From a bacterium (GTDB lineage Bacteria > Bacillota > Clostridia > Oscillospirales > Butyricicoccaceae), in contig CAVCGL010000001.1 of NCBI GenBank assembly GCA_963601915.1, positions 60,649-124,648 on the forward strand: DNA of 64,000 nucleotides, given 5' to 3'. The notes beneath the pieces are model-generated. The model saw only the letters and a program-made list of their open reading frames with translations. It was not told the DNA's origin and did not search any database. Positions 1 to 64,000 of the stretch are shown piece by piece. The stretch's first letter is position 1; each line of letters starts with the position of its first letter. The position numbers and the translations under genes are program-made.

Positions 1-598
1 GTTATCCAGTCTGCTGTACGCGGCGGGAGCGGTACTCATTCCGGTTGTGATTACCGGCGGCATCCATCTGGATGGCTTTGTCGATACCTGTGACGCGCTG
101 TGCTCGTATGGCGATAAAGAGAAGCGATTGGAAATTTTGAAAGATCCGCATGTCGGTGCCTTTGCCATTTTATGGATTGGTGTGCTGCTGGTCGCTCAGC
201 TCGGTATGTTCGCGCAGGTGTATGAGACACCGGCGAGTGCCAAGCTGTTTCTGGTCGGCTATGCAGGTGCCCGAGCCTTGGGCGGCGGCATGATTGTCAC
301 ACAAACATGCGCCAAAAATTCTGGTCTCGCGCATATCTTTGCGGACAGCGCGGACAAAAAGACCGTCAGTCACGTAATGCTCGTGTGGGAGCTGGTACTG
401 GCAGTGCTGGCGATTGTGCTGGCAAAGGGGATCGGCGTGCTGGCAGTTGCCGCATATGCCGGATTTTATCTGTTTCACGTGCGGATGTGCCGCCGAAATT
501 TTGGCGGTATTACCGGCGATTTGTGCGGCATGTGTATCACGGTGTGTGAGACGCTGATGCTGCTGTGCGCGGTGATTGGCGGCATCCTCTTGCGGTGA
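1..598 (+). CDS. cobS: Adenosylcobinamide-GDP ribazoletransferase (cobalamin synthase), 5' end cut by window edge
   Basis: Frame is open to the window edge: the codons before the listed GTG at 47 read LSSLLYAAGAVLIPV with no stop. HLDGFVDTCDA motif and multi-span hydrophobic profile are typical of CobS. First gene of a cob cluster. Confidence 0.85.
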   Translation, partial: LSSLLYAAGAVLIPVVITGGIHLDGFVDTCDALCSYGDKEKRLEILKDPHVGAFAILWIGVLLVAQLGMFAQVYETPASAKLFLVGYAGARALGGGMIVTQTCAKNSGLAHIFADSADKKTVSHVMLVWELVLAVLAIVLAKGIGVLAVAAYAGFYLFHVRMCRRNFGGITGDLCGMCITVCETLMLLCAVIGGILLR

Positions 599-612
599 GA
601 AAGGAAAGTAGC

Positions 613-936
613 ATGACAATACTCATTATCGGCGGTGCGGCGCAGGGAAAGACAGCCTTTGCGCGCACGCTGTCGCCGGAACAAGACATCATAGACGATT
701 TGCATGTGCGCGTACAGCAGGCGCTGCGTGACAAGACACAGCTGCCAAAGGCGGCGGATTTTGTGGGCAAAACCATTGTGTGCAATGAGGTTGGCGGCGG
801 AGTCGTTCCGATGGATGCGTTGGAACGCGAATGGCGCGAATGCACTGGCAGACTGTGCTGCGACATTGCGGCGCAGGCAGACCGCGTGTACCGCGTGTAC
901 TGCGGCATCGCCACCTGTATCAAGGGGGCATCATGA
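613..936 (+). CDS. cobU: Very short (107 aa) CobU/CobP-like adenosylcobinamide kinase/guanylyltransferase homologue
   Basis: ATG 613 is preceded by AAGGAAAG. N-terminal P-loop IIGGAAQGKT and C-terminal CNEVGGGVVP...GRLCCDIAAQADRVYRVYCGI match the two ends of CobU. ATGA overlap with the next gene. The central part of the family is missing (see findings). Confidence 0.7.
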   Translation: MTILIIGGAAQGKTAFARTLSPEQDIIDDLHVRVQQALRDKTQLPKAADFVGKTIVCNEVGGGVVPMDALEREWRECTGRLCCDIAAQADRVYRVYCGIATCIKGAS

Positions 937-1904
937 GCGTAGCGGCAGCCGTTTTTTTCGGCTTTTTACTCGATTGTGTGCTCGGCGATCCGGAACGGCT
1001 GTGGCATCCGATTATGGGCATTGGCTCCATGATTTCGTTTTGGAAAAAGCGTCTGCGGACATGGTTTTCGGACAGCAGCCGCGGACAGGTTTGGGCGGGC
1101 GCCCTGCTGTGGTTTGTCGTTGTGATTCCGTCTTGGCTGATTCCGGCGGCAATTTTGCATCTGGCGGGATGGCTGCATCCGGCACTGGCGTTTATCATCG
1201 AGACATTGTTCTGCTGGCAGATTTTCGCGGCGAAATCGCTCAAGCAGGCAGCGCTGCGCGTCTATCGCGCCCTGCGCAAAGGCGATTTGCAGGAAGCACG
1301 AAAGTACGTCTCATGGATTGTCGGACGGGATACCGCACATTTGGATGCGGCGCAGGTGACGAAAGCGACGGTGGAAACCGTTGCGGAAAATACCAGTGAC
1401 GGTGTGATTGCGCCGCTTGTTTTTTTGCTCATCGGCGGCGCACCTCTCGGCTTTGCCTACAAAGCGGTCAACACGCTGGACTCAATGGTGGGCTACAAAA
1501 ACGAGGAGTTTTTATATTTTGGCCGCTTTTCCGCCAAGATGGATGACGTTTGGAATTTTATCCCGGCGCGTCTGAGCGGACTGCTATTTGTGCTGTGCGC
1601 AAAACCGGCGGGATTGGATGCAAGCGGCGCATGGAAGTGTTTTCGGCGCGACCGCTTACAGCACGCCAGCCCGAATTCAGCACAGACGGAATCGGCGTGC
1701 GCCGGTGCACTCGGTGTACAGCTCGCGGGAAACGCCTATTATTTTGGAAAACTGTATGAGAAACCGACGCTGGGCGATGCCAAGCGCCCGATTGAAGCGG
1801 AGGACATTGTGCGCACCAATCGCCTGATGTATTGGGCGTCGGCGGCTGCCGTGTGCGTGCTGTGCGCGGTTCGATGGATCATCGGTTGGAAACTGGGGTG
1901 GTAA
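933..1904 (+). CDS. cbiB: Adenosylcobinamide-phosphate synthase (CbiB/CobD family membrane protein)
   Basis: ATG 933 overlaps the cobU stop. LDCVLGDPERLWHPIMGIG start and membrane profile are characteristic of CbiB. Lies in the cob operon. Confidence 0.9.
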   Translation: MSVAAAVFFGFLLDCVLGDPERLWHPIMGIGSMISFWKKRLRTWFSDSSRGQVWAGALLWFVVVIPSWLIPAAILHLAGWLHPALAFIIETLFCWQIFAAKSLKQAALRVYRALRKGDLQEARKYVSWIVGRDTAHLDAAQVTKATVETVAENTSDGVIAPLVFLLIGGAPLGFAYKAVNTLDSMVGYKNEEFLYFGRFSAKMDDVWNFIPARLSGLLFVLCAKPAGLDASGAWKCFRRDRLQHASPNSAQTESACAGALGVQLAGNAYYFGKLYEKPTLGDAKRPIEAEDIVRTNRLMYWASAAAVCVLCAVRWIIGWKLGW

Positions 1905-1905
1905 T

Positions 1906-2970
1906 ATGAAGCACATACACGGCGGTGACATTTACGCCGAGACATGGAACGAAGAGCCACTAGACTTTTCGGCCAATATCAATCCGTTCGGTATGCCGGA
2001 CAGCGTGCGCGAGGCGGCACAGCAGGCGATTTCCGGTTGTCTTCACTATCCGGATCCGTTTTGCCGCGCCCTGCGGCAGACTGTTGCACAGCGCGATGCG
2101 GTGACAGCGGAACAGATTTTTTGCGGCAACGGTGCCGCCGATGTGCTGTACCGCCTGATGCTGACGCTTCGGCCAAAGAAGATTTTGCTTCCTGCGCCGA
2201 CCTTTGCGGAATATGAGGAAGCGGCACAGCTCGTGGGCAGTGAGATCGTGCGATTTCCACTGGGGAAAGATTTGACGGTTACAGAGGCGTTTTGGAACGC
2301 CGTCACACCGGACATGGATCTGGTTGTGCTGTGCAATCCCAACAATCCCACGGGTTTGCTCACGCCAAAATGGCTGGTAAAGAAAGGAATGGAACGCTGC
2401 GCCGAGGTCGGCGCACGGCTGCTTGTCGATGAGTGCTTCCATGATTTTCTTTGCGAGCCGGAAGACAGCAGCATGACGGATCAGCTCCGCGACAACCACC
2501 ATTTGATTTTGCTGCGGTCGTTTACCAAGATGTATGCAATGCCGGGCATTCGATTGGGCTATTGCCTGTCGGCGGATCAAGAGCTGATCGGGCAGCTGTA
2601 TGAAGCTGGTGCACCGTGGTCGGTGTCCGTCATTGCGCAGGCGTGCGGCATGGCGGCGGCTCAGGACGTGGATTTTCCGCAAAAAACACGCGAGTATGTC
2701 GCGCGACAGCGAGAGACGCTCAAACGCGGTTTGGAAGAGTTGGGCATGTACGTCGTAGATGGACAAGTGAATTATTTGCTGTTTCGCAGCACAGAGATGC
2801 CGGATTTGCAGCGGCGGCTGCATGACCACGGCATTTTGATCCGTTCGTGTGCCAATTATCACGGATTGGATGACACGTGGTTTCGCGTTGCCGTGCGCAG
2901 CGAAGCGGAAAATTTTGTTCTGCTGCATACCTTGCGGCAGCTAAAGGAGGAATCGGCATGGCAAAGGTAA
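1906..2970 (+). CDS. cobD: L-threonine-O-3-phosphate decarboxylase (aminotransferase class I/II fold)
   Basis: HGGDIY...[10 protein letters not shown]-terminus, NPNNPTG and [15 protein letters not shown] (PLP-lysine context). Starts 2 nt after the cbiB stop, in the cob operon. Confidence 0.8.
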
Positions 2971-4460
2971 TTATGGTACAGGGTACCACGTCCAATGCGG
3001 GCAAGAGTCTGACGGTTGCGGCATTGTGCCGCATTTTCCGACAGGACGGACTCAAGGCGGCGCCGTTTAAGTCGCAAAACATGGCGCTCAATTCGTTTAT
3101 CACAGCGGATGGCGCGGAAATGGGACGCGCGCAGGTCATGCAGGCGGAAGCCGCAGGCATTGAGCCGGATGTACGCATGAATCCGATTTTGCTCAAGCCG
3201 ACCAGCGACTGCGGCTCGCAGATTATTGTCAACGGCGTGGCGCGCGGCACGATGGCGGCAAAGGATTATTATCCGTATAAAAAACAGCTGATTCCGGATA
3301 TTTTACAGGCATACAACAGCTTGGCAGAGGAATATGATGTCATTGTCATCGAAGGTGCTGGCTCTCCGGCAGAAATCAACCTGCGTGAAAATGATATTGT
3401 GAATATGGGCATGGCAGAAATGGTGGATGCGCCGGTTTTGCTTGTCGGAGACATTGACCGAGGCGGTGTGTTCGCTTCGCTGTATGGCACGGTTGCACTG
3501 CTGCAGCCGGAGGAACAAAAGCGCATCAAGGGCTTGATTATCAACAAGTTCCGCGGCGATGTAGAGATTCTCAAGCCGGGACTGGATATGATGCAGGACA
3601 AGCTGCCGATTCCGTTTGTCGGTGTGATTCCGTACCTGCATTTGGATATTGACGATGAGGACAGCCTGTCTGAACGGCTGCAATCCAAACAGACTCCGGC
3701 TGTGTTGGATATTGCCGTGATTCGCCTGCCGCGCATCTCGAATTTTACGGATTTCGCGCCGCTAGAACGGATGCCGGGTGTGTCTGTGCGCTATATCACG
3801 CGAACGACGGAACTCAAGCAGCCGGATTTACTTTTGCTGCCGGGCAGCAAAAATACGATGGAAGATCTCAAATGGATGCGGCAAAATGGATTGGAAGCGG
3901 CGGTCAAGAAATATGCAGCTTCCGGTATGCCAGTGTTTGGCATCTGCGGCGGCTATCAGATGATGGGTCTGACGCTTGCCGACCCCGAACATGTCGAGGC
4001 GGGCGGCACGATGGAGGGCATAGGACTGCTGCCCGTGCACACGACATTTTGCGCCAAGAAAACCACCACGCAGGTACACGGCACAATAGGACATCTCACT
4101 GGAATTTTTGCCGGATTGACCGGCGTGCATATGGATGGCTATGAGATTCACATGGGTGATACGACCTATGAGCCGGATGCGGATAATTTCTCTGAGATCC
4201 AGCGCAATGGCCGACCGGTGATAGACGGCGCACAGTGCGGCAGCTGTTACGGCACGTATGTGCATGGCATTTTTGACCGCGAGGAGGTCAGCCGCAAGCT
4301 GATTACTGCGCTGCTCGAAAGCAAGGGCTTGTCCGCGGAGGATGTACAGGCATTTGATGCCGAGACATACAAACAGCAGCAATATGACCTGCTTGCGGAT
4401 GCCGTGCGTGAAGCCTTGGACATGGATGCCATTTATCGCATTCTCAATCGGGAGGTGTGA
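2958..4460 (+). CDS. cobQ: Cobyric acid synthase
   Basis: AAGGAGG RBS followed by ATG 2958. [10 protein letters not shown]-loop and C-terminal glutamine amidotransferase domain ([17 protein letters not shown]). Confidence 0.92.
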
Positions 4461-4461
4461 A

Positions 4462-4983
4462 ATGGAGCGCGGTCTCATTCACATTTACTGCGGAGATGGC
4501 AAGGGAAAAACGACCTGTGCGTTTGGTCTCGCGCTGCGCTGTGCAGGTGTCGGAGAACAGGTGCGCATTGCCCAGTTTCTCAAGGGCGGCGACAGCGGCG
4601 AAGTGACTGCTATGCAGACATTTTCCAATGTCGAGCTTCTTCGCGCCAAGCAGGGAACTAAGTTTACCTTTCAGATGAACGCAGAGGAAAAAGCACAGGC
4701 GAAGCGCGACCACACGAAATTGCTGCGGCAAGCGTTTGCCGATGCCCAACATCTGCGGATGCTGGTGCTGGATGAAATCATGGCGGCGTGCACGACCGGC
4801 ATGGTGGAGGTAGACGAGTTGGTGTCGTTGATACAAGCCCGTCCGCCGGAGTTGGAGCTTGTCATGACCGGACGCAATCCGCCGCAGGAGCTGCTGGATT
4901 TGGCGGATTATATCACAGAGATGAAAAAAATACGGCATCCGTATGACAAGGGGATTGCGGCGCGCCGTGGAATTGAGCGATAG
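4462..4983 (+). CDS. cobO: Cob(I)yrinic acid a,c-diamide (corrinoid) adenosyltransferase, CobA/BtuR/CobO type
   Basis: GGAGG RBS and ATG 4462, 2 nt after the cobQ stop. YCGDGKGKTT P-loop, VLDE, TGRN and KKIRHPYDKGIAARRGIE. Confidence 0.85.
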   Translation: MERGLIHIYCGDGKGKTTCAFGLALRCAGVGEQVRIAQFLKGGDSGEVTAMQTFSNVELLRAKQGTKFTFQMNAEEKAQAKRDHTKLLRQAFADAQHLRMLVLDEIMAACTTGMVEVDELVSLIQARPPELELVMTGRNPPQELLDLADYITEMKKIRHPYDKGIAARRGIER

Positions 4984-4996
4984 GAGAGAGCGACAG

Positions 4997-5635
4997 ATGG
5001 ATTTTGAAATTATCAAACCGGCAGAGATTGAAAAGCGCAGCTTTGCTATCATCACAGAAGAGCTGGGTGACCGCGTTTTTCCGGAAGAGATTGGCTTGGT
5101 TGTCAAGCGTGTCATTCATACCTCAGCGGATTTTGATTACGCAGACAATCTGGTCTTTTCGGAGGGCGTGGTGCCGCACGCGCTGGAAGCCATTCGGCGC
5201 GGCGCACACATCGTCACGGATACCAATATGGTCAAGGCGGGCATCAACAAAAAGACACTGGCCAAATTCGGCGGCGAGGTACATTGCTTTGTCGCGGATC
5301 CGGATGTTGCGGAAGAGGCGAAAAAACGTGGCGTGACGCGCTCCACGGTCTCGATGGAACGCGCCGCCCAATTGGATGTACCGGTGATTTTTGCTATCGG
5401 CAATGCGCCGACGGCACTGATTGAGCTGGATCGTCTGATGAGAGAGCAGAAGCTACAGCCGGAGCTGATTATCGGCGTGCCGGTTGGCTTCGTCAATGTC
5501 GTGGAGTCGAAGGAACTGATTCTTCGCTCTTCCGCGCCGCATATCGTCGCGCGCGGCCGCAAGGGCGGCAGCAATGTTGCGGCGGCGATTGTTAATGCGC
5601 TGCTGTATCAGCTCGTGCATCGAGAAGGCTTTTGA
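4997..5635 (+). CDS. cbiC: Precorrin-8X / cobalt-precorrin-8 methylmutase
   Basis: ATG 4997. KRVIHTSADFDY, FAIGNAPTAL and ARGRKGGSNVAAAIVNAL motifs of CbiC/CobH. Confidence 0.9.
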   Translation: MDFEIIKPAEIEKRSFAIITEELGDRVFPEEIGLVVKRVIHTSADFDYADNLVFSEGVVPHALEAIRRGAHIVTDTNMVKAGINKKTLAKFGGEVHCFVADPDVAEEAKKRGVTRSTVSMERAAQLDVPVIFAIGNAPTALIELDRLMREQKLQPELIIGVPVGFVNVVESKELILRSSAPHIVARGRKGGSNVAAAIVNALLYQLVHREGF

Positions 5636-5637
5636 GT

Positions 5638-5895
5638 CTATAGGCCGATGAGCAGGAAAATGCCTGCGAGCAGCAGCAAGTCGTGATCGATGCCGTCCTC
5701 GTCTTTGAGAAGAAAGTATAAAATAAGCAAAACGAGAAGGGTGTCTTGCTCGAACAAACGGCTCAGACCGCCCTCTTTGCCAAATAGATTTCCCAGAGAG
5801 GAAAAAATGCTGCCGGATTCCTGCTGCTTGGGCGGCGGACACGGCGGTGGCGGAGGAGGCGGCGGGCAGGCAGCTTGCAAATATTTGTTGTACAT
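5638..5895 (-). CDS. Hypothetical small protein with polyproline run and hydrophobic C-terminal segments
   Basis: ATG 5895 with AAAGGAGA RBS; 85 aa. Contains CPPPPPPPPCPPP, then LLVLLILYFLL and LLLLAGIFLLIGL. Last of three tightly packed small ORFs. No family recognised. Confidence 0.55.
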   Translation of the reverse strand: MYNKYLQAACPPPPPPPPCPPPKQQESGSIFSSLGNLFGKEGGLSRLFEQDTLLVLLILYFLLKDEDGIDHDLLLLAGIFLLIGL

Positions 5896-5898
5896 ATC

Positions 5899-6204
5899 TT
5901 AGATCTCCTTTGTGTGGCCGTCCGGCGGAAGAAACTGCCGGGCGGCTGTTTTTGCCATTCGAGCCATGGAGAGGATGCGTTCGGCGTGGGCAATCTGCGC
6001 GCAGGTTTCCTCAGATAGAAACGGACGCAGAGCATGTAATAATTCCGTGCGGGATGCATTGGCACGGCGCGGCGGTGCGGCATCCTCTGTGGATGGAGCC
6101 GATGGGGCAGAGGTGCCATGCATCAGCTCCGCTGCCATGCCGGACAGCTTCTGCATGGCGTCGGGATCTTGAAACAGATTGGATAACAGGTCAGCGGGTT
6201 CCAA
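5899..6204 (-). CDS. Hypothetical small protein (Ala/Pro-rich centre)
   Basis: TTG start 6 nt after the upstream stop (an alternative ATG lies at 6156). Its stop is 3 nt before the next RBS/ATG. 101 aa with no TM segment. No family recognised. Confidence 0.5.
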   Translation of the reverse strand: MEPADLLSNLFQDPDAMQKLSGMAAELMHGTSAPSAPSTEDAAPPRRANASRTELLHALRPFLSEETCAQIAHAERILSMARMAKTAARQFLPPDGHTKEI

Positions 6205-6210
6205 GCGGCG

Positions 6211-6486
6211 TCACCGTCCCATCAGGCGGGCGATTTGCTGGGCGAGCTGCGCGCCTTCTGGCGTCTGCATCGTGCGCTGAATGATTTGCTTGGCACCTTC
6301 TGTGTCGCCCGCCTGCATGCGCTGCATGGCCTGCTCCAAGCTGGCACCATGCTGCTTGAGAATCGTCTGCGCGGCGCGTTGGTTTTGCGGTGCCTGCATG
6401 TTTGCTTTGAGACGGGCGGCCGCTGCGGCATCGCCGGATTGCTGAGAAAATTGCCGAAGCAAAGCCTCCATATCTTTCTGCTGCAT
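6211..6486 (-). CDS. Hypothetical small Gln/Ala-rich protein
   Basis: ATG 6486 preceded by AGGAGG. 91 aa, predicted helical and Q/A-rich. First gene of the three-ORF unit. Confidence 0.55.
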   Translation of the reverse strand: MQQKDMEALLRQFSQQSGDAAAAARLKANMQAPQNQRAAQTILKQHGASLEQAMQRMQAGDTEGAKQIIQRTMQTPEGAQLAQQIARLMGR

Positions 6487-6548
6487 AAAAATACCTCCTG
6501 CTGGATTGGGTTCAATGTAGTATACGCACGAGCAGGTGGAATTGTTCT

Positions 6549-6577
6549 TTGACTTTCTGGAAAAAATAGTGTATAGT
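6549..6577 (+). promoter_or_regulatory. Sigma-A type promoter TTGACT-17-TATAGT
   Basis: Hexamers at 6549-6554 and 6572-6577 with a 17-nt spacer, about 37 nt upstream of ATG 6614. Confidence 0.55.
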
Positions 6578-6613
6578 CATGAAAGATACTATCAGGCTAC
6601 GGGGGAACGAAAG

Positions 6614-7123
6614 ATGAAATTGCTCGTATTTTCCGATTCACATCGTGCCAATATCACGGACATGCTCGCTCTGATCGACGAAGAAAAGCCGGATGCGGTT
6701 GCGCATCTGGGGGATCTGGTGAGCGATGTGGAAGACATCCATTTTGTATATCCGGAGCTGCCCGTGTACAACGTACGCGGCAACAACGATTGGGGAGACG
6801 ATGAGACGCCGAACAGCATGGTTGTCCCGGTGGAACACGTGAGATTGTTCTTGACACACGGACACTTGTACGGTGTGCGGCGCGATACCAAACGGCTTGT
6901 CGAGGCGGCGCGAGCGGAAAACTGTCAGGTTGCTCTGTACGGACACACGCATCGGGCGGAAGTCCATCAAGAGGACGGCGTTCTCGTGGCAAATCCGGGC
7001 AGCATCAGTATGCCCTACACGGCGCAGCCGCCGTCTTATTTGCGGCTCACGATTCAGGGCGACGCGATGGAATCCGAGCTGATTTATTTGAAAAATACAA
7101 AGAAGAAACGGCTCTGGCTCTGA
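6614..7123 (+). CDS. YfcE/MJ0936-family metallophosphoesterase
   Basis: GGGGGAA RBS and ATG 6614. Motifs FSDSH, HLGD, RGNNDW, THGH, GHTH and ANPGS. Confidence 0.85.
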   Translation: MKLLVFSDSHRANITDMLALIDEEKPDAVAHLGDLVSDVEDIHFVYPELPVYNVRGNNDWGDDETPNSMVVPVEHVRLFLTHGHLYGVRRDTKRLVEAARAENCQVALYGHTHRAEVHQEDGVLVANPGSISMPYTAQPPSYLRLTIQGDAMESELIYLKNTKKKRLWL

Positions 7124-7158
7124 GCGCGGGAACCGTTAGGAAAGAAGAGGAATGAAAT

Positions 7159-7995
7159 ATGTTATTGGCGATTGACGTAGGCAATACCAATACGGTTTTT
7201 GGCATTTATAAGGACAAAGAACTGATCGGCAGCTTCCGTCTGTCCACGACGGCAGAGCGCACATCGGATGAAATCGGTATGCAGATTCACATGTATTATT
7301 CGTTCTTGGGCTTGCAGACCAAGGACACCAAGGCGGTTATCGTGGCATCGGTTGTGCCGCCGGTCATGTATACGCTCATCAATGCGATTCGCAAATACAT
7401 CGGCGTGCGCCCGATGATTGTCGGCAAAGACGTAGATACCGGTCTGGTCAACCGATACGACAATCCGCGTGAGGTCGGCATTGATCGTCTGGTCAATGCG
7501 GTCTCTGCCATTCAGAAATACGGTGCGCCGCTTATCATCATTGATATTGGCACAGCGACAACCTTTGATGTCATTGATGAGACCGGCGCGTACTGCGGCG
7601 GCGCCATCTTCCCGGGCATCAAGGTTGCCATGGAAGCTCTGTTCCAGAAGGCCTCGAAGCTGCCGCGCGTGGACATTGTGCGGCCGGAAAAGGCAATCGG
7701 CACGAATACAGTCATGAGTATGCAGTCGGGCGCTGTGCGTGGCTATGCCGGTGCGATTCAGGGCATTGTGCATGAGATGAAGGCGGAGATCAACGGCAAT
7801 TGCCGTGTTGTTGCAACCGGCGGCATGGGCCGCATGATGGCAGAATATTGTGACACCATTACGGACGTGGACGCCAATTTGACGCTGACCGGTCTGCGCA
7901 TGATTTATGAGGCAAACAAGGAAAAATTTGATGCGCTCGAACCGATTGGCCCGCTGGTTGTCTCAGTAGAAGAAGAGCTGGACACCCAGATGTGA
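7159..7995 (+). CDS. coaX: Type III pantothenate kinase
   Basis: LLAIDVGNTNTVFG start, IIIDIGTATTFD and VATGG motifs of CoaX. Confidence 0.92.
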   Translation: MLLAIDVGNTNTVFGIYKDKELIGSFRLSTTAERTSDEIGMQIHMYYSFLGLQTKDTKAVIVASVVPPVMYTLINAIRKYIGVRPMIVGKDVDTGLVNRYDNPREVGIDRLVNAVSAIQKYGAPLIIIDIGTATTFDVIDETGAYCGGAIFPGIKVAMEALFQKASKLPRVDIVRPEKAIGTNTVMSMQSGAVRGYAGAIQGIVHEMKAEINGNCRVVATGGMGRMMAEYCDTITDVDANLTLTGLRMIYEANKEKFDALEPIGPLVVSVEEELDTQM

Positions 7996-8005
7996 GTACA
8001 TAGAC

Positions 8006-8039
8006 AAAAAGAGGATTGGCGTCAGCCAATCCTCTTTTT
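8006..8039. terminator. Bidirectional rho-independent terminator between coaX and nth
   Basis: AAAAAGAGGATTGGC-GTCA-GCCAATCCTCTTTTT, with a perfect stem flanked by an A-run and a T-run. Confidence 0.85.
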
Positions 8040-8044
8040 GTTGG

Positions 8045-8683
8045 TTATTGCTCGCTGCCGGTTTTGCAGATGTCTTTGAGACAGCAGCGCTCGCAGTACG
8101 GCTTGCGCGCGGTGCAGACTTCTCTGCCGTGCAGCACGAGCCGATGACAGAAATCGCTGGATTTTTCCGGCGGAATGAGCGGCCGCAGTGCCTTTTCCAC
8201 CTTTGCCGGTTCTTTGATGCCGTCAACCAATCCGATGCGATTGGCGAGACGGATGCAATGCGTGTCCGTGACAATGGCGGGCTGATGGTATAAATCGCCG
8301 AGAATCAGATTGGCGGTCTTGCGTCCGACGCCCGGAATCTTGAGCAGCTCCTTCATCGTGCCGGGCACTTTGCCGTTATGTACTTCCAGCAGATAGACGG
8401 CGGCGGCGTGAATATCCCGCGCTTTGGAATTGCCGAGTCCGCACGGGCGGATGATTTGTTCAATCTCGCCCTCCGTTGCGAGGGCAAAGGATTCCAGTGT
8501 TGGAAATTTGGCGTATAAATCCTTGGTGATGATGTTTACGCGCTTATCTGTACATTGAGCCGACAGACGAGTGGCGAATAACAGTTCATAGTCCTTGGTA
8601 TATTGCAGCGCACAGATGGCATCAGGATACTCCTGCTCCAAGCGCTCTACAGCGGCGAGCGCGCGCTGTTCTGGTGTCAGCAT
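8045..8683 (-). CDS. nth: Endonuclease III
   Basis: HhH-GPD pattern (LLKIPGVGRKTANLILGD, VTDTHCIRL) and a C-terminal FeS Cys cluster (CTARKPYCERCCLKDIC). Confidence 0.92.
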   Translation of the reverse strand: MLTPEQRALAAVERLEQEYPDAICALQYTKDYELLFATRLSAQCTDKRVNIITKDLYAKFPTLESFALATEGEIEQIIRPCGLGNSKARDIHAAAVYLLEVHNGKVPGTMKELLKIPGVGRKTANLILGDLYHQPAIVTDTHCIRLANRIGLVDGIKEPAKVEKALRPLIPPEKSSDFCHRLVLHGREVCTARKPYCERCCLKDICKTGSEQ

Positions 8684-8940
8684 GAAATCAGCTCCTTTTG
8701 GTGGTTTTACGTCAAAAATTATGACGCGCTAAAGTCTCCTGTCATTATAACACAAATAATGCACAAAAATTCAGGTAAATCTTACAAATTTTGATGCAGG
8801 AAGCGGAAAAAATGAAATTCATAAAAAACTGTCTTGCAAAAGATAGGGAATCCTGCTTTAATTAGAATTAACACAAGAAAAAAACAGCTGATTGTTTGTG
8901 TAATTCATACTGTAATGTTGAACATGGAGGATTTCAGACG

Positions 8941-10197
8941 ATGGCAGAAAAACAGAGAATTGAAGAGAACATTTCTTTTATCACCAGTATGGACCCGGAA
9001 CTGGGCGAAGCAGTTCGCAAGGAGTACGACCGTCAGTGCCGCAACATTGAGCTGATCGCATCCGAGAACATTGTATCCCCGACCGTTATGGCTGCTATGG
9101 GTACTGTTTTGACCAACAAGTACGCAGAAGGTTATCCGGGCAAGCGTTACTACGGCGGTTGTGAATGTGTTGACATTGCAGAGAATCTGGCAATCGAGCG
9201 CGTATGCAAGCTGTTCGGCGCAAAGTATGCCAATGTACAGCCGCACTCCGGTGCACAGGCAAACATGGCAGTGTATCAGGCACTGTGTCAGCCGGGCGAC
9301 ACCGTTCTGGGCATGAGCCTCGACAACGGCGGTCATCTGACCCATGGCTCTCCGGCAAACCAGTCCGGTAAGCTGTACAACATTGTGGCTTACGGCGTAG
9401 ACGATGACGGTTACATCGACTACGAGGATGTTCGCCAGAAGGCACTGGAGCACAAGCCGAAGATGATTATCGCGGGCGCATCCGCTTATCCGCGTGCGAT
9501 TCATTTCGACAAGTTTGCAGAGATTGCAAAGGAAGTCGGCGCATATCTGTTCGTAGATATGGCACATATCGCCGGTCTGGTTGCAGCAGGTGAGCACCAG
9601 AATCCGATGGAGTACGCAGATGTTGTAACTACCACAACGCATAAGACCCTGCGTGGCCCGCGCGGCGGCTGCATCCTGACCAATGATGAGGCACTGGCAA
9701 AGAAGCTGAACTCTGCCATCTTCCCGGGCACCCAGGGTGGCCCGCTCATGCACATCATCGCTGCGAAGGCTGTTTGCTTCGGCGAAGCACTCAAGCCGGA
9801 ATTCAAGGAATATCAGGTACAGATTCGCAAGAACGCACAGGCTCTGGCAGAAGGTCTGACCAAGCGCGGCGTCAAGCTGGTATCCGGCGGCACTGACAAC
9901 CATCTGATGCTGGTTGATCTGCGCGGCACCGATATCACCGGTAAGGAGCTGCAGAACCGTCTGGACGCTGTATACATCACCGCAAACAAGAACACCGTAC
10001 CGAATGAGCCGCTCAGCCCGTTTGTTACCTCCGGTGTTCGTCTGGGTACACCGGCAGTTACCACTCGCGGCTTCAAGGAGCCGGAGATGGACAAGATTGC
10101 AGGCTTTATCGCTGACGCAATCTTTGATTTCGACAACAAGGCTGACGCCATTCGCGCTGGCGTTGAAGAGATCTGCAAGCAGTTCCCGCTGTACTAA
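8941..10197 (+). CDS. glyA: Serine hydroxymethyltransferase
   Basis: GGAGGA RBS and ATG 8941. [29 protein letters not shown] and [14 protein letters not shown] (PLP lysine). Confidence 0.97.
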
Positions 10198-10211
10198 ACA
10201 GAAAAAACAAC

Positions 10212-11453
10212 ATGAAATTTCAGCCTCTGGCCGACCGTATCCGCCCAACCACACTGGCGGATGTGGTTGGCCAGCCGCATATTCTGGGAAAATCCGGTCT
10301 GCTGCGCCGGATTATCGAGAGCGGCAATATTCCAAACATGATTTTTCACGGCCCGTCCGGTGTGGGAAAGACGACGGTTGCCTCCATTATCGCAGCACAG
10401 ACCGAGCGCAAGCTGTATCGGCTCAATGCGACGACGGCGTCTATCGCTGACATCAAGAAGATTTTTGATGAGCTGGGCACGCTGATGGCACCGAACGGCG
10501 CGCTCATTTATCTGGATGAGATTCAGTATTTTAACAAGAAACAGCAGCAGTCGCTGCTGGAATTTATTGAGGACGGGCGCATTACGCTCATCGCATCGAC
10601 GACGGAAAATCCGTATTTTTACGTGTTCCATGCGATTTTGAGCCGCAGCACGGTCTTTGAATTCAAGCCGATTGAAGCGGCGGATATTCAGCCCGCCGTG
10701 CGCAGAGCCTTTACGTTGGCGGATGCTTCGCTGTCCGTGCCGGAAAAGGTCTGCGCATACATTGCGACGGCGTGCGGCGGCGATGTGCGAAAAGCCATCA
10801 ATGCTGTGGAACTGCTCGCGCAGGCGGCGCAGAACAAGACCGTAACCATGGAGGATGCCCAGCAGGCAGCACAGCGTTCGAGTATGCGCTATGACCGCGA
10901 CGGCGACCAGCACTATGATATTTTGTCTGGTCTGCAAAAGTCCATTCGCGGCTCAGATCCGGATGCTGCCGTTCATTATCTGGCGCGATTGCTGGAATCC
11001 GGCGATTTGATTTCCGCCTGCCGCAGACTCATGGTCATCGCGGCAGAAGATATTGGTCTGGCCTATCCGCAGGCACTGCCGATTGTCAAAGCCTGCGTGG
11101 ACATGGCCAATCAGCTGGGGCTGCCGGAGGCGCGCATTCCGCTGTCCGATGCGGCAATTTTGCTGGCGACTTCTCCGAAATCCAACAGCGGCATCCAAGC
11201 GATTGATGCGGCGCTGGCAGATATTCGCGCGGGAAAATCCGGGGATGTTCCCGCACATTTGAAAGACTGTCATTATTCCGGAGCCAAGAAGCTGGGGCGC
11301 GGTCTGACGTATCAGTATCCGCACAGCTACCCCAACCATTGGGTGCAACAGCAGTATCTGCCGGATACCATCAAGGACGCACAGTATTATATCTACGGCG
11401 ACAACAAGCTGGAACAAAAAGCAAAGGCGTATTGGGACAATATCAAAAAATAA
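10212..11453 (+). CDS. rarA: Replication-associated recombination protein A (AAA+ ATPase)
   Basis: PLADRIRPTTLADVVGQ, Walker A GPSGVGKTT, YLDEIQYFNK and the C-terminal MgsA domain (HYDILSGLQKSIRGSD). Confidence 0.92.
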   Translation: MKFQPLADRIRPTTLADVVGQPHILGKSGLLRRIIESGNIPNMIFHGPSGVGKTTVASIIAAQTERKLYRLNATTASIADIKKIFDELGTLMAPNGALIYLDEIQYFNKKQQQSLLEFIEDGRITLIASTTENPYFYVFHAILSRSTVFEFKPIEAADIQPAVRRAFTLADASLSVPEKVCAYIATACGGDVRKAINAVELLAQAAQNKTVTMEDAQQAAQRSSMRYDRDGDQHYDILSGLQKSIRGSDPDAAVHYLARLLESGDLISACRRLMVIAAEDIGLAYPQALPIVKACVDMANQLGLPEARIPLSDAAILLATSPKSNSGIQAIDAALADIRAGKSGDVPAHLKDCHYSGAKKLGRGLTYQYPHSYPNHWVQQQYLPDTIKDAQYYIYGDNKLEQKAKAYWDNIKK

Positions 11454-11461
11454 CAGCAATA

Positions 11462-11492
11462 AAAACTGGGAAGCTTTGTGCTTCCCAGTTTT
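11462..11492. terminator. Bidirectional terminator between rarA and mtaB
   Basis: AAAACTGGGAAGC-TTTGT-GCTTCCCAGTTTT. Confidence 0.85.
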
Positions 11493-11498
11493 GCTGTC

Positions 11499-12788
11499 TC
11501 ATGATACTTTTTCCGCGGTCATACCGTTTTGGGTGATGCCGGTCAATTGGACCTGACAAATATCGCCTTGCTTTCCGGTGTTCGGCGGGAGTTGAACGGA
11601 AAAATGCCACGTACCGTGGGCGGGCTGTGCCTCGCTTCTGCCGTGCTCTAAGATGACGGAGATTGTCTTGCCGATAAATGGCTGCAAAAAATCCTGTGAC
11701 AGCTGCGCTGCCAAATCGCGCACGGCATTGGCGCGTTGGGCACGAATCTGCGGCGGAACGGCATTAGGCATCGAAGCCGCTGGCGTGCCGCTGCGCTCGG
11801 AATACGGAAAGACATGAATGGATGCAAAGGCACAAGTCCTGAGAAAATCCATGGTCTGTGCAAATTCCTGTTCGGTCTCGCCGGGAAATCCGGTAATCAC
11901 ATCCGTGGTAATGGAACAGGTCGGAAAAGCCGCGCGGAGCCGCTCGACAACAGCGAGAAACTGTGCGGTGGTATAGCGGCGGTGCATCCGGCGCAGCGTT
12001 GCATCACAGCCGGACTGCAGCGACAGATGAAAGTGCTGCGCGAGATTGGAAAATCGTTGGAGCCGTTCGCAAAAGGCATCCGTGATGAAGCGCGGCTCCA
12101 GCGAGCCGAGACGGAAACGCACCTCTGGTGCCGCTGCACACAACTGCTCCATGAGGTCGATGAGCGTTGGCTTGTCCGGCAAATCGCGCCCATAGCTGGC
12201 AATTTCAATGCCGGTCACAACGATTTCCTTGACGCCGGATGCGGCGAGCTGCTGCGCCTGACGGACGGCGTCTGCCAGCGGCAGAGAGCGCACATGACCG
12301 CGGGCGTAGGGGATGATACAGTACGTACAGTAATTGTCGCAGCCGTCCTGCACCTTGAGCAGAGCACGGGTGTGACCGGGCAGAATACCGGCGGGAAGTT
12401 CCTCGAACGCCTGCCGCTGCCGGTTGTCCGTCACGGTGCAGACGGATTTGCGATCGCGCACGGCCTGTTCGCACAAATCCAGCACGGCGGCGCGGTCGGA
12501 TGTGCCGCAGACAATTTGCACGCCGTCGATGGCGGATGCCTTTTCCGGTTCGGTCTGCGCGAAGCAGCCGCACAGCGCGACAACCGCGTTGGGATTCTCT
12601 TTTTGCAGTTTATGTAAAACGCGCAGGGTTTTGTGGTCGCCGGACGAGGTGACGGTGCAAGTGTTGATGATACAGACATCCGCCTGTGTATCCGCGAGAA
12701 CATGGCCACGCTGTTGGGCGAGCTGCGCGAGCGCCTGCGTTTCAAATTGATTGACCTTGCAGCCAAGTGTTGCAAAGCAAAATTTCAT
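11499..12788 (-). CDS. mtaB: tRNA methylthiotransferase, MtaB-like (radical SAM, MiaB family)
   Basis: GGAGGAA RBS. N-terminal UPF0004 domain (LGCKVNQFE...CIINTCTVT), radical-SAM CDNYCTYC and a C-terminal TRAM-like segment. Confidence 0.88.
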   Translation of the reverse strand: MKFCFATLGCKVNQFETQALAQLAQQRGHVLADTQADVCIINTCTVTSSGDHKTLRVLHKLQKENPNAVVALCGCFAQTEPEKASAIDGVQIVCGTSDRAAVLDLCEQAVRDRKSVCTVTDNRQRQAFEELPAGILPGHTRALLKVQDGCDNYCTYCIIPYARGHVRSLPLADAVRQAQQLAASGVKEIVVTGIEIASYGRDLPDKPTLIDLMEQLCAAAPEVRFRLGSLEPRFITDAFCERLQRFSNLAQHFHLSLQSGCDATLRRMHRRYTTAQFLAVVERLRAAFPTCSITTDVITGFPGETEQEFAQTMDFLRTCAFASIHVFPYSERSGTPAASMPNAVPPQIRAQRANAVRDLAAQLSQDFLQPFIGKTISVILEHGRSEAQPAHGTWHFSVQLPPNTGKQGDICQVQLTGITQNGMTAEKVS

Positions 12789-12923
12789 AAGTGTTCCTCC
12801 GATGACGGCGTGCCGTCAAAATGTAAAAATCGTGTGAATTTTTCGTTAAAATTATAGAAACAATTCACAAAGGACATTATAATAAATTTTACAGAGAGTT
12901 ACAACTACGGGAGAGGAGAAAAA

Positions 12924-13163
12924 ATGGTTAAACTACAGATTAAGCTCAGCAAACCTGACGATTTGACCTTGCTCAACAATGCGGCATCCGCTATGCCGTT
13001 TGATATTGATCTTTCGTCGGGTTGGTACGTTGCAGACGCAAAATCATTGGTAGGACTGTTTGGACTGGAGATTTCTGAGCCGATTGGCGTCAAGCTGTAT
13101 ACGGATCAGACGCAAGCACAGCCGTTCATTGAACAGATCGGCAAGATGATTATTTCTCACTAA
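12924..13163 (+). CDS. HPr-like domain protein lacking the catalytic His15
   Basis: GAGAGGAGAA RBS; 79 aa. ADAKSLVGLFGLEISEPIGVKLY resembles the HPr NLKSIMGVMSLG region, while the GIHARPA position reads LSKPDDL. Confidence 0.5.
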   Translation: MVKLQIKLSKPDDLTLLNNAASAMPFDIDLSSGWYVADAKSLVGLFGLEISEPIGVKLYTDQTQAQPFIEQIGKMIISH

Positions 13164-13177
13164 AACCGAATCCGCGA

Positions 13178-13208
13178 GACCGTCCGCCTGTCGGGCGGTC
13201 TTTGTCTT
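13178..13208 (+). terminator. Rho-independent terminator after the HPr-like gene
   Basis: GACCGTCCG-CCTGT-CGGGCGGTC (9 bp, one G:U pair) followed by TTTGTCTT. Confidence 0.7.
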
Positions 13209-13278
13209 GGTATGCTGTTCCTGTTTTGCGCATAGATTGTGTGGAAAACAGGTTTTTCTTTTTTAGGGGAGGAAGCGG

Positions 13279-14454
13279 ATGAGAAAGCATATCCTAGCCG
13301 CTGTTCTTGGCATCATCTGTGTGGCGGCGGTCTCGGCGTCTGCCTCGGCGGCGCAATTGGGAGAAGTACACGCGAAAGGTGCCATTTTGATGACGGATAC
13401 CGGTCAGGTGCTGTTTGAACAGAATGCCGATGCCGTGCACCCGCCGGCATCCGTGACAAAGATTATGACCATGCTACTGACTATGGAGGCCGTGGACAGC
13501 GGCAGTGCATCGCTCAGTGATTTGGTGACCGCTTCGGCTCATGCGGCGGAGATGGGCGGCTCGCAGATTTATCTCAAAGAGGGCGAGCAGATGACGTTGG
13601 ATGACATGCTCAAGTCGATTGCGGTTGCGTCGGCAAACGATGCGGCGGTTGCTGTGGCGGAGCATTTGGGCGGCAGTGAGTCGCATTTTGTCTCCATGAT
13701 GAATGAACGCGCCAAACAGCTCGGCTGCAAGGGAACGGAATTTGTCAATCCAAATGGCTTGGATACCGACGGAGAGCAGACCAAAACCACTGCGCGAGAT
13801 TTGGCGCTCATTTCCCAAGAGCTGCTCAAGCATCCCAAGATTTTAAATTATACATCCATTTGGATGGATTCCGTGCGCAATGGCTCGTTTGGACTGGCCA
13901 ATACCAATAAAATGCTCAAATTATACGATGGCATGGTGGGTCTCAAGACCGGATATACGAGCACCGCGGGATATTGTATTTCTGCCGTGGCGCAGCGGGA
14001 CGGTATGCGCTTGATTGCGGTCGTGCTCGGTGAGCCGGATAAGCAGTCGCGCAATCAGGACATTGCGGCGATGTTAAATTATGGATTTGCCGGATATGCC
14101 GTTGTGCCGATTTTAGACAAAGAAACCCTGCCGATTGTCTCGGTTGAACTGGGAACACGAGACAGTATATCCGTAGAGCTGGCAGATGACACCTCGCTGC
14201 TCATGACTAAAGCAGAGGCGGGCAATGTCAAACGGGAGATCCGCTGCACGGAACACGCCCAAGCACCGATTGAAAAAGGCGATCCGATGGGAGAGATTGT
14301 CTTGACCGGAAGCGATGGCGAGATCACTCGGCGCACGCTGGTCGCGGCAGAAAATGCCGATAGAAAACGCATGACAGATATTTTTCGGGAATTATTGGAA
14401 TATCTGCTCATGAAAAAAAGGCTGCTGACCATTCCTTTTTTGACTAGTATGTAA
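13279..14454 (+). CDS. Serine-type D-Ala-D-Ala carboxypeptidase (peptidase S11)
   Basis: Signal peptide (AVSASASA), active-site SVTKIM (SxxK), SANDAA (SxN) and KTGYT (KTG). Confidence 0.88.
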   Translation: MRKHILAAVLGIICVAAVSASASAAQLGEVHAKGAILMTDTGQVLFEQNADAVHPPASVTKIMTMLLTMEAVDSGSASLSDLVTASAHAAEMGGSQIYLKEGEQMTLDDMLKSIAVASANDAAVAVAEHLGGSESHFVSMMNERAKQLGCKGTEFVNPNGLDTDGEQTKTTARDLALISQELLKHPKILNYTSIWMDSVRNGSFGLANTNKMLKLYDGMVGLKTGYTSTAGYCISAVAQRDGMRLIAVVLGEPDKQSRNQDIAAMLNYGFAGYAVVPILDKETLPIVSVELGTRDSISVELADDTSLLMTKAEAGNVKREIRCTEHAQAPIEKGDPMGEIVLTGSDGEITRRTLVAAENADRKRMTDIFRELLEYLLMKKRLLTIPFLTSM

Positions 14455-14558
14455 AAATTCACAAAGAACTGTTTTTTTTCTTGTGAAAATCCGTTGTGTT
14501 TTTTTACAATTTATGATACCATAATATCAACCTCATAGTAGATTGGGAGGAAAACAAA

Positions 14559-14969
14559 ATGGTTAAATTAATTATGGCAGCTGCTGGAAGCGGCAAGACA
14601 AAGGACATTATCAATCAGGTAAATGAGTCTGCGGCTAACGAGCCGGGTTCCGTTGTTTGCATCGCAAAGGGCAATCAGCTGAACTTTGACATTTCTCATC
14701 AGGCACGCCTGATCGACGTGATGGACTACAGCGTAACCGACTATGCATCCCTGCTGGGCTTCGTAGCTGGTATCCATGCTGGCAACTACGACATCACCAA
14801 GATCTACATCGACAGCCTGTATAAGGTTGCTTGTGATGACAAGCCGGAGGATGCTGACAAGTTCCTGCTGGCTCTGGATGAGTTCTCTTCCAAGCACAAT
14901 GTAGAGTTTACCGTTGCCCTGTCTGGTGACGCAAGCGCTGCAAGCGAGACCATGAAGAAGTACCTGTAA
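14559..14969 (+). CDS. Uncharacterised 136-aa protein with N-terminal Walker-A-like motif
   Basis: GGGAGGAA RBS. AAAGSGKT fits [AG]x4GK[ST]. Codon usage resembles that of rpsB, tsf and pckA. Followed by a strong terminator. Confidence 0.6.
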   Translation: MVKLIMAAAGSGKTKDIINQVNESAANEPGSVVCIAKGNQLNFDISHQARLIDVMDYSVTDYASLLGFVAGIHAGNYDITKIYIDSLYKVACDDKPEDADKFLLALDEFSSKHNVEFTVALSGDASAASETMKKYL

Positions 14970-14983
14970 GATGGTATGACGAT

Positions 14984-15015
14984 AAAATCCCGTCGGGTTT
15001 CCGGCGGGATTTTTT
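14984..15015. terminator. Bidirectional terminator (P-loop ORF / DUF4363 gene)
   Basis: AAAATCCCGTCGG-GTTT-CCGGCGGGATTTTTT. Confidence 0.8.
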
Positions 15016-15019
15016 CTGT

Positions 15020-15358
15020 CTACCGGAGTGCTGACACGGCCTGCTGCAGCTCCGCGAGAGATACCTGCATCTCTGCCGTGTCACCGCGCTGTGCGGCGGT
15101 CTGAGAGCGGGCAAAGCCCGCACGAACAGGATCGAGCAGCTGGCGGTTCATCACGGCACATAAATAGGACTCTCGCCTGGTGTACTGCGCCTGCGCGGCT
15201 GCAAGATACCCTTGCGCCTGTGCAGGATCGTCACAGTGCATGGCCTGTGTCAGCGGCACAGAAATGCGCGCAATCGTGCGGGAAACGGTATAGCTGTTGT
15301 ACAAACAGCTGGATATGACGAGAATCAGAAGGACAACGGCCACCCAGATACGTTTCAT
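15020..15358 (-). CDS. DUF4363-like small membrane-anchored protein
   Basis: ATG 15358 (MKRIWVAVVLLILVISS) overlaps the upstream stop as ATGA. The usual gene partner of DUF421 (YetF-like) genes in Firmicutes. Confidence 0.6.
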   Translation of the reverse strand: MKRIWVAVVLLILVISSCLYNSYTVSRTIARISVPLTQAMHCDDPAQAQGYLAAAQAQYTRRESYLCAVMNRQLLDPVRAGFARSQTAAQRGDTAEMQVSLAELQQAVSALR

Positions 15359-16044
15359 CGCTGTGCCTCCTGCTTTTGCAGAAACAGATTGCCGCAGTCG
15401 TCCAGCGTCATGAGAAAAATGTCTGCCGGAGAGGCGATGCCGCGGGAACGGCATTCGCGCAGCAGCCAAGCCTCATCCTTGCCGAGCTGGCGCAGAATAC
15501 CGCGGCGGATTTTGCCTTCAGATACGAGCACGCGTGCCATGCCGGTATCTTTGGGATGCTTATGGATGTCGGATGGCGTCAGGGGCTGCTTGTCTGCATA
15601 GAGCAGCACACTGAGCTGGCCGTTGGTCTCGATGATGCCGCACCGCACGTCAGATACGAGAGAGACGCCTGCCATGCGCAGGCCGTCTAAGATGTCCTCC
15701 GGCGATAAGCGGAGCAGCCGCAGCATGTCGGGATCGAATTTTCCGTCTCGAATGACCATGCAGGGATTGCCGCACAGCAGCCGACGGACGCGGATGCTTT
15801 TTCGGCAGAGACCGGAGAGCAGGACTTCCACGGCGAGCAGCGTGACGAGAGGGACGATGCCGCCGAGCAGCGGAATGGCGGTGTCCTGTAAGGGAATGGA
15901 GGCGAGCTCGGAAACCAGAATGGTAACGGCAAATTCCGAGGTGGACAGCTCACCGAGCTGCCGTTTTCCGGTAAACCGCAGACCGCCGATGACTGCGGCG
16001 TAGACGAGCAGGGTGCGCGCGAACAGCAGAAACAGGAAAACCAC
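15355..16044 (-). CDS. DUF421 (YetF/YdfS-like) membrane protein
   Basis: N-terminal TM segments, GKRQLGELSTSEF and a C-terminal soluble domain typical of DUF421. The GTG start at 16044 sits directly after GGGAG, so the exact start is uncertain. Confidence 0.75.
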   Translation of the reverse strand: MVFLFLLFARTLLVYAAVIGGLRFTGKRQLGELSTSEFAVTILVSELASIPLQDTAIPLLGGIVPLVTLLAVEVLLSGLCRKSIRVRRLLCGNPCMVIRDGKFDPDMLRLLRLSPEDILDGLRMAGVSLVSDVRCGIIETNGQLSVLLYADKQPLTPSDIHKHPKDTGMARVLVSEGKIRRGILRQLGKDEAWLLRECRSRGIASPADIFLMTLDDCGNLFLQKQEAQR

Positions 16045-16150
16045 CTCCCGAAGATTTGTTTTTATCTTTCGCCGATTTTGGGCAAAATATGCAGGATCTT
16101 TGAAAATTTGTACGGAAAACCGGAGAAATGCGAAAAAATAAAAAATGTTA

Positions 16151-16178
16151 TTGACTTTTTGAATTTACAAGATATAAT
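16151..16178 (+). promoter_or_regulatory. Sigma-A type promoter TTGACT-16-TATAAT driving the ilv T-box leader
   Basis: Hexamers at 16151-16156 and 16173-16178. Confidence 0.7.
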
Positions 16179-16204
16179 AAGAAATACTTAGATATAAAAA
16201 TGCA

Positions 16205-16471
16205 AAGACCGGAAAGAGTAACGCTTTCACAACGTTCAGAGAACTGCCGTTTGGTGCGAGGCAGCAGGGAGAAAGCGCGAACGTCATCCGCGAGCAGTTC
16301 AGGTGAATGGTCTGACCTAGTAATCTGAAACGGTTCACGCCCCCGTTAACAGGCAGAGCATTACGCACAGATTTGTGCCGATGTAAAGGGGTCGCTGGGA
16401 CATCAGCGGCAATAAAGAGTGGTACCGCAGAGCTAGTCTTTGTCTCTTTTTGTAGAGATAAGGGCTTTTTT
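16205..16471 (+). promoter_or_regulatory. T-box riboswitch leader of ilvBN (candidate Val GUC specifier)
   Basis: AGAGTA (16215-16220), AGAGA bulge (16238-16242), distal loop GGTGCGA (16253-16259) and specifier-loop GAA (16279-16281). Conserved T-box sequence AATAAAGAGTGGTACCGCAG at 16411-16430. Terminator GTCTTTGTCTCT/AGAGATAAGGGC plus T6 at 16436-16471. Confidence 0.85.
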
Positions 16472-16519
16472 GTTTATCCAACCCGAAGGAAAAATATTAT
16501 GATATAGGAGAGATGGCTC

Positions 16520-18187
16520 ATGAAACTCAATGGTTCACAGATTCTGCTTGAGACACTGCTGGAACAGGGTACCGATACCATTTTCGGTTATCCGGGCGGC
16601 GCAGCACTGAACATTTATGATGAACTGTATAAGTATTCCGACCGTATCCGTCATGTCCTGTCCGCACATGAACAGGGCGCATCCCATGCCGCAGATGGCT
16701 ATGCCCGCGCAACCGGCAAAGTAGGCGTTGTTCTGGCAACCTCTGGTCCGGGCGCAACCAACCTAGTCACCGGTATTGCAACGGCATTTATGGATTCTAT
16801 CCCGCTGATTGCGATTACTGCAAACGTCGGCACCAACTTTATCGGCCGAGACAGCTTCCAGGAAATTTACATCGCAGGCGTGACGATGCCGATCACCAAG
16901 CATAACTTTGTTGTCCGCAACGTAGAGGAATTGGCAGATACCGTTCGTCAGGCATATGAAATTGCCATCAGTGATCGCCCAGGTCCGGTATTGATTGATA
17001 TTCCGAAGGACATCACGGCAGCAGTCTGTGAATTCGAGCATAAGCCGCCGGTCAAGAAGCGTCCGAATCCGAAGATTCAGCACGAGCAGATTTCCAAGAT
17101 GGCAGAGATGGTCAATGCAGCAGAGCGTCCGGTCATCCTGTTCGGCGGCGGTGTGATTTCGTCGGAGGCCTGCGAGCTGCTGCTGCGCTTTATGAAGCGC
17201 GGAGATATTCCGGCTTGCCATTCTCTGATGGGCATCGGCGCACTGGATAAGGAAGAGCCGCTCAATTTGGGTCTTATCGGTATGCACGGCTGGGTATCCG
17301 CTGGCCGCGCAGTAGACAATGCCGATCTGGTTATTGCACTGGGCACGCGCTTCTCTGATCGTGTGGCTACGAAGATGGGCGATTTTGCCTCCACCGCCAA
17401 GGTTGTTCAGGTAGACATTGACGAGTCTGAGGTAAATAAGAACATCGAGGTACAGCACAGCGTTATTGGCGACGTTCGTGACGTTCTCGAGGCGGTTCTG
17501 CCGCTCATTGACCATGCCGATCACACCCCGTGGAAGGAACAGATTGCTTCCTGGAAGGAGCGCATGGACTACAAGCCGAAGGACAACGATGCCGTTCTGC
17601 GTCCGCATCAGCTGATGAAGAAGATTGATGAACTGATTCGCAAGGATGACATTGTGGCAACCGACGTTGGTCAGCATCAGATGTGGGCAGCACAGTTCAC
17701 CGGCCGCTCCAAGCCGCGTACCTTCCTGACCTCCGGCGGTCTGGGCACGATGGGCTTTGGCTATGGCGCAGCAATCGGTGCGCAGGTAGGCGAGCCGGAT
17801 AAGCGCGTGATTCACGTTACCGGTGACGGCAGCTTCCATATGAACTTACAGGAGATGTGTACCGCTGTCAGCAACCATCTGCCGGTTATCACGATTGTTG
17901 TCAACAATCAGGTGCTCGGCATGGTATACCAGTGGCAGACCTCGTTCTATGGAAAGCGTTATTCCAACACAGATCCGCACCGCAAGACGGATTTTGTCAA
18001 GCTGGCAGAGGCATTTGGCGCAAAGGGTATGCGCTGTGATACCTTGGCAGGCTTTGAGGCGTGCATGAAGGAAGCACTGGCAACGACAGACGGTCCGGTT
18101 CTGATTGATGCACGGATTGACAAGACCGAGCGCGTTCTGCCGTTTATTCCGGGCGGCGAAACGGTTCGCAACGTTATCATCGACTGA
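16520..18187 (+). CDS. ilvB: Acetolactate synthase, large (catalytic) subunit
   Basis: GYPGGAALNIYDEL, GPGATNLVTGIA and TPP-binding GGLGTMGFGYGAAIGA...GDGSFHMN. Confidence 0.95.
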   Translation: MKLNGSQILLETLLEQGTDTIFGYPGGAALNIYDELYKYSDRIRHVLSAHEQGASHAADGYARATGKVGVVLATSGPGATNLVTGIATAFMDSIPLIAITANVGTNFIGRDSFQEIYIAGVTMPITKHNFVVRNVEELADTVRQAYEIAISDRPGPVLIDIPKDITAAVCEFEHKPPVKKRPNPKIQHEQISKMAEMVNAAERPVILFGGGVISSEACELLLRFMKRGDIPACHSLMGIGALDKEEPLNLGLIGMHGWVSAGRAVDNADLVIALGTRFSDRVATKMGDFASTAKVVQVDIDESEVNKNIEVQHSVIGDVRDVLEAVLPLIDHADHTPWKEQIASWKERMDYKPKDNDAVLRPHQLMKKIDELIRKDDIVATDVGQHQMWAAQFTGRSKPRTFLTSGGLGTMGFGYGAAIGAQVGEPDKRVIHVTGDGSFHMNLQEMCTAVSNHLPVITIVVNNQVLGMVYQWQTSFYGKRYSNTDPHRKTDFVKLAEAFGAKGMRCDTLAGFEACMKEALATTDGPVLIDARIDKTERVLPFIPGGETVRNVIID

Positions 18188-18203
18188 TCGAGGAGGAAAA
18201 AAC

Positions 18204-18692
18204 ATGGAAAAGTATATTATTTCAGCCGTTGTACAGAATAATTCTGGCGTACTGGCTCGCGTTTCCAGCCTGTTCGGTCGCCGCGGCTTCAACATCTATT
18301 CTCTGACGGTTTCCCCGACCGTTGATGAGAAGTTTTCCCGCATTACCATCGTGACAGTTGGCGATGCCTATACATTGGATCAGATTCTCAAGCAGATGCG
18401 CAAGCTGGAAGAGTGCGTGGAAGTTGTCCACATCAAGGAGGACGAAGCATTCTGCCGCGAGCTGGCACTGATTAAAATTGAGGGCGGCGTAGATGTACAG
18501 GAAAGCATTCGTGAGCTGTGTGATGTGTATCAGGCAGACGTTGTCAATGCAGGCGAGCATTCTATCATCGTCCGCATTTCCGGTGTACCGTCTAAGCTGG
18601 ATACGTTCTTGTCGATTATGCAGAACTTCAACGTCGTTGAGTCCAGCCGTACCGGCATCACTGCCGTACATTGGGACAAGGATAAGGACTGA
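18204..18692 (+). CDS. ilvN: Acetolactate synthase, small (regulatory) subunit
   Basis: GAGGAGGA RBS and ATG 18204. ACT-domain start ISAVVQNNSGVLARVSSLFGRRGFNI. Confidence 0.92.
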   Translation: MEKYIISAVVQNNSGVLARVSSLFGRRGFNIYSLTVSPTVDEKFSRITIVTVGDAYTLDQILKQMRKLEECVEVVHIKEDEAFCRELALIKIEGGVDVQESIRELCDVYQADVVNAGEHSIIVRISGVPSKLDTFLSIMQNFNVVESSRTGITAVHWDKDKD

Positions 18693-18711
18693 GAAATCTG
18701 ACGTTCTGCCC

Positions 18712-18740
18712 TTGATTTGTGTCATGCATTCTTTTATAAT
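18712..18740 (+). promoter_or_regulatory. Candidate internal promoter TTGATT-17-TATAAT upstream of ilvD
   Basis: Hexamers at 18712-18717 and 18735-18740, flanked by the inverted repeat TGTCATG (18720-18726) / CATGACA (18750-18756). Confidence 0.5.
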
Positions 18741-18783
18741 AAGAAAGTACATGACAAATTGACGCATGTTTTGTAAAGATACA

Positions 18784-18819
18784 GCGGGGACGGGTCATGT
18801 ACCGGTTCCCGCTTTTTTT
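18784..18819 (+). terminator. Intrinsic terminator between ilvN and ilvD (attenuator candidate)
   Basis: GCGGGGACGGG-loop-CCGGTTCCCGC (11 stem positions: 9 Watson-Crick pairs, one G:U, one mismatch) followed by T7. Ends 37 nt before the ilvD ATG. Confidence 0.7.
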
Positions 18820-18856
18820 ATCGCGGCGGCGCACTGCCGCCTTGGAGGTGCTTTTC

Positions 18857-20521
18857 ATGGAATTAAGAAGTCATAATATTACGAAGGGCGTAGAGCGCGT
18901 GCCGAATCGCTCGCTGCTCCGTGCCTGCGGCCTGACCGAGGAAGAGATGGCGCGTCCGATCATCGGCGTTGTTTCTGCATACAGCGAGATTATCCCGGGT
19001 CACATCAATCTGGATAAGATTGCCGCTGCTGTAAAGACTGGTGTCAGCATGGCTGGCGGTACGCCGATTCTGGTACCGGCAATCGGTGTCTGTGATGGTA
19101 TTGCCATGGGTCATGTCGGCATGAAGTATTCTCTGCCGTCCCGTGAGCTGATTGCAGACTCTGTGGAGACGCTGGCACAGGCACATCAGTTTGATGCACT
19201 GGTTCTCATCCCGAACTGCGATAAGATCGTTCCGGGCATGGTTATGGCTGCTGCTCGTCTGAACATCCCGTCTATCGTTGTTTCCGGCGGCCCGATGCTG
19301 GCAGGTCACGTCAAGGGCGAGAATGTTTCCCTGTCCTATACATTTGAAGCCGTTGGCGCACGCAAGGCAAACCTGATTAACGACGAGGAGATCACCGATG
19401 TCGAGTGTCATTCCTGCCCGGGCTGCGGTTCCTGCTCCGGTATGTACACGGCAAACTCGATGAATTGCCTGTGTGAGGCAATTGGTATGGCTCTGCCGGG
19501 CAACGGCACCATTCCGGCTGTCCATTCCGACCGTATCCAGCTGGCAAAGCACGCTGGTATGAAGATCATGGAACTGCTGGAAAAGGACATCAAGCCGCGT
19601 GACATCATCAATGAGAAGTCCATTCATAACGCACTGGAGTGCGAGATGGCTCTGGGCTGCTCCACCAATACCGTTCTGCATCTGCTGGCAATCTCTCATG
19701 AGGCTGGCATTCAGCTGGATCTGGAGAAGATGAACCATGTATCCGATGCCACGCCGAACCTGTGCCATCTGGCACCGGCTGGCAGAACCTACATTCAGGA
19801 GCTGAATGAGGCTGGCGGCATCTATGCAGTTATGAACGAGCTGTCCAAGAAGAACTTGATTGAGCTGGATACCATCACGGCAACCGGCAAGAAGGTCGGC
19901 GAGAACATCAAGGGCTGCATCAACAAGAACCCGAATGTCATCCGTCCGATTGACAATCCGTATATGCAGACCGGCGGCATTGCAATCCTGTGGGGCAACA
20001 TTGCAAAGGAAGGCTGTGCAGTAAAGCAGAGTGCCGTTGCACCGGAAATGATGAAGCATACCGGTCCGGCTCGTATTTTTGACGGCGAAGAAGATGCTAT
20101 TCAGGCTATTTATACCGGCAAGATAGTTCCGGGTGATGTTGTCATTATCCGCTACGAAGGCCCGAAGGGCGGCCCGGGTATGCGTGAGATGCTGAATCCG
20201 ACTTCTGCGCTGGCTGGCATGAAGCTGGATAAGGACGTCGCTCTGATTACTGACGGTCGTTTCTCCGGCGCATCCCGCGGCGCATCCATCGGACATGTTT
20301 GCCCGGAGGCTGCACAGGGCGGCGAAATCGGACTGCTGGAAGAGGGAGACATCATTGAGATCGACATCCCGAACCATTCTGTCAATGCAAAGGTTTCCGA
20401 GGAAGAATTTGCAAAGCGCCGTGCGGCATTTGTACCGCATGAGCCGAAGGTTAAGACCGGCTGGCTGTCCCGCTATGCACGTCTCGTAAGCTCTGCAAAC
20501 AAGGGCGCTGTGCTTGAGTAA
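18857..20521 (+). CDS. ilvD: Dihydroxy-acid dehydratase
   Basis: GGAGGTG RBS and ATG 18857. [26 protein letters not shown] and [17 protein letters not shown]. Confidence 0.96.
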
Positions 20522-20540
20522 TCTATAACGATAGAACCAG

Positions 20541-20575
20541 AAAACCCCGTTTACGGTGTCGTAAACGGGGTTTTT
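20541..20575. terminator. Bidirectional terminator shared by ilvD and padR
   Basis: AAAACCCCGTTTACG-GTGT-CGTAAACGGGGTTTTT. The stem overlaps the last codons of padR. Confidence 0.85.
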
Positions 20576-21108
20576 GTTTCGCACAAAGTGATGCAGGTTT
20601 GCAGCCAGTCGCACATGCTTTTCTCGCGGCTGATCGCACCCAATAAAACAAGATAGTCGCTGAAAGCATCCGCTTGCGTCGGCGGGATCGTATCAAATTT
20701 AGAGAGACTGTCCTGCAAATGCTGAAGCCACTGCTGATGCTGCTCGAGATGATCGGTTAACAACTGAATCTGGGCGTCTTTCGGCAGACTGTCGGAAAAA
20801 AACAGACGCAGCTTGAATTCATCTTTTGGCAGCTGTTTGATCTTACTTTTGCTCTGTTCCCACTGTAGAAATTCTGCTTTTCCAGCTTCGGTAATGGAAT
20901 ATACTTTTTTCTCCAGAACCGTACCGGTAATTTCGGTTTGGAAGGTAATCAGACCATCTTCCGCTAAGGCTTTCAGCTCCGGATAGATTTGGCTGTGCTT
21001 GGCGTGCCAGAATTCTGCAAGAGAGGTTTGAAATTCTTTGGATAAGTCGTAACCGGTCATGGCTTTGCGGTTGAGCAGACCGAGGATTGCATAGCGTAGT
21101 GTTCCCAT
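20551..21108 (-). CDS. padR: PadR-family transcriptional regulator
   Basis: LRYAILGLLNRKAMTGYDLSKEF...IYPELKALAEDGLI winged-helix pattern. Divergent from padC. Confidence 0.85.
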   Translation of the reverse strand: MGTLRYAILGLLNRKAMTGYDLSKEFQTSLAEFWHAKHSQIYPELKALAEDGLITFQTEITGTVLEKKVYSITEAGKAEFLQWEQSKSKIKQLPKDEFKLRLFFSDSLPKDAQIQLLTDHLEQHQQWLQHLQDSLSKFDTIPPTQADAFSDYLVLLGAISREKSMCDWLQTCITLCETKTPFTTP

Positions 21109-21165
21109 CGTATCGTTCCTTTCGATAGAGTGCCTATATTATACCACAGAATATTTGTAAAATAA

Positions 21166-21187
21166 AACATGTAAACATTGACATGTT
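21166..21187. promoter_or_regulatory. Candidate PadR operator AACATGT-N8-ACATGTT
   Basis: Perfect 7-bp inverted repeat containing ATGT-N8-ACAT. It overlaps the -35 of the padC promoter. Confidence 0.6.
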
Positions 21188-21206
21188 TGGAAATACATAT
21201 TATAAT
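21178..21206 (+). promoter_or_regulatory. Consensus sigma-A promoter TTGACA-17-TATAAT for padC
   Basis: Hexamers at 21178-21183 and 21201-21206. Confidence 0.75.
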
Positions 21207-21235
21207 GAGAAAAAACAATGCAGGAGGTTTGCGCG

Positions 21236-21772
21236 ATGGGCAAGCAGTTCACCAATTTGGAGGATTTTATCGGCACACATTTCATTTATACCTATGACAA
21301 CGGATGGGAATACGAGTGGTACGCGAAAAATGAGAATACCGTAGACTACCGTATTCATGGCGGCATGGTTGCCGGGCGCTGGGTCACGGATCAGAAGGCG
21401 GAAATTGTCAAGCTGACCGACGGCGTGTTTAAGATTACCTGGACAGAGCCGACTGGCACCGATGTCGCGCTGGATTTTATGCCGAATGAGGGCAAGCTGC
21501 ACGGCACGATTTTCTTTCCGAAATGGGTACATGAGCATCCGGAAATCACAGTTTGCTACCAGAATGAGCACATTGACAAAATGGAAGCAGCGCGTGCGCA
21601 ATATGAGAACTATCCGAAGTATATTGTACCGGAGTTTGCCACGATTACTTATATGGGAGATGCCGGAAAGAATAATGAAGATGTTATCAGTGAAGCACCA
21701 TATCCGGGCATGACCGATGACATTCGTGCGGGCAAATACTTTACTGAAGAATACAAGAGAAAAAATCGCTGA
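21236..21772 (+). CDS. padC: Phenolic acid decarboxylase
   Basis: AGGAGG RBS and ATG 21236. Near-identical blocks to remembered Bacillus PadC: [55 protein letters not shown] and GMTDDIRAG. Confidence 0.93.
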
Positions 21773-21816
21773 ACAAAAATAGGGTGTTGCCAAAGATTGG
21801 CAGCACCCGTTTGTTT

Positions 21817-22737
21817 TTATAAATCTTCGATAGACGGCGCGTCGAATTCCGTACACACCTGCCGCGCCGTACAGCACGGCGGGGAGTATTGCCAACAGGA
21901 AATATGACCGCTCGTGATAAAATACGGCAGCGGCGGAGGCGGTACTGGTGCCGTTCCGATACGGTCGATGAGATTGAGCTTGATTTTCATGCGCTCCGGT
22001 AAAATGGATTTGATGTAACAGGAGACCATATCTCCGGCGGAGACCGGAAAGCGCAGCTCTGCCAAACCGGATAAATTCGGTGCCAGCTCGATGAATACGC
22101 CATAGTCCTCCACGCTGCGCACGATACCGCAGACGGTTTCTCCGGCGGCAAATTGCGCCGCATTTTCTGCCCAAGTGCCGAGCAGCTCTCGATGCGTCAG
22201 GTGAATGCGTCCGGTATCTGCGTCAATGCCCGATATGACAGCATATAGCTGTTGTCCGACTTGGATACGGTCGGATGGATGAAAAATACGGCTGACAGAT
22301 AAATTTTCGATGCCGATCAGAGAGACCAAACCGCATCCGGCATCGACAAATGCACCAAACGGCTCTAGATGCGTCACACGCACAGGAATGATGTCTCCGG
22401 GGCGTTTATGCAGGAGATGATCTAAGGCGCACTGTTGGGCGCGTTTGCGCGATAAATAGGCAAGATCCCCTTCGATGCGCAGGACTTGAAAGCACACCGG
22501 CTTGCCGACGCGCGATAAAATGGCGATTTCCCGCGTCTTTCCCGTGTCGATGCCAAGCGCGCATTCTTCGCGCGGCATGATGCCGGTCATGCCGTCCAAG
22601 GGGACGATCAGATTGTGATGCACATCACAGCGGGCGGCGACAGCCTGCAAAATGCTGCCGTCCTGCGCCGCTGCGCAAATGTCGTCTCTGCGTGGCATAT
22701 CTGTCTGTAAGCGTTCCGGTGCATAGTCTGTTTGCAT
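21817..22737 (-). CDS. S1 RNA-binding domain protein (tandem S1-like domains)
   Basis: GGAGGGAA RBS. Repeated S1 signatures (GDIIPVRVTHLEPFGAFVD, GETVCGIVRSVEDYGVFIEL). Confidence 0.72.
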   Translation of the reverse strand: MQTDYAPERLQTDMPRRDDICAAAQDGSILQAVAARCDVHHNLIVPLDGMTGIMPREECALGIDTGKTREIAILSRVGKPVCFQVLRIEGDLAYLSRKRAQQCALDHLLHKRPGDIIPVRVTHLEPFGAFVDAGCGLVSLIGIENLSVSRIFHPSDRIQVGQQLYAVISGIDADTGRIHLTHRELLGTWAENAAQFAAGETVCGIVRSVEDYGVFIELAPNLSGLAELRFPVSAGDMVSCYIKSILPERMKIKLNLIDRIGTAPVPPPPLPYFITSGHISCWQYSPPCCTARQVCTEFDAPSIEDL

Positions 22738-22902
22738 GAATTCCCTCCGTTCTGAACGTTTTTGTTTTTCTATGGATTTGTATTGACTATATGCGCGAAC
22801 TGGCGAAAATATGGCTACGGAACAGGAATTTTCTGTTTACTGACTGGTCAATAAACCATGGGTATGATATACTCGATATATACACAAGGAGGGATACAAA
22901 CA

Positions 22903-23103
22903 ATGGATATTCGTCTTGGTGATATTTTGACGATGAAAAAAGGACATCCTTGCGGCAGCAAGGACTGGGAGGTTTTGCGCGTCGGCATGGATTTCCGACT
23001 CAAATGCGTGGGCTGTGGACATACGATTATGATTCCGCGCAGCAAGGCGGAGAAAAACATTCGCCACATCGTTCATGCGGACGGAACAGAAGGGGAGAAG
23101 TGA
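22903..23103 (+). CDS. DUF951-family small protein
   Basis: AAGGAGGGA RBS and ATG 22903. GDILTMKKGHPCGSKDWEVLRVGMDFRLKCVGCGHTIM is the typical DUF951 pattern. Confidence 0.7.
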   Translation: MDIRLGDILTMKKGHPCGSKDWEVLRVGMDFRLKCVGCGHTIMIPRSKAEKNIRHIVHADGTEGEK

Positions 23104-23104
23104 C

Positions 23105-23863
23105 ATGCTCATCCATGGAAAACAGATGCACTTGCAGTGTACCGCTGAGGACATCGGGCGATATGTCATTCTGCCCGGTGATCCGGGACGGTGTGCGGTC
23201 ATTGCGCAGCTTTTAGACGATGCGAGGGAAATATCTTATAACAGAGAATTTCACGTGTATACCGGCTATTTGGAGGGCGAACGGGTATCCGTGTGCTCGA
23301 CAGGCATCGGCGGGCCGTCGGCGGCCATTGCGCTGGAGGAACTGGTCGAGTGCGGTGCAGATACGTTTATTCGCGTGGGAACCTGCGGCGGCATCGATGC
23401 GTCTGTGTGCGGCGGAGATGTTGTTGTGGCGACGGCTGCCATTCGGCAGGAAGGAACGTCGCGCCAATATCTTCCGTTGGAATATCCGGCAGCGGCAAGT
23501 TATCCGGTCGTGCGTGCACTGGCAGATGCCTGTGAGGCATTGGGGTATCGGGCACATGTCGGTGTGGTTCAGTCCAAAGATAGCTTCTATGGCGAAATTC
23601 GTCCGCAGAATCAGCCAATTGCCGCGGATTTGCAGGAAAAGTGGACGGCATGGACAGCGGCAGGCGTGCTTGCCAGTGAAATGGAGTCAGCAGCGCTGTT
23701 CACGGCTGGCGCGGCGCTGCATGTGCGTGTCGGCACCATACTCAATGTACTATGGAATGATGACAACGAGCAGCCGGATGTGCCGGAAGGCGCAACAACG
23801 CGCGGCATTCGCGCGGCGGTTTCTGCTCTGTGCATCTTGATTGAACAGGATAATAAGCAGTAA
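23105..23863 (+). CDS. udp: Uridine phosphorylase (PNP/UDP family)
   Basis: ATG 2 nt after the upstream stop. ILPGDPGR, SVCSTGIGGPSAAIALEEL, RVGTCGG and SEMESAALF align with Udp. Confidence 0.85.
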   Translation: MLIHGKQMHLQCTAEDIGRYVILPGDPGRCAVIAQLLDDAREISYNREFHVYTGYLEGERVSVCSTGIGGPSAAIALEELVECGADTFIRVGTCGGIDASVCGGDVVVATAAIRQEGTSRQYLPLEYPAAASYPVVRALADACEALGYRAHVGVVQSKDSFYGEIRPQNQPIAADLQEKWTAWTAAGVLASEMESAALFTAGAALHVRVGTILNVLWNDDNEQPDVPEGATTRGIRAAVSALCILIEQDNKQ

Positions 23864-23915
23864 AAAATACCCGTGAGAAAGAGACAAAATCTTCCTCACG
23901 GGTATTGTGCTTTCT

Positions 23916-25088
23916 TTATCGAATCGGAAAATCTGCCGGAAGCGGTTCCGGACGGTCAAACGTCGTTTCAAGAATGCCGAATTGCTGCGTCTTTGCGCCG
24001 CTTAGCATCTTTTCCATCATTTCGAGGGAATGCAGTGCCATGCGGCCGCTGGCGCGTTCTGGGCGGTTCTCAGCGAGAGCGAGCGCCATATCAATTAAGC
24101 CGATGCCGCGGCTGTTCTCCGAATGGCTGGTGGATGCAAACGGGCGAGTAACCGGTACATGCTCCCAATCCTTTTTGACATCGAACCAATCGCGCGGCTG
24201 GCTGTACCAGCGATAATTTTGCTCTGTGCGCAGGAGAATATCGCCGCCGAAGATGTTCGGGCCGTCCAGCGGGTCTATATCCGGGATGCACAGGGTTCCT
24301 TTTGTGCCGTAAATCTCGATGCGCGGCAGATTGGAATCCCATACGTCAAAGGAGAAGATCGCTGTGCCGATGGCACCGGAGGCGAACTGCATGAGTCCGG
24401 TCGTATAGGTGTCCACTTCGACATCAATCATCTCGCCGCGGTGCGGTTCGGTAGAGATGGGACGCTGGTCAAACGTGCGCTTGGACATGGCACAGCACGA
24501 CTGAACCGGTCCGAGCAGCGACAGCAGCGCTGTGACATAGTACGGACCGATGTCCATGAGCGGACCGGCACCTTCATGGTAGTAAAATGCGGGATTGGGG
24601 TGGAAGGTCTCACAGCCGTGATAAATGACAAACGCCGATGCGCCGATGACATCGCCGATTTTGCCGGAATTCAAGATATCGCGGCAGGTTTGCAGACGTG
24701 CACCTAAAAATGTGTCCGGTGCACAGCCGATGCGCAGATTTTTGGACTGGGCCAAGTCTATCAGCTCTTTGCCTTCCGCATAAGTAAAAGCAAGAGGTTT
24801 CTCTGTGTAAACATGCTTGCCGCAGGTCAGTGCCAGCTTATTGAGCCGATAGTGTGCGTCCGGGGTGGTCAGATTGAGAATCAGATCCACATCCGCTTGC
24901 TCGATGAGCTCTTCTGCACAGGAATACGCGTGCGGAATGCCGTATGCGTCGGCTTTTTTCTGCGCTTTTTCCAAGGTGCGTGAAGCACAGGCTTCGATGG
25001 TCACATAGTCGCTGTATTTTTTCAAATTGTCGATATACACGCGGCTAATATCACCGAGACCGACAACGCCAATACGCAATTTTTTCAT
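23916..25088 (-). CDS. Gfo/Idh/MocA-family NAD(P)-dependent oxidoreductase
   Basis: AAGGAGG RBS. Rossmann start KLRIGVVGLGDISRVY and EKPLA motif. Confidence 0.88.
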   Translation of the reverse strand: MKKLRIGVVGLGDISRVYIDNLKKYSDYVTIEACASRTLEKAQKKADAYGIPHAYSCAEELIEQADVDLILNLTTPDAHYRLNKLALTCGKHVYTEKPLAFTYAEGKELIDLAQSKNLRIGCAPDTFLGARLQTCRDILNSGKIGDVIGASAFVIYHGCETFHPNPAFYYHEGAGPLMDIGPYYVTALLSLLGPVQSCCAMSKRTFDQRPISTEPHRGEMIDVEVDTYTTGLMQFASGAIGTAIFSFDVWDSNLPRIEIYGTKGTLCIPDIDPLDGPNIFGGDILLRTEQNYRWYSQPRDWFDVKKDWEHVPVTRPFASTSHSENSRGIGLIDMALALAENRPERASGRMALHSLEMMEKMLSGAKTQQFGILETTFDRPEPLPADFPIR

Positions 25089-25151
25089 GAGAATGCAAAC
25101 CTCCTTGTTGTTGTTACAGTTAGTATATCAGTCAGAGGATAAGAATACAAG

Positions 25152-25187
25152 AAAAAAGACGAATGGTTTTTACCATTCGTCTTTTTT
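25152..25187. terminator. Bidirectional terminator downstream of the LTA-synthase-like gene
   Basis: AAAAAAGACGAATGG-TTTTT-ACCATTCGTCTTTTTT. Confidence 0.85.
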
Positions 25188-25201
25188 GTATGTGCTGTTG
25201 G

Positions 25202-27055
25202 TTATTTGGAACCGCTGCCGGCATTGCTGGTCGCCTGGCTGAGAATCTTGTCCGCGTTGTCAAACACGTACTGATACTGGACGATTTTGTAATCGTGCAG
25301 GTCAGATGCTGCCATGTCCAGCGGAACATAAATGCCCTTGTTGTTAATGCAGCCGGAGGAGGAAATAACCGGATACTTTTCCATCAGGCTGTATACGTAT
25401 TCCTCATAGTCGCTCAGCTTGGCACCGGCAACCTTCATGGTGACAGGGCCGAGATAGTTTGCGCTGATGCGGCCGATGTTTGCATAGTCCGAGGTGTCAA
25501 TATCATAGTTTGCCCAGATAAAGAACGGAACGGTATGCTGATCCAGCTCGATTTCCGAGGTCGTCTTGGACGAGCCGCGGGTCAGATGGTTGTAGAACGA
25601 GTTCTCAATGTACGGCATGTGATCGCCGAACAGAACGATAATGGTCGGTTCATCTACCTTGCTGAAGTAATCCACCAGATTCTTAATCTGCTTATCCGAC
25701 TCCTGAATCAGAGACAGGTACTGCTTGGTGTACGGATACAGAGAGTCAAACTGGAAGTTGACGTTCTCCGGGAAGTTGTCGTATACCGTGTCATAGCCGC
25801 AGTGATTCTGGATGGTAACGTTGAACAGGAACAGCGGATTGTCCGATTTTTCCTTGTTCTGGTTATACAGATCAATGACCTTATTGAAGGAAGATTCATC
25901 GCTGACATAGCGGCGCAGGTACTTGGTCGTGGCATCGTCAAACGATTCGATGTCCAAGAACTTATCAAAGCCCATCAGCGGATATGCCTTGTTTCGTGCC
26001 CAGCCGGAGCCGTAGTACGGATGCAGACCGATGGTGTTGTAGCCCTGCTCCTTGAGGACAGAAGCCATGGATTCCGTGTTGTTGTGCACGTACTGGAGCA
26101 TCGGATAGCTGCCGGACTTGAAGAAGGCATAGGAATTGCTGGTCAGGAATTCGTATTCCGAGTTGCAGGTGCCGCCGCCGAAGGCAGGAACAACCAGCTG
26201 ACCGGTAATGGTATTCGGCTGTCCGCTCAGCGAGTGCACAAACGGCATGACATCATCGGTGTTTTCCAGACCCAAATCGCCCAAAATGGACAGGTCAGAA
26301 AATGTCTCGTCCATCACAGCGATGATGTTCGGCTGTACATTGTTTTCCGATGCCGTTTCATCCTCTTTGGAAACGGAGGACAAAATGGTGGATGCATTTT
26401 CCTTAGAATAATCCGTCGGAGCTTCTACAAACAGCGCATCCATATTGATGGCAAAGTTGAGAGCCATACCGTTTTTGCGGTTGGCGGTTACCTGACGCCA
26501 TGCGCTGATATAGAAGTTGCCGCTGCCGACAGAAGCGAACAGAACAAAGCCGGTCAGCATCACAGCGGACAGGCCAAAGCTTCCGGCGCGCGTGCGCAGC
26601 TTCTGCTTCGGGAAATGCATAAACTTGATGGTGATTGCCCACCAGATCAGGCAAGCAATGGAACAGATAATGATTTCAAGCGGAACCGTCCACTGAAAAC
26701 CATTCAGAGCCTCGGCTGCTGTACCAGCGGCATACAAGTCCCAAGGAACAATTGGTTCATTTCGGATTTGTATGGAATAGTGGTTGCAGATGCCAAAGAC
26801 TAAAAAGACAAAATTGAGAAATACAATCGTAAAACGAGGGCGTCCGGTGATTGCGCGGAACAGAAGGAAAATACCATAGTAGAACAGAATATTTGCCCAG
26901 AATGCCAGCTGGTTTGGCCAGAGGCATTTGCTGTCCGATCCGCCATACTCAAGAATTTCTACCACAATGAATGTCGCAAGCGGCGACAACAGGAAGAAAA
27001 TATTCGAGAAGTTGGACGCGAGGAACTGCTTACACAAACTTAACTTATTTTTCAT
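25202..27055 (-). CDS. LTA synthase family protein (membrane-anchored sulfatase-fold phosphoglycerol transferase)
   Basis: GGAGG RBS. About five N-terminal TM segments, then an alkaline-phosphatase/sulfatase domain (PNIIAVMDETFSD..., VLFGDHMP). Confidence 0.85.
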   Translation of the reverse strand: MKNKLSLCKQFLASNFSNIFFLLSPLATFIVVEILEYGGSDSKCLWPNQLAFWANILFYYGIFLLFRAITGRPRFTIVFLNFVFLVFGICNHYSIQIRNEPIVPWDLYAAGTAAEALNGFQWTVPLEIIICSIACLIWWAITIKFMHFPKQKLRTRAGSFGLSAVMLTGFVLFASVGSGNFYISAWRQVTANRKNGMALNFAINMDALFVEAPTDYSKENASTILSSVSKEDETASENNVQPNIIAVMDETFSDLSILGDLGLENTDDVMPFVHSLSGQPNTITGQLVVPAFGGGTCNSEYEFLTSNSYAFFKSGSYPMLQYVHNNTESMASVLKEQGYNTIGLHPYYGSGWARNKAYPLMGFDKFLDIESFDDATTKYLRRYVSDESSFNKVIDLYNQNKEKSDNPLFLFNVTIQNHCGYDTVYDNFPENVNFQFDSLYPYTKQYLSLIQESDKQIKNLVDYFSKVDEPTIIVLFGDHMPYIENSFYNHLTRGSSKTTSEIELDQHTVPFFIWANYDIDTSDYANIGRISANYLGPVTMKVAGAKLSDYEEYVYSLMEKYPVISSSGCINNKGIYVPLDMAASDLHDYKIVQYQYVFDNADKILSQATSNAGSGSK

Positions 27056-27107
27056 TCAAAAAGCGCCTCCATTGGACTTAAAACAGGCTTATTATACCGT
27101 TCAGGCA

Positions 27108-27152
27108 TAAAAAAGTCAAGGGATGCCAAAATGTTACGAAAGGCATCCCTTG
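27108..27152 (-). terminator. Terminator after dapL
   Basis: Minus strand: CAAGGGATGCC-14 nt loop-GGCATCCCTTG followed by ACTTTTTTAT. Confidence 0.7.
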
Positions 27153-27210
27153 TGAAATTGTATAATTTCAGAAAAATTTCGTTAGATAAACGTTAAATCC
27201 GTTGAAAAGT

Positions 27211-30834
<3,624 letters not shown>

Positions 30835-30905
30835 GCGTGTCATCCTCATCTCAAATCTAGTTATGGAATTCCGCACATTTCGTGCGTCATGTACATTCAG
30901 ATTTC

Positions 30906-30934
30906 ATTATAACCCGATTATATCCGCATTGCAA
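30906..30934 (-). promoter_or_regulatory. Sigma-A type promoter TTGCAA-17-TATAAT for dapF-pyrG-dapL
   Basis: Minus-strand hexamers at 30934-30929 and 30911-30906. Confidence 0.6.
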
Positions 30935-30952
30935 GAGTGCATTGCGATAACT

Positions 30953-30980
30953 TTCAAAAGAAACCAGCGGCCCTGCTGGT
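30953..30980 (-). terminator. Terminator after the ANTAR regulator gene
   Basis: Minus strand: CCAGC-AGGGCC-GCTGG followed by TTTCTTTTG. Confidence 0.55.
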
Positions 30981-30986
30981 AATTTG

Positions 30987-31568
30987 TCAATCAAATGAAC
31001 GAATGATCTCCTCTGCGATGTCGCGCTTCGACTGCCGATAATCCATCGCTTTTTTCTCAATGTACGAATGGGCTTCGTCCTCGCTCATATGTTTTTCTGC
31101 AATGAGCAGGCATTTTGCCCGGCTGACAATGCGCAGATCCTCCAATCGCTGGCGCAGCTGACGGTTTTCCTTTTGCAGCGCGTAGATGCGCTGGCGAACG
31201 GAATTGACCAGATGCAGCGATTGATAAAAGACTGCGCGGGAGATCGGTTTTGTCACGACGACCACGCCGTCCTGCTCCACGCGTTCGGAGACAGAATTGG
31301 CGAGATCCGCCTTGACCAGCATCAGCACACCGGATAGTGTGTTCTGACAGGCATACGATGCAAATTCGTGACCGAATTCATCGGTCAACGGCGCATTGAT
31401 GATGATGAGATCCACATTATTTTCAATGAGCCTGCGTCGAGCTTCGTTGCAGGAAGCGGCAGCAAGAATACGATCCGGATGCCAACCGCTGCTGTGAATC
31501 AGATCAATCAACATGTCCGCACTTTTTTTGGATGCGGTTACGAGTAAGACATTTTCCAATTCAGACAC
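30987..31568 (-). CDS. ANTAR-domain antiterminator with pseudo-receiver N-terminal domain
   Basis: C-terminal ANTAR pattern LRIVSRAKCLLIAEKHMSEDEAHSYIEKKAMDYRQSKRDIAEEII. The N-terminal receiver-like fold lacks the acidic pocket. The start is either GTG 31568 or, better spaced from GGGAGG, TTG 31559. Lies 43 nt downstream of glnA. Confidence 0.85.
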   Translation of the reverse strand: MSELENVLLVTASKKSADMLIDLIHSSGWHPDRILAAASCNEARRRLIENNVDLIIINAPLTDEFGHEFASYACQNTLSGVLMLVKADLANSVSERVEQDGVVVVTKPISRAVFYQSLHLVNSVRQRIYALQKENRQLRQRLEDLRIVSRAKCLLIAEKHMSEDEAHSYIEKKAMDYRQSKRDIAEEIIRSFD

Positions 31569-31610
31569 CTCCCTGTAACTGATATACGATACAATTTGCG
31601 GAGGATGTCA

Positions 31611-32933
31611 TTAGTAAGAATAAAAATATAACGAGTCGATGACGGAGGATTTATCCAGCGCATCGGAGTAGCGGTTCCACTCGCTGGTCTTTGCAGCGAG
31701 GTACGCGTTCAAAATCTTTTCCGGCAGAGCCTGACGGACAAACTCACTGTCCTGTGCGGCGCGAATGGCCTCCATCAGCGAATTTGGCAGGCAGTCGTAT
31801 TCGCGTACCATAGAAGTCGGTACGTCGTACAGATTGAGATTGCACGGATCGCACAGCTTCAGCTCGCGCTGAATGCCCTCCATACCTGCGCGGATGAGCA
31901 GGGAGAAGGCAAGGTACGGATTGGCGCATGGGTCTGGCGAGCGCAGCTCCATGCGATTGTTGACGCCATGTGCTGCCGGAATGCGGATGAGCTGAGAGCG
32001 GTTTTGATGGCTCCAGGTGATATAGCGCGGTGCTTCGTAGACGCCGAGACGCTCATACGAATTGACGAGCGGGTTCAAAAAGGCGGACATCTCGTAGCAG
32101 CGGGTTAAGATACCCATGATAAAGCTCTCTGCTACCGGAGAGTGCTCGTCGCCCTCGCCGTGAAAGACGTTTTCGCCGTTTTGGAACAGGGATAAATTGA
32201 TGTGCAGACCGTTGCCCGGATGATCGCGGTAGATTTTTGGCAGGAACGATGCGTACAGACCGTTTGCCGCTGCCATCGTCTTGACCACGCCGCGGAAGGT
32301 GATGAGATTGTCTGCGGCGGTAACCGCGGAATCGTAAGCGAAATCAATTTCGTTCTGACCCGGGCCGGTCTCATGGTGAGAAGCCTCCGGACGCAGATTC
32401 ATTTCCTCCAGCGTCAGACAAATCTGACGGCGGACATTTTCACCCTTGTCCAGCGGGGCGATGTCCATGTACGAGGCGTTGTCGTGCGGCTCCTTGGTCG
32501 GCAGACCTTCTTCGTTTTGCTTGAGCAGATAAAACTCGCATTCCGTGCCGATTTTGACGGAATAACCGAGCTTTTTCATGTCGGACTGTGCCTGACGCAA
32601 AACCTGACGGGCATCGCACTCAAACGGTGTGCCGTCCGGATATTTGATGTCACAGAAGAAGCGCACAACGCGTCCCTGTGACGGACGCCACGGCAGAACG
32701 GAAAGGGTAGATGGCTCTGGGAATAACAGCAGATCCGAGCGTCCGGCGTTGGAAAAGCCGCGGATAGACGAAGCGTCAATCGAAATGCCCTCGCGGAAGG
32801 CGCGGGACAGCTCGCGCGGCATAATGGAAATATTTTTTTGCGTGCCAAAAATATCACAGAACGCCAGACGAATGAATTTGACGTCATTTTCTGTGATATA
32901 CTGCATGACTTCCTGAAATGTATAGGTATTCAT
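31611..32933 (-). CDS. glnA: Glutamine synthetase, type I
   Basis: AGGAGGAG RBS and ATG 32933. DVKFIRLAFCDIFG, GTECEFYL, SHHETGPGQNEIDF, GNGLHINLSL and NRMELRSPD. Confidence 0.95.
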   Translation of the reverse strand: MNTYTFQEVMQYITENDVKFIRLAFCDIFGTQKNISIMPRELSRAFREGISIDASSIRGFSNAGRSDLLLFPEPSTLSVLPWRPSQGRVVRFFCDIKYPDGTPFECDARQVLRQAQSDMKKLGYSVKIGTECEFYLLKQNEEGLPTKEPHDNASYMDIAPLDKGENVRRQICLTLEEMNLRPEASHHETGPGQNEIDFAYDSAVTAADNLITFRGVVKTMAAANGLYASFLPKIYRDHPGNGLHINLSLFQNGENVFHGEGDEHSPVAESFIMGILTRCYEMSAFLNPLVNSYERLGVYEAPRYITWSHQNRSQLIRIPAAHGVNNRMELRSPDPCANPYLAFSLLIRAGMEGIQRELKLCDPCNLNLYDVPTSMVREYDCLPNSLMEAIRAAQDSEFVRQALPEKILNAYLAAKTSEWNRYSDALDKSSVIDSLYFYSY

Positions 32934-32949
32934 GACTCCTCCTGAAATA

Positions 32950-32994
32950 AAAACGGAAACGGACAGCAGGTAAAAAAGAGCAAACCTGCTGTCC
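32950..32994 (-). terminator. Perfect 10-bp hairpin plus U-rich tail between gltD and glnA
   Basis: Minus strand: GGACAGCAGG-14 nt-CCTGCTGTCC followed by GTTTCCGTTTTTATTT. May act as the gltBD terminator and/or as a 5' stem of the glnA mRNA. Confidence 0.55.
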
Positions 32995-32998
32995 ATTT

Positions 32999-33007
32999 AT
33001 TATAGCA
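32999..33007 (-). promoter_or_regulatory. Extended -10 element TGCTATAAT upstream of glnA
   Basis: Minus strand reads GTGCTATAAT. No good -35 was seen. Confidence 0.45.
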
Positions 33008-33053
33008 CGAATGCGTCTGCGTGCCTATGCAGACAGTGTGCTGTTTTCGGGGG

Positions 33054-34538
<1,485 letters not shown>

Positions 34539-34553
34539 GATTCTCGTCCTCCT

Positions 34554-37500
34554 TTATCCGTTCACAGATGCGTAGAATGCATCAATTTCAGCCTGTTCGT
34601 GGCTCAGACCCTTTTCTTCCGACTTTGCAATTGCCTTGAGCATTCTGTTGTAGTCGTTCGGCATGATCTTCTTGAAGAACGGGATGTAGCTCTGGAAATT
34701 ATCGAGAATTTCCTTGCCCTTGCGGGAGCCGGTTGCAGCGACATGCTGCTCAATCAGGCTCTTCAGCTCCTGAATATCATGCTTCTCTCGAACGGTGGAG
34801 ATCGTTACCATGGACTTGTTTGCACGCAGATACAGATCGCGGTGCATATCCAGTACATATGCAATGCCGCCGGACATGCCTGCTGCAAAGTTCTTGCCGG
34901 TAGGACCGAGAACGACAACGCGGCCGCCGGTCATGTATTCACAGCCGTGATCGCCAACGCCTTCGACAACAGCGACAGCACCGGAGTTACGCACGCAGAA
35001 GCGCTCGCCGGCAACACCGGAGATAAATGCCTTGCCTGCGGTTGCGCCGTAGAAGGCAACGTTGCCGATGATGATGTTGTCCTCTGCGCGGAACTGGCTG
35101 CCCTTCGGCGGGTAAACGACAATCTTGCCGCCGGACAGACCCTTGCCAATGTAGTCGTTGGAGTCACCCTCCAGTTCCATCGTCAGGCCCTGCGGAATGA
35201 AGGCACCGAACGACTGACCGCCGCCGCCGTAGCACTTGATACGGTAGGTATCTTCCGGCAGGGAAGAGCCGTGCAGGCGGGTGATTTCACTGCCGAAGAT
35301 GGTGCCGAGGGCGCGGTCTGTCGAGCTGATTTTCAGTTCAATGGACTGCGGCTTGCCGGACTTCAGATTCTTGCCCATCTTCTTGAGGAAGACGGATTCA
35401 TCTACGGTATTTTCCAGATGGAAATCATAGACATTCTTCGGGTCAAAGTGGCGCTCCGGTGCATCGACATACGGATTGTCGAGGATCATAGACAGGTCAA
35501 CCGTGTCTGCACGACCGATGCGCATGTTCTTGCGGCGCTCCAGCTTATCGCTGCGGCCAACCATTTCGTCAATGGTATGGAAGCCCAGACCAGCCATGAT
35601 TTCACGCAGCTGGCGAGCAATGAACAGCATGTAGTTCTGTACGTGCTCCGGCTTGCCCTGGAACCGTGCGCGCAGCTTCGGGTTCTGCGTGGCAATGCCC
35701 ATCGGGCAGGTATCCAGATTGCATACACGCATCATAGCGCAGCCCATGGCAATCAGCGGGCCGGTGGCAAAGCCGAATTCCTCTGCGCCCAGCAGGCAGG
35801 CAATGGCAACGTCACGACCGGTCATCAGCTTGGAGTCTGCTTCGATGACCACGCGGGAACGCAGACCGTTCTGAATCAAGGTCTGATGGGTTTCTGCAAC
35901 ACCCAGCTCCCACGGCAGACCGGCATTGTGAATCGAGCTCTTCGGCGCTGCACCGGAACCGCCGTCATAGCCGGAAATCAGGATAACCTGTGCGCCGCCC
36001 TTGGCAACGCCTGCGGCAATTGTGCCGACACCAGCTTCGGATACCAGCTTGACATTGATGCGCGCCTTTCTGTTGGCGTTTTTCAGGTCATAAATCAACT
36101 GAGCCAAATCTTCAATAGAGTAAATATCGTGATGCGGCGGAGGAGAAATCAGTGCCACGCCCGGCGTAGAGAATCGGGTCTTGGCAACCCACGGGTAAAC
36201 CTTCTTGCCCGGCAGGTGGCCGCCTTCGCCCGGCTTTGCGCCCTGTGCCATCTTGATCTGGATTTCATCGCCGCTCATCAGGTACTGCGAGTTGACACCG
36301 AAACGACCGGAAGCAACCTGTACAATGGAGCAAGCGCGCTCTGTGCCGTAACGGTCAGCAGGCTCGCCGCCCTCGCCGGTGTTGGAGTGACCGCCCAGAC
36401 GGTTCATGGCAATTGCCAGACACTCGTGGGCCTCCGCAGACAGACAGCCATAGGACATTGCTGCGGTCTTAAAGCGCTTGACAATCTCGTATTCGCTTTC
36501 TACTTCTTCAATCGGAATCGCCGTGCTCTCGTCGAACTTAAAGCTCATCAGGCCGCGCAGCGTGTGCGGAATCGCAGCGTCATCCACGGTTTCGGCGTAC
36601 TGCTGGTAAATGCTGTAGTCGCCGGTGCGGACAGCTTGCTGCAGCAGCGCAATGGTCTTTGGATTGTACAGATGATCTTCGCAGCCGATACCTGCGCGGT
36701 ACTTGTGGGTACCGGGGGAGTCGAGCGTGGTATCAATAGCCAGACCCAGCGGATCAAACGCATGATTGTGACGGAACTCAACGACTTCGCCGATTTCCTC
36801 CAGACCGATGCCGCCGACGCGGGATACGGTGTTGGTGAAGTATTCGTCAATGACTTCCTTTTTGATGCCGATTGCCTCAAAGATCTGTGCGGACTGATAC
36901 GACTGGATGGTCGAGATACCCATCTTGGATGCGATCTTGACGATGCCCTTCAAAACAGCCTTGTTGTACGAATCAATGGCAACCGAAACTTCCTTGTCGA
37001 GCAGTCTCTTTTCGACCAGCTCTGCGATACATTCCTGTGCCAGATACGGGTTGACAGCGGATGCGCCGTAGCCCAGCAGGGTGGCAAAATGATGTACTTC
37101 GCGCGGCTCTGCGGTCTCTACGATAACGGACAGAGAGGTGCTCTTCTTGGTGCGTACCAGATACTGCTGCAGAGCGGAAACAGCGAGCAGCGATGGAATC
37201 GCAACGTGGTTTTCATCCACACCGCGGTCGGACAGAATCAGGATGTTTGCGCCGTTGCGGTATGCGCGGTCGGCAGTGACAAACATGCGGTCAATCGCAC
37301 GCTTCAGCGGTGTGTTCTTATAATACAGCATGGAGATCGTCTGAACCTTAAAGCCCGGCTTATCCATGTTTTTAATCTTCATCAGGTCGATGTCGGTCAG
37401 AATCGGATTCTGAATGCGCAGCATACTGCAGTTTTCCGCGTTCTCGCTGAGCAGGTTGCCGTCATGACCGAGGTATACGGCGGTATCCGTGACGATTTCC

Positions 37501-39104
37501 TCACGAATGGCGTCGATTGGCGGGTTGGTAACCTGCGCGAACAGCTGCTTGAAGTAGCTGAACAGCGGCTGATGCTTTTCGGACAAAACAGCCAGCGGAA
37601 TATCCACGCCCATTGCAGCGGTCGGCTCTGCGCCGGTCTGTGCCATTTGCAGGATAGAATCCTTGACCTCTTCGTAGGTGTAACCAAATGCCTTGTACAG
37701 GCGGTCGCGCTCCTCGCTGGAGTAGCGGCGGATGTGATGGTTCGGAATCGGCAGATCCTTGAGCATCAGCAGGCTCTGATCCAGCCATTCGCCGTACGGC
37801 TGACGGGTTGCGTAGTGCTCTTTCAGCTCATCATCGTCAATCAGACGGCCGGAGACGGTATCAACCAGCAGCATTTTGCCCGGCTGCAAACGGGACTTTA
37901 CAGCGATCTTCTCCGGTTCCAGCTCCAGCACGCCGACCTCGGAGGACAGAATCAGCTGATCGTCTGTGGTGACATAGTAACGGGACGGGCGCAGACCATT
38001 TCGGTCAAGAACAGCACCCATGACATCACCGTCTGTAAAGATAATCGATGCCGGGCCGTCCCACGGCTCCATCATGGTTGCGTAATAGCGATAGAAGTCC
38101 AGCTTCTCACGCGGCATACTCTTGTTGTTCGACCACGGCTCCGGAATGCAGATCATGACTGCCATCGGAAGCTCCATGCCGTTCATGACGAGGAATTCCA
38201 GCGTGTTGTCCAAACGCGCGGAGTCGGAACCTGCCGGATTGACAACCGGATATACCTTGTCGAGATCCTCTTCGCTCATGACGTCGGATTCCATCGTCTC
38301 TTCACGGGCGAGCATACGGTCTGCGTTGCCGCGAATTGTGTTGATTTCGCCGTTGTGCAGGATGAAACGGTTCGGATGGGCGCGTTCCCAAGACGGATTG
38401 GTGTTGGTAGAGAAACGGGAATGTACCATGGCAATCGCGGACTTGTAATCCTCGTCCAGCAGATCGCAGTAGAAGTTGCGCAGCTGACCGACAAGGAACA
38501 TACCTTTATATACGATGGTACGGCTGGAGAACGAGACAACATAGGTGTTGTCGTTGGACTGCTCAAAGACGCGGCGTGCCACGTACAGTTTGCGGTCGAA
38601 GTCCAGACCCTTGTTTACATTTTTCGGGCGAGCGACGAAGCCCTGCTCGATGTATGGCATACAGGCGAGCGCCTTGTTGCCCAGAACATCCGGATTGATC
38701 GGCACGGTACGCCAGCCGAGGAATTCCATGCCTTCCTTTTCAATGATGACCTCGAACATCTTCTTTGCCTGCGAACGCTTGAGAGTGTCCTGCGGGAAGA
38801 AGAACATGGCGATGCCGTAATCGCGCTCTTCGCCAATCTGGATGCCGGCCTCAGCGGCAGCCTTGGTGAAGAAGTTGTGGGAAATCTGAAGCATAATGCC
38901 GACGCCGTCGCCGGTCTTGCCCTCCGCGTCCTTACCGGCGCGGTGCTCCAGCTTTTCTACAATAGATAGTGCATTATCAACTGTTTGATGTGTCTTTCTG
39001 CCTTTAATATCGACAACTGCGCCGATGCCGCAGGCATCATGCTCATACCGCGGATCGTACAGACCGCGGGCAGGCATTGTAGTTTCAGTTCTGATCTCGT
39101 TCAT
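34554..39104 (-). CDS. gltB: Glutamate synthase large subunit
   Basis: GGAGG RBS and ATG 39104 (the listed TTG at 39113 is less likely). Ntn-amidotransferase start EHDACGIGAV, FMN/FeS central domain and the C-terminal GXGG-repeat domain. Confidence 0.96.
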   Translation of the reverse strand: MNEIRTETTMPARGLYDPRYEHDACGIGAVVDIKGRKTHQTVDNALSIVEKLEHRAGKDAEGKTGDGVGIMLQISHNFFTKAAAEAGIQIGEERDYGIAMFFFPQDTLKRSQAKKMFEVIIEKEGMEFLGWRTVPINPDVLGNKALACMPYIEQGFVARPKNVNKGLDFDRKLYVARRVFEQSNDNTYVVSFSSRTIVYKGMFLVGQLRNFYCDLLDEDYKSAIAMVHSRFSTNTNPSWERAHPNRFILHNGEINTIRGNADRMLAREETMESDVMSEEDLDKVYPVVNPAGSDSARLDNTLEFLVMNGMELPMAVMICIPEPWSNNKSMPREKLDFYRYYATMMEPWDGPASIIFTDGDVMGAVLDRNGLRPSRYYVTTDDQLILSSEVGVLELEPEKIAVKSRLQPGKMLLVDTVSGRLIDDDELKEHYATRQPYGEWLDQSLLMLKDLPIPNHHIRRYSSEERDRLYKAFGYTYEEVKDSILQMAQTGAEPTAAMGVDIPLAVLSEKHQPLFSYFKQLFAQVTNPPIDAIREEIVTDTAVYLGHDGNLLSENAENCSMLRIQNPILTDIDLMKIKNMDKPGFKVQTISMLYYKNTPLKRAIDRMFVTADRAYRNGANILILSDRGVDENHVAIPSLLAVSALQQYLVRTKKSTSLSVIVETAEPREVHHFATLLGYGASAVNPYLAQECIAELVEKRLLDKEVSVAIDSYNKAVLKGIVKIASKMGISTIQSYQSAQIFEAIGIKKEVIDEYFTNTVSRVGGIGLEEIGEVVEFRHNHAFDPLGLAIDTTLDSPGTHKYRAGIGCEDHLYNPKTIALLQQAVRTGDYSIYQQYAETVDDAAIPHTLRGLMSFKFDESTAIPIEEVESEYEIVKRFKTAAMSYGCLSAEAHECLAIAMNRLGGHSNTGEGGEPADRYGTERACSIVQVASGRFGVNSQYLMSGDEIQIKMAQGAKPGEGGHLPGKKVYPWVAKTRFSTPGVALISPPPHHDIYSIEDLAQLIYDLKNANRKARINVKLVSEAGVGTIAAGVAKGGAQVILISGYDGGSGAAPKSSIHNAGLPWELGVAETHQTLIQNGLRSRVVIEADSKLMTGRDVAIACLLGAEEFGFATGPLIAMGCAMMRVCNLDTCPMGIATQNPKLRARFQGKPEHVQNYMLFIARQLREIMAGLGFHTIDEMVGRSDKLERRKNMRIGRADTVDLSMILDNPYVDAPERHFDPKNVYDFHLENTVDESVFLKKMGKNLKSGKPQSIELKISSTDRALGTIFGSEITRLHGSSLPEDTYRIKCYGGGGQSFGAFIPQGLTMELEGDSNDYIGKGLSGGKIVVYPPKGSQFRAEDNIIIGNVAFYGATAGKAFISGVAGERFCVRNSGAVAVVEGVGDHGCEYMTGGRVVVLGPTGKNFAAGMSGGIAYVLDMHRDLYLRANKSMVTISTVREKHDIQELKSLIEQHVAATGSRKGKEILDNFQSYIPFFKKIMPNDYNRMLKAIAKSEEKGLSHEQAEIDAFYASVNG

Positions 39105-39236
39105 GAAATACAATTCCTCCTAAAAAACCTTCACATGTATCATATATAATGTATAGCGGATGATGTTCTCTCGGCGTTTTGCAACTTTATTTGGTTCATC
39201 TTTCACGACATCGCGCAAAACAACCGGAGAAAAAGT

Positions 39237-39311
39237 AAAAAAGCGCCCATTCCAAAATAAATACTACCCAAAAGTGGTAAAAGTAGTACTTACTTTGGAA
39301 TGAACGCCTTT
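39237..39311 (-). terminator. Leader terminator of gltBD
   Basis: Minus strand: AAAGGCGTTCATTCCAAA...TTTGGAATGGGCGCTTTT long helix (with G:U pairs) ending in TTTTTTACTTTTT, about 130 nt upstream of the gltB ATG. Confidence 0.6.
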
Positions 39312-39317
39312 GTTCAT
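39300..39317 (-). promoter_or_regulatory. Hexaloop hairpin ATGAAC-AAAGGC-GTTCAT (candidate ANTAR-binding antiterminator element)
   Basis: 6-bp perfect stem and a loop with A1 and G4. The loop and 3' arm overlap the 5' arm of the leader terminator. Confidence 0.5.
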
Positions 39318-39324
39318 GTAACAT

Positions 39325-39353
39325 ATTCTATAATAAATGCAGGAATTCGTCAA
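39325..39353 (-). promoter_or_regulatory. Sigma-A type promoter TTGACG-17-TAGAAT for gltBD
   Basis: Minus-strand hexamers at 39353-39348 and 39330-39325. Confidence 0.6.
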
Positions 39354-39483
39354 GCATCCTGCAAAAAAATCTTCCGCCCAGAAACGATTTCATACAACTT
39401 GCATAGAAAGATTACTTAAAAAGAAGAAGGACTGGGCAAAATGTAAAAGTTGGTTCGGTAGGCAGAAAAGTTTGGAAAATTAG

Positions 39484-39512
39484 TTGACATGCGCTAAATC
39501 ACAGTCTATAAT
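39484..39512 (+). promoter_or_regulatory. Consensus sigma-A promoter TTGACA-17-TATAAT for glnN
   Basis: Hexamers at 39484-39489 and 39507-39512. The -10 is embedded in the palindrome GTCTATAATAGAC (39504-39516). Confidence 0.75.
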
Positions 39513-39523
39513 AGACATCGTAA

Positions 39524-39539
39524 ACAGCAACGGCGCTGT
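39524..39539 (+). promoter_or_regulatory. Hexaloop hairpin ACAGC-AACGGC-GCTGT (candidate ANTAR-binding antiterminator element)
   Basis: 5-bp stem and a loop with A1 and G4. The loop and 3' arm overlap the 5' arm of the glnN leader terminator. Confidence 0.5.
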
Positions 39540-39568
39540 GGATGTTATGTCCGCGGCGCCTATTTTTT
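39532..39568 (+). terminator. Leader terminator of glnN
   Basis: GGCGCTGTGGA-TGTTATG-TCCGCGGCGCC (11 bp including 2 G:U) followed by TATTTTTT, 88 nt before the glnN ATG. Confidence 0.65.
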
Positions 39569-39655
39569 ATACTCAGCAGGAGTAGAAAAGCATACGCTTG
39601 AGTAAGTTTGTTTGAAATCTTTTTTAAGATACACTGCATGGAGGTGCGTTGTACA

Positions 39656-41737
39656 ATGATTAATGTCCCGGAAATTTTCGGCGAGAACGTGTTTAACGAA
39701 AATGTAATGCGTGAGAAGCTGCCGAAGGAAGTTTTTAAGAAGCTCATGAAGACCATCGAATTGGGTGCTTCCCTCGATGTCAGCATTGCAAACGTTGTTG
39801 CAAACGCAATGAAGGATTGGGCTGTTGACAAGGGCGCAACCCATTACACCCATTGGTTCCAGCCGATGACCGGTGTGACCGCTGAGAAGCATGACTCCTT
39901 TATTAGCCCGACGGCAGGCGGCAACGTCATCATGTCGTTCAGCGGCAAGGAGCTGATTCAGGGCGAGCCGGACGCATCTTCGTTCCCGTCTGGCGGTCTG
40001 CGTGCAACGTTTGAGGCGCGTGGTTATACCGCATGGGATCCGAGCTCTTACGCTTTCGTCAAGGACGGTACCCTGTACATCCCGACCGCTTTCTGTTCCT
40101 ACACCGGCGAGGTACTGGATAAGAAGACCCCGCTGCTGCGCTCCATGGATGCAATCAGCAAGCAGGCTTGCCGCATTCTCAAGCTGTTCGGCAAGAATGT
40201 AGAGCGCGTTACTACGACCGTAGGTCCGGAGCAGGAGTACTTCCTCGTAGATAAGAAGTATTACGACCAGCGCAAGGATCTGGCATTTACCGGACGCACA
40301 TTGTTCGGCGCTATGAGCCCGAAGGGTCAGGAAATGGATGACCATTACTTCGGCACCATCAAGCCGCGTGTCGCAGCATTCATGGCAGATCTGGATGCTG
40401 AAATGTGGAAGTACGGCATTCTGGCAAAGACCAAGCACAACGAGGTTGCTCCGGCACAGCACGAGATTGCACCGATCTTCACCACCACCAATACGGCAAT
40501 CGACAACAACCAGCTGCTGATGGATGTTGCCAAGAAGGTCGCTCTCCAGCACGGCATGGTTTGCCTGCTGCATGAGAAGCCGTTCGACGGCGTAAATGGT
40601 TCCGGTAAGCACAACAACTGGTCGATGTCCACCAATCAGGGCGAGAACCTGCTGAATCCGGGCAGCGATCCGAAGGAAAATGCACAGTTCATGCTGATTC
40701 TGACCGCAGTTATCTCTGCTGTTGATAAGTATGCAAAGCTGATGCGTATCTCGGTTGCATCCGCTGGCAACGATCATCGTCTGGGTGCCAATGAGGCTCC
40801 TCCGGCAATCGTTTCCGTATTCCTCGGCGATGAGCTGCAGAGCATTGTCGATGACATCATCGCTGGCACGCACACCGCTGGCGCTGGCGCAGCAAAGATT
40901 CAGCTGGGCGTTACCACCCTGCCGGTATTCTCTAAGGACAACACCGACCGCAACAGAACCTCTCCGTTTGCTTTCACCGGCAACCGCTTTGAGTTCCGTA
41001 TGCCGGGTTCCTCTCAGAACATCGCTTGTGTCAACATGATGCTGAACACCGCTGTAGCAGATGTATTTAAGAGCTATGCCGATGAGCTGGAAGGCGCAGA
41101 GGACTTTGATGCTGCACTGAATGCTCTGGTTAAGCGTGAGATGACGGCTCATCAGCGCGTCATCTTTAACGGCAACGGCTACGACGACAGCTGGATTGAA
41201 GAGGCTGAAAAGCGCGGCCTGCCGAACCTGAAGAGCACACCGGAAGCACTGGCTTGCTATGATGAATTTATTGATGTCTTTGAGTCTACTGGCGTTCTGA
41301 GCGAGACCGAGCTGATGTCCCGTAAGGAAATTCTGCTGGAAGAGTATGCAAAGCTCATCAAGATTGAGTCCCGCACCATGGTAGATATGGCGAAGAAGGA
41401 CATTCTGCCGGCAGTTGGCTCTTACACCAAGGAGCTGTCCGAGATTGCCTGCAATAAGAAGCAGCTGGGCCTGGATGCTGAGCTGGAAATCAAGGAGCTG
41501 AAGAAGCTGTCCGCATTGGCTTCTGATACCTACGACAAGATCGAAGCACTGTCTGCTGCCATTGCAGGTGCCGATGCTGTCGAGGGCGTACAGGAAGCTG
41601 CAGACTATCAGCATGAGAACGTCATTCCGGCTATGGAGCAGCTGCGCACGGTTGCCGATGAGCTGGAAGTTAACACCGCTGCTAAGTACTGGCCGTTCCC
41701 AGCTTACGACAAGCTGCTGTTCGGTGTAAACAGCTAA
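39656..41737 (+). CDS. glnN: Glutamine synthetase, type III
   Basis: GGAGGTG RBS and ATG 39656; 693 aa. [44 protein letters not shown] and GSGKHNNWS are typical of GS-III. Confidence 0.95.
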
Positions 41738-41766
41738 TTGCTCGTTTGAACCCAATTTTATAACGC

Positions 41767-41780
41767 ACACAAAGACGTGT
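41767..41780 (+). promoter_or_regulatory. Hexaloop hairpin ACAC-AAAGAC-GTGT (candidate ANTAR-binding antiterminator element)
   Basis: 4-bp stem and a loop with A1 and G4. The loop and 3' arm overlap the 5' arm of the terminator in the glnN-amt spacer. Confidence 0.45.
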
Positions 41781-41822
41781 ATACCCAATTTCCGCACAGG
41801 AAGAGGTGTACACGTCTTTTTT
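41771..41822 (+). terminator. Terminator between glnN and amt
   Basis: AAAGACGTGTATAC...GTGTACACGTCTTT (14 bp, one G:U) followed by a T-run to 41822, 34 nt before the amt ATG. Confidence 0.7.
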
Positions 41823-41855
41823 GTTTCACAAATTCATTTGGAGGTTTATTCAATC

Positions 41856-43556
41856 ATGGATACCACGAACATTATGGCGATATTGGCAGATCATGCCTCC
41901 GCCATAGACACATCTTGGACGCTGCTCGGCGCGGCGCTCGTATTCTTTATGCAGGCAGGCTTTGCGATGGTGGAAACCGGCTTTACCCGTTCTAAGAACG
42001 CCGGCAACATTATCATGAAGAACCTAATGGACTTTTCGCTCGGCACACCGATTTATTGGCTGATTGGCTTTGGCATCATGTTCGGCGGCACCGGTGCTCT
42101 CATCGGCGGCTTCGACTTCATGACCAATGGCGGAGAAGGCGGTTTTACCACGCTGATTTTCCAGACCGTGTTCTGTGCAACCGCAGCAACCATTGTTTCC
42201 GGCGCTATGGCAGAGCGAACCAAGTTTAGCTCGTACTGCATCTATTCCATGGTCATCAGTGCGGTGATTTATCCGATCTCCGGTCACTGGATTTGGGGCG
42301 GCGGCTGGCTGTCTCAGCTCGGTTTCCATGATTTTGCCGGTTCCACCGCTGTACACATGGTTGGCGGCGTGGCTGCTCTCGTCGGTGCCGCTTTTCTTGG
42401 CCCGCGTATCGGCAAGTATGACAAGAACGGCAAGCCGAAGGCAATTCCGGGTCATTCCCTGACACTGGGCGCTCTGGGCGTATTCATTCTGTGGTTCTGC
42501 TGGTTTGGATTTAACGGTGCATCTACCGTTGCTATGACAAATGGTGCATATGAATCCGCAGCTTCTGTTTATGTCACAACAAATATGGCTGCTGCCGTTG
42601 CAACCGTTACGGTTATGTGTGTCACTTGGATTCGTTACGGCAAGCCGGATGTATCTATGACGCTGAACGGCTCTCTGGCTGGTCTGGTAGCAATTACTGC
42701 CGGTTGTGATTTGGTTACTCCGCTTGGCGCAGCAATCATTGGTATCTGCGCAGGCTTCGCTGTAGTATTCGGCATTGAATTCGTAGAGAAGGTACTCAAG
42801 ATTGACGATCCGGTTGGTGCTGTTGGCGTACATGGTGTCAATGGTGCACTGGGCACACTGCTGACCGGTCTGTTTGCAAAGGATCAGGGTCTGTTTTATG
42901 GCCACGGTGCACATTTCTTCCTGGTTCAGCTGCTCGGTGTCGTTTGCGTCATCGCTTGGGTTGCTGTGACCATGACCATTGTATTCTTCATCATCAAGCA
43001 CACCATCGGTCTGCGTGTATCCGAAGAAGAAGAGGTTCGCGGTCTGGATGTCATGGAGCACGGTCTGGTTTCCGCTTATGCAGACTTTATGCCGATTCCG
43101 ACTGTCAATGGCTTTTACAAGGAAGAAAAGACAAAGCAGACAGTGCCTGTCGAAGAAGCAATTCCGGCTACGGAAGTTCCGTCCACAAGTACAGACGGAC
43201 ACAAGCTGTCCAAGGTTGTTGTCATCTGCCGTCAGTCCCGTCTCGAAGTCCTGCGTGATGCGCTGGAGGAAATCGGCGTAGCAGGTCTGACCGTGACCAA
43301 TGTTCTTGGCTGTGGTGTAGAGAAGGGTGCAACCGAGTATTATCGCGGCGTTGCTGTCAGCACGAGCCTGCGTCCAAAGACGAAGGTAGAGATGGTTGTC
43401 AGCAAGGTTCCGGTAGAACAGGTTGTCGATACCTGCCGCAAGGTGCTGTATACCGGTCATATCGGTGATGGCAAGATCTTTATCTATGATGTACAGAACG
43501 TCATCAAGGTTCGTACCGGTGCCATCGGCTATGATGCGCTGCAGTACGAAGATTAA
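41856..43556 (+). CDS. amt: Ammonium transporter (Amt/MEP) fused to a C-terminal PII (GlnB/GlnK) domain
   Basis: GGAGG RBS and ATG 41856. Amt motifs FFMQAGFAMVETGF and DFAGSTAVHMVGG, then a linker, then a PII domain from about 43206 (GLTVTNVLGCGVEKGATEYYRG...GDGKIFIYDV). Confidence 0.92.
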   Translation: MDTTNIMAILADHASAIDTSWTLLGAALVFFMQAGFAMVETGFTRSKNAGNIIMKNLMDFSLGTPIYWLIGFGIMFGGTGALIGGFDFMTNGGEGGFTTLIFQTVFCATAATIVSGAMAERTKFSSYCIYSMVISAVIYPISGHWIWGGGWLSQLGFHDFAGSTAVHMVGGVAALVGAAFLGPRIGKYDKNGKPKAIPGHSLTLGALGVFILWFCWFGFNGASTVAMTNGAYESAASVYVTTNMAAAVATVTVMCVTWIRYGKPDVSMTLNGSLAGLVAITAGCDLVTPLGAAIIGICAGFAVVFGIEFVEKVLKIDDPVGAVGVHGVNGALGTLLTGLFAKDQGLFYGHGAHFFLVQLLGVVCVIAWVAVTMTIVFFIIKHTIGLRVSEEEEVRGLDVMEHGLVSAYADFMPIPTVNGFYKEEKTKQTVPVEEAIPATEVPSTSTDGHKLSKVVVICRQSRLEVLRDALEEIGVAGLTVTNVLGCGVEKGATEYYRGVAVSTSLRPKTKVEMVVSKVPVEQVVDTCRKVLYTGHIGDGKIFIYDVQNVIKVRTGAIGYDALQYED

Positions 43557-43594
43557 CAGACAATCCCTTAATCAATCCTTTATACATGTTCAGA

Positions 43595-43632
43595 GAAAAG
43601 GTCCGCGCAGCAATGTGCGGGTCTTTTCCTCT
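43595..43632 (+). terminator. Terminator after amt::PII
   Basis: GAAAAGGTCCGCGCA-GCAA-TGTGCGGGTCTTTTC (the stem includes G:U pairs), followed by a T-rich tail. Confidence 0.6.
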
Positions 43633-43675
43633 TTGCATTCTATGAAAAAATGGCATATACTAGAAGCTGTTAGAG

Positions 43676-44374
43676 GTGATTTGTTTGAAAAAGAACTTGT
43701 TGAAAACGCGGCTGCTCATGTACTTCGCTGGATTGTTTATCATGACAGCGGGCATCGCCGTATCCGTCAAATCCAATCTCGGTGTTTCACCGGTCAGTTC
43801 GATTCCGTATACCATTACCTGCGTGTGGGGCATTGAGATGGGCAAGGCAACTATTTTGTTTCATATTGTCTTGGTGCTGCTGCAAATTCTAATTTTGCGG
43901 CGGGCATTCCGTATCAAAAATCTTTTGCAGATTTTGGTCGGCGTGGTGTTTGGCTATTTTACTACATTTTGCAATTGGTGTGTGGCGTTTTTGCCGACGC
44001 CGGAAAATCTGGCCATTCGCTTGGGCATGATGCTGTGCAGCACGGTACTCATTGCGGTTGGTATTTTCTTTTATCTGCCGCCGGATATTATGCCGCTGGC
44101 GGGTGAGGGCGCCATGTCGGCGGTCTCTCAGGTGACAGGCATTGCCTTTTCAAAAGTCAAAATCGGCTTTGATGTGTCAATGGTTACTATTTCGCTGATT
44201 ACTTGTCTATTGTGCATTCATAGCTTGGGCAGTGTCGGCATCGGAACCATTATCGCGGCCTTTTTGGTCGGCACGATTTTGGGTCTTGTCACGAAAAAGT
44301 TCGGCGCGTGGAGAAATCATATCTTGCAGCTCGATCCGCCTGCGCGGGCAAAGGAACTGGAAAACGTGCAGTGA
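43676..44374 (+). CDS. YczE/YyaS/YitT-type (DUF6198-like) integral membrane protein
   Basis: LMYFAGLFIMTAGIAVSVKSNLGVSPVSSIPY start and about six TM segments. The start is uncertain (GTG 43676, TTG 43685 or ATG 43718). Confidence 0.7.
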   Translation: MICLKKNLLKTRLLMYFAGLFIMTAGIAVSVKSNLGVSPVSSIPYTITCVWGIEMGKATILFHIVLVLLQILILRRAFRIKNLLQILVGVVFGYFTTFCNWCVAFLPTPENLAIRLGMMLCSTVLIAVGIFFYLPPDIMPLAGEGAMSAVSQVTGIAFSKVKIGFDVSMVTISLITCLLCIHSLGSVGIGTIIAAFLVGTILGLVTKKFGAWRNHILQLDPPARAKELENVQ

Positions 44375-44444
44375 GAAGAACCTTGGTATAAAATTTGTGT
44401 ATTTCGGGAAACTAAAGGTAAATAAGCCTTTGGAGGTAATACGC

Positions 44445-44801
44445 ATGAAAAAAAGATGGGGCATGATGGGCATGTCTGTTTGCCTGTTGGCACTGCTGCT
44501 CACGGGCTGCGGCATGTCCAATACCGCAACGGATCAGAATACAACGACGGAGACAGAGACGCAGACGCGAACCGATACCGGTTCAGGCTCTGGATGGGTA
44601 GACGAAAACGGCGATGGCATCATTGGCAATGATGGCACCGGCTATACAGAGGACAATGGCTCTGTCACAGGCGATGTGGAAAGTGCGGCGGATGATTTAG
44701 GCCGTGCCGTCGAAAACGGCGCAGAAGACGTCACGGACGGTGCCGTCGGAGATACCCAGACCAATCGCACGACAACGGACGAAACAACGACAAAACGATA
44801 A
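44445..44801 (+). CDS. Lipoprotein, acidic Thr/Asp/Gly-rich
   Basis: GGAGG RBS and ATG 44445. Signal peptide with lipobox LLLTGC, followed by low-complexity mature sequence. Confidence 0.7.
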   Translation: MKKRWGMMGMSVCLLALLLTGCGMSNTATDQNTTTETETQTRTDTGSGSGWVDENGDGIIGNDGTGYTEDNGSVTGDVESAADDLGRAVENGAEDVTDGAVGDTQTNRTTTDETTTKR

Positions 44802-44805
44802 AAAT

Positions 44806-44838
44806 AAAGCGGCAGCTGAAGTTTCAGCCGCCGCTTTT
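44806..44838. terminator. Bidirectional terminator (lipoprotein gene / ilvA)
   Basis: AAAGCGGCAGCTGAA-GT-TTCAGCCGCCGCTTTT, with one mismatch. Confidence 0.8.
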
Positions 44839-44857
44839 GCGTATATGCGTATGAATG

Positions 44858-46069
44858 TTATTCTGCGCCGACAGTGCAGGTATAGCCTGCGCTGACAATT
44901 GCCTGCTGCAAAGCCTGTCCCTGTTCCTTGCCGCCGACTTCACAAACGACATGTACGATCGCTTCGTTGATGTCGAGGTTTGCGTTGACGCGGTCGTGCT
45001 GGAACATGATGATGTTTGCATTCTGCTCGGCAATGATGCCAGCCAGACGCTCCAGAGAACCCGGCACATCCGGCATGACAATGTTGAACTTCATGTGACG
45101 GCAGCGGGTAACCAGACCCTTTTCTACAATACGATGAATGAAGCTTACATCAATATTACCGCCGGACAGAACGCAAGCGACCTTCTTACCGGAGAAATCA
45201 CGCTTGCCAGCGAGCAGAGCCGCCAGAGAGGAAGCACCTGCCGGTTCTACCACCTGCTTGGTGCGCTCGAGCAGCAGCAGAATGGTTGCGGCGATGTCAT
45301 CATCGGATACGGTTACCATGTCATCAACAAAGGCGTTGATGTGCTCCATGGTCTTGGTGCCCGGGCACTTGACGGCAATACCGTCTGCAATGGTGTGCAC
45401 GTAGTCGCTGGCAATGATGCCTTCCTGATGGAAGGAGTTTGCGATTGCCGGTGCGCCCTCTGCCTGTACGCCGATGACCTGAATGCGCGGGTTGATCTGC
45501 TTCACGCAAGCAGCCACGCCGGACAACAGTCCGCCGCCGCCAGCCGGAACCAGAATGACATCAACAGCCGGCTGATCGCGCAGGATCTCCATGCCGATGG
45601 TACCCTGACCTGCCATAACATCCTCGTCATCAAACGGATGGATAAATGTAGCACCGGTCTCTTCTACAATTTCCATTGCCTTGGCATAGGCATCATCGTA
45701 GCAGGAGCCGGACAGAACTACGTTTGCGCCGTAGCCCTTGGTTGCAGAAACCTTGGCAATCGGGGTGGAACGCGGCATGCAAATGGTAGCCGGAATGCCA
45801 ATCTGTCTTGCGGCAAAAGCAACACCCTGCGCATGATTGCCTGCGGAAGAAGCGATAACGGATTTCAGTCCGCCTGCCTCGTACAGCTTCATAATCTTGT
45901 TGTATGCGCCGCGCACCTTAAAGGAACCGGTCTTCTGCTGGTTCTCGCATTTCAGAAATACCTCTGCGCCGGTCATGCCGGAGAAGGTAGTCGAAGAGGA
46001 GAGCGGGATATTATGAACGACCGGCTGCAGACGCTGCGCAGCTTCGTCGATGTCTTTGATTGTGATCAT
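44858..46069 (-). CDS. ilvA: Threonine ammonia-lyase (threonine dehydratase), short form with one ACT-like domain
   Basis: AGGAGGAA RBS. PLP site ENQQKTGSFKVRGA, SSAGNHAQGVA, GGGGL and a C-terminal regulatory domain. Confidence 0.92.
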   Translation of the reverse strand: MITIKDIDEAAQRLQPVVHNIPLSSSTTFSGMTGAEVFLKCENQQKTGSFKVRGAYNKIMKLYEAGGLKSVIASSAGNHAQGVAFAARQIGIPATICMPRSTPIAKVSATKGYGANVVLSGSCYDDAYAKAMEIVEETGATFIHPFDDEDVMAGQGTIGMEILRDQPAVDVILVPAGGGGLLSGVAACVKQINPRIQVIGVQAEGAPAIANSFHQEGIIASDYVHTIADGIAVKCPGTKTMEHINAFVDDMVTVSDDDIAATILLLLERTKQVVEPAGASSLAALLAGKRDFSGKKVACVLSGGNIDVSFIHRIVEKGLVTRCRHMKFNIVMPDVPGSLERLAGIIAEQNANIIMFQHDRVNANLDINEAIVHVVCEVGGKEQGQALQQAIVSAGYTCTVGAE

Positions 46070-46218
46070 TGGTAATCATTTCCTCCTGTTTGCTTTTTAT
46101 TTTGATTCCGTTTTATTGTATCATTCCTGTATAAGGAATTCAAGGGATTTGGTTGTATTTCAAAAACTTCCCTGTTATAATAAAATAAGAATAAAATAAC
46201 AGGAAATGAGGTTATTCG

Positions 46219-46782
46219 ATGGCACATTATGACTTGAAAACGTCGCAGCTGCGCGATTATGTTGGGGTACTCAAAGCGGGAGATACGGTATCTCTGACGG
46301 GCACCGTTTACACCGCACGCGATGCGGCACATAAGAAAATTCTGGCCGCACTGGAAAATGGCGAGCAGGTACCGTTTGATATTCAGGACTCTGTGGTATA
46401 TTATGCAGGCCCGACACCGGCAAAGCCGGGACAGGTCATCGGCTCCTGCGGTCCGACAACTTCCGGTCGTATGGACCCGTTTTCTCCGACTCTGATTGAA
46501 AAGGGTCAGGTATGCATGATTGGCAAGGGTGTGCGCAATCAGAAGGTGCATGATGCGATGCAGAAATACGGTTGTGTCTATATGGTTGCCATCGGCGGCG
46601 CAGGTGCGGTGATTGCAGATTCCGTCAAGTCGTTGGAGGTTGTTGCCTATGATGAGCTGGGCTGTGAGTCGGTCAAGCGTCTGACGGTTGAAAATTTCCC
46701 GGCTATCGTATCTATGGATGCGCAGGGCGGCAGTCTGTATGCAACCGGTATTGCACAGTTCCGCACAGCGGACAAAGACTGA
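46219..46782 (+). CDS. Fe-S hydro-lyase beta subunit (class I fumarate hydratase / L(+)-tartrate dehydratase, C-terminal type)
   Basis: GTVYTARDAAHKK, GSCGPTTSGRMD and MIGKG motifs. No alpha-subunit gene is adjacent. Confidence 0.85.
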   Translation: MAHYDLKTSQLRDYVGVLKAGDTVSLTGTVYTARDAAHKKILAALENGEQVPFDIQDSVVYYAGPTPAKPGQVIGSCGPTTSGRMDPFSPTLIEKGQVCMIGKGVRNQKVHDAMQKYGCVYMVAIGGAGAVIADSVKSLEVVAYDELGCESVKRLTVENFPAIVSMDAQGGSLYATGIAQFRTADKD

Positions 46783-46941
46783 TGAAATTTTGTCGGAAAT
46801 TTCTGTAAAACTTGTGAAAATAGACATGGCTGATGGAATATCGCGGCAAGTTGATAAACAATGAATCAAAAAAATCAAAGTAATTGCTCAATGAAGGATT
46901 GAATAGCAAAAAGCATCTGACGAAAAGGGCGCATGGCATGA

Positions 46942-46970
46942 TTGACAAGTAACATTTGTTACGATACAAT
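46942..46970 (+). promoter_or_regulatory. Sigma-A promoter TTGACA-17-TACAAT for the hydrogenase gene
   Basis: Hexamers at 46942-46947 and 46965-46970. The spacer holds the palindrome GTAACA-TT-TGTTAC (46949-46962). Confidence 0.7.
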
Positions 46971-46974
46971 ACAT

Positions 46975-46992
46975 TTGTTAAGAATAAAACAA
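46975..46992 (+). promoter_or_regulatory. Rex-like operator candidate TTGTTAAGAATAAAACAA
   Basis: Matches 12 of the 14 specified positions of the remembered clostridial Rex box TTGTTAA-N4-TTAACAA. Located just downstream of the -10. Confidence 0.35.
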
Positions 46993-47022
46993 GCTCGCAT
47001 TTTGGGAAGAGGAGAGGCGTGC

Positions 47023-48450
47023 ATGAGAAGTTTTGAGACCGACGTCCAAAAAATAAAATATAAGGTACTTCGTGCAGTGGCGGAACACGCGCTGAACGAA
47101 AAAATGGAAGATGTATACTATTCCGTTCCGCTTGAGGTTATTCCGGGCAGAAAGCCGACGATGCGCTGTTGTATTTATAAGGAACGTGCAATTGTTGGTG
47201 AGCGCGTGCACACAGCGCTGGGCGGAGACCGCGGCGATAGCGTGATTCAGGTCATTGACATCGCCTGTGACGAATGTCCGGTAGATCGTTACACCGTCAG
47301 CAATGCCTGTCGTGGATGTCTGGCACATCGCTGCATGAAGGCCTGTCCAAAGGGCGCGATCAGCAGAACCAAATCCGGCAAGATGGAAATTGATCCGGAA
47401 AAATGCATTCACTGCGGACGCTGCGCAAAGGCCTGTCCGTATGAGGCAATTACCGAGAACGTTCGTCCGTGTGAGCGCGCCTGCAAGGTCGGCGCTATCA
47501 AGATGAATGACTTGCAGAAGGCTGAAATCAATTATGACAAGTGCATCAGCTGCGGTGCCTGCGTGTTCCAGTGTCCGTTTGGTGCAGTGATAGACAATTC
47601 TTCCATTGTCGATGCGATTAAGCTGCTTCAGCAGGCGGACCATCGCGGCTACTACACCGTGGCGATTGTCGCTCCGGCGATTGCCTCGCAGTTCAAGGGC
47701 GTCAAGCTGGGACAGGTCAAGCAGGCACTGCGCAACTTGGGCTTCCATGATGTTGTCGAAGCAGCACTCGGTGCCGATATGGTCGCAAAGAAAGAGTCTA
47801 AGGAGTTGGCGGAAAAGGGCTTCCTGACCTCTTCCTGCTGTCCGGCCTTTGTCAGCTACATCAAGAAGCACATGCCGGAAATGGCGGAGCATATCTCGCA
47901 CAACCTGTCTCCTATGGCGGAACTTGGCAAGTACGTCAAGGAAAACAGCGCATGGCCGGTGAAAACCGTATTTATTGGCCCATGTACCGCGAAGAAGGAA
48001 GAGCAAAAGCTGGAGCATGTCCGCCCGTGGGTAGACTGCGTGCTGACCTTTGAGGAAATGGTCGCGCTGCTGGATGCAGCGGACTGTGCACCGGAGGATC
48101 AGGGCGAATTGCCGATAAACGATGCTTCGTATTTTGGCCGTATTTTTGCTCGCTCCGGCGGTTTGACCGAAGCGGTTGTCGAGAGCATCAAGGAGCAGGA
48201 AATTGACTTTGAGCCGAAGGCAGCGGTTTGCAGCGGCATCGAACAGTGCAAGGTTGCTTTGCTCAAGGCAAAAATGGGCAAACTGGCGGAGAACTTTATC
48301 GAAGGCATGGCGTGTGAGGGCGGCTGCGTCAATGGTGCAGGTGCAATCAGTCATCTGCCGACGGATAAGCGCTCGGTAGATACTTTTGCAAAGACAAGCT
48401 CGAAGGACGGCGTCAATATGTCGGTCGGCAGCTACGAGACCAAATTCTAA
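47023..48450 (+). CDS. [FeFe]-hydrogenase, monomeric multi-FeS type
   Basis: GAGGAGAGG RBS and ATG 47023. H-cluster motifs TSSCCPAF (L1), GPCTAKKEE (L2) and EGMACEGGCVNGAG (L3), plus several N-terminal CxxCxxCxxxCP ferredoxin motifs. Confidence 0.88.
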   Translation: MRSFETDVQKIKYKVLRAVAEHALNEKMEDVYYSVPLEVIPGRKPTMRCCIYKERAIVGERVHTALGGDRGDSVIQVIDIACDECPVDRYTVSNACRGCLAHRCMKACPKGAISRTKSGKMEIDPEKCIHCGRCAKACPYEAITENVRPCERACKVGAIKMNDLQKAEINYDKCISCGACVFQCPFGAVIDNSSIVDAIKLLQQADHRGYYTVAIVAPAIASQFKGVKLGQVKQALRNLGFHDVVEAALGADMVAKKESKELAEKGFLTSSCCPAFVSYIKKHMPEMAEHISHNLSPMAELGKYVKENSAWPVKTVFIGPCTAKKEEQKLEHVRPWVDCVLTFEEMVALLDAADCAPEDQGELPINDASYFGRIFARSGGLTEAVVESIKEQEIDFEPKAAVCSGIEQCKVALLKAKMGKLAENFIEGMACEGGCVNGAGAISHLPTDKRSVDTFAKTSSKDGVNMSVGSYETKF

Positions 48451-48551
48451 TCAACAGAAGCGAAACACCAGAGACAGATTTTGTTTCTGGTGTTTTTTCT
48501 ATGTCTTGATGCATAAGATGGGAGAGACGATACAAAGGGAGGCGTGTGGAT

Positions 48552-49106
48552 ATGCCTACTGTTTTTCTCAGCCCATCTACGCAGGAATATAATGCGTATT
48601 ATGACGGCATGGGCAGTGAAGAATATTATATGAATCGGATTGCAGATGCCATGGTGCCGGATTTGGAAGCGTCCGGCATTACGGTTTTGCGCAACAGCAC
48701 CAGCGATACCGCGGTCACAAGCGCGCAGAAATCCAATGCGGGAAACGCAGAGTTTCATCTGGCGATTCATTCCAATGCCGCACCGGAGAACCTTGCGGGG
48801 ACTCTGCGCGGCACAGATGTCTATTATTATACCGGCAGTGAGCAGGGCAGACGAGCGGCAGATATTTTTGCCAATAATTTCAGTCTGATTTCTCCGACAC
48901 CGCAGCTGGTCGATGTCATTCCGACGACCAATTTGGCGGAGCTTCGCCGTACCGCTGCGCCAGCTATTCTCATTGAAATCGCATACCACGATAATCCGGA
49001 TGATGCGAACTGGATTCGAGCCAACATTCGGGATATTGCGCGCAATCTGTCGGTATCCACGGCGGATTATTTCGGTGTGCCGTTTCGCCAGGCGGTGAGC
49101 GGGTGA
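48552..49106 (+). CDS. N-acetylmuramoyl-L-alanine amidase (Amidase_3 type)
   Basis: GGGAGG RBS and ATG 48552. VFLSPSTQEYN, FHLAIHSNA and PAILIEIAYHDN. Confidence 0.82.
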   Translation: MPTVFLSPSTQEYNAYYDGMGSEEYYMNRIADAMVPDLEASGITVLRNSTSDTAVTSAQKSNAGNAEFHLAIHSNAAPENLAGTLRGTDVYYYTGSEQGRRAADIFANNFSLISPTPQLVDVIPTTNLAELRRTAAPAILIEIAYHDNPDDANWIRANIRDIARNLSVSTADYFGVPFRQAVSG

Positions 49107-49987
49107 ATGTTCGCTGGATGATTGTGCAGGGGCGAACTGTGTTTACCGCAGGCATTGTGCTTGCGGCTCTGCTGTTTGCGGGCGGGTGCCTGTTTTCTCA
49201 TCAAGTGTCTGTGTCCGCTGATCAGCCGGTCGTTTTGCTGCCGACAGCGATGTATCACAGCGTGACCGATGAAGGAGAGTCACCGGTACAGTATGTTATT
49301 TCGCCGTCTATGCTCGAGCGCGATCTGCAATATCTTCAAGCACACGGGCGGGAGACGATTACCATTCATGATTTGCTTGCTTATGTGAAACACGGCACAG
49401 AATTGCCGGAAAATCCAGTGCTATTGACGTTTGATGACGGATATTATAACAATTATAAATACGCGTATCCGCTGCTCAAACAATATGGAATGCAGGCGGT
49501 GCTCTCGCCGGTCGGCAGTCTGACCGAGCAGTTTTCTCAAACCGACGATACAGAACATGAGGTCTGGTCGTACTGTACCAAGCAGGAACTCAAGGAAATG
49601 GCGGATTCCGGTGTGATCGAGATACAAAATCATTCGTATGATTTTCATGAGCTGAAGCCGCGCAAGGGCTGTCTGCGCATGGCAGGAGAGACCGAAGCCG
49701 CATATCGCCAGTGCTTTTTGTCCGACACGCAGCAGGCGCAGGATTTGTTTGTGTCAATCGGCATCTCGGCACCCGTGTGCTACACCTATCCATACGGTGC
49801 AGTGAATGCCGAGACGGCGGCACTGACAGAGGTGTACGGCTTTCCGGTCACCTTGAGCTGTGAAGAAGGGGTGACGGCAATTACACGTGATACCGCGTGC
49901 CTGAAGGGGATTCGGCGCAACAATCGAGACGGCAGGCTGACCAGTGAACAGTTTTGGGATGCCCTGCTTGCGAAAACGGAGGGATGA
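49103..49987 (+). CDS. Polysaccharide deacetylase (NodB homology) with N-terminal membrane anchor
   Basis: GTG 49103 overlaps the amidase stop as GTGA. LLTFDDGYYNNY, and YHSV/NHSYDFH His motifs. Confidence 0.82.
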   Translation: MNVRWMIVQGRTVFTAGIVLAALLFAGGCLFSHQVSVSADQPVVLLPTAMYHSVTDEGESPVQYVISPSMLERDLQYLQAHGRETITIHDLLAYVKHGTELPENPVLLTFDDGYYNNYKYAYPLLKQYGMQAVLSPVGSLTEQFSQTDDTEHEVWSYCTKQELKEMADSGVIEIQNHSYDFHELKPRKGCLRMAGETEAAYRQCFLSDTQQAQDLFVSIGISAPVCYTYPYGAVNAETAALTEVYGFPVTLSCEEGVTAITRDTACLKGIRRNNRDGRLTSEQFWDALLAKTEG

Positions 49988-49989
49988 CG

Positions 49990-50280
49990 ATGGGATGCAA
50001 TGCTCCAAACGGCTGCCGCATCGCGGATCTGCGCTGCAAAGAGGTGATTAGCATCAGCGATGGCAGTCGTCTCGGTTACGTCAGCGATGTGGAGATTGAC
50101 ACGTGCACCGGCAGGCTGTCGGCGATTGTCGTACCGGCCAAAAATAATTTGGCATTTTGGAATCGAAAACAGGACTATGTGATCCCGTGGGAGGCGATTC
50201 GCCGCATCGGCGATGACATTATTTTGACCAGCTTTTGCGCCAATGCACTGGAGTGGTCGGGAAATGCAAAAGAATTTTGA
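49990..50280 (+). CDS. ylmC: YlmC/YmxH-family PRC-barrel sporulation protein
   Basis: GGAGGG RBS and ATG 49990 (an alternative ATG lies at 49984). DLRCKEVISISDGSRLGYVSDVEID...YVIPWEAIRRIGDDIIL. Confidence 0.75.
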   Translation: MGCNAPNGCRIADLRCKEVISISDGSRLGYVSDVEIDTCTGRLSAIVVPAKNNLAFWNRKQDYVIPWEAIRRIGDDIILTSFCANALEWSGNAKEF

Positions 50281-50445
50281 AAAAACGCGAAAATTTTTCT
50301 TGCGTTTGACACGGCGGTATGTTACACTTATCAAGTATGAAAAATACGCACACATCGCGTAAGCGGCGTGGTGCCCTGTGGCATAGACGCAGGGTCGCTG
50401 CCAAATGGAACGATGTGGAGGAAACAACTTTAGGAGGATATTTCA

Positions 50446-51171
50446 ATGTCTGTAATTTCTATGAAGCAGCTGCTGGAAGCTGGCGTACACTTTGGTCATC
50501 AGACCAGAAGATGGAACCCGAAAATGGCTCAGTACATTTTCACCGAGAGAAACGGTATCTACATTATCGATCTGCAGAAGACCGTAAAGAAGCTGGAGGA
50601 AGCTTACTTCTTCGTTCGTGATACCGCTGCTGCTGGCGAGTCCATTCTGTTCGTTGGCACCAAGAAGCAGGCTCAGGACGCTATCCGTGAGGAAGCTGAG
50701 CGCGCTGGTATGTTCTATGTAAACGCAAGATGGCTGGGCGGCATGCTGACCAACTTCACCACCATGCGTACCCGTATCGCTCGTCTGAACCAGCTGAAGA
50801 AGATGCAGGAAGACGGCACCTTCGATCTGCTGCCGAAGAAGGAAGTTATCAAGCTGCAGCTGGAGATCGCTAAGCTGGAGAAGTACCTGGGCGGCGTAAA
50901 GGACATGAAGAAGCTGCCGGGCGCTATGTTCGTTGTAGATCCGCGCAAGGAAAAGAACGCAATCGCTGAGGCTCGCAAGCTGAAGATTCCGGTAGTTGCT
51001 ATCGTTGATACCAACTGCGATCCGGACGAAGTTGATTACGTAATCCCGGGCAACGATGACGCAATCCGCGCTATCAAGCTGATCTCTGCTACCATGGCTA
51101 ACGCTGTACTGGAAGGCAAGCAGGGCGAGCAGCTGGCATCTGAGGAAGCTGAAGAGAAGGCTGCTGAGTAA
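50446..51171 (+). CDS. rpsB: 30S ribosomal protein S2
   Basis: [29 protein letters not shown] and the acidic C-terminus. Confidence 0.98.
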
Positions 51172-51192
51172 TCTCTGATACAAAGCAAAAAG

Positions 51193-51228
51193 AAAAAGCC
51201 CGCCGCGTTGTTTCGGGCGGGCTTTTTT
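51193..51228 (+). terminator. Hairpin/terminator between rpsB and tsf
   Basis: AAAAAGCCCGCC-loop-GGCGGGCTTTTTT. Confidence 0.75.
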
Positions 51229-51268
51229 CACAAAAACGGAACGATTATATCTAGGAGGAATTTACACC

Positions 51269-52201
51269 ATGGCATTTTCTGCAAAGGATGTAAAGGCACT
51301 GCGCGAGCAGACCAATGTTGGTATGATGGATTGTAAGAAGGCACTGACCGAAGCTGACGGTGACTTCGACAAGGCAATTGAGATCCTGCGTGAGAAGGGT
51401 CTGGCTAAGGCTGCTAAGAAGGCTAGCCGCGTTGCTGCTGAGGGTATCGTAAGCATCGAGATCTGCGACAAGTGCGGCGCTGCTGCAATCGTAGAGGTTA
51501 ACTCTGAGACCGACTTCGTTGCAAAGAACGCTGACTTCCAGAAGTTTGCTTCTGACGTTGCTAAGGTTGTTATCGCTGAGAATCCGGCTGATCTGGAAGC
51601 TCTGAAGGCTGCTAAGATGGGCGACGTAACCGTAGAGGGCGCTCTGCAGGAGAAGGTTCTGACCATCGGTGAGAATCTGCAGATCCGTCGCTTCGAGCGT
51701 TACGACGAGAACACTGTAAACGTTGGTTACACCCATATGGGCGGCGTTATCGGCGTTCTGGTTGGTCTGGAAGTTTCCGACAACCTGAAGGGCAACCCGG
51801 CAGTTATCGAGCTGGGCAAGGACATCGGCATGCAGGCTGCTGCTATGCGTCCGCTGTTCATGGACAAGTCCGATGTTGACCAGGCTACTCTGGACAAGGA
51901 GAAGGAAATCCTGCTCATCCAGGCTACCGAGGAGAACAAGACCGCTGCTAAGCCGAAGCCGCAGCAGATCATCGAGAAGATGGTTATGGGCCGTATCGGC
52001 AAGTACTACGAGGAGAACTGCCTCCTGCAGCAGGCTTTCGTAAAGGAGAACAAGGTTTCCGTAGAGAAGCACATCGCTGCTGTTGCTAAGGAACTGGGCG
52101 GCTCCATCAAGCTGGTTAAGTACACTCGCTACGAGAAGGGCGAGGGCATCGAGAAGAAGCAGGACGACTTCGCAGCAGAAGTTGCTTCCATGGCTAAGTA
52201 A
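51269..52201 (+). CDS. tsf: Elongation factor Ts
   Basis: VKALREQTNVGMMDCKKAL UBA-like start and TDFVAKN. Confidence 0.98.
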   Translation: MAFSAKDVKALREQTNVGMMDCKKALTEADGDFDKAIEILREKGLAKAAKKASRVAAEGIVSIEICDKCGAAAIVEVNSETDFVAKNADFQKFASDVAKVVIAENPADLEALKAAKMGDVTVEGALQEKVLTIGENLQIRRFERYDENTVNVGYTHMGGVIGVLVGLEVSDNLKGNPAVIELGKDIGMQAAAMRPLFMDKSDVDQATLDKEKEILLIQATEENKTAAKPKPQQIIEKMVMGRIGKYYEENCLLQQAFVKENKVSVEKHIAAVAKELGGSIKLVKYTRYEKGEGIEKKQDDFAAEVASMAK

Positions 52202-52222
52202 TCTCAATACAGCGTCATTTTT

Positions 52223-52253
52223 CAGCCCCTGCTTTGGGCAGGGGCTGTCTTTC
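52223..52253 (+). terminator. Terminator after tsf
   Basis: CAGCCCCTGC-TTTGG-GCAGGGGCTG followed by TCTTTC. Confidence 0.75.
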
Positions 52254-52323
52254 AACGAAAACAATTCACTCAGTTGCGGTTTAATCTACTAAAGTATACA
52301 CTGGGCGAGAGAGGAGAACGACA

Positions 52324-53298
52324 ATGGCACCACAGAAAGGCAATTTGATGACCTTCCGCGAAGATGTCCGCGTGCTGGACTGCACCATTCGTGATGGAGG
52401 ACTGTGTAACGATTTCCGCTTTACCGATGATTTTGTTCGCGATTTGTACCAGACCAATCTGGCAACTGGTACGGACTATATGGAGTTCGGTTATAAGGCT
52501 TCCGTTGATCTGTTTAAGCCGGAGGATTTTGGCAAGTGGAAGTTCTGCAACGATGAGGACATTTATAACATTGTTGGTGACAACGACACCAATATGAAGA
52601 TCTCTGTCATGGCAGACGTCGGACGTACCGATTACAAGCGCGACATTCGTGAGAGAAGCAATAGCCCGGTAGATCTGGTGCGTGTGGCAACGTATGTCAA
52701 AACCATTCCGGCAGCGATTGATATGATCGAGCACTGTGCAAAGATGGGATATGAGACCACCTGCAACGTCATGGCGGTAACGCAGGCGCGTCGGGAAGAT
52801 TTGCTCGAAGCATTGGAACTGCTCGGCAAGTCTCCGATTCATACCGTGTACATCGTAGACAGCTATGGCTCTCTATATCCGGAGGAAATTCGTGATATTT
52901 CGGATATGTATCTGGAAAAGATGGACAAGTACGGCAAACAGGTTGGTATTCATGCACACAATAACATGCAGCTTGCGTTTGCCAATACCATTACCGCTTG
53001 TGCCAATGGCGTCAGCATGTTGGATGCAACGATGAACGGTATGGGCCGCGGTGCCGGCAACTGCATGATGGAGCAGCTCATGACATTCCTGCGCAATCCG
53101 AAATATCAGCTGCCGCCGGTTTTGCGCTTTGTTGAACAGCATATGGATAAATTGCGCGAGGAAGGCGTCAAGTGGGGCTATGATACGCCGTACCTGCTGA
53201 CCGGTTACATGGACATGCATCCGCGCACAGCAATTGCATTTACCAAGGATAATCGTCATGATTATGCCAATTATTTTGCTAATTTGGGTCACGAATAA
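52324..53298 (+). CDS. HMGL-like (DRE-TIM metallolyase) aldolase-family protein
   Basis: AGGAGAA RBS. VLDCTIRDGG, VGIHAHNNMQLAFANT and MNGMGRGAGN are motifs of the pyruvate-carboxyltransferase/aldolase fold. Substrate unknown. Confidence 0.72.
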   Translation: MAPQKGNLMTFREDVRVLDCTIRDGGLCNDFRFTDDFVRDLYQTNLATGTDYMEFGYKASVDLFKPEDFGKWKFCNDEDIYNIVGDNDTNMKISVMADVGRTDYKRDIRERSNSPVDLVRVATYVKTIPAAIDMIEHCAKMGYETTCNVMAVTQARREDLLEALELLGKSPIHTVYIVDSYGSLYPEEIRDISDMYLEKMDKYGKQVGIHAHNNMQLAFANTITACANGVSMLDATMNGMGRGAGNCMMEQLMTFLRNPKYQLPPVLRFVEQHMDKLREEGVKWGYDTPYLLTGYMDMHPRTAIAFTKDNRHDYANYFANLGHE

Positions 53299-53313
53299 AC
53301 AAAATATATATCT

Positions 53314-53346
53314 ACTGCCGTCAGTTTTGCCTGACGGCAGTTTTTT
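53314..53346 (+). terminator. Terminator after the aldolase-family gene
   Basis: ACTGCCGTCAG-TTTTGC-CTGACGGCAGT followed by TTTTT. Confidence 0.85.
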
Positions 53347-53456
53347 GTGCCAATAAACAGAAAATTTAATAATTTTCTTCTAGCTATTGTGCAAGATGAA
53401 AATTTAAGATATAATAATGTCACTATACATCGGAAAGTAGGGAGGAGGGAAAGGCT

Positions 53457-54341
53457 GTGACATTAAGGAATTTGCGTATTTTTCTGGCGGTTGCCGATTG
53501 CGGCAGTATGAGCGAGGCTGCGAAGAAGATGCATATTGCACAGCCGTCTGTCAGTGGCACAATCAGCGAAATTGAAGAGCAGTATCAGGTGCGGCTGTTT
53601 GAAAGACTGGGCAGAAGGTTATATATTACACCGACCGGCGAGCAGCTGTGTGAATATGCACGGCATATCTTGTCCACATTTGATAATATGGAGCAGCGTC
53701 TGCACAATGCAGACAACACGGATATGCTTCGCATTGGCGCAACGGTAACCGTAGGAACTTGTATTTTAGGGGATGTACTCAATCAGTATATCGGGGAGAC
53801 GGGAAATCCGGCTCCGCGGGTGCTCGTAGACAATACGCAGGCCATTGAGCAGCAGCTGCTCAAGAGTGAATTGGATGCAGCGATCGTCGAGGGAAAGATT
53901 TCCAGTCCGGATCTCGTCACGCAGTTTATGATGAATGATCCGTTAGCACTGGTATGTGCGGCAGATCATAATCCGTTTGGGGAGCGTCGGTGCGTCAGCA
54001 TGGCGGAATTGCGGAATATTCCGTTTATTTTGCGCGAGAAAGGCAGCGGCACCCGAGAGGTATTTGAGAGTGCAATGCCGAATATCAACGCCCAGTGGGT
54101 CTGTAACAACAGCGAGGCGATTTTGCATGGCGTGGAACAGGGATTTGGCATGACGGTGATTTCGCGTCGATTGGCAGAGAAGCGGCTGGAAAACGGCTCA
54201 CTGCTGGAACTGCACGTGACGGATATGTCGCTGGAACGAGAATTTTCCGTGGTTTGGCACAAAAACAAATATAAGAGCACCAGCTTGCAGCAGTTTATTG
54301 ATACCAGCATTCAATATGGATTGCAGCTGGAGCATAGCTAA
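53457..54341 (+). CDS. LysR-family transcriptional regulator
   Basis: GTG start after GGGAGGAGGG. HTH LRIFLAVADCGSMSEAAKKMHIAQPSVSGTISEIE, then a substrate-binding domain. Confidence 0.9.
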   Translation: MTLRNLRIFLAVADCGSMSEAAKKMHIAQPSVSGTISEIEEQYQVRLFERLGRRLYITPTGEQLCEYARHILSTFDNMEQRLHNADNTDMLRIGATVTVGTCILGDVLNQYIGETGNPAPRVLVDNTQAIEQQLLKSELDAAIVEGKISSPDLVTQFMMNDPLALVCAADHNPFGERRCVSMAELRNIPFILREKGSGTREVFESAMPNINAQWVCNNSEAILHGVEQGFGMTVISRRLAEKRLENGSLLELHVTDMSLEREFSVVWHKNKYKSTSLQQFIDTSIQYGLQLEHS

Positions 54342-54380
54342 AAACAGTCTCCTTCCCGTGCGGGAAGGAGACTGTTTCTT
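54342..54380. terminator. Bidirectional terminator (LysR gene / PPK2 gene)
   Basis: AACAGTCTCCTTCCC-GTGC-GGGAAGGAGACTGTT, a perfect 15-bp stem. Confidence 0.88.
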
Positions 54381-54386
54381 GTCAGA

Positions 54387-55865
54387 TTAAATTCTTGCTT
54401 CAATGGCATCATTGAGCGTTTGAATCGCTTTGATGCGTCCAAATTTCTTGTCCTGCGATTCGACAATCGTCCACGGTGCATATTCCGTAGAGGTCAGACG
54501 AATCATATCGTTGACGGCGATTTCATATTGATCCCATTTTTCACGGTTGCGCCAGTCCTCGTCGGTAATTTTCCACTGCTTTTCCGGCGTGTTTTGCCGT
54601 TCGGTAAATCGGCGCAGCTGCTCGTCCGAATCAATGTGCAGCCAGAACTTGATGAGGATCGCGCCCCACTTTTGCAGCTCGTATTCAAATTCGTTGATTT
54701 CCTGATACGCGCGCTTCCACTCTTCTTCGGTACAGAAGCCCTCCAAGCGCTCTACCATGACACGGCCGTACCACGTGCGGTCAAATACCGTGATGTGTCC
54801 ATCTTCCGGCAGATGCTGCCAGAATCGCCAGAGATGATTGTGCGCCTTTTCTGTCGGTGTCGGAGAGGCGATGGGGACAACTTCGTATCCTCGCGGGTCA
54901 AGTGCTGCGGTCAGGCGTTTGATATTGCCGCCTTTTCCGGCAGCATCCCAGCCTTCATAGGCAATGACAATCGGGATGCGCTTGCGATACACGATGTTGT
55001 GCAGCTTGGCGAGCTTTTTTTGCTCCTTGCGCAGCATCGAACGATAGGCATCTTCATCAATCGAACGATACAATGGAACATCTTCGAGCAGAGGCTTTTT
55101 GACGAGATGGAACGTGTGCATCTGGGCATGATATTCCGAGGGAATAATCACCTTTTTCTCGTCCAGCGCGCAGCGAATAGACTGAACAATGATTTGATAG
55201 ATTTCATTCATGGCACTGCGCCGCTCCTGCGCACTGATGACATGCCAAGGGGCAAATACGGTATTGGTCTTTTCTAACATCTCATCGTAAACACGATAGT
55301 ATTCCTTGTAGTGCTTGTTGCGGTATTGGTCGCGTTCTGTGACACGCCAACGGGTGTTTTTGCTTCGCATGAGCTTTTCCTGCCGATGCGCTTGTTCTTT
55401 GGCAGAGATATGCAGGAAGAACTTGATAATCAGATAGCCGTCCTGTGACAGCTGCCGTTCAAATGTGTTGATGCTTTCCATGCGGCTGTAGGCTTCGTCT
55501 ACGGAGAGTCCGTCTTCTAAACGGGCGCGCGAGACCTCTGGGTACCAGCTCTCGTCAAAGATTGCCATTTGCCCGCGCTCCGGCGTGCGGCGCCAATGCC
55601 GCCATAAAAATGGATAGCGCAGCTCTTCCGGTGTAGGATCCTTGGTGTTGTAGACCTTGAAAAAGCGAGGATCCAAGGTTTGAATCATGCTGGCAATCAT
55701 GCTTCCTTTGCCGGAAGAATCCCAACCTTCAAATAGAACAATGACAGGCAGCTTGCTTTCTTTCATGCGGTGCTGAAGCTGCGCCAGCTCGCCGCGCACC
55801 TCTCGCGTTTCCAAACGGTATTCCACATCCGTCATGTGTCTGTTGAAATCAATGTGATTCAGCAT
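54387..55865 (-). CDS. Two-domain polyphosphate kinase 2 (polyphosphate:AMP/ADP phosphotransferase type)
   Basis: AAAGGAGGG RBS. Two PPK2 repeats with Walker A motifs FEGWDSSGKG and YEGWDAAGKG. Confidence 0.88.
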   Translation of the reverse strand: MLNHIDFNRHMTDVEYRLETREVRGELAQLQHRMKESKLPVIVLFEGWDSSGKGSMIASMIQTLDPRFFKVYNTKDPTPEELRYPFLWRHWRRTPERGQMAIFDESWYPEVSRARLEDGLSVDEAYSRMESINTFERQLSQDGYLIIKFFLHISAKEQAHRQEKLMRSKNTRWRVTERDQYRNKHYKEYYRVYDEMLEKTNTVFAPWHVISAQERRSAMNEIYQIIVQSIRCALDEKKVIIPSEYHAQMHTFHLVKKPLLEDVPLYRSIDEDAYRSMLRKEQKKLAKLHNIVYRKRIPIVIAYEGWDAAGKGGNIKRLTAALDPRGYEVVPIASPTPTEKAHNHLWRFWQHLPEDGHITVFDRTWYGRVMVERLEGFCTEEEWKRAYQEINEFEYELQKWGAILIKFWLHIDSDEQLRRFTERQNTPEKQWKITDEDWRNREKWDQYEIAVNDMIRLTSTEYAPWTIVESQDKKFGRIKAIQTLNDAIEARI

Positions 55866-56008
55866 GAAATCCCTCCTTTGTGCTTGCGTGTAACAAATAG
55901 AATGATTCTTATTATAGCATAGTTTGCAAAGAAATGCATCTGCTATTCATAAAGCGCCAAGAAGAGGAGAAAAAGAAAAAGTTACCTGCAAAAAACAGGG
56001 GGAAATAC

Positions 56009-56038
56009 TTGACAGGCAGTGTTGAAGTTTGGTACTAT
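56009..56038 (+). promoter_or_regulatory. Sigma-A type promoter TTGACA-18-TACTAT for the Fur-family gene
   Basis: Hexamers at 56009-56014 and 56033-56038. Confidence 0.55.
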
Positions 56039-56091
56039 ATAAATATAAAAATGATTCCTGTTTTTAATGTCGTCGAAGGAGGTGTTGCCTG

Positions 56092-56499
56092 ATGAAATAT
56101 TCCAGACAGAGAGAGCTTGTGCGCGAGGCTGTGGAGAAATCTTCGATCCATCCGACTGCGGATGAGGTGTACCAAGAAGTGCGAAAGCGAGAGCCGACAA
56201 TTAGTTTAGCAACGGTTTACCGCAATCTCAACCAGCTTTCTGAAAATCACCTGATTCGACGTGTTGTCGTTCCGGGAGATTCGGATCATTTCGATCATAC
56301 GTTAAAAGAGCATGAGCATATGATTTGCACCCAATGCGGATGTGTGGTGGATATTTGGCCGAAATCATCGCTTTGGGAGTACTTTTCCGGTATGGAAGAA
56401 GCACAAATCACAGGATATGACTTGACCTTGTATGGAATCTGCAAAGATTGTGCACAGAAACAGTCTGATGCAGCGGAGAAACTGACACAGCAAGAGTAA
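56092..56499 (+). CDS. Fur-family metalloregulator (Fur/PerR/Zur not distinguishable here)
   Basis: GGAGGTG RBS. HPTADEVY...ISLATVYRNL HTH, HFDH...HEHMICTQCG and a C-terminal CKDC. Confidence 0.88.
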   Translation: MKYSRQRELVREAVEKSSIHPTADEVYQEVRKREPTISLATVYRNLNQLSENHLIRRVVVPGDSDHFDHTLKEHEHMICTQCGCVVDIWPKSSLWEYFSGMEEAQITGYDLTLYGICKDCAQKQSDAAEKLTQQE

Positions 56500-56501
56500 A
56501 T

Positions 56502-56532
56502 AAAAGACAGGTGTGTTCCACCTGTCTTTTTT
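56502..56532 (+). terminator. Terminator after the Fur-family gene
   Basis: AAAAGACAGGTG-TGTT-CCACCTGTCTTTTTT. Confidence 0.85.
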
Positions 56533-56569
56533 CGTATAGCAAAGAATTGTCAAACCTATGTAAAATACA

Positions 56570-56598
56570 TTGCGATATAAAAATAAATTTGGTATAAT
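56570..56598 (+). promoter_or_regulatory. Extended -10 promoter TTGCGA-17-TGGTATAAT for pfkA
   Basis: -35 hexamer at 56570-56575, TG at 56590-56591 and TATAAT at 56593-56598. Confidence 0.65.
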
Positions 56599-56679
56599 AA
56601 ACATATTACCAGTGGCCAATAGAGAGAAGAATGGCGGGCTGAGTAAAAAAGAATGGGACTTGTAGAAGGAGGAAACAGC

Positions 56680-57840
56680 ATGAAACGAATTGGTATGCTG
56701 ACGAGCGGCGGCGATTGTCAAGGTCTGAACTCGACCCTGCGCGGCGTTGCAAAAGCTTTGTATGAGGAATACGGCAAGGAAGTAGAAATCTACGGCTTTA
56801 AGGATGGATACAAGGGACTCATTCAGGGAGAATACCGCCTGATGTCTCCGGGCGATTTTTCCGGTATTTTGACGATTGGCGGCACCATTCTCGGCACATC
56901 GCGTCAGCCGTTTAAGAATATGCGGGATAAAGATGAAAATGGCGTCGATAAAGTCACCAAGATGATAAAGACCTATCAGGATATGCAGCTGGATTGCTTG
57001 GTTATCCTTGGCGGCAACGGCACGACAAAGACTGCCAATTTGCTGCGCGAAGAGGGCTTGAATATTATTTCTCTGCCGAAAACCATTGACAACGATCTGT
57101 GGGGCACAGAGGTTACGTTTGGCTATCAGACTGCCATGGACATCGCAACGGATGTACTGGATAAGGTGCATTCGACCGCGACATCGCACAGCCGTGTGTT
57201 CCTCGTAGAGATTATGGGACACGGTGCCGGCTGGCTGACCTTGAGCGCAGGCATTGCAGGCGGCGCGGATATTATTCTGATTCCGGAAATTCCGTATGAT
57301 TTGGACGCCGTTGTCAACAAGCTGGAAGAGCGCCGGAAGAATGGCCATGCGTTCAGTATCGTTGCTGTGGCAGAAGGCGCAGTTACCAAGGAAGAAGCCA
57401 AGATGTCCAAAAAGGAATTCAAGGCAGAGCGTGCGAAAATGACGGATCCGTCCATCAGCTTCAAGCTGGCTCGTGAGCTGGGCGAGAGATGCGGACAGGA
57501 GATTCGCGTGGTGAACCCGGGACATATTCAGCGCGGCGGCGGTCCGGATGCATATGACCGCATTTTGACGACTCGTCTGGGCACTGGCGCTGCACGCCTG
57601 ATTAAGCACAAACAGTATGGCAATATGGTAGCGATCCGCAACAATGAAATTGTTGCCGTTCCGCTCAGCGAGGTTGCTGGAAAGCTCAAGACGGTGCCGG
57701 TAGATAACGATCTGGTACAGGCAGCACGCGATATTGGCATCAGCTTCGGCGATGAGAGCCCGGAAAAGGAAAAGAAGAAGGATAAGAAAAAAGATAAAGA
57801 GAAAAAGGACAAAGAAAAGAAGGAAGAGAAAAAAGACTAA
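56680..57840 (+). CDS. pfkA: 6-phosphofructokinase (PfkA family) with Lys/Glu/Asp-rich C-terminal tail
   Basis: GAAGGAGGAA RBS and ATG 56680. IGMLTSGGDCQGLN, LGGNGT, PKTIDNDL and EIMGHGAGW. Phosphoryl donor (ATP vs PPi) not assignable by eye. Confidence 0.9.
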   Translation: MKRIGMLTSGGDCQGLNSTLRGVAKALYEEYGKEVEIYGFKDGYKGLIQGEYRLMSPGDFSGILTIGGTILGTSRQPFKNMRDKDENGVDKVTKMIKTYQDMQLDCLVILGGNGTTKTANLLREEGLNIISLPKTIDNDLWGTEVTFGYQTAMDIATDVLDKVHSTATSHSRVFLVEIMGHGAGWLTLSAGIAGGADIILIPEIPYDLDAVVNKLEERRKNGHAFSIVAVAEGAVTKEEAKMSKKEFKAERAKMTDPSISFKLARELGERCGQEIRVVNPGHIQRGGGPDAYDRILTTRLGTGAARLIKHKQYGNMVAIRNNEIVAVPLSEVAGKLKTVPVDNDLVQAARDIGISFGDESPEKEKKKDKKKDKEKKDKEKKEEKKD

Positions 57841-57909
57841 TTTTTAGCAATACACAAGGGCTGTCCGGTACGGATAGCCCTTTGTTCTTGACAGAAAAGG
57901 AGAAACATA

Positions 57910-58692
57910 GTGAGAGTAGCATTGATGCAGCTTCATGTCAGCAGCGAAGAGACGATGGCACAGCGCTGGGAACGGGCAGAACGGATGTTATCCCAGGTAA
58001 TAGATCAATCGGTAGATTTGATTGTACTGCCGGAATTATGGCGTGTCGGCTTTTCCAACTTTGCGCAGTATGGGGAAGCAGCAGAGCCATTGCAGGGAGA
58101 AACACAGCTTCGCTTGGCATGGTGGGCGCGCAAATTAAATGCGCATATTGTCACGGGCAGTTTTATAGAAAAGCAAGCGCAACGGTTGTATAACACGACG
58201 ATGCTGTTGGACAACAACGGAACCTGCATGGGAAGCTATCGGAAAATCCATTTGTTTGGATATGACTCGCAGGAACAGCAGCTGCTGACAGCGGGAGATA
58301 CGACCAGCGAAATACGGACACCGTACGGTGTATTCGGTTTGGCAACCTGTTATGATCTGCGGTTTCCCGAGCAGTTTCGCCGGATGGTATCTCAGGGTAC
58401 CCAAGCGTTTTTGATTTGTGCCGCCTGGCCAAAAGTACGAATTGAGGATTGGAAACTGTTTTGCCGAGCCCGCGCATTGGAAAACCAGAGCTTTTTACTC
58501 GCCTGCAATACCTGCGGGACATGGAACGGCGAGGAAGGCGGCGGACACAGCGTGATTGTCTCGCCGGAGGGCAGAATTTTGGCACAGGCAGGAGAGGCGG
58601 AAGAACTTCTATTGGCGGATATTGATTTGCAGGAAGTGGAGCATTTTCGTGCACGATTTCCTGCATTGCATGACCGCGTTTACATGTCTTAA
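57910..58692 (+). CDS. Carbon-nitrogen hydrolase (nitrilase superfamily) protein
   Basis: AAAGGAGAA RBS and GTG 57910. E-K-C triad contexts LPELW, YRKIHLF and LATCYDLRFPE. Confidence 0.85.
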   Translation: MRVALMQLHVSSEETMAQRWERAERMLSQVIDQSVDLIVLPELWRVGFSNFAQYGEAAEPLQGETQLRLAWWARKLNAHIVTGSFIEKQAQRLYNTTMLLDNNGTCMGSYRKIHLFGYDSQEQQLLTAGDTTSEIRTPYGVFGLATCYDLRFPEQFRRMVSQGTQAFLICAAWPKVRIEDWKLFCRARALENQSFLLACNTCGTWNGEEGGGHSVIVSPEGRILAQAGEAEELLLADIDLQEVEHFRARFPALHDRVYMS

Positions 58693-58935
58693 ATCTTTAT
58701 GTGAAAATCGACGGGATTTTTGAGAAATTTTGGCACCGAAAACGCGGAAAGTATACCATGTTTACACATATACCAGAAGAAAAAACGAGATAATTGTGAG
58801 AAATGCCGATTCTTTCCGTGTTTTTCGAGTAATTTAAGAGGTTTTTCATATTGACATTTTCTCGCTGGTTAGATAACATTAGATCAACAGGATTTATACC
58901 TAATATAAATTTTTCAGGAAAGAGGTTGAACTAAG

Positions 58936-60540
58936 ATGGCATCTATTGATTTGAGCAAATATGGCATCAGTGGCGCTACCGAAATCGTTTACAATCCTTC
59001 TTACGAACTGCTGTTTGAAGAGGAGACCAAGGAAGGTCTGTCTGGCTATGAAATTGGCAAGCTGACCGAGCTGGACGCTGTAAACGTTATGACTGGTATT
59101 TACACCGGTCGTTCCCCGAAGGACAAGTTCATCGTAATGGATGACAACTCCAAGGACACTGTATGGTGGACTTCTGACGAGTACAAGAACGACAACCATC
59201 CGGCATCTCAGGAAGCTTGGAAGGCTGTAAAGGATCTCGCAGTAAAGGAACTGTCCAACAAGAGACTGTTTGTTGTTGATGCATTCTGCGGCGCAAACAA
59301 GGATACCCGTATGGCAATCCGTTTCATCGTAGAAGTAGCTTGGCAGGCACACTTTGTTACCAACATGTTCATCAAGCCGACCGCTGAAGAGCTTGAGAAC
59401 TTTGAGCCGGACTTCGTTGTTTACAACGCTTCCAAGGCTAAGGTTGAGAACTACAAGGAACTGGGTCTGAACTCTGAGACCGCAGTAGTCTTCAACATCA
59501 CCAGCCGTGAGCAGGTTATCATCAACACCTGGTACGGCGGCGAGATGAAGAAGGGTATGTTCTCCATGATGAACTACTACCTGCCGCTGAAGGGCATCGC
59601 TTCCATGCATTGCTCTGCAAATACCGACCTGAACGGTGAGAACACCGCAATCTTCTTCGGTCTGTCCGGTACCGGTAAGACCACCCTGTCCACCGACCCG
59701 AAGCGCCTGCTGATCGGCGACGACGAGCACGGCTGGGACGACAACGGCGTGTTCAACTTCGAGGGCGGCTGCTACGCAAAGGTTATCAACCTGGATAAGG
59801 AATCCGAGCCGGACATCTACAACGCAATCCGTCGTGACGCTCTGCTGGAGAACGTTACTGTTGCTGAGGATGGCAAGATCGACTTCGCTGATAAGAGCGT
59901 AACCGAGAACACTCGTGTATCTTACCCGATTGACCATATCCAGAACATTGTTCGCCCGATTTCTTCTGCACCGGCAGCTAAGAACGTTATCTTCCTGTCC
60001 GCAGACGCATTCGGCGTACTGCCGCCGGTTTCTGTACTGACTCCGGAGCAGACCCAGTACTACTTCCTGTCTGGCTTCACCGCTAAGCTGGCTGGTACCG
60101 AGCGCGGCATCACTGAGCCGACCCCGACCTTCTCTGCTTGCTTCGGTCAGGCATTCCTGGAACTGCATCCGACCAAGTATGCAGAAGAGCTGGTTAAGAA
60201 GATGGAGAAGAGCGGCGCAAAGGCTTACCTCGTTAACACTGGCTGGAATGGTTCCGGCAAGCGTATCTCCATCAAGGATACCCGTGGCATCATTGATGCA
60301 ATCCTGAACGGCGACATCAAGACTGCTCCGACCAAGACCATCCCGTACTTCAACTTTGAAGTTCCGACCGAACTGCCGGGCGTTGATTCTGGCATTCTGG
60401 ATCCGCGCGATACCTACGCTGATGCTTCCGAGTGGGATGCAAAGGCAAAGGATCTGGCTGGCAGATTCATCAAGAACTTTGCTAAGTATGAAGGCAACGA
60501 GGCTGGCAAGGCTCTGGTTGCAGCTGGCCCGCAGCTCTAA
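58936..60540 (+). CDS. pckA: Phosphoenolpyruvate carboxykinase (ATP)
   Basis: [32 protein letters not shown] and [17 protein letters not shown]. Confidence 0.97.
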
Positions 60541-60578
60541 TCAGCTGACGAGAAAGCTCGTACTACATAAAAAACACA

Positions 60579-60623
60579 ACAGCGAGATTGCTGATCGTTC
60601 GATCAGCGATCCCGCTGTTTTTT
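60579..60623. terminator. Bidirectional terminator (pckA / radical-SAM gene)
   Basis: ACAGCGAGATTGCTGATCG / CGATCAGCGATCCCGCTGT (17 of 19 positions pair) followed by T6. Overlaps the stop codon of the minus-strand gene. Confidence 0.8.
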
Positions 60624-61530
60624 ATTCTGCGGCACAGACGCCGGTTCCATCAAAATGGGGGATAAAGCTCTCGCTGATGGCTTCCGCATCCTGTGTCCAG
60701 CCATCTAAGCCGAGAAATGCCATTTCCTCACAGGCTTCTGCGTAGGCTTCGTCCGTGATGGGATGCATCAGCTCTGGATAGTCCGTCAGATCGGTGCACG
60801 GCGTAAACTGCCGCATGAGACTGACAAAGACATCGGTTTTCCAGTGTTTCGCAATCGTGCGCAGAATATGCGCTGTGTCCGAACCAAGGCCCGGAAGCAT
60901 CAGGTGGCGAATAATGGTACCGGAACGCATGAGACCATCTGCATCTATGACCGGCTCGGCTGTTTGCCGCACCATCTCGTCGATGGCGTCTACCGCGACA
61001 TCAAAATAGTCTGCGGCATGCGAATAGCGCTCGCTGTAATAAGAGCTGTAGTATTTAAAATCAGGAAGATAAATATCTATCAGTCCGTCTAACATGCGCA
61101 GGGTCTCTACGCGCTCATAGCCGCCGCAATTGTAAATAATCGGAATGGTCAGACCGCGCTTGCGTGCAAGCGGAATGGCTTCTGTGAGCTGTGCAGCATA
61201 ATGCGTGGGTGTGACCAGATCAATATTGTGGGCGCCGCGCTTCTGCAGGGACAAAAACGTATCTGCCAGCCCGGAGCTGTCCGTACAGATACCGGATGCG
61301 TTGGCATCCGTGCCGGAAATATCATGGTTTTGACAGTATACACAGCTGAGCGGACAGTGGCAGAAAAAGACAGTGCCTGCGCCTCTTGTGCCGGACAGAC
61401 ACGGCTCTTCCCATTGGTGTAAATAGGCGAGCCCTACGCGAATCTGGTCATCGGCGCCACAGAATCCGCGTTCGCCTGCGTTTCGGTTTGCACCGCACAT
61501 ACGCGGGCACAGCGTACAGTGTTCGAGCAT
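60622..61530 (-). CDS. Radical SAM protein, PflX-like (pyruvate formate-lyase activase homologue)
   Basis: AAGGGGG RBS and ATG 61530 (the listed upstream start at 61635 is unlikely). CTLCPRMCG N-terminus and radical-SAM CPLSCVYCQN. Confidence 0.8.
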   Translation of the reverse strand: MLEHCTLCPRMCGANRNAGERGFCGADDQIRVGLAYLHQWEEPCLSGTRGAGTVFFCHCPLSCVYCQNHDISGTDANASGICTDSSGLADTFLSLQKRGAHNIDLVTPTHYAAQLTEAIPLARKRGLTIPIIYNCGGYERVETLRMLDGLIDIYLPDFKYYSSYYSERYSHAADYFDVAVDAIDEMVRQTAEPVIDADGLMRSGTIIRHLMLPGLGSDTAHILRTIAKHWKTDVFVSLMRQFTPCTDLTDYPELMHPITDEAYAEACEEMAFLGLDGWTQDAEAISESFIPHFDGTGVCAAE

Positions 61531-61638
61531 GAAATGCCCCCTTTCTTGTCTATCATAGCATAAAAGACTGGGAAAATACAAGAAAATGCGGTATACTGTT
61601 ATACAGAGAAAACACGAACAGATGGGAAGTGTCATACG

Positions 61639-63345
61639 ATGGATTTTTCAAAGTTTCCTGAACTGGCAAAGGCAGCCAGAGGAGAGGTACAGGCAGATCT
61701 GGTATTTCGAGGCGGCAATGTCATCAATGTCTTTACTGGAGAGATTTTGCGCACTTCGGTTGCTGTCACAGATGGCGTGATTGTCGGCATCGGTGATGCA
61801 TATACCGGCAAACAAGAAATTGATCTTACTGGAAAGTATCTGTGTCCGGGATTTATTGATGGACATTTGCATTTGGAATCGACGATGGTGACACCGGCTG
61901 AGCTGGTTGAACAGGCGGTTAAGTGCGGCACGACGACGTATATTGCCGATCCACATGAGGCAGCAAATGTCAGCGGTGCGGCAGGCATTGATTATATTCT
62001 GGATGAGACCGAAGATGTTCCGGCCAACGTCTATGTCATGATGCCGTCTTGTGTGCCAGCGCTGCCCTTTGAGGACAATGGCTGTACCTTTGACGCAGCG
62101 GAAATGAAAAAATATCAAAATAATCCGCGCATTTTGGGACTGGGCGAAGTTATGGACTATGTATCTACCGTCAATGCCGATCCCGTGATGACAGAAAAGC
62201 TCGCGTTGTTTGATGGAAAACCCAAGGACGGACATGCACCGGGCTTGACGGGAAAACAGCTCAACACCTATGTGCTGGCTGGCATTACGAACGATCATGA
62301 GTGCTCTACCGTAGAAGAAGTGCTGGAAAAGCGCCGTCTTGGTATGCATATTCATATCCGAGAGGGCAGTGCTGCCCGCAATCTGGAACCGATTGTCAAT
62401 GGGATTATCATGCACAACATGGACATCGGCGGCTTTTCGTTCTGCACAGATGATAAGCACATTGAAGATATTCATACAGAAGGACATATTGACCATTGTG
62501 TGCGAAAAGCGATTGACTGCGGCATTGCACCGGTTGATGCGATTCGTATGGCGACGATCAATACGGCACGGCATTATGGCTTAGAACATCAGACCGGTGC
62601 GATTGCACCGGGATTACAGGCTGATCTCATCGTATTGGATGATTTGGAGACCGTCAAAATTCACACAGTATATTATAAAGGCAAGGATGTTGAGGGATTT
62701 CATGCGCAGCCGAAGCTGCCGCAGGACAGCCCGCTGCGCCGCACCGTGCACAGCTTGCCGGTCAGACCAGAGCAATTGGAACTGCCGGTCGGAGAAAAAA
62801 CGGATGTCATCCGTGTCATTCCGAATGAACTGATTACGGGACATGAGAAAGTACGTCTGCCGCAGAAAAATGGCTTGTTCATGCCGGATGATTTGTACAG
62901 CAAAATTGCCGTAGTCGAACGGCACCACAACACAGGAAAAGTCGGCGTCGGCGCTGTCATGGATTTTAATATACAAAACGGTGCGATTGCATCCACTGTG
63001 GCGCATGACAGTCACAACCTGTCTGTCATTGGAGACAACGATGAAGACATGCTGCGCGCCATTGAGCATTTGCGTGAGATTGGCGGCGGCTATACGCTAG
63101 TACAAAACGGAAAAATTCTGTATACCGTTCCTCTGCCGATTATGGGACTGATGAGTGATGCGGGATTCCATGCCGTACAGTCGGAGCTTTCTGCAATGAT
63201 TGCGAAAGCGCATGAGATGGGGGTGCCGAAGGGCGTTTCACCACTGACGCTGTTGTCATTCCTGGCACTTCCGGTGATTCCGGCACTGCGTATTACACCG
63301 CGTGGTGTGTTTGACGTAGAAAAAATGCAATTTTTAGCACAATAA
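61639..63345 (+). CDS. ade: Adenine deaminase
   Basis: Amidohydrolase motif PGFIDGHLHLEST, IADPHE and the C-terminal Ade domain (VAHDSHNLSVIGDNDEDM). Confidence 0.93.
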   Translation: MDFSKFPELAKAARGEVQADLVFRGGNVINVFTGEILRTSVAVTDGVIVGIGDAYTGKQEIDLTGKYLCPGFIDGHLHLESTMVTPAELVEQAVKCGTTTYIADPHEAANVSGAAGIDYILDETEDVPANVYVMMPSCVPALPFEDNGCTFDAAEMKKYQNNPRILGLGEVMDYVSTVNADPVMTEKLALFDGKPKDGHAPGLTGKQLNTYVLAGITNDHECSTVEEVLEKRRLGMHIHIREGSAARNLEPIVNGIIMHNMDIGGFSFCTDDKHIEDIHTEGHIDHCVRKAIDCGIAPVDAIRMATINTARHYGLEHQTGAIAPGLQADLIVLDDLETVKIHTVYYKGKDVEGFHAQPKLPQDSPLRRTVHSLPVRPEQLELPVGEKTDVIRVIPNELITGHEKVRLPQKNGLFMPDDLYSKIAVVERHHNTGKVGVGAVMDFNIQNGAIASTVAHDSHNLSVIGDNDEDMLRAIEHLREIGGGYTLVQNGKILYTVPLPIMGLMSDAGFHAVQSELSAMIAKAHEMGVPKGVSPLTLLSFLALPVIPALRITPRGVFDVEKMQFLAQ

Positions 63346-63350
63346 CAAGC

Positions 63351-63379
63351 AAAAACCACCGGTTTTACCGGTGGTTTTG
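63351..63379. terminator. Bidirectional terminator (ade / HAD hydrolase gene)
   Basis: AAAACCACCGG-TTTTA-CCGGTGGTTTT. Confidence 0.88.
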
Positions 63380-63383
63380 TGAT

Positions 63384-64000
63384 TTACAGGGATAATAACA
63401 GATCTTTCAGCTGTGCTGGTGTTTCGACGATATGCGCAGCGTGGTGGGCTTCTGCTTCCTCTCGGCTGCCAAAACCATACAAGACATACGTGCAGTCAAT
63501 GCCATGCTTGCGGGAGCCTTCCACATCGAACAAGCGATCTCCGATCATTTCGACGTCGGATGGATCTGGATTTCCGGCGCGCTGCAATGCCAGTTCGACA
63601 ATTTGCTCTTTAGCATCCATTTTACCATCCAATGTGGCACCGCAAATGGCTTCTAAATACGGCGTCAATCCGAATTTGTCTGCAATGCGGGTAGAAAAGG
63701 CTTCTGGTTTGCTGGTGACCATAAAGCAGCGTTTTCCTGCGTCATTTAAGGCTTTTAGCATCTCTGGGATGCCATCATAGACGCGATTTTCAAACAGACC
63801 GCCGGTTGAATATCTGGCGCGGTAATCGCGGACAGCCTGCTGCGCTTGTTCTTTGTTCATGCCTGCAATATCCATGAAGCTGTCAATGAGCGGGGGCCCG
63901 ATAAAACGGCGCAGATCTTCCTCAGACGGATAAGGCCAATGCTGTAAATCCAACGCATGACGGACACAATTTAAGATTCCCTCGCCGGAATCGGTTAATG
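63384..64000 (-). CDS. HAD-superfamily hydrolase (phosphoglycolate-phosphatase-like), N-terminus beyond the window
   Basis: The frame stays open past the listed TTG at 63953 to the window end. HAD motifs VTSKPE and MIGDRLFDVEG are present, and the DxD motif must lie outside the window. Confidence 0.78.
   Translation of the reverse strand, partial: LTDSGEGILNCVRHALDLQHWPYPSEEDLRRFIGPPLIDSFMDIAGMNKEQAQQAVRDYRARYSTGGLFENRVYDGIPEMLKALNDAGKRCFMVTSKPEAFSTRIADKFGLTPYLEAICGATLDGKMDAKEQIVELALQRAGNPDPSDVEMIGDRLFDVEGSRKHGIDCTYVLYGFGSREEAEAHHAAHIVETPAQLKDLLLSL

What the first reader, a model, noticed from the sequence alone, without database searches (positions are those of the whole stretch)
30987..43556. 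One-locus nitrogen-assimilation regulon apparently wired through RNA antitermination
Within 12.6 kb the minus strand carries gltB-gltD-glnA and an ANTAR regulator. Divergently, the plus strand carries glnN (type III GS) and an ammonium transporter fused to PII. The gltB, glnN and amt leaders share the same small element, C-AAAGGC-G, C-AACGGC-G and C-AAAGAC-G. In each case it forms a hexaloop closed by a C:G pair, and its 3' half is also part of an intrinsic terminator. I found no TGTNA-N7-TNACA (GlnR/TnrA-type) box in the 551-bp divergent region. glnA itself lacks the hexaloop element. Two GS isoforms, GOGAT, transporter, PII sensor and regulator in one block is an unusually complete arrangement.
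Basis: partly seen in the sequence, partly recalled or inferred. Interest (0 to 1): 0.65.

Follow-up and report, generated by a model that had tools for sequence, protein, structure and literature searches.

The report
Single-hairpin ANTAR nitrogen regulon in Clostridia
A gut Butyricicoccus keeps its ammonium-assimilation genes behind small RNA hairpins that compete with transcription terminators and sit beside an ANTAR RNA-binding regulator; this is a known kind of switch, but each switch here has one hairpin instead of the textbook two.

Summary
The gltB, glnN and amt leaders each carry a C-closed A-N-N-G-N-N hexaloop hairpin, and its loop and 3' arm are absorbed into a strong intrinsic terminator.

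The same hairpin-plus-terminator unit recurs upstream of glnN, GOGAT/glnA, amt, gdhA, asnA/asnB and PII genes in about 160 loci from Clostridia. Stems are gene-specific and co-vary. The ANTAR gene lies directly after glnA in 97 of 101 loci.

This is the clostridial NitR-type ANTAR nitrogen regulon. That kind is already known from Stutz 2007 and Ramesh 2012, and the gene block is typical of Butyricicoccaceae, not unusual.

Three things differ from the textbook EutV system:
- **One hexaloop per terminator.** There is no upstream P1 hairpin (10% of 159 elements have a candidate, against an 11.7% background).
- **Position at the transcript's 5' end.** The hairpin starts 5-12 nt after a near-consensus -10 box.
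- **A pseudo-receiver.** Asn replaces the phospho-acceptor Asp in 97/106 and 111/118 family members, so the signal input is unknown.

glnA lacks its own hexaloop but lies downstream of the gltB leader and has its own internal promoter.

Verdict: a new variant of a known kind, interest about 0.5.

The parts
30987..31559 (-). NitR-like ANTAR regulator. It has a pseudo-receiver, a long helix and an ANTAR domain. The ORF lister starts it at GTG 31568; TTG 31559 is the likely start and gives 190 aa, as in the homologues.
   Evidence: Pfam ANTAR scores 59.4 bits. PDB relatives are Rv1626, EutV, AmiR and NasR. The AF2 model has pLDDT 92.4 and its best match is EutV bound to RNA, 6ww6_B, TM 0.79. Asn58 replaces the phospho-acceptor Asp.
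31611..32933 (-). glnA, type I glutamine synthetase, 441 aa. It is co-transcribed with the ANTAR gene.
   Evidence: Pfam Gln-synt_N and Gln-synt_C. The start was corrected to ATG 32933, behind an AGGAGG ribosome-binding site. glnA lies directly upstream of the ANTAR gene in 71/74 and 26/27 loci.
32957..33027 (-). Internal promoter with an extended -10 (TGcTATAAT, 33027..32999), followed at once by the hairpin GGACAGCAGG...CCTGCTGTCC and a U-rich tail. It probably terminates the gltBD transcript and supplies a basal promoter and 5' stem-loop for glnA-ANTAR.
   Evidence: Promoter scan 10/12 with TG. Fold. The hairpin is conserved in L081, L084, L086 and L090-L092. TGnTATAAT directly before glnA is common in loci where GOGAT is inserted.
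33054..34538 (-). gltD, the small subunit of glutamate synthase.
   Evidence: Pfam Fer4_20 and Pyr_redox_2.
34554..39104 (-). gltB, the large subunit of glutamate synthase (fused bacterial type).
   Evidence: Pfam GATase_2, Glu_syn_central, Glu_synthase and GXGXG. The likely start is ATG 39104, behind GGAGGA. Relatives carry a split five-ORF GOGAT at this position.
39237..39311 (-). Intrinsic terminator of the gltB leader, about a 30-bp stem plus U6. Its 5' arm is the hexaloop plus the 3' arm of the hairpin.
   Evidence: MFE -40.8 kcal/mol, z -10.1. Forcing the hexaloop hairpin leaves 12 nt unpaired before the U-run.
39300..39317 (-). Hexaloop antiterminator hairpin of the gltB leader, ATGAAC-AAAGGC-GTTCAT.
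   Evidence: -4.3 kcal/mol alone. The orthologous (AT)GAAC/GGAC-AANGGC-GTTC/GTCC hairpin precedes GOGAT or glnA in relatives.
39325..39353 (-). Sigma-70-type promoter of the gltB operon (TTGACG-17-TAGAAT). Its -10 ends 7 nt before the hairpin.
   Evidence: The same geometry holds in 125 of 159 elements.
39387..39406 (.). Conserved DNA block CTATGCAAGTTGTATGAAAT between the divergent promoters. It may be a transcription-factor site; its function is unknown.
   Evidence: CATACAACTTGCATAG is identical across the Butyricicoccus clade, and TTGCATAG is kept in Agathobaculum.
39484..39512 (+). Sigma-70-type promoter of glnN (TTGACA-17-TATAAT, 12/12).
   Evidence: It is conserved in the alignment of 36 intergenic regions.
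39524..39539 (+). Hexaloop antiterminator hairpin of the glnN leader, ACAGC-AACGGC-GCTGT.
   Evidence: -5.4 kcal/mol alone. ACAGC-AANGGC-GCTGT is conserved upstream of glnN in many genera.
39532..39568 (+). Intrinsic terminator of the glnN leader (GGCGCTGTGGAT...GTCCGCGGCGCC plus U6).
   Evidence: MFE -23 kcal/mol. Also found by the terminator scan, 13 pairs.
39656..41737 (+). glnN, type III glutamine synthetase.
   Evidence: Pfam GSIII_N, Gln-synt_C and Gln-synt_C-ter. 98% identical to a Butyricicoccus MAG.
41767..41780 (+). Hexaloop antiterminator hairpin in the glnN-amt spacer, ACAC-AAAGAC-GTGT. No promoter lies upstream, so it is an internal attenuator of a glnN-amt operon.
   Evidence: -2.1 kcal/mol alone. 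ACAC-AAWGGC-GTGT is conserved before amt in relatives.
41771..41822 (+). Intrinsic terminator of the amt leader.
   Evidence: MFE -28.1 kcal/mol, z -7.8.
41857..43556 (+). Ammonium transporter fused to a C-terminal PII domain.
   Evidence: Pfam Ammonium_transp over residues 27-410 and P-II over residues 458-561 of the ORF.

Best explanation
This is a NitR-type ANTAR antitermination regulon for ammonium assimilation.

**Default state (shown in silico).** Transcripts that start at the gltB and glnN promoters, and transcripts that read from glnN into the amt spacer, fold into strong intrinsic terminators and stop after about 50-90 nt.

**Switch (inferred).**
- The ANTAR protein encoded at the end of the gltB-gltD-glnA operon binds, as a dimer, the small C|AANG(G/A)C|G hexaloop hairpin. 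This hairpin forms first, at or next to the 5' end of the nascent RNA.
- Binding holds the loop and 3' arm out of the terminator's 5' arm. RNA polymerase then reads through into gltBD(-glnA-nitR), glnN and amt-PII.
- Each terminator is opposed by a single hexaloop hairpin, not the P1+P2 pair described for EutV.

**Signal (inferred).**
- By analogy with C. saccharobutylicum NitR, the system is probably ON under nitrogen limitation.
- The regulator's receiver cannot be phosphorylated at the usual site, because Asn replaces Asp. The signal therefore probably arrives through a protein partner or a ligand.
- The gene that almost always accompanies it is glnA, which makes glutamine synthetase the leading candidate partner. 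This is speculative.

**Circuit.** Readthrough of the gltB leader also raises glnA-nitR, giving positive feedback. An internal TGnTATAAT promoter before glnA supplies basal regulator.
For: **The structure is real and the two folds exclude each other.**
- Searches show the hairpins and terminators.
- The hairpins alone are worth -2 to -5 kcal/mol. The terminators are worth -23 to -40 kcal/mol.
- Forcing the hairpin leaves 10-12 nt unpaired in front of the U-run.

**More than chance.**
- The window gives 3 strong hits against 0.73 in shuffles.
- The 80 ANTAR-anchored loci give 112 hits against 7 in shuffles over 1.35 Mb.

**Conservation and covariation.**
- The orthologous leaders of L081, L082 and L084 keep the hairpins.
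- Stems are gene-specific: ACAGC for glnN, GAAC or GGAC for GOGAT/glnA, ACAC for amt, and AAGGC/GUCUU with a G.U pair in Lachnospiraceae and Oscillospiraceae glnN leaders.
- In a set chosen by position only, 74.7% of cells are paired, against 58% in shuffles and 31-46% with the partner slid. The covariation score is 0.40 against 0.17, reached by 0 of 500 shuffles.

**Regulon content.** Downstream genes are glnN, GOGAT, amt, glnA, gdhA, asnA/asnB, PII and, once, pyrG.

**Link to the regulator.**
- The loops have A1 and G4, as in the ANTAR consensus.
- glnA-ANTAR adjacency holds in 97 of 101 loci.
- EutV residues K147, K149 and E160 are kept as R150, K152 and E163. Y164 is an invariant His here.
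- The model superposes on RNA-bound EutV with TM 0.79.

**Single hairpin at the 5' end.**
- 16 of 159 elements have any ANNGNN hairpin within the 45 nt upstream, against an 11.7% background.
- 125 of 159 have a promoter matching at least 10 of 12 positions, with its -10 ending 5-12 nt before the stem. In the window this is.
- Walshe 2022 showed that an EutV dimer contacts one hexaloop at a time.

**Pseudo-receiver.**

**Precedent.** NitR induces GS/GOGAT on nitrogen limitation (review PMC6316151). ANTAR motifs have been predicted before PII, amt, GS and GOGAT genes.
Against: - There are no expression, 5'-end or binding data of any kind. Transcription starts are predicted from promoter consensus only.
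- In the EutV system both hairpins were needed for antitermination (Ramesh 2012). Whether one hairpin is enough during transcription is untested.
- The amt hairpin has only 4 bp.
- The strict scan finds the element upstream of glnN in 18 of 26 ANTAR-linked loci and 11 of 32 others (p = 0.017). The local association is therefore modest. Genome-level co-occurrence could not be tested.
- Orthology with the experimentally studied NitR was not established.
- The direction of regulation and the sensor are by analogy only.
- A conserved DNA block between the promoters suggests additional, or alternative, control at initiation.
Confidence: 0.78

Rival explanations
1. The leaders are canonical dual-hexaloop ANTAR substrates, and the P1 hairpin was simply missed. 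It could have a degenerate loop, or the transcript could start further upstream.
For: Ramesh 2012 found both hairpins essential for EutV. Transcription starts here are only predicted. Some Lachnospiraceae and Oscillospiraceae glnN leaders carry two hexaloop units 60-180 nt apart.
Against: None of the three window leaders has a second ANNGNN hairpin of at least 3 bp. Across 159 elements, upstream candidates occur at the background rate (10% against 11.7%) and overlap the promoter hexamers. A near-consensus promoter sits at a fixed 5-12 nt from the stem. Where two units occur, each has its own terminator and U-run, so they are serial attenuators rather than a P1-P2 pair.
Confidence: 0.08
2. The inverted repeats are DNA operators for a DNA-binding nitrogen repressor of the GlnR/TnrA kind or an unknown one. 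The terminators are constitutive, and the ANTAR gene is a bystander.
For: The elements lie at about +1 to +20, a classic operator position. A conserved DNA block lies between the divergent promoters.
Against: - There is no GlnR/TnrA box.
- The conserved part is the asymmetric loop (AANGGC), not the arms. The arms differ between genes and change in a compensatory way.
- The commonest stem has a conserved G.U pair (AAGGC/GTCTT), which is a mismatch in DNA.
- The amt element lies in an intra-operon spacer with no promoter.
- The element always overlaps a terminator.
Confidence: 0.05
3. The hairpin-terminator units are regulated, but by something other than the adjacent ANTAR protein. Candidates are another RNA-binding protein, a small RNA, or a direct metabolite effect.
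For: No binding data exist. The receiver is atypical. Genome-level co-occurrence was not tested.
Against: The loops match the ANTAR recognition code, and the protein keeps the residues that contact G4. The gene is linked to the elements in about 100 loci. The element is too small (14-18 nt) to form a ligand pocket, and no Rfam family matches.
Confidence: 0.07
4. The elements are ordinary terminators or insulators, and the hexaloops are chance.
For: Short hairpins are common: 193 ANNGNN hairpins with at least 4 bp occur in the window.
Against: The combination with an overlapping strong terminator is rare (0.73 per shuffled window). It recurs before the same gene families in more than 100 genomes, with invariant A1, G4 and C:G closure.
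Confidence: 0.02

Closest known systems
NitR of Clostridium saccharobutylicum NCP262 (glnA-nitR and gltAB cluster; Stutz et al. 2007, known here only through review PMC6316151)
   Same: An ANTAR protein is encoded directly after glnA, next to the GOGAT genes. It is reported to antiterminate and induce GS/GOGAT under nitrogen limitation.
   Different: - Orthology was not tested and the original paper could not be read.
- That system also involves a glnA antisense RNA, which was not examined here.
- The window adds glnN and amt-PII as targets.
- The RNA target architecture and the pseudo-receiver described here are not in the text I could read.
EutV/EutW and the eut dual-hexaloop antiterminators of Enterococcus faecalis (Ramesh 2012; Walshe 2022, PDB 6WSH and 6WW6)
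   Same: - The protein architecture is the same (TM 0.79).
- The hexaloop has A1 and G4.
- The hairpin that overlaps the terminator plays the role of P2.
- The basic and acidic RNA-contact residues are conserved.
   Different: - There is no P1 hairpin.
- The hairpin sits at the transcript's 5' end.
- The loop is more constrained (A2, G5 and C6, closed by C:G).
- The receiver lacks the phospho-acceptor Asp and no kinase gene is adjacent.
- Tyr164 is replaced by His.
- The targets are ammonium-assimilation genes, not eut genes.
ANTAR nitrogen regulons predicted by covariance search (Desulfotomaculum, Carboxydothermus, Alkaliphilus, C. thermocellum and others; Ramesh 2012, Table S2)
   Same: The gene classes are the same (PII, amt, GS, GOGAT). 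An ANTAR gene next to GS is listed for Alkaliphilus and Carboxydothermus.
   Different: Those hits were found with, and defined as, a dual-hairpin model of 44-61 nt. The elements here are single 14-18-nt hairpins that such a model is not built to find.
AmiR/AmiC (Pseudomonas) and NasT/NasS
   Same: These are ANTAR proteins whose receiver-like domain is not phosphorylated. Their activity is set by sequestration through a sensor protein.
   Different: No AmiC- or NasS-like binding-protein gene is adjacent here. The constant neighbour is glnA. Sequence similarity to AmiR is weak (E = 1.6e-5).
GlnR/TnrA with feedback-inhibited glutamine synthetase in Bacillus
   Same: The regulator gene shares an operon with glnA, and the regulon covers GS, GOGAT and amt.
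   Different: Those are DNA-binding MerR-type proteins acting at TGTNA-N7-TNACA boxes. No such box is present here, and control is at the RNA level.

Membership tests
ANTAR-domain antiterminator proteins (PF03861) | ANTAR domain detected by the family HMM above its curated cutoff | tested here: met
   59.4 bits against a cutoff of 27.3, residues 136-189.
ANTAR-domain antiterminator proteins (PF03861) | Receiver-like alpha/beta domain, long dimerisation helix and C-terminal helical ANTAR bundle, as in EutV, Rv1626 and AmiR | tested here: met
   AF2 model with pLDDT 92.4. Foldseek gives 6ww6_B at E = 1.9e-11 and TM 0.79, then 1s8n and 1qo0.
ANTAR-domain antiterminator proteins (PF03861) | Residues that contact the hexaloop G4 in EutV (R142, K143/K147, K149, E160, Y164) | tested here: inconclusive
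   - K147 aligns with R150, K149 with K152 and E160 with E163. All three are invariant in the family.
- K143 aligns with R146.
- R142 aligns with L145.
- Y164 aligns with His167, which is invariant (203 of 224 sequences).

Sources.
ANTAR-domain antiterminator proteins (PF03861) | Binds leader RNA and prevents termination | not testable with these tools
   Needs EMSA and in vitro transcription.
Two-component ANTAR response regulators (EutV, PdtaR and GnfR type) | Phospho-acceptor Asp in the receiver and a cognate histidine kinase | tested here: not met
   - The position is Asn58 (DLIIIN, against DLVIMD in Rv1626).
- Asn is present in 97/106 and 111/118 family members.
- Pfam Response_reg scores 19.7 bits, below the 30.2 cutoff.
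- No kinase gene lies in the block.
Canonical ANTAR RNA substrate (dual-hexaloop motif, Ramesh 2012) | Hexanucleotide loop with A at position 1 and G at position 4, on a stem of at least 3 bp | tested here: met
   The loops are AAAGGC, AACGGC and AAAGAC, on stems of 6, 5 and 4 bp.
Canonical ANTAR RNA substrate (dual-hexaloop motif, Ramesh 2012) | The terminator-proximal hairpin (P2) overlaps the 5' arm of an intrinsic terminator | tested here: met
Canonical ANTAR RNA substrate (dual-hexaloop motif, Ramesh 2012) | Two tandem hexaloop hairpins (P1 and P2) joined by a short linker | tested here: not met
   There is no second hairpin in any window leader. Across 159 elements upstream candidates are at background, 10% against 11.7%. 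The promoter -10 ends 5-12 nt before the stem.
NitR system (C. saccharobutylicum) | ANTAR gene immediately downstream of glnA, with GOGAT genes in the same cluster | tested here: met
   The window order is gltB-gltD-glnA-ANTAR. The adjacency holds in 97 of 101 loci.
NitR system (C. saccharobutylicum) | Sequence orthology to the characterised NitR protein | not tested
   No NitR sequence was available. Clostridium sensu stricto members of the family exist (C. cuniculi L110; C. celatum P0135).
NitR system (C. saccharobutylicum) | Induction of GS/GOGAT under nitrogen limitation, dependent on the regulator | not testable with these tools
   Needs expression data.
GlnR/TnrA regulon | TGTNA-N7-TNACA operator in the promoter regions | tested here: not met
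   There is no match in 39105..39655. Two matches occur elsewhere in the window, against 0.54 expected by chance.
Any Rfam cis-regulatory family | Covariance-model match | tested here: not met
   The only gathering-level hit in the window is a T-box at 16196..16450. The E-value scan of the leaders gives only spurious miRNA-type hairpin matches.

The most novel reading that the evidence does not exclude
Clostridial NitR proteins form a very large, phosphorylation-independent ANTAR subfamily: at least 4,065 protein clusters, and at least 589 species genomes carry the Asn motif. In this reading they need only one hexaloop hairpin, placed at the very 5' end of the nascent RNA, to defeat a terminator during transcription. 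Their nitrogen signal comes from direct interaction with glutamine synthetase, which is almost always co-transcribed with them. That would be an RNA-level counterpart of the Bacillus GS-TnrA/GlnR circuit, and the master nitrogen regulator of many gut Oscillospirales, Lachnospirales and Clostridiales.
Probability: 0.25. Interest if true: 0.75.

Novelty: new variant of a known kind. Interest (0 to 1): 0.5.

Why it matters
Walshe et al. 2022 showed that an ANTAR dimer touches one hexaloop at a time. They asked whether single-hexaloop sites exist, and expected them only where a transcribing polymerase imposes no time limit. These leaders are natural single-hexaloop sites coupled directly to terminators. 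They are conserved in hundreds of Clostridia, with gene-specific stems and a fixed position at the transcript start. That makes the question testable with a handful of short RNAs and one 190-residue protein.

The result also outlines the probable main nitrogen-assimilation control circuit (GS I, GS III, GOGAT, Amt-PII, GDH and asparagine synthetases) of abundant butyrate-producing gut commensals, where no GlnR/TnrA or NtrC-type control is evident at these loci. It further flags an unexplained signal input, because the receiver carries Asn instead of Asp.

Tried and rejected
- **Rfam.** Neither the gathering scan nor the E-value scan finds a family for the element.
- **Exact-pattern scan of genome contigs.** About 1,000 chance matches are expected in 596 Gb, and many hits are in Proteobacteria and similar groups. 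It says nothing about breadth.
- **An 'unbiased' set defined as any ANNGNN at the foot of a terminator.** It gave 2,287 20-mers dominated by ordinary terminators with A-rich flanks, so it was useless for covariation. I replaced it with a set anchored by position only.
- **My own frame error.** The GlnA query used was shifted by one base. This gave spurious 29-39% identities and an adjacency of only 37-47 of 74. After correction the figures are 71/74 and 26/27.
- **ilvD leader hairpin (18771..18784, TTGT-AAAGAT-ACAG).** I rejected it as a fourth member. It has a U-A closing pair and overlaps its terminator by only 2 nt.
- **Literature.** Stutz 2007 is not held. Searches for NitR or for single-hexaloop ANTAR work in Clostridia found only Ramesh 2012, its commentary, Walshe 2022 and one review.
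- **Reaching the characterised NitR.** A second protein search with a Clostridium-type query returned no protein named for C. saccharobutylicum among the best 120.
- **Covariance model.** I did not build one. A 14-20-nt hairpin carries too little information to improve on the explicit hairpin-plus-terminator scan.

Full report
**Source and gene content.** The window comes from a Butyricicoccus species. Its GlnN is 98% identical to that of a Butyricicoccus MAG, and its ANTAR protein is 98-99% identical to proteins on two MAG contigs. On the minus strand lie gltB, gltD, a type I glnA and a 190-residue ANTAR protein. On the plus strand lie a type III glutamine synthetase gene (glnN) and an ammonium transporter with a C-terminal PII domain. 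dapF and pyrG follow the ANTAR gene. Reading the sequence moves several start codons: ANTAR TTG 31559, glnA ATG 32933, gltB ATG 39104, glnN ATG 39656 and amt ATG 41857.

Each of the three leaders has one hairpin with a six-base loop closed by C:G:
- gltB: ATGAAC-AAAGGC-GTTCAT, 39317..39300, minus strand.
- glnN: ACAGC-AACGGC-GCTGT, 39524..39539.
- amt: ACAC-AAAGAC-GTGT, 41767..41780.

In each case the minimum-free-energy fold of the whole leader is a long G+C-based stem followed by six U. That stem uses the loop and the 3' arm of the small hairpin as its own 5' arm. Energies are -40.8, -23.0 and -28.1 kcal/mol, and z-scores against shuffles are -10.1, -3.0 and -7.8. The small hairpins alone are worth only -4.3, -5.4 and -2.1 kcal/mol. 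If they are forced, 10-12 nt next to the U-run become unpaired, which should disable the terminator.

A scan of both strands of the 64-kb window for 'ANNGNN hairpin of at least 4 bp plus an overlapping terminator' returns these three with terminator stems of 13-28 bp. Five weaker hits have 6-9 bp. Shuffled windows give 0.73 hits. There is no TGTNA-N7-TNACA box between gltB and glnN, and glnA has no hexaloop hairpin of its own. Rfam has no family for the element.

**The element is conserved in orthologous leaders.** In 80 loci fetched through GlnN, about 55 carry a C-ANNGNN-G hairpin with a U-run upstream of glnN. In three closer relatives fetched through the ANTAR protein (78%, 57% and 54% identity), synteny is kept and all leaders keep their hairpins. 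In 80 further loci fetched through the ANTAR family, the hairpin-plus-terminator scan gives 112 hits, against 7 in shuffled copies of the same 1.35 Mb.

The stems are specific to the gene and conserved across genera:
- ACAGC/GCUGU before glnN.
- (AU)GAAC or GGAC before GOGAT or glnA.
- ACAC/GUGU before amt.
- AAGGC/GUCUU, with a conserved G.U pair, before glnN in many Lachnospiraceae and Oscillospiraceae.

The loop is much more constant. A1 and G4 were imposed by the scan. The frequent loops also share A2, G5 (81%) and C6 (80%).

To avoid circularity I anchored only on the glnN-type element. I then collected every C-AANGNN-G on the opposite strand within 400 nt, with no pairing requirement. 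In that set 74.7% of stem cells pair, against 58% in shuffles and 31-46% when the partner is slid. The covariation score is 0.40 against 0.17, reached by 0 of 500 shuffles.

The genes behind the elements are glnN, GOGAT, amt, glnA, gdhA, asnA/asnB, a PII gene and occasionally pyrG or purC. Together these form an ammonium-assimilation regulon.

**The regulator.**
- By sequence the protein resembles Rv1626/PdtaR, EutV, AmiR and NasR.
- An AlphaFold model (pLDDT 92.4) superposes best on RNA-bound EutV, 6ww6_B, with TM 0.79.
- Walshe et al. list EutV residues that contact the hexaloop G4. Of these, K147, K149 and E160 align with the invariant R150, K152 and E163. Y164 aligns with an invariant His.
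- The receiver domain is atypical. The phospho-acceptor Asp is Asn58, within a nearly invariant IIN-x-PL-x-DE-x-G motif. The N-terminal acidic pair is missing, and Pfam's receiver model scores below its cutoff.
- Asn occupies this position in 97 of 106 and 111 of 118 full-length family members found by homology search. A few distant members keep Asp.
- The family is large. A second protein search returned 4,065 clusters at E <= 1e-10.
- After I corrected a one-base frame error in my GlnA query, glnA lies immediately upstream of the ANTAR gene in 71 of 74 and 26 of 27 loci.

**What differs from the textbook ANTAR switch.** Ramesh et al. 2012 defined the ANTAR substrate as two tandem hexaloop hairpins, P1 and P2, and found both essential for EutV. 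Here there is one.
- None of the three window leaders has a second ANNGNN hairpin of 3 bp or more.
- Among 159 unique high-confidence elements, only 16 have any such hairpin in the 45 nt upstream. That equals the background rate for random 45-nt windows (11.7%), and those candidates overlap promoter hexamers.
- 125 of the 159 elements have a promoter matching TTGACA-N16-18-TATAAT at 10 or more of 12 positions, with its -10 ending 5-12 nt before the first paired base.
- In the window, the three best promoter-like sites in 12.8 kb are exactly those in front of the glnN hairpin (12/12), the gltB hairpin (10/12) and glnA.
- The hairpin is therefore predicted to begin within a few nucleotides of the transcript's 5' end. 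The amt element is the exception: it is an internal attenuator with no promoter of its own.
- Where two hexaloop units occur in one leader, each has its own terminator and U-run. They are serial attenuators.

Walshe et al. 2022 showed crystallographically that an EutV dimer contacts a single hexaloop. They proposed P1 as a recruitment site, and suggested that single-hexaloop sites might exist where a transcribing polymerase imposes no time constraint. These leaders are single-hexaloop sites that do face that constraint.

**Circuit.**
- In relatives the block is amt-PII <- glnN <- | -> (GOGAT) glnA ANTAR. GOGAT is either absent or a split five-ORF type. The fused gltB-gltD of the window is rare at this position.
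- Where GOGAT is absent, the GAAC-type leader directly precedes glnA-ANTAR (L082, L110, L141). So the statement that glnA lacks the element is an operon effect. glnA and the regulator lie downstream of the gltB leader, which implies positive autoregulation.
- Between gltD and glnA there is a TGcTATAAT promoter followed at once by a conserved hairpin, GGACAGCAGG...CCTGCTGTCC, with a U-rich tail. The hairpin is confined to the Butyricicoccus clade.
- A TGnTATAAT box directly before glnA is common wherever GOGAT is inserted. I read it as the source of basal glnA-regulator expression that bypasses the attenuator. This is inferred.

**Mechanism, and what is shown.**
- Shown in silico: the hairpin and the terminator exclude each other; the elements are conserved and their stems co-vary; they are linked to a regulator with an EutV-like fold; the regulon is made of nitrogen-assimilation genes.
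- Inferred: the ANTAR dimer binds the 5'-terminal hairpin and prevents termination. The ON state is nitrogen limitation, by analogy with NitR of C. saccharobutylicum as summarised in PMC6316151.
- Unknown: the signal input. The Asn receiver argues against phosphorylation and for control by a partner, as with AmiR-AmiC and NasT-NasS. Glutamine synthetase is the obvious candidate only because of gene adjacency.

**Rivals.**
- A missed P1 is unlikely.
- A DNA operator is contradicted by four points: the conserved asymmetric loop, the variable compensating arms, the G.U pair, and the promoter-less amt site.
- A different trans-acting factor cannot be excluded without binding data.
- A conserved DNA block between the divergent promoters (CATACAACTTGCATAG, 39387..39406) may add control at initiation.

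**Comparison with what is known, and novelty.** ANTAR control of nitrogen genes is established. Ramesh 2012 lists predicted motifs before PII, amt, GS and GOGAT genes, including GS-ANTAR pairs in Alkaliphilus and Carboxydothermus. NitR is a named clostridial example. The locus is therefore not a new kind of system, and its gene arrangement is typical of its family. Three features appear undescribed in the literature I could search:
- the single hexaloop at the 5' end of the transcript;
- the extended loop consensus with gene-specific stems;
- the family-wide Asp-to-Asn pseudo-receiver tied to glnA.

I could not read Stutz 2007, so some of this may be anticipated there. I rate the finding a new variant of a known kind, with interest about 0.5.

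Noticed in passing
window 39387..39406 (either strand): The block CTATGCAAGTTGTATGAAAT lies between the divergent gltB and glnN promoters, about 35-50 bp upstream of the gltB -35. CATACAACTTGCATAG is identical in all Butyricicoccus-clade relatives, and TTGCATAG persists in Agathobaculum. It may be a binding site for an unknown DNA-binding regulator. The spacing between the two divergent hexaloops is also nearly constant (226-243 nt) across genera.
   Followed up: partly
window 32957..33027 (minus strand): An extended -10 promoter (TGcTATAAT) is followed at once by the conserved hairpin GGACAGCAGG...CCTGCTGTCC and a U-rich tail, between gltD and glnA. The stem sequence is conserved in L081, L084, L086 and L090-L092, but the loop is not. 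The predicted start falls inside the 5' arm. The role is unclear: terminator of gltBD, stabilising 5' stem-loop for the glnA mRNA, or a second regulated site.
   Followed up: partly
window 34554..39104 and L081/L084 3460..8520: The window has a fused bacterial gltB plus gltD. Its closest relatives carry a split, archaeal-type five-ORF GOGAT (GATase_2, Glu_synthase, Fer4, Pyr_redox_2, GXGXG) behind the same leader, and L082 has none. The GOGAT module has apparently been swapped while the leader was kept.
   Followed up: partly
window 16196..16450 (+) and 16520..18187 (+): A T-box leader (Rfam RF00230, 120.6 bits) precedes an acetolactate-synthase-like TPP enzyme (ilvB-like).
   Followed up: partly
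window 18771..18820 (+): The ilvD leader (ilvD is 18857..20521) has a hairpin, TTGT-AAAGAT-ACAG, followed by a 9-bp terminator and U7. The loop fits A1/G4, but the closing pair is U-A and the overlap with the terminator is only 2 nt. It is probably a plain attenuator or terminator and not an ANTAR site. Relatives were not compared.
   Followed up: partly
L004-L007 (Ruminococcus flavefaciens group), about 6345 (+): In this group glnN has no element of its own. It follows amt and a PII gene, and the hexaloop-terminator unit sits before amt and before gltB. The same regulon is therefore wired through a different operon structure.
   Followed up: partly
L086 (CAVAJF010000022.1): A contig whose ANTAR protein is 99% identical to the window's and which carries the same leader elements is labelled 'Eggerthellaceae bacterium'. 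All other close relatives are Butyricicoccus or Clostridia, so this is probably a binning or labelling error in the public record.
   Followed up: no
window 46942..48450 (+): An [FeFe]-hydrogenase-like ORF (Fe_hyd_lg_C plus several 4Fe-4S domains) lies downstream of the block. It is unrelated to the finding.
   Followed up: no
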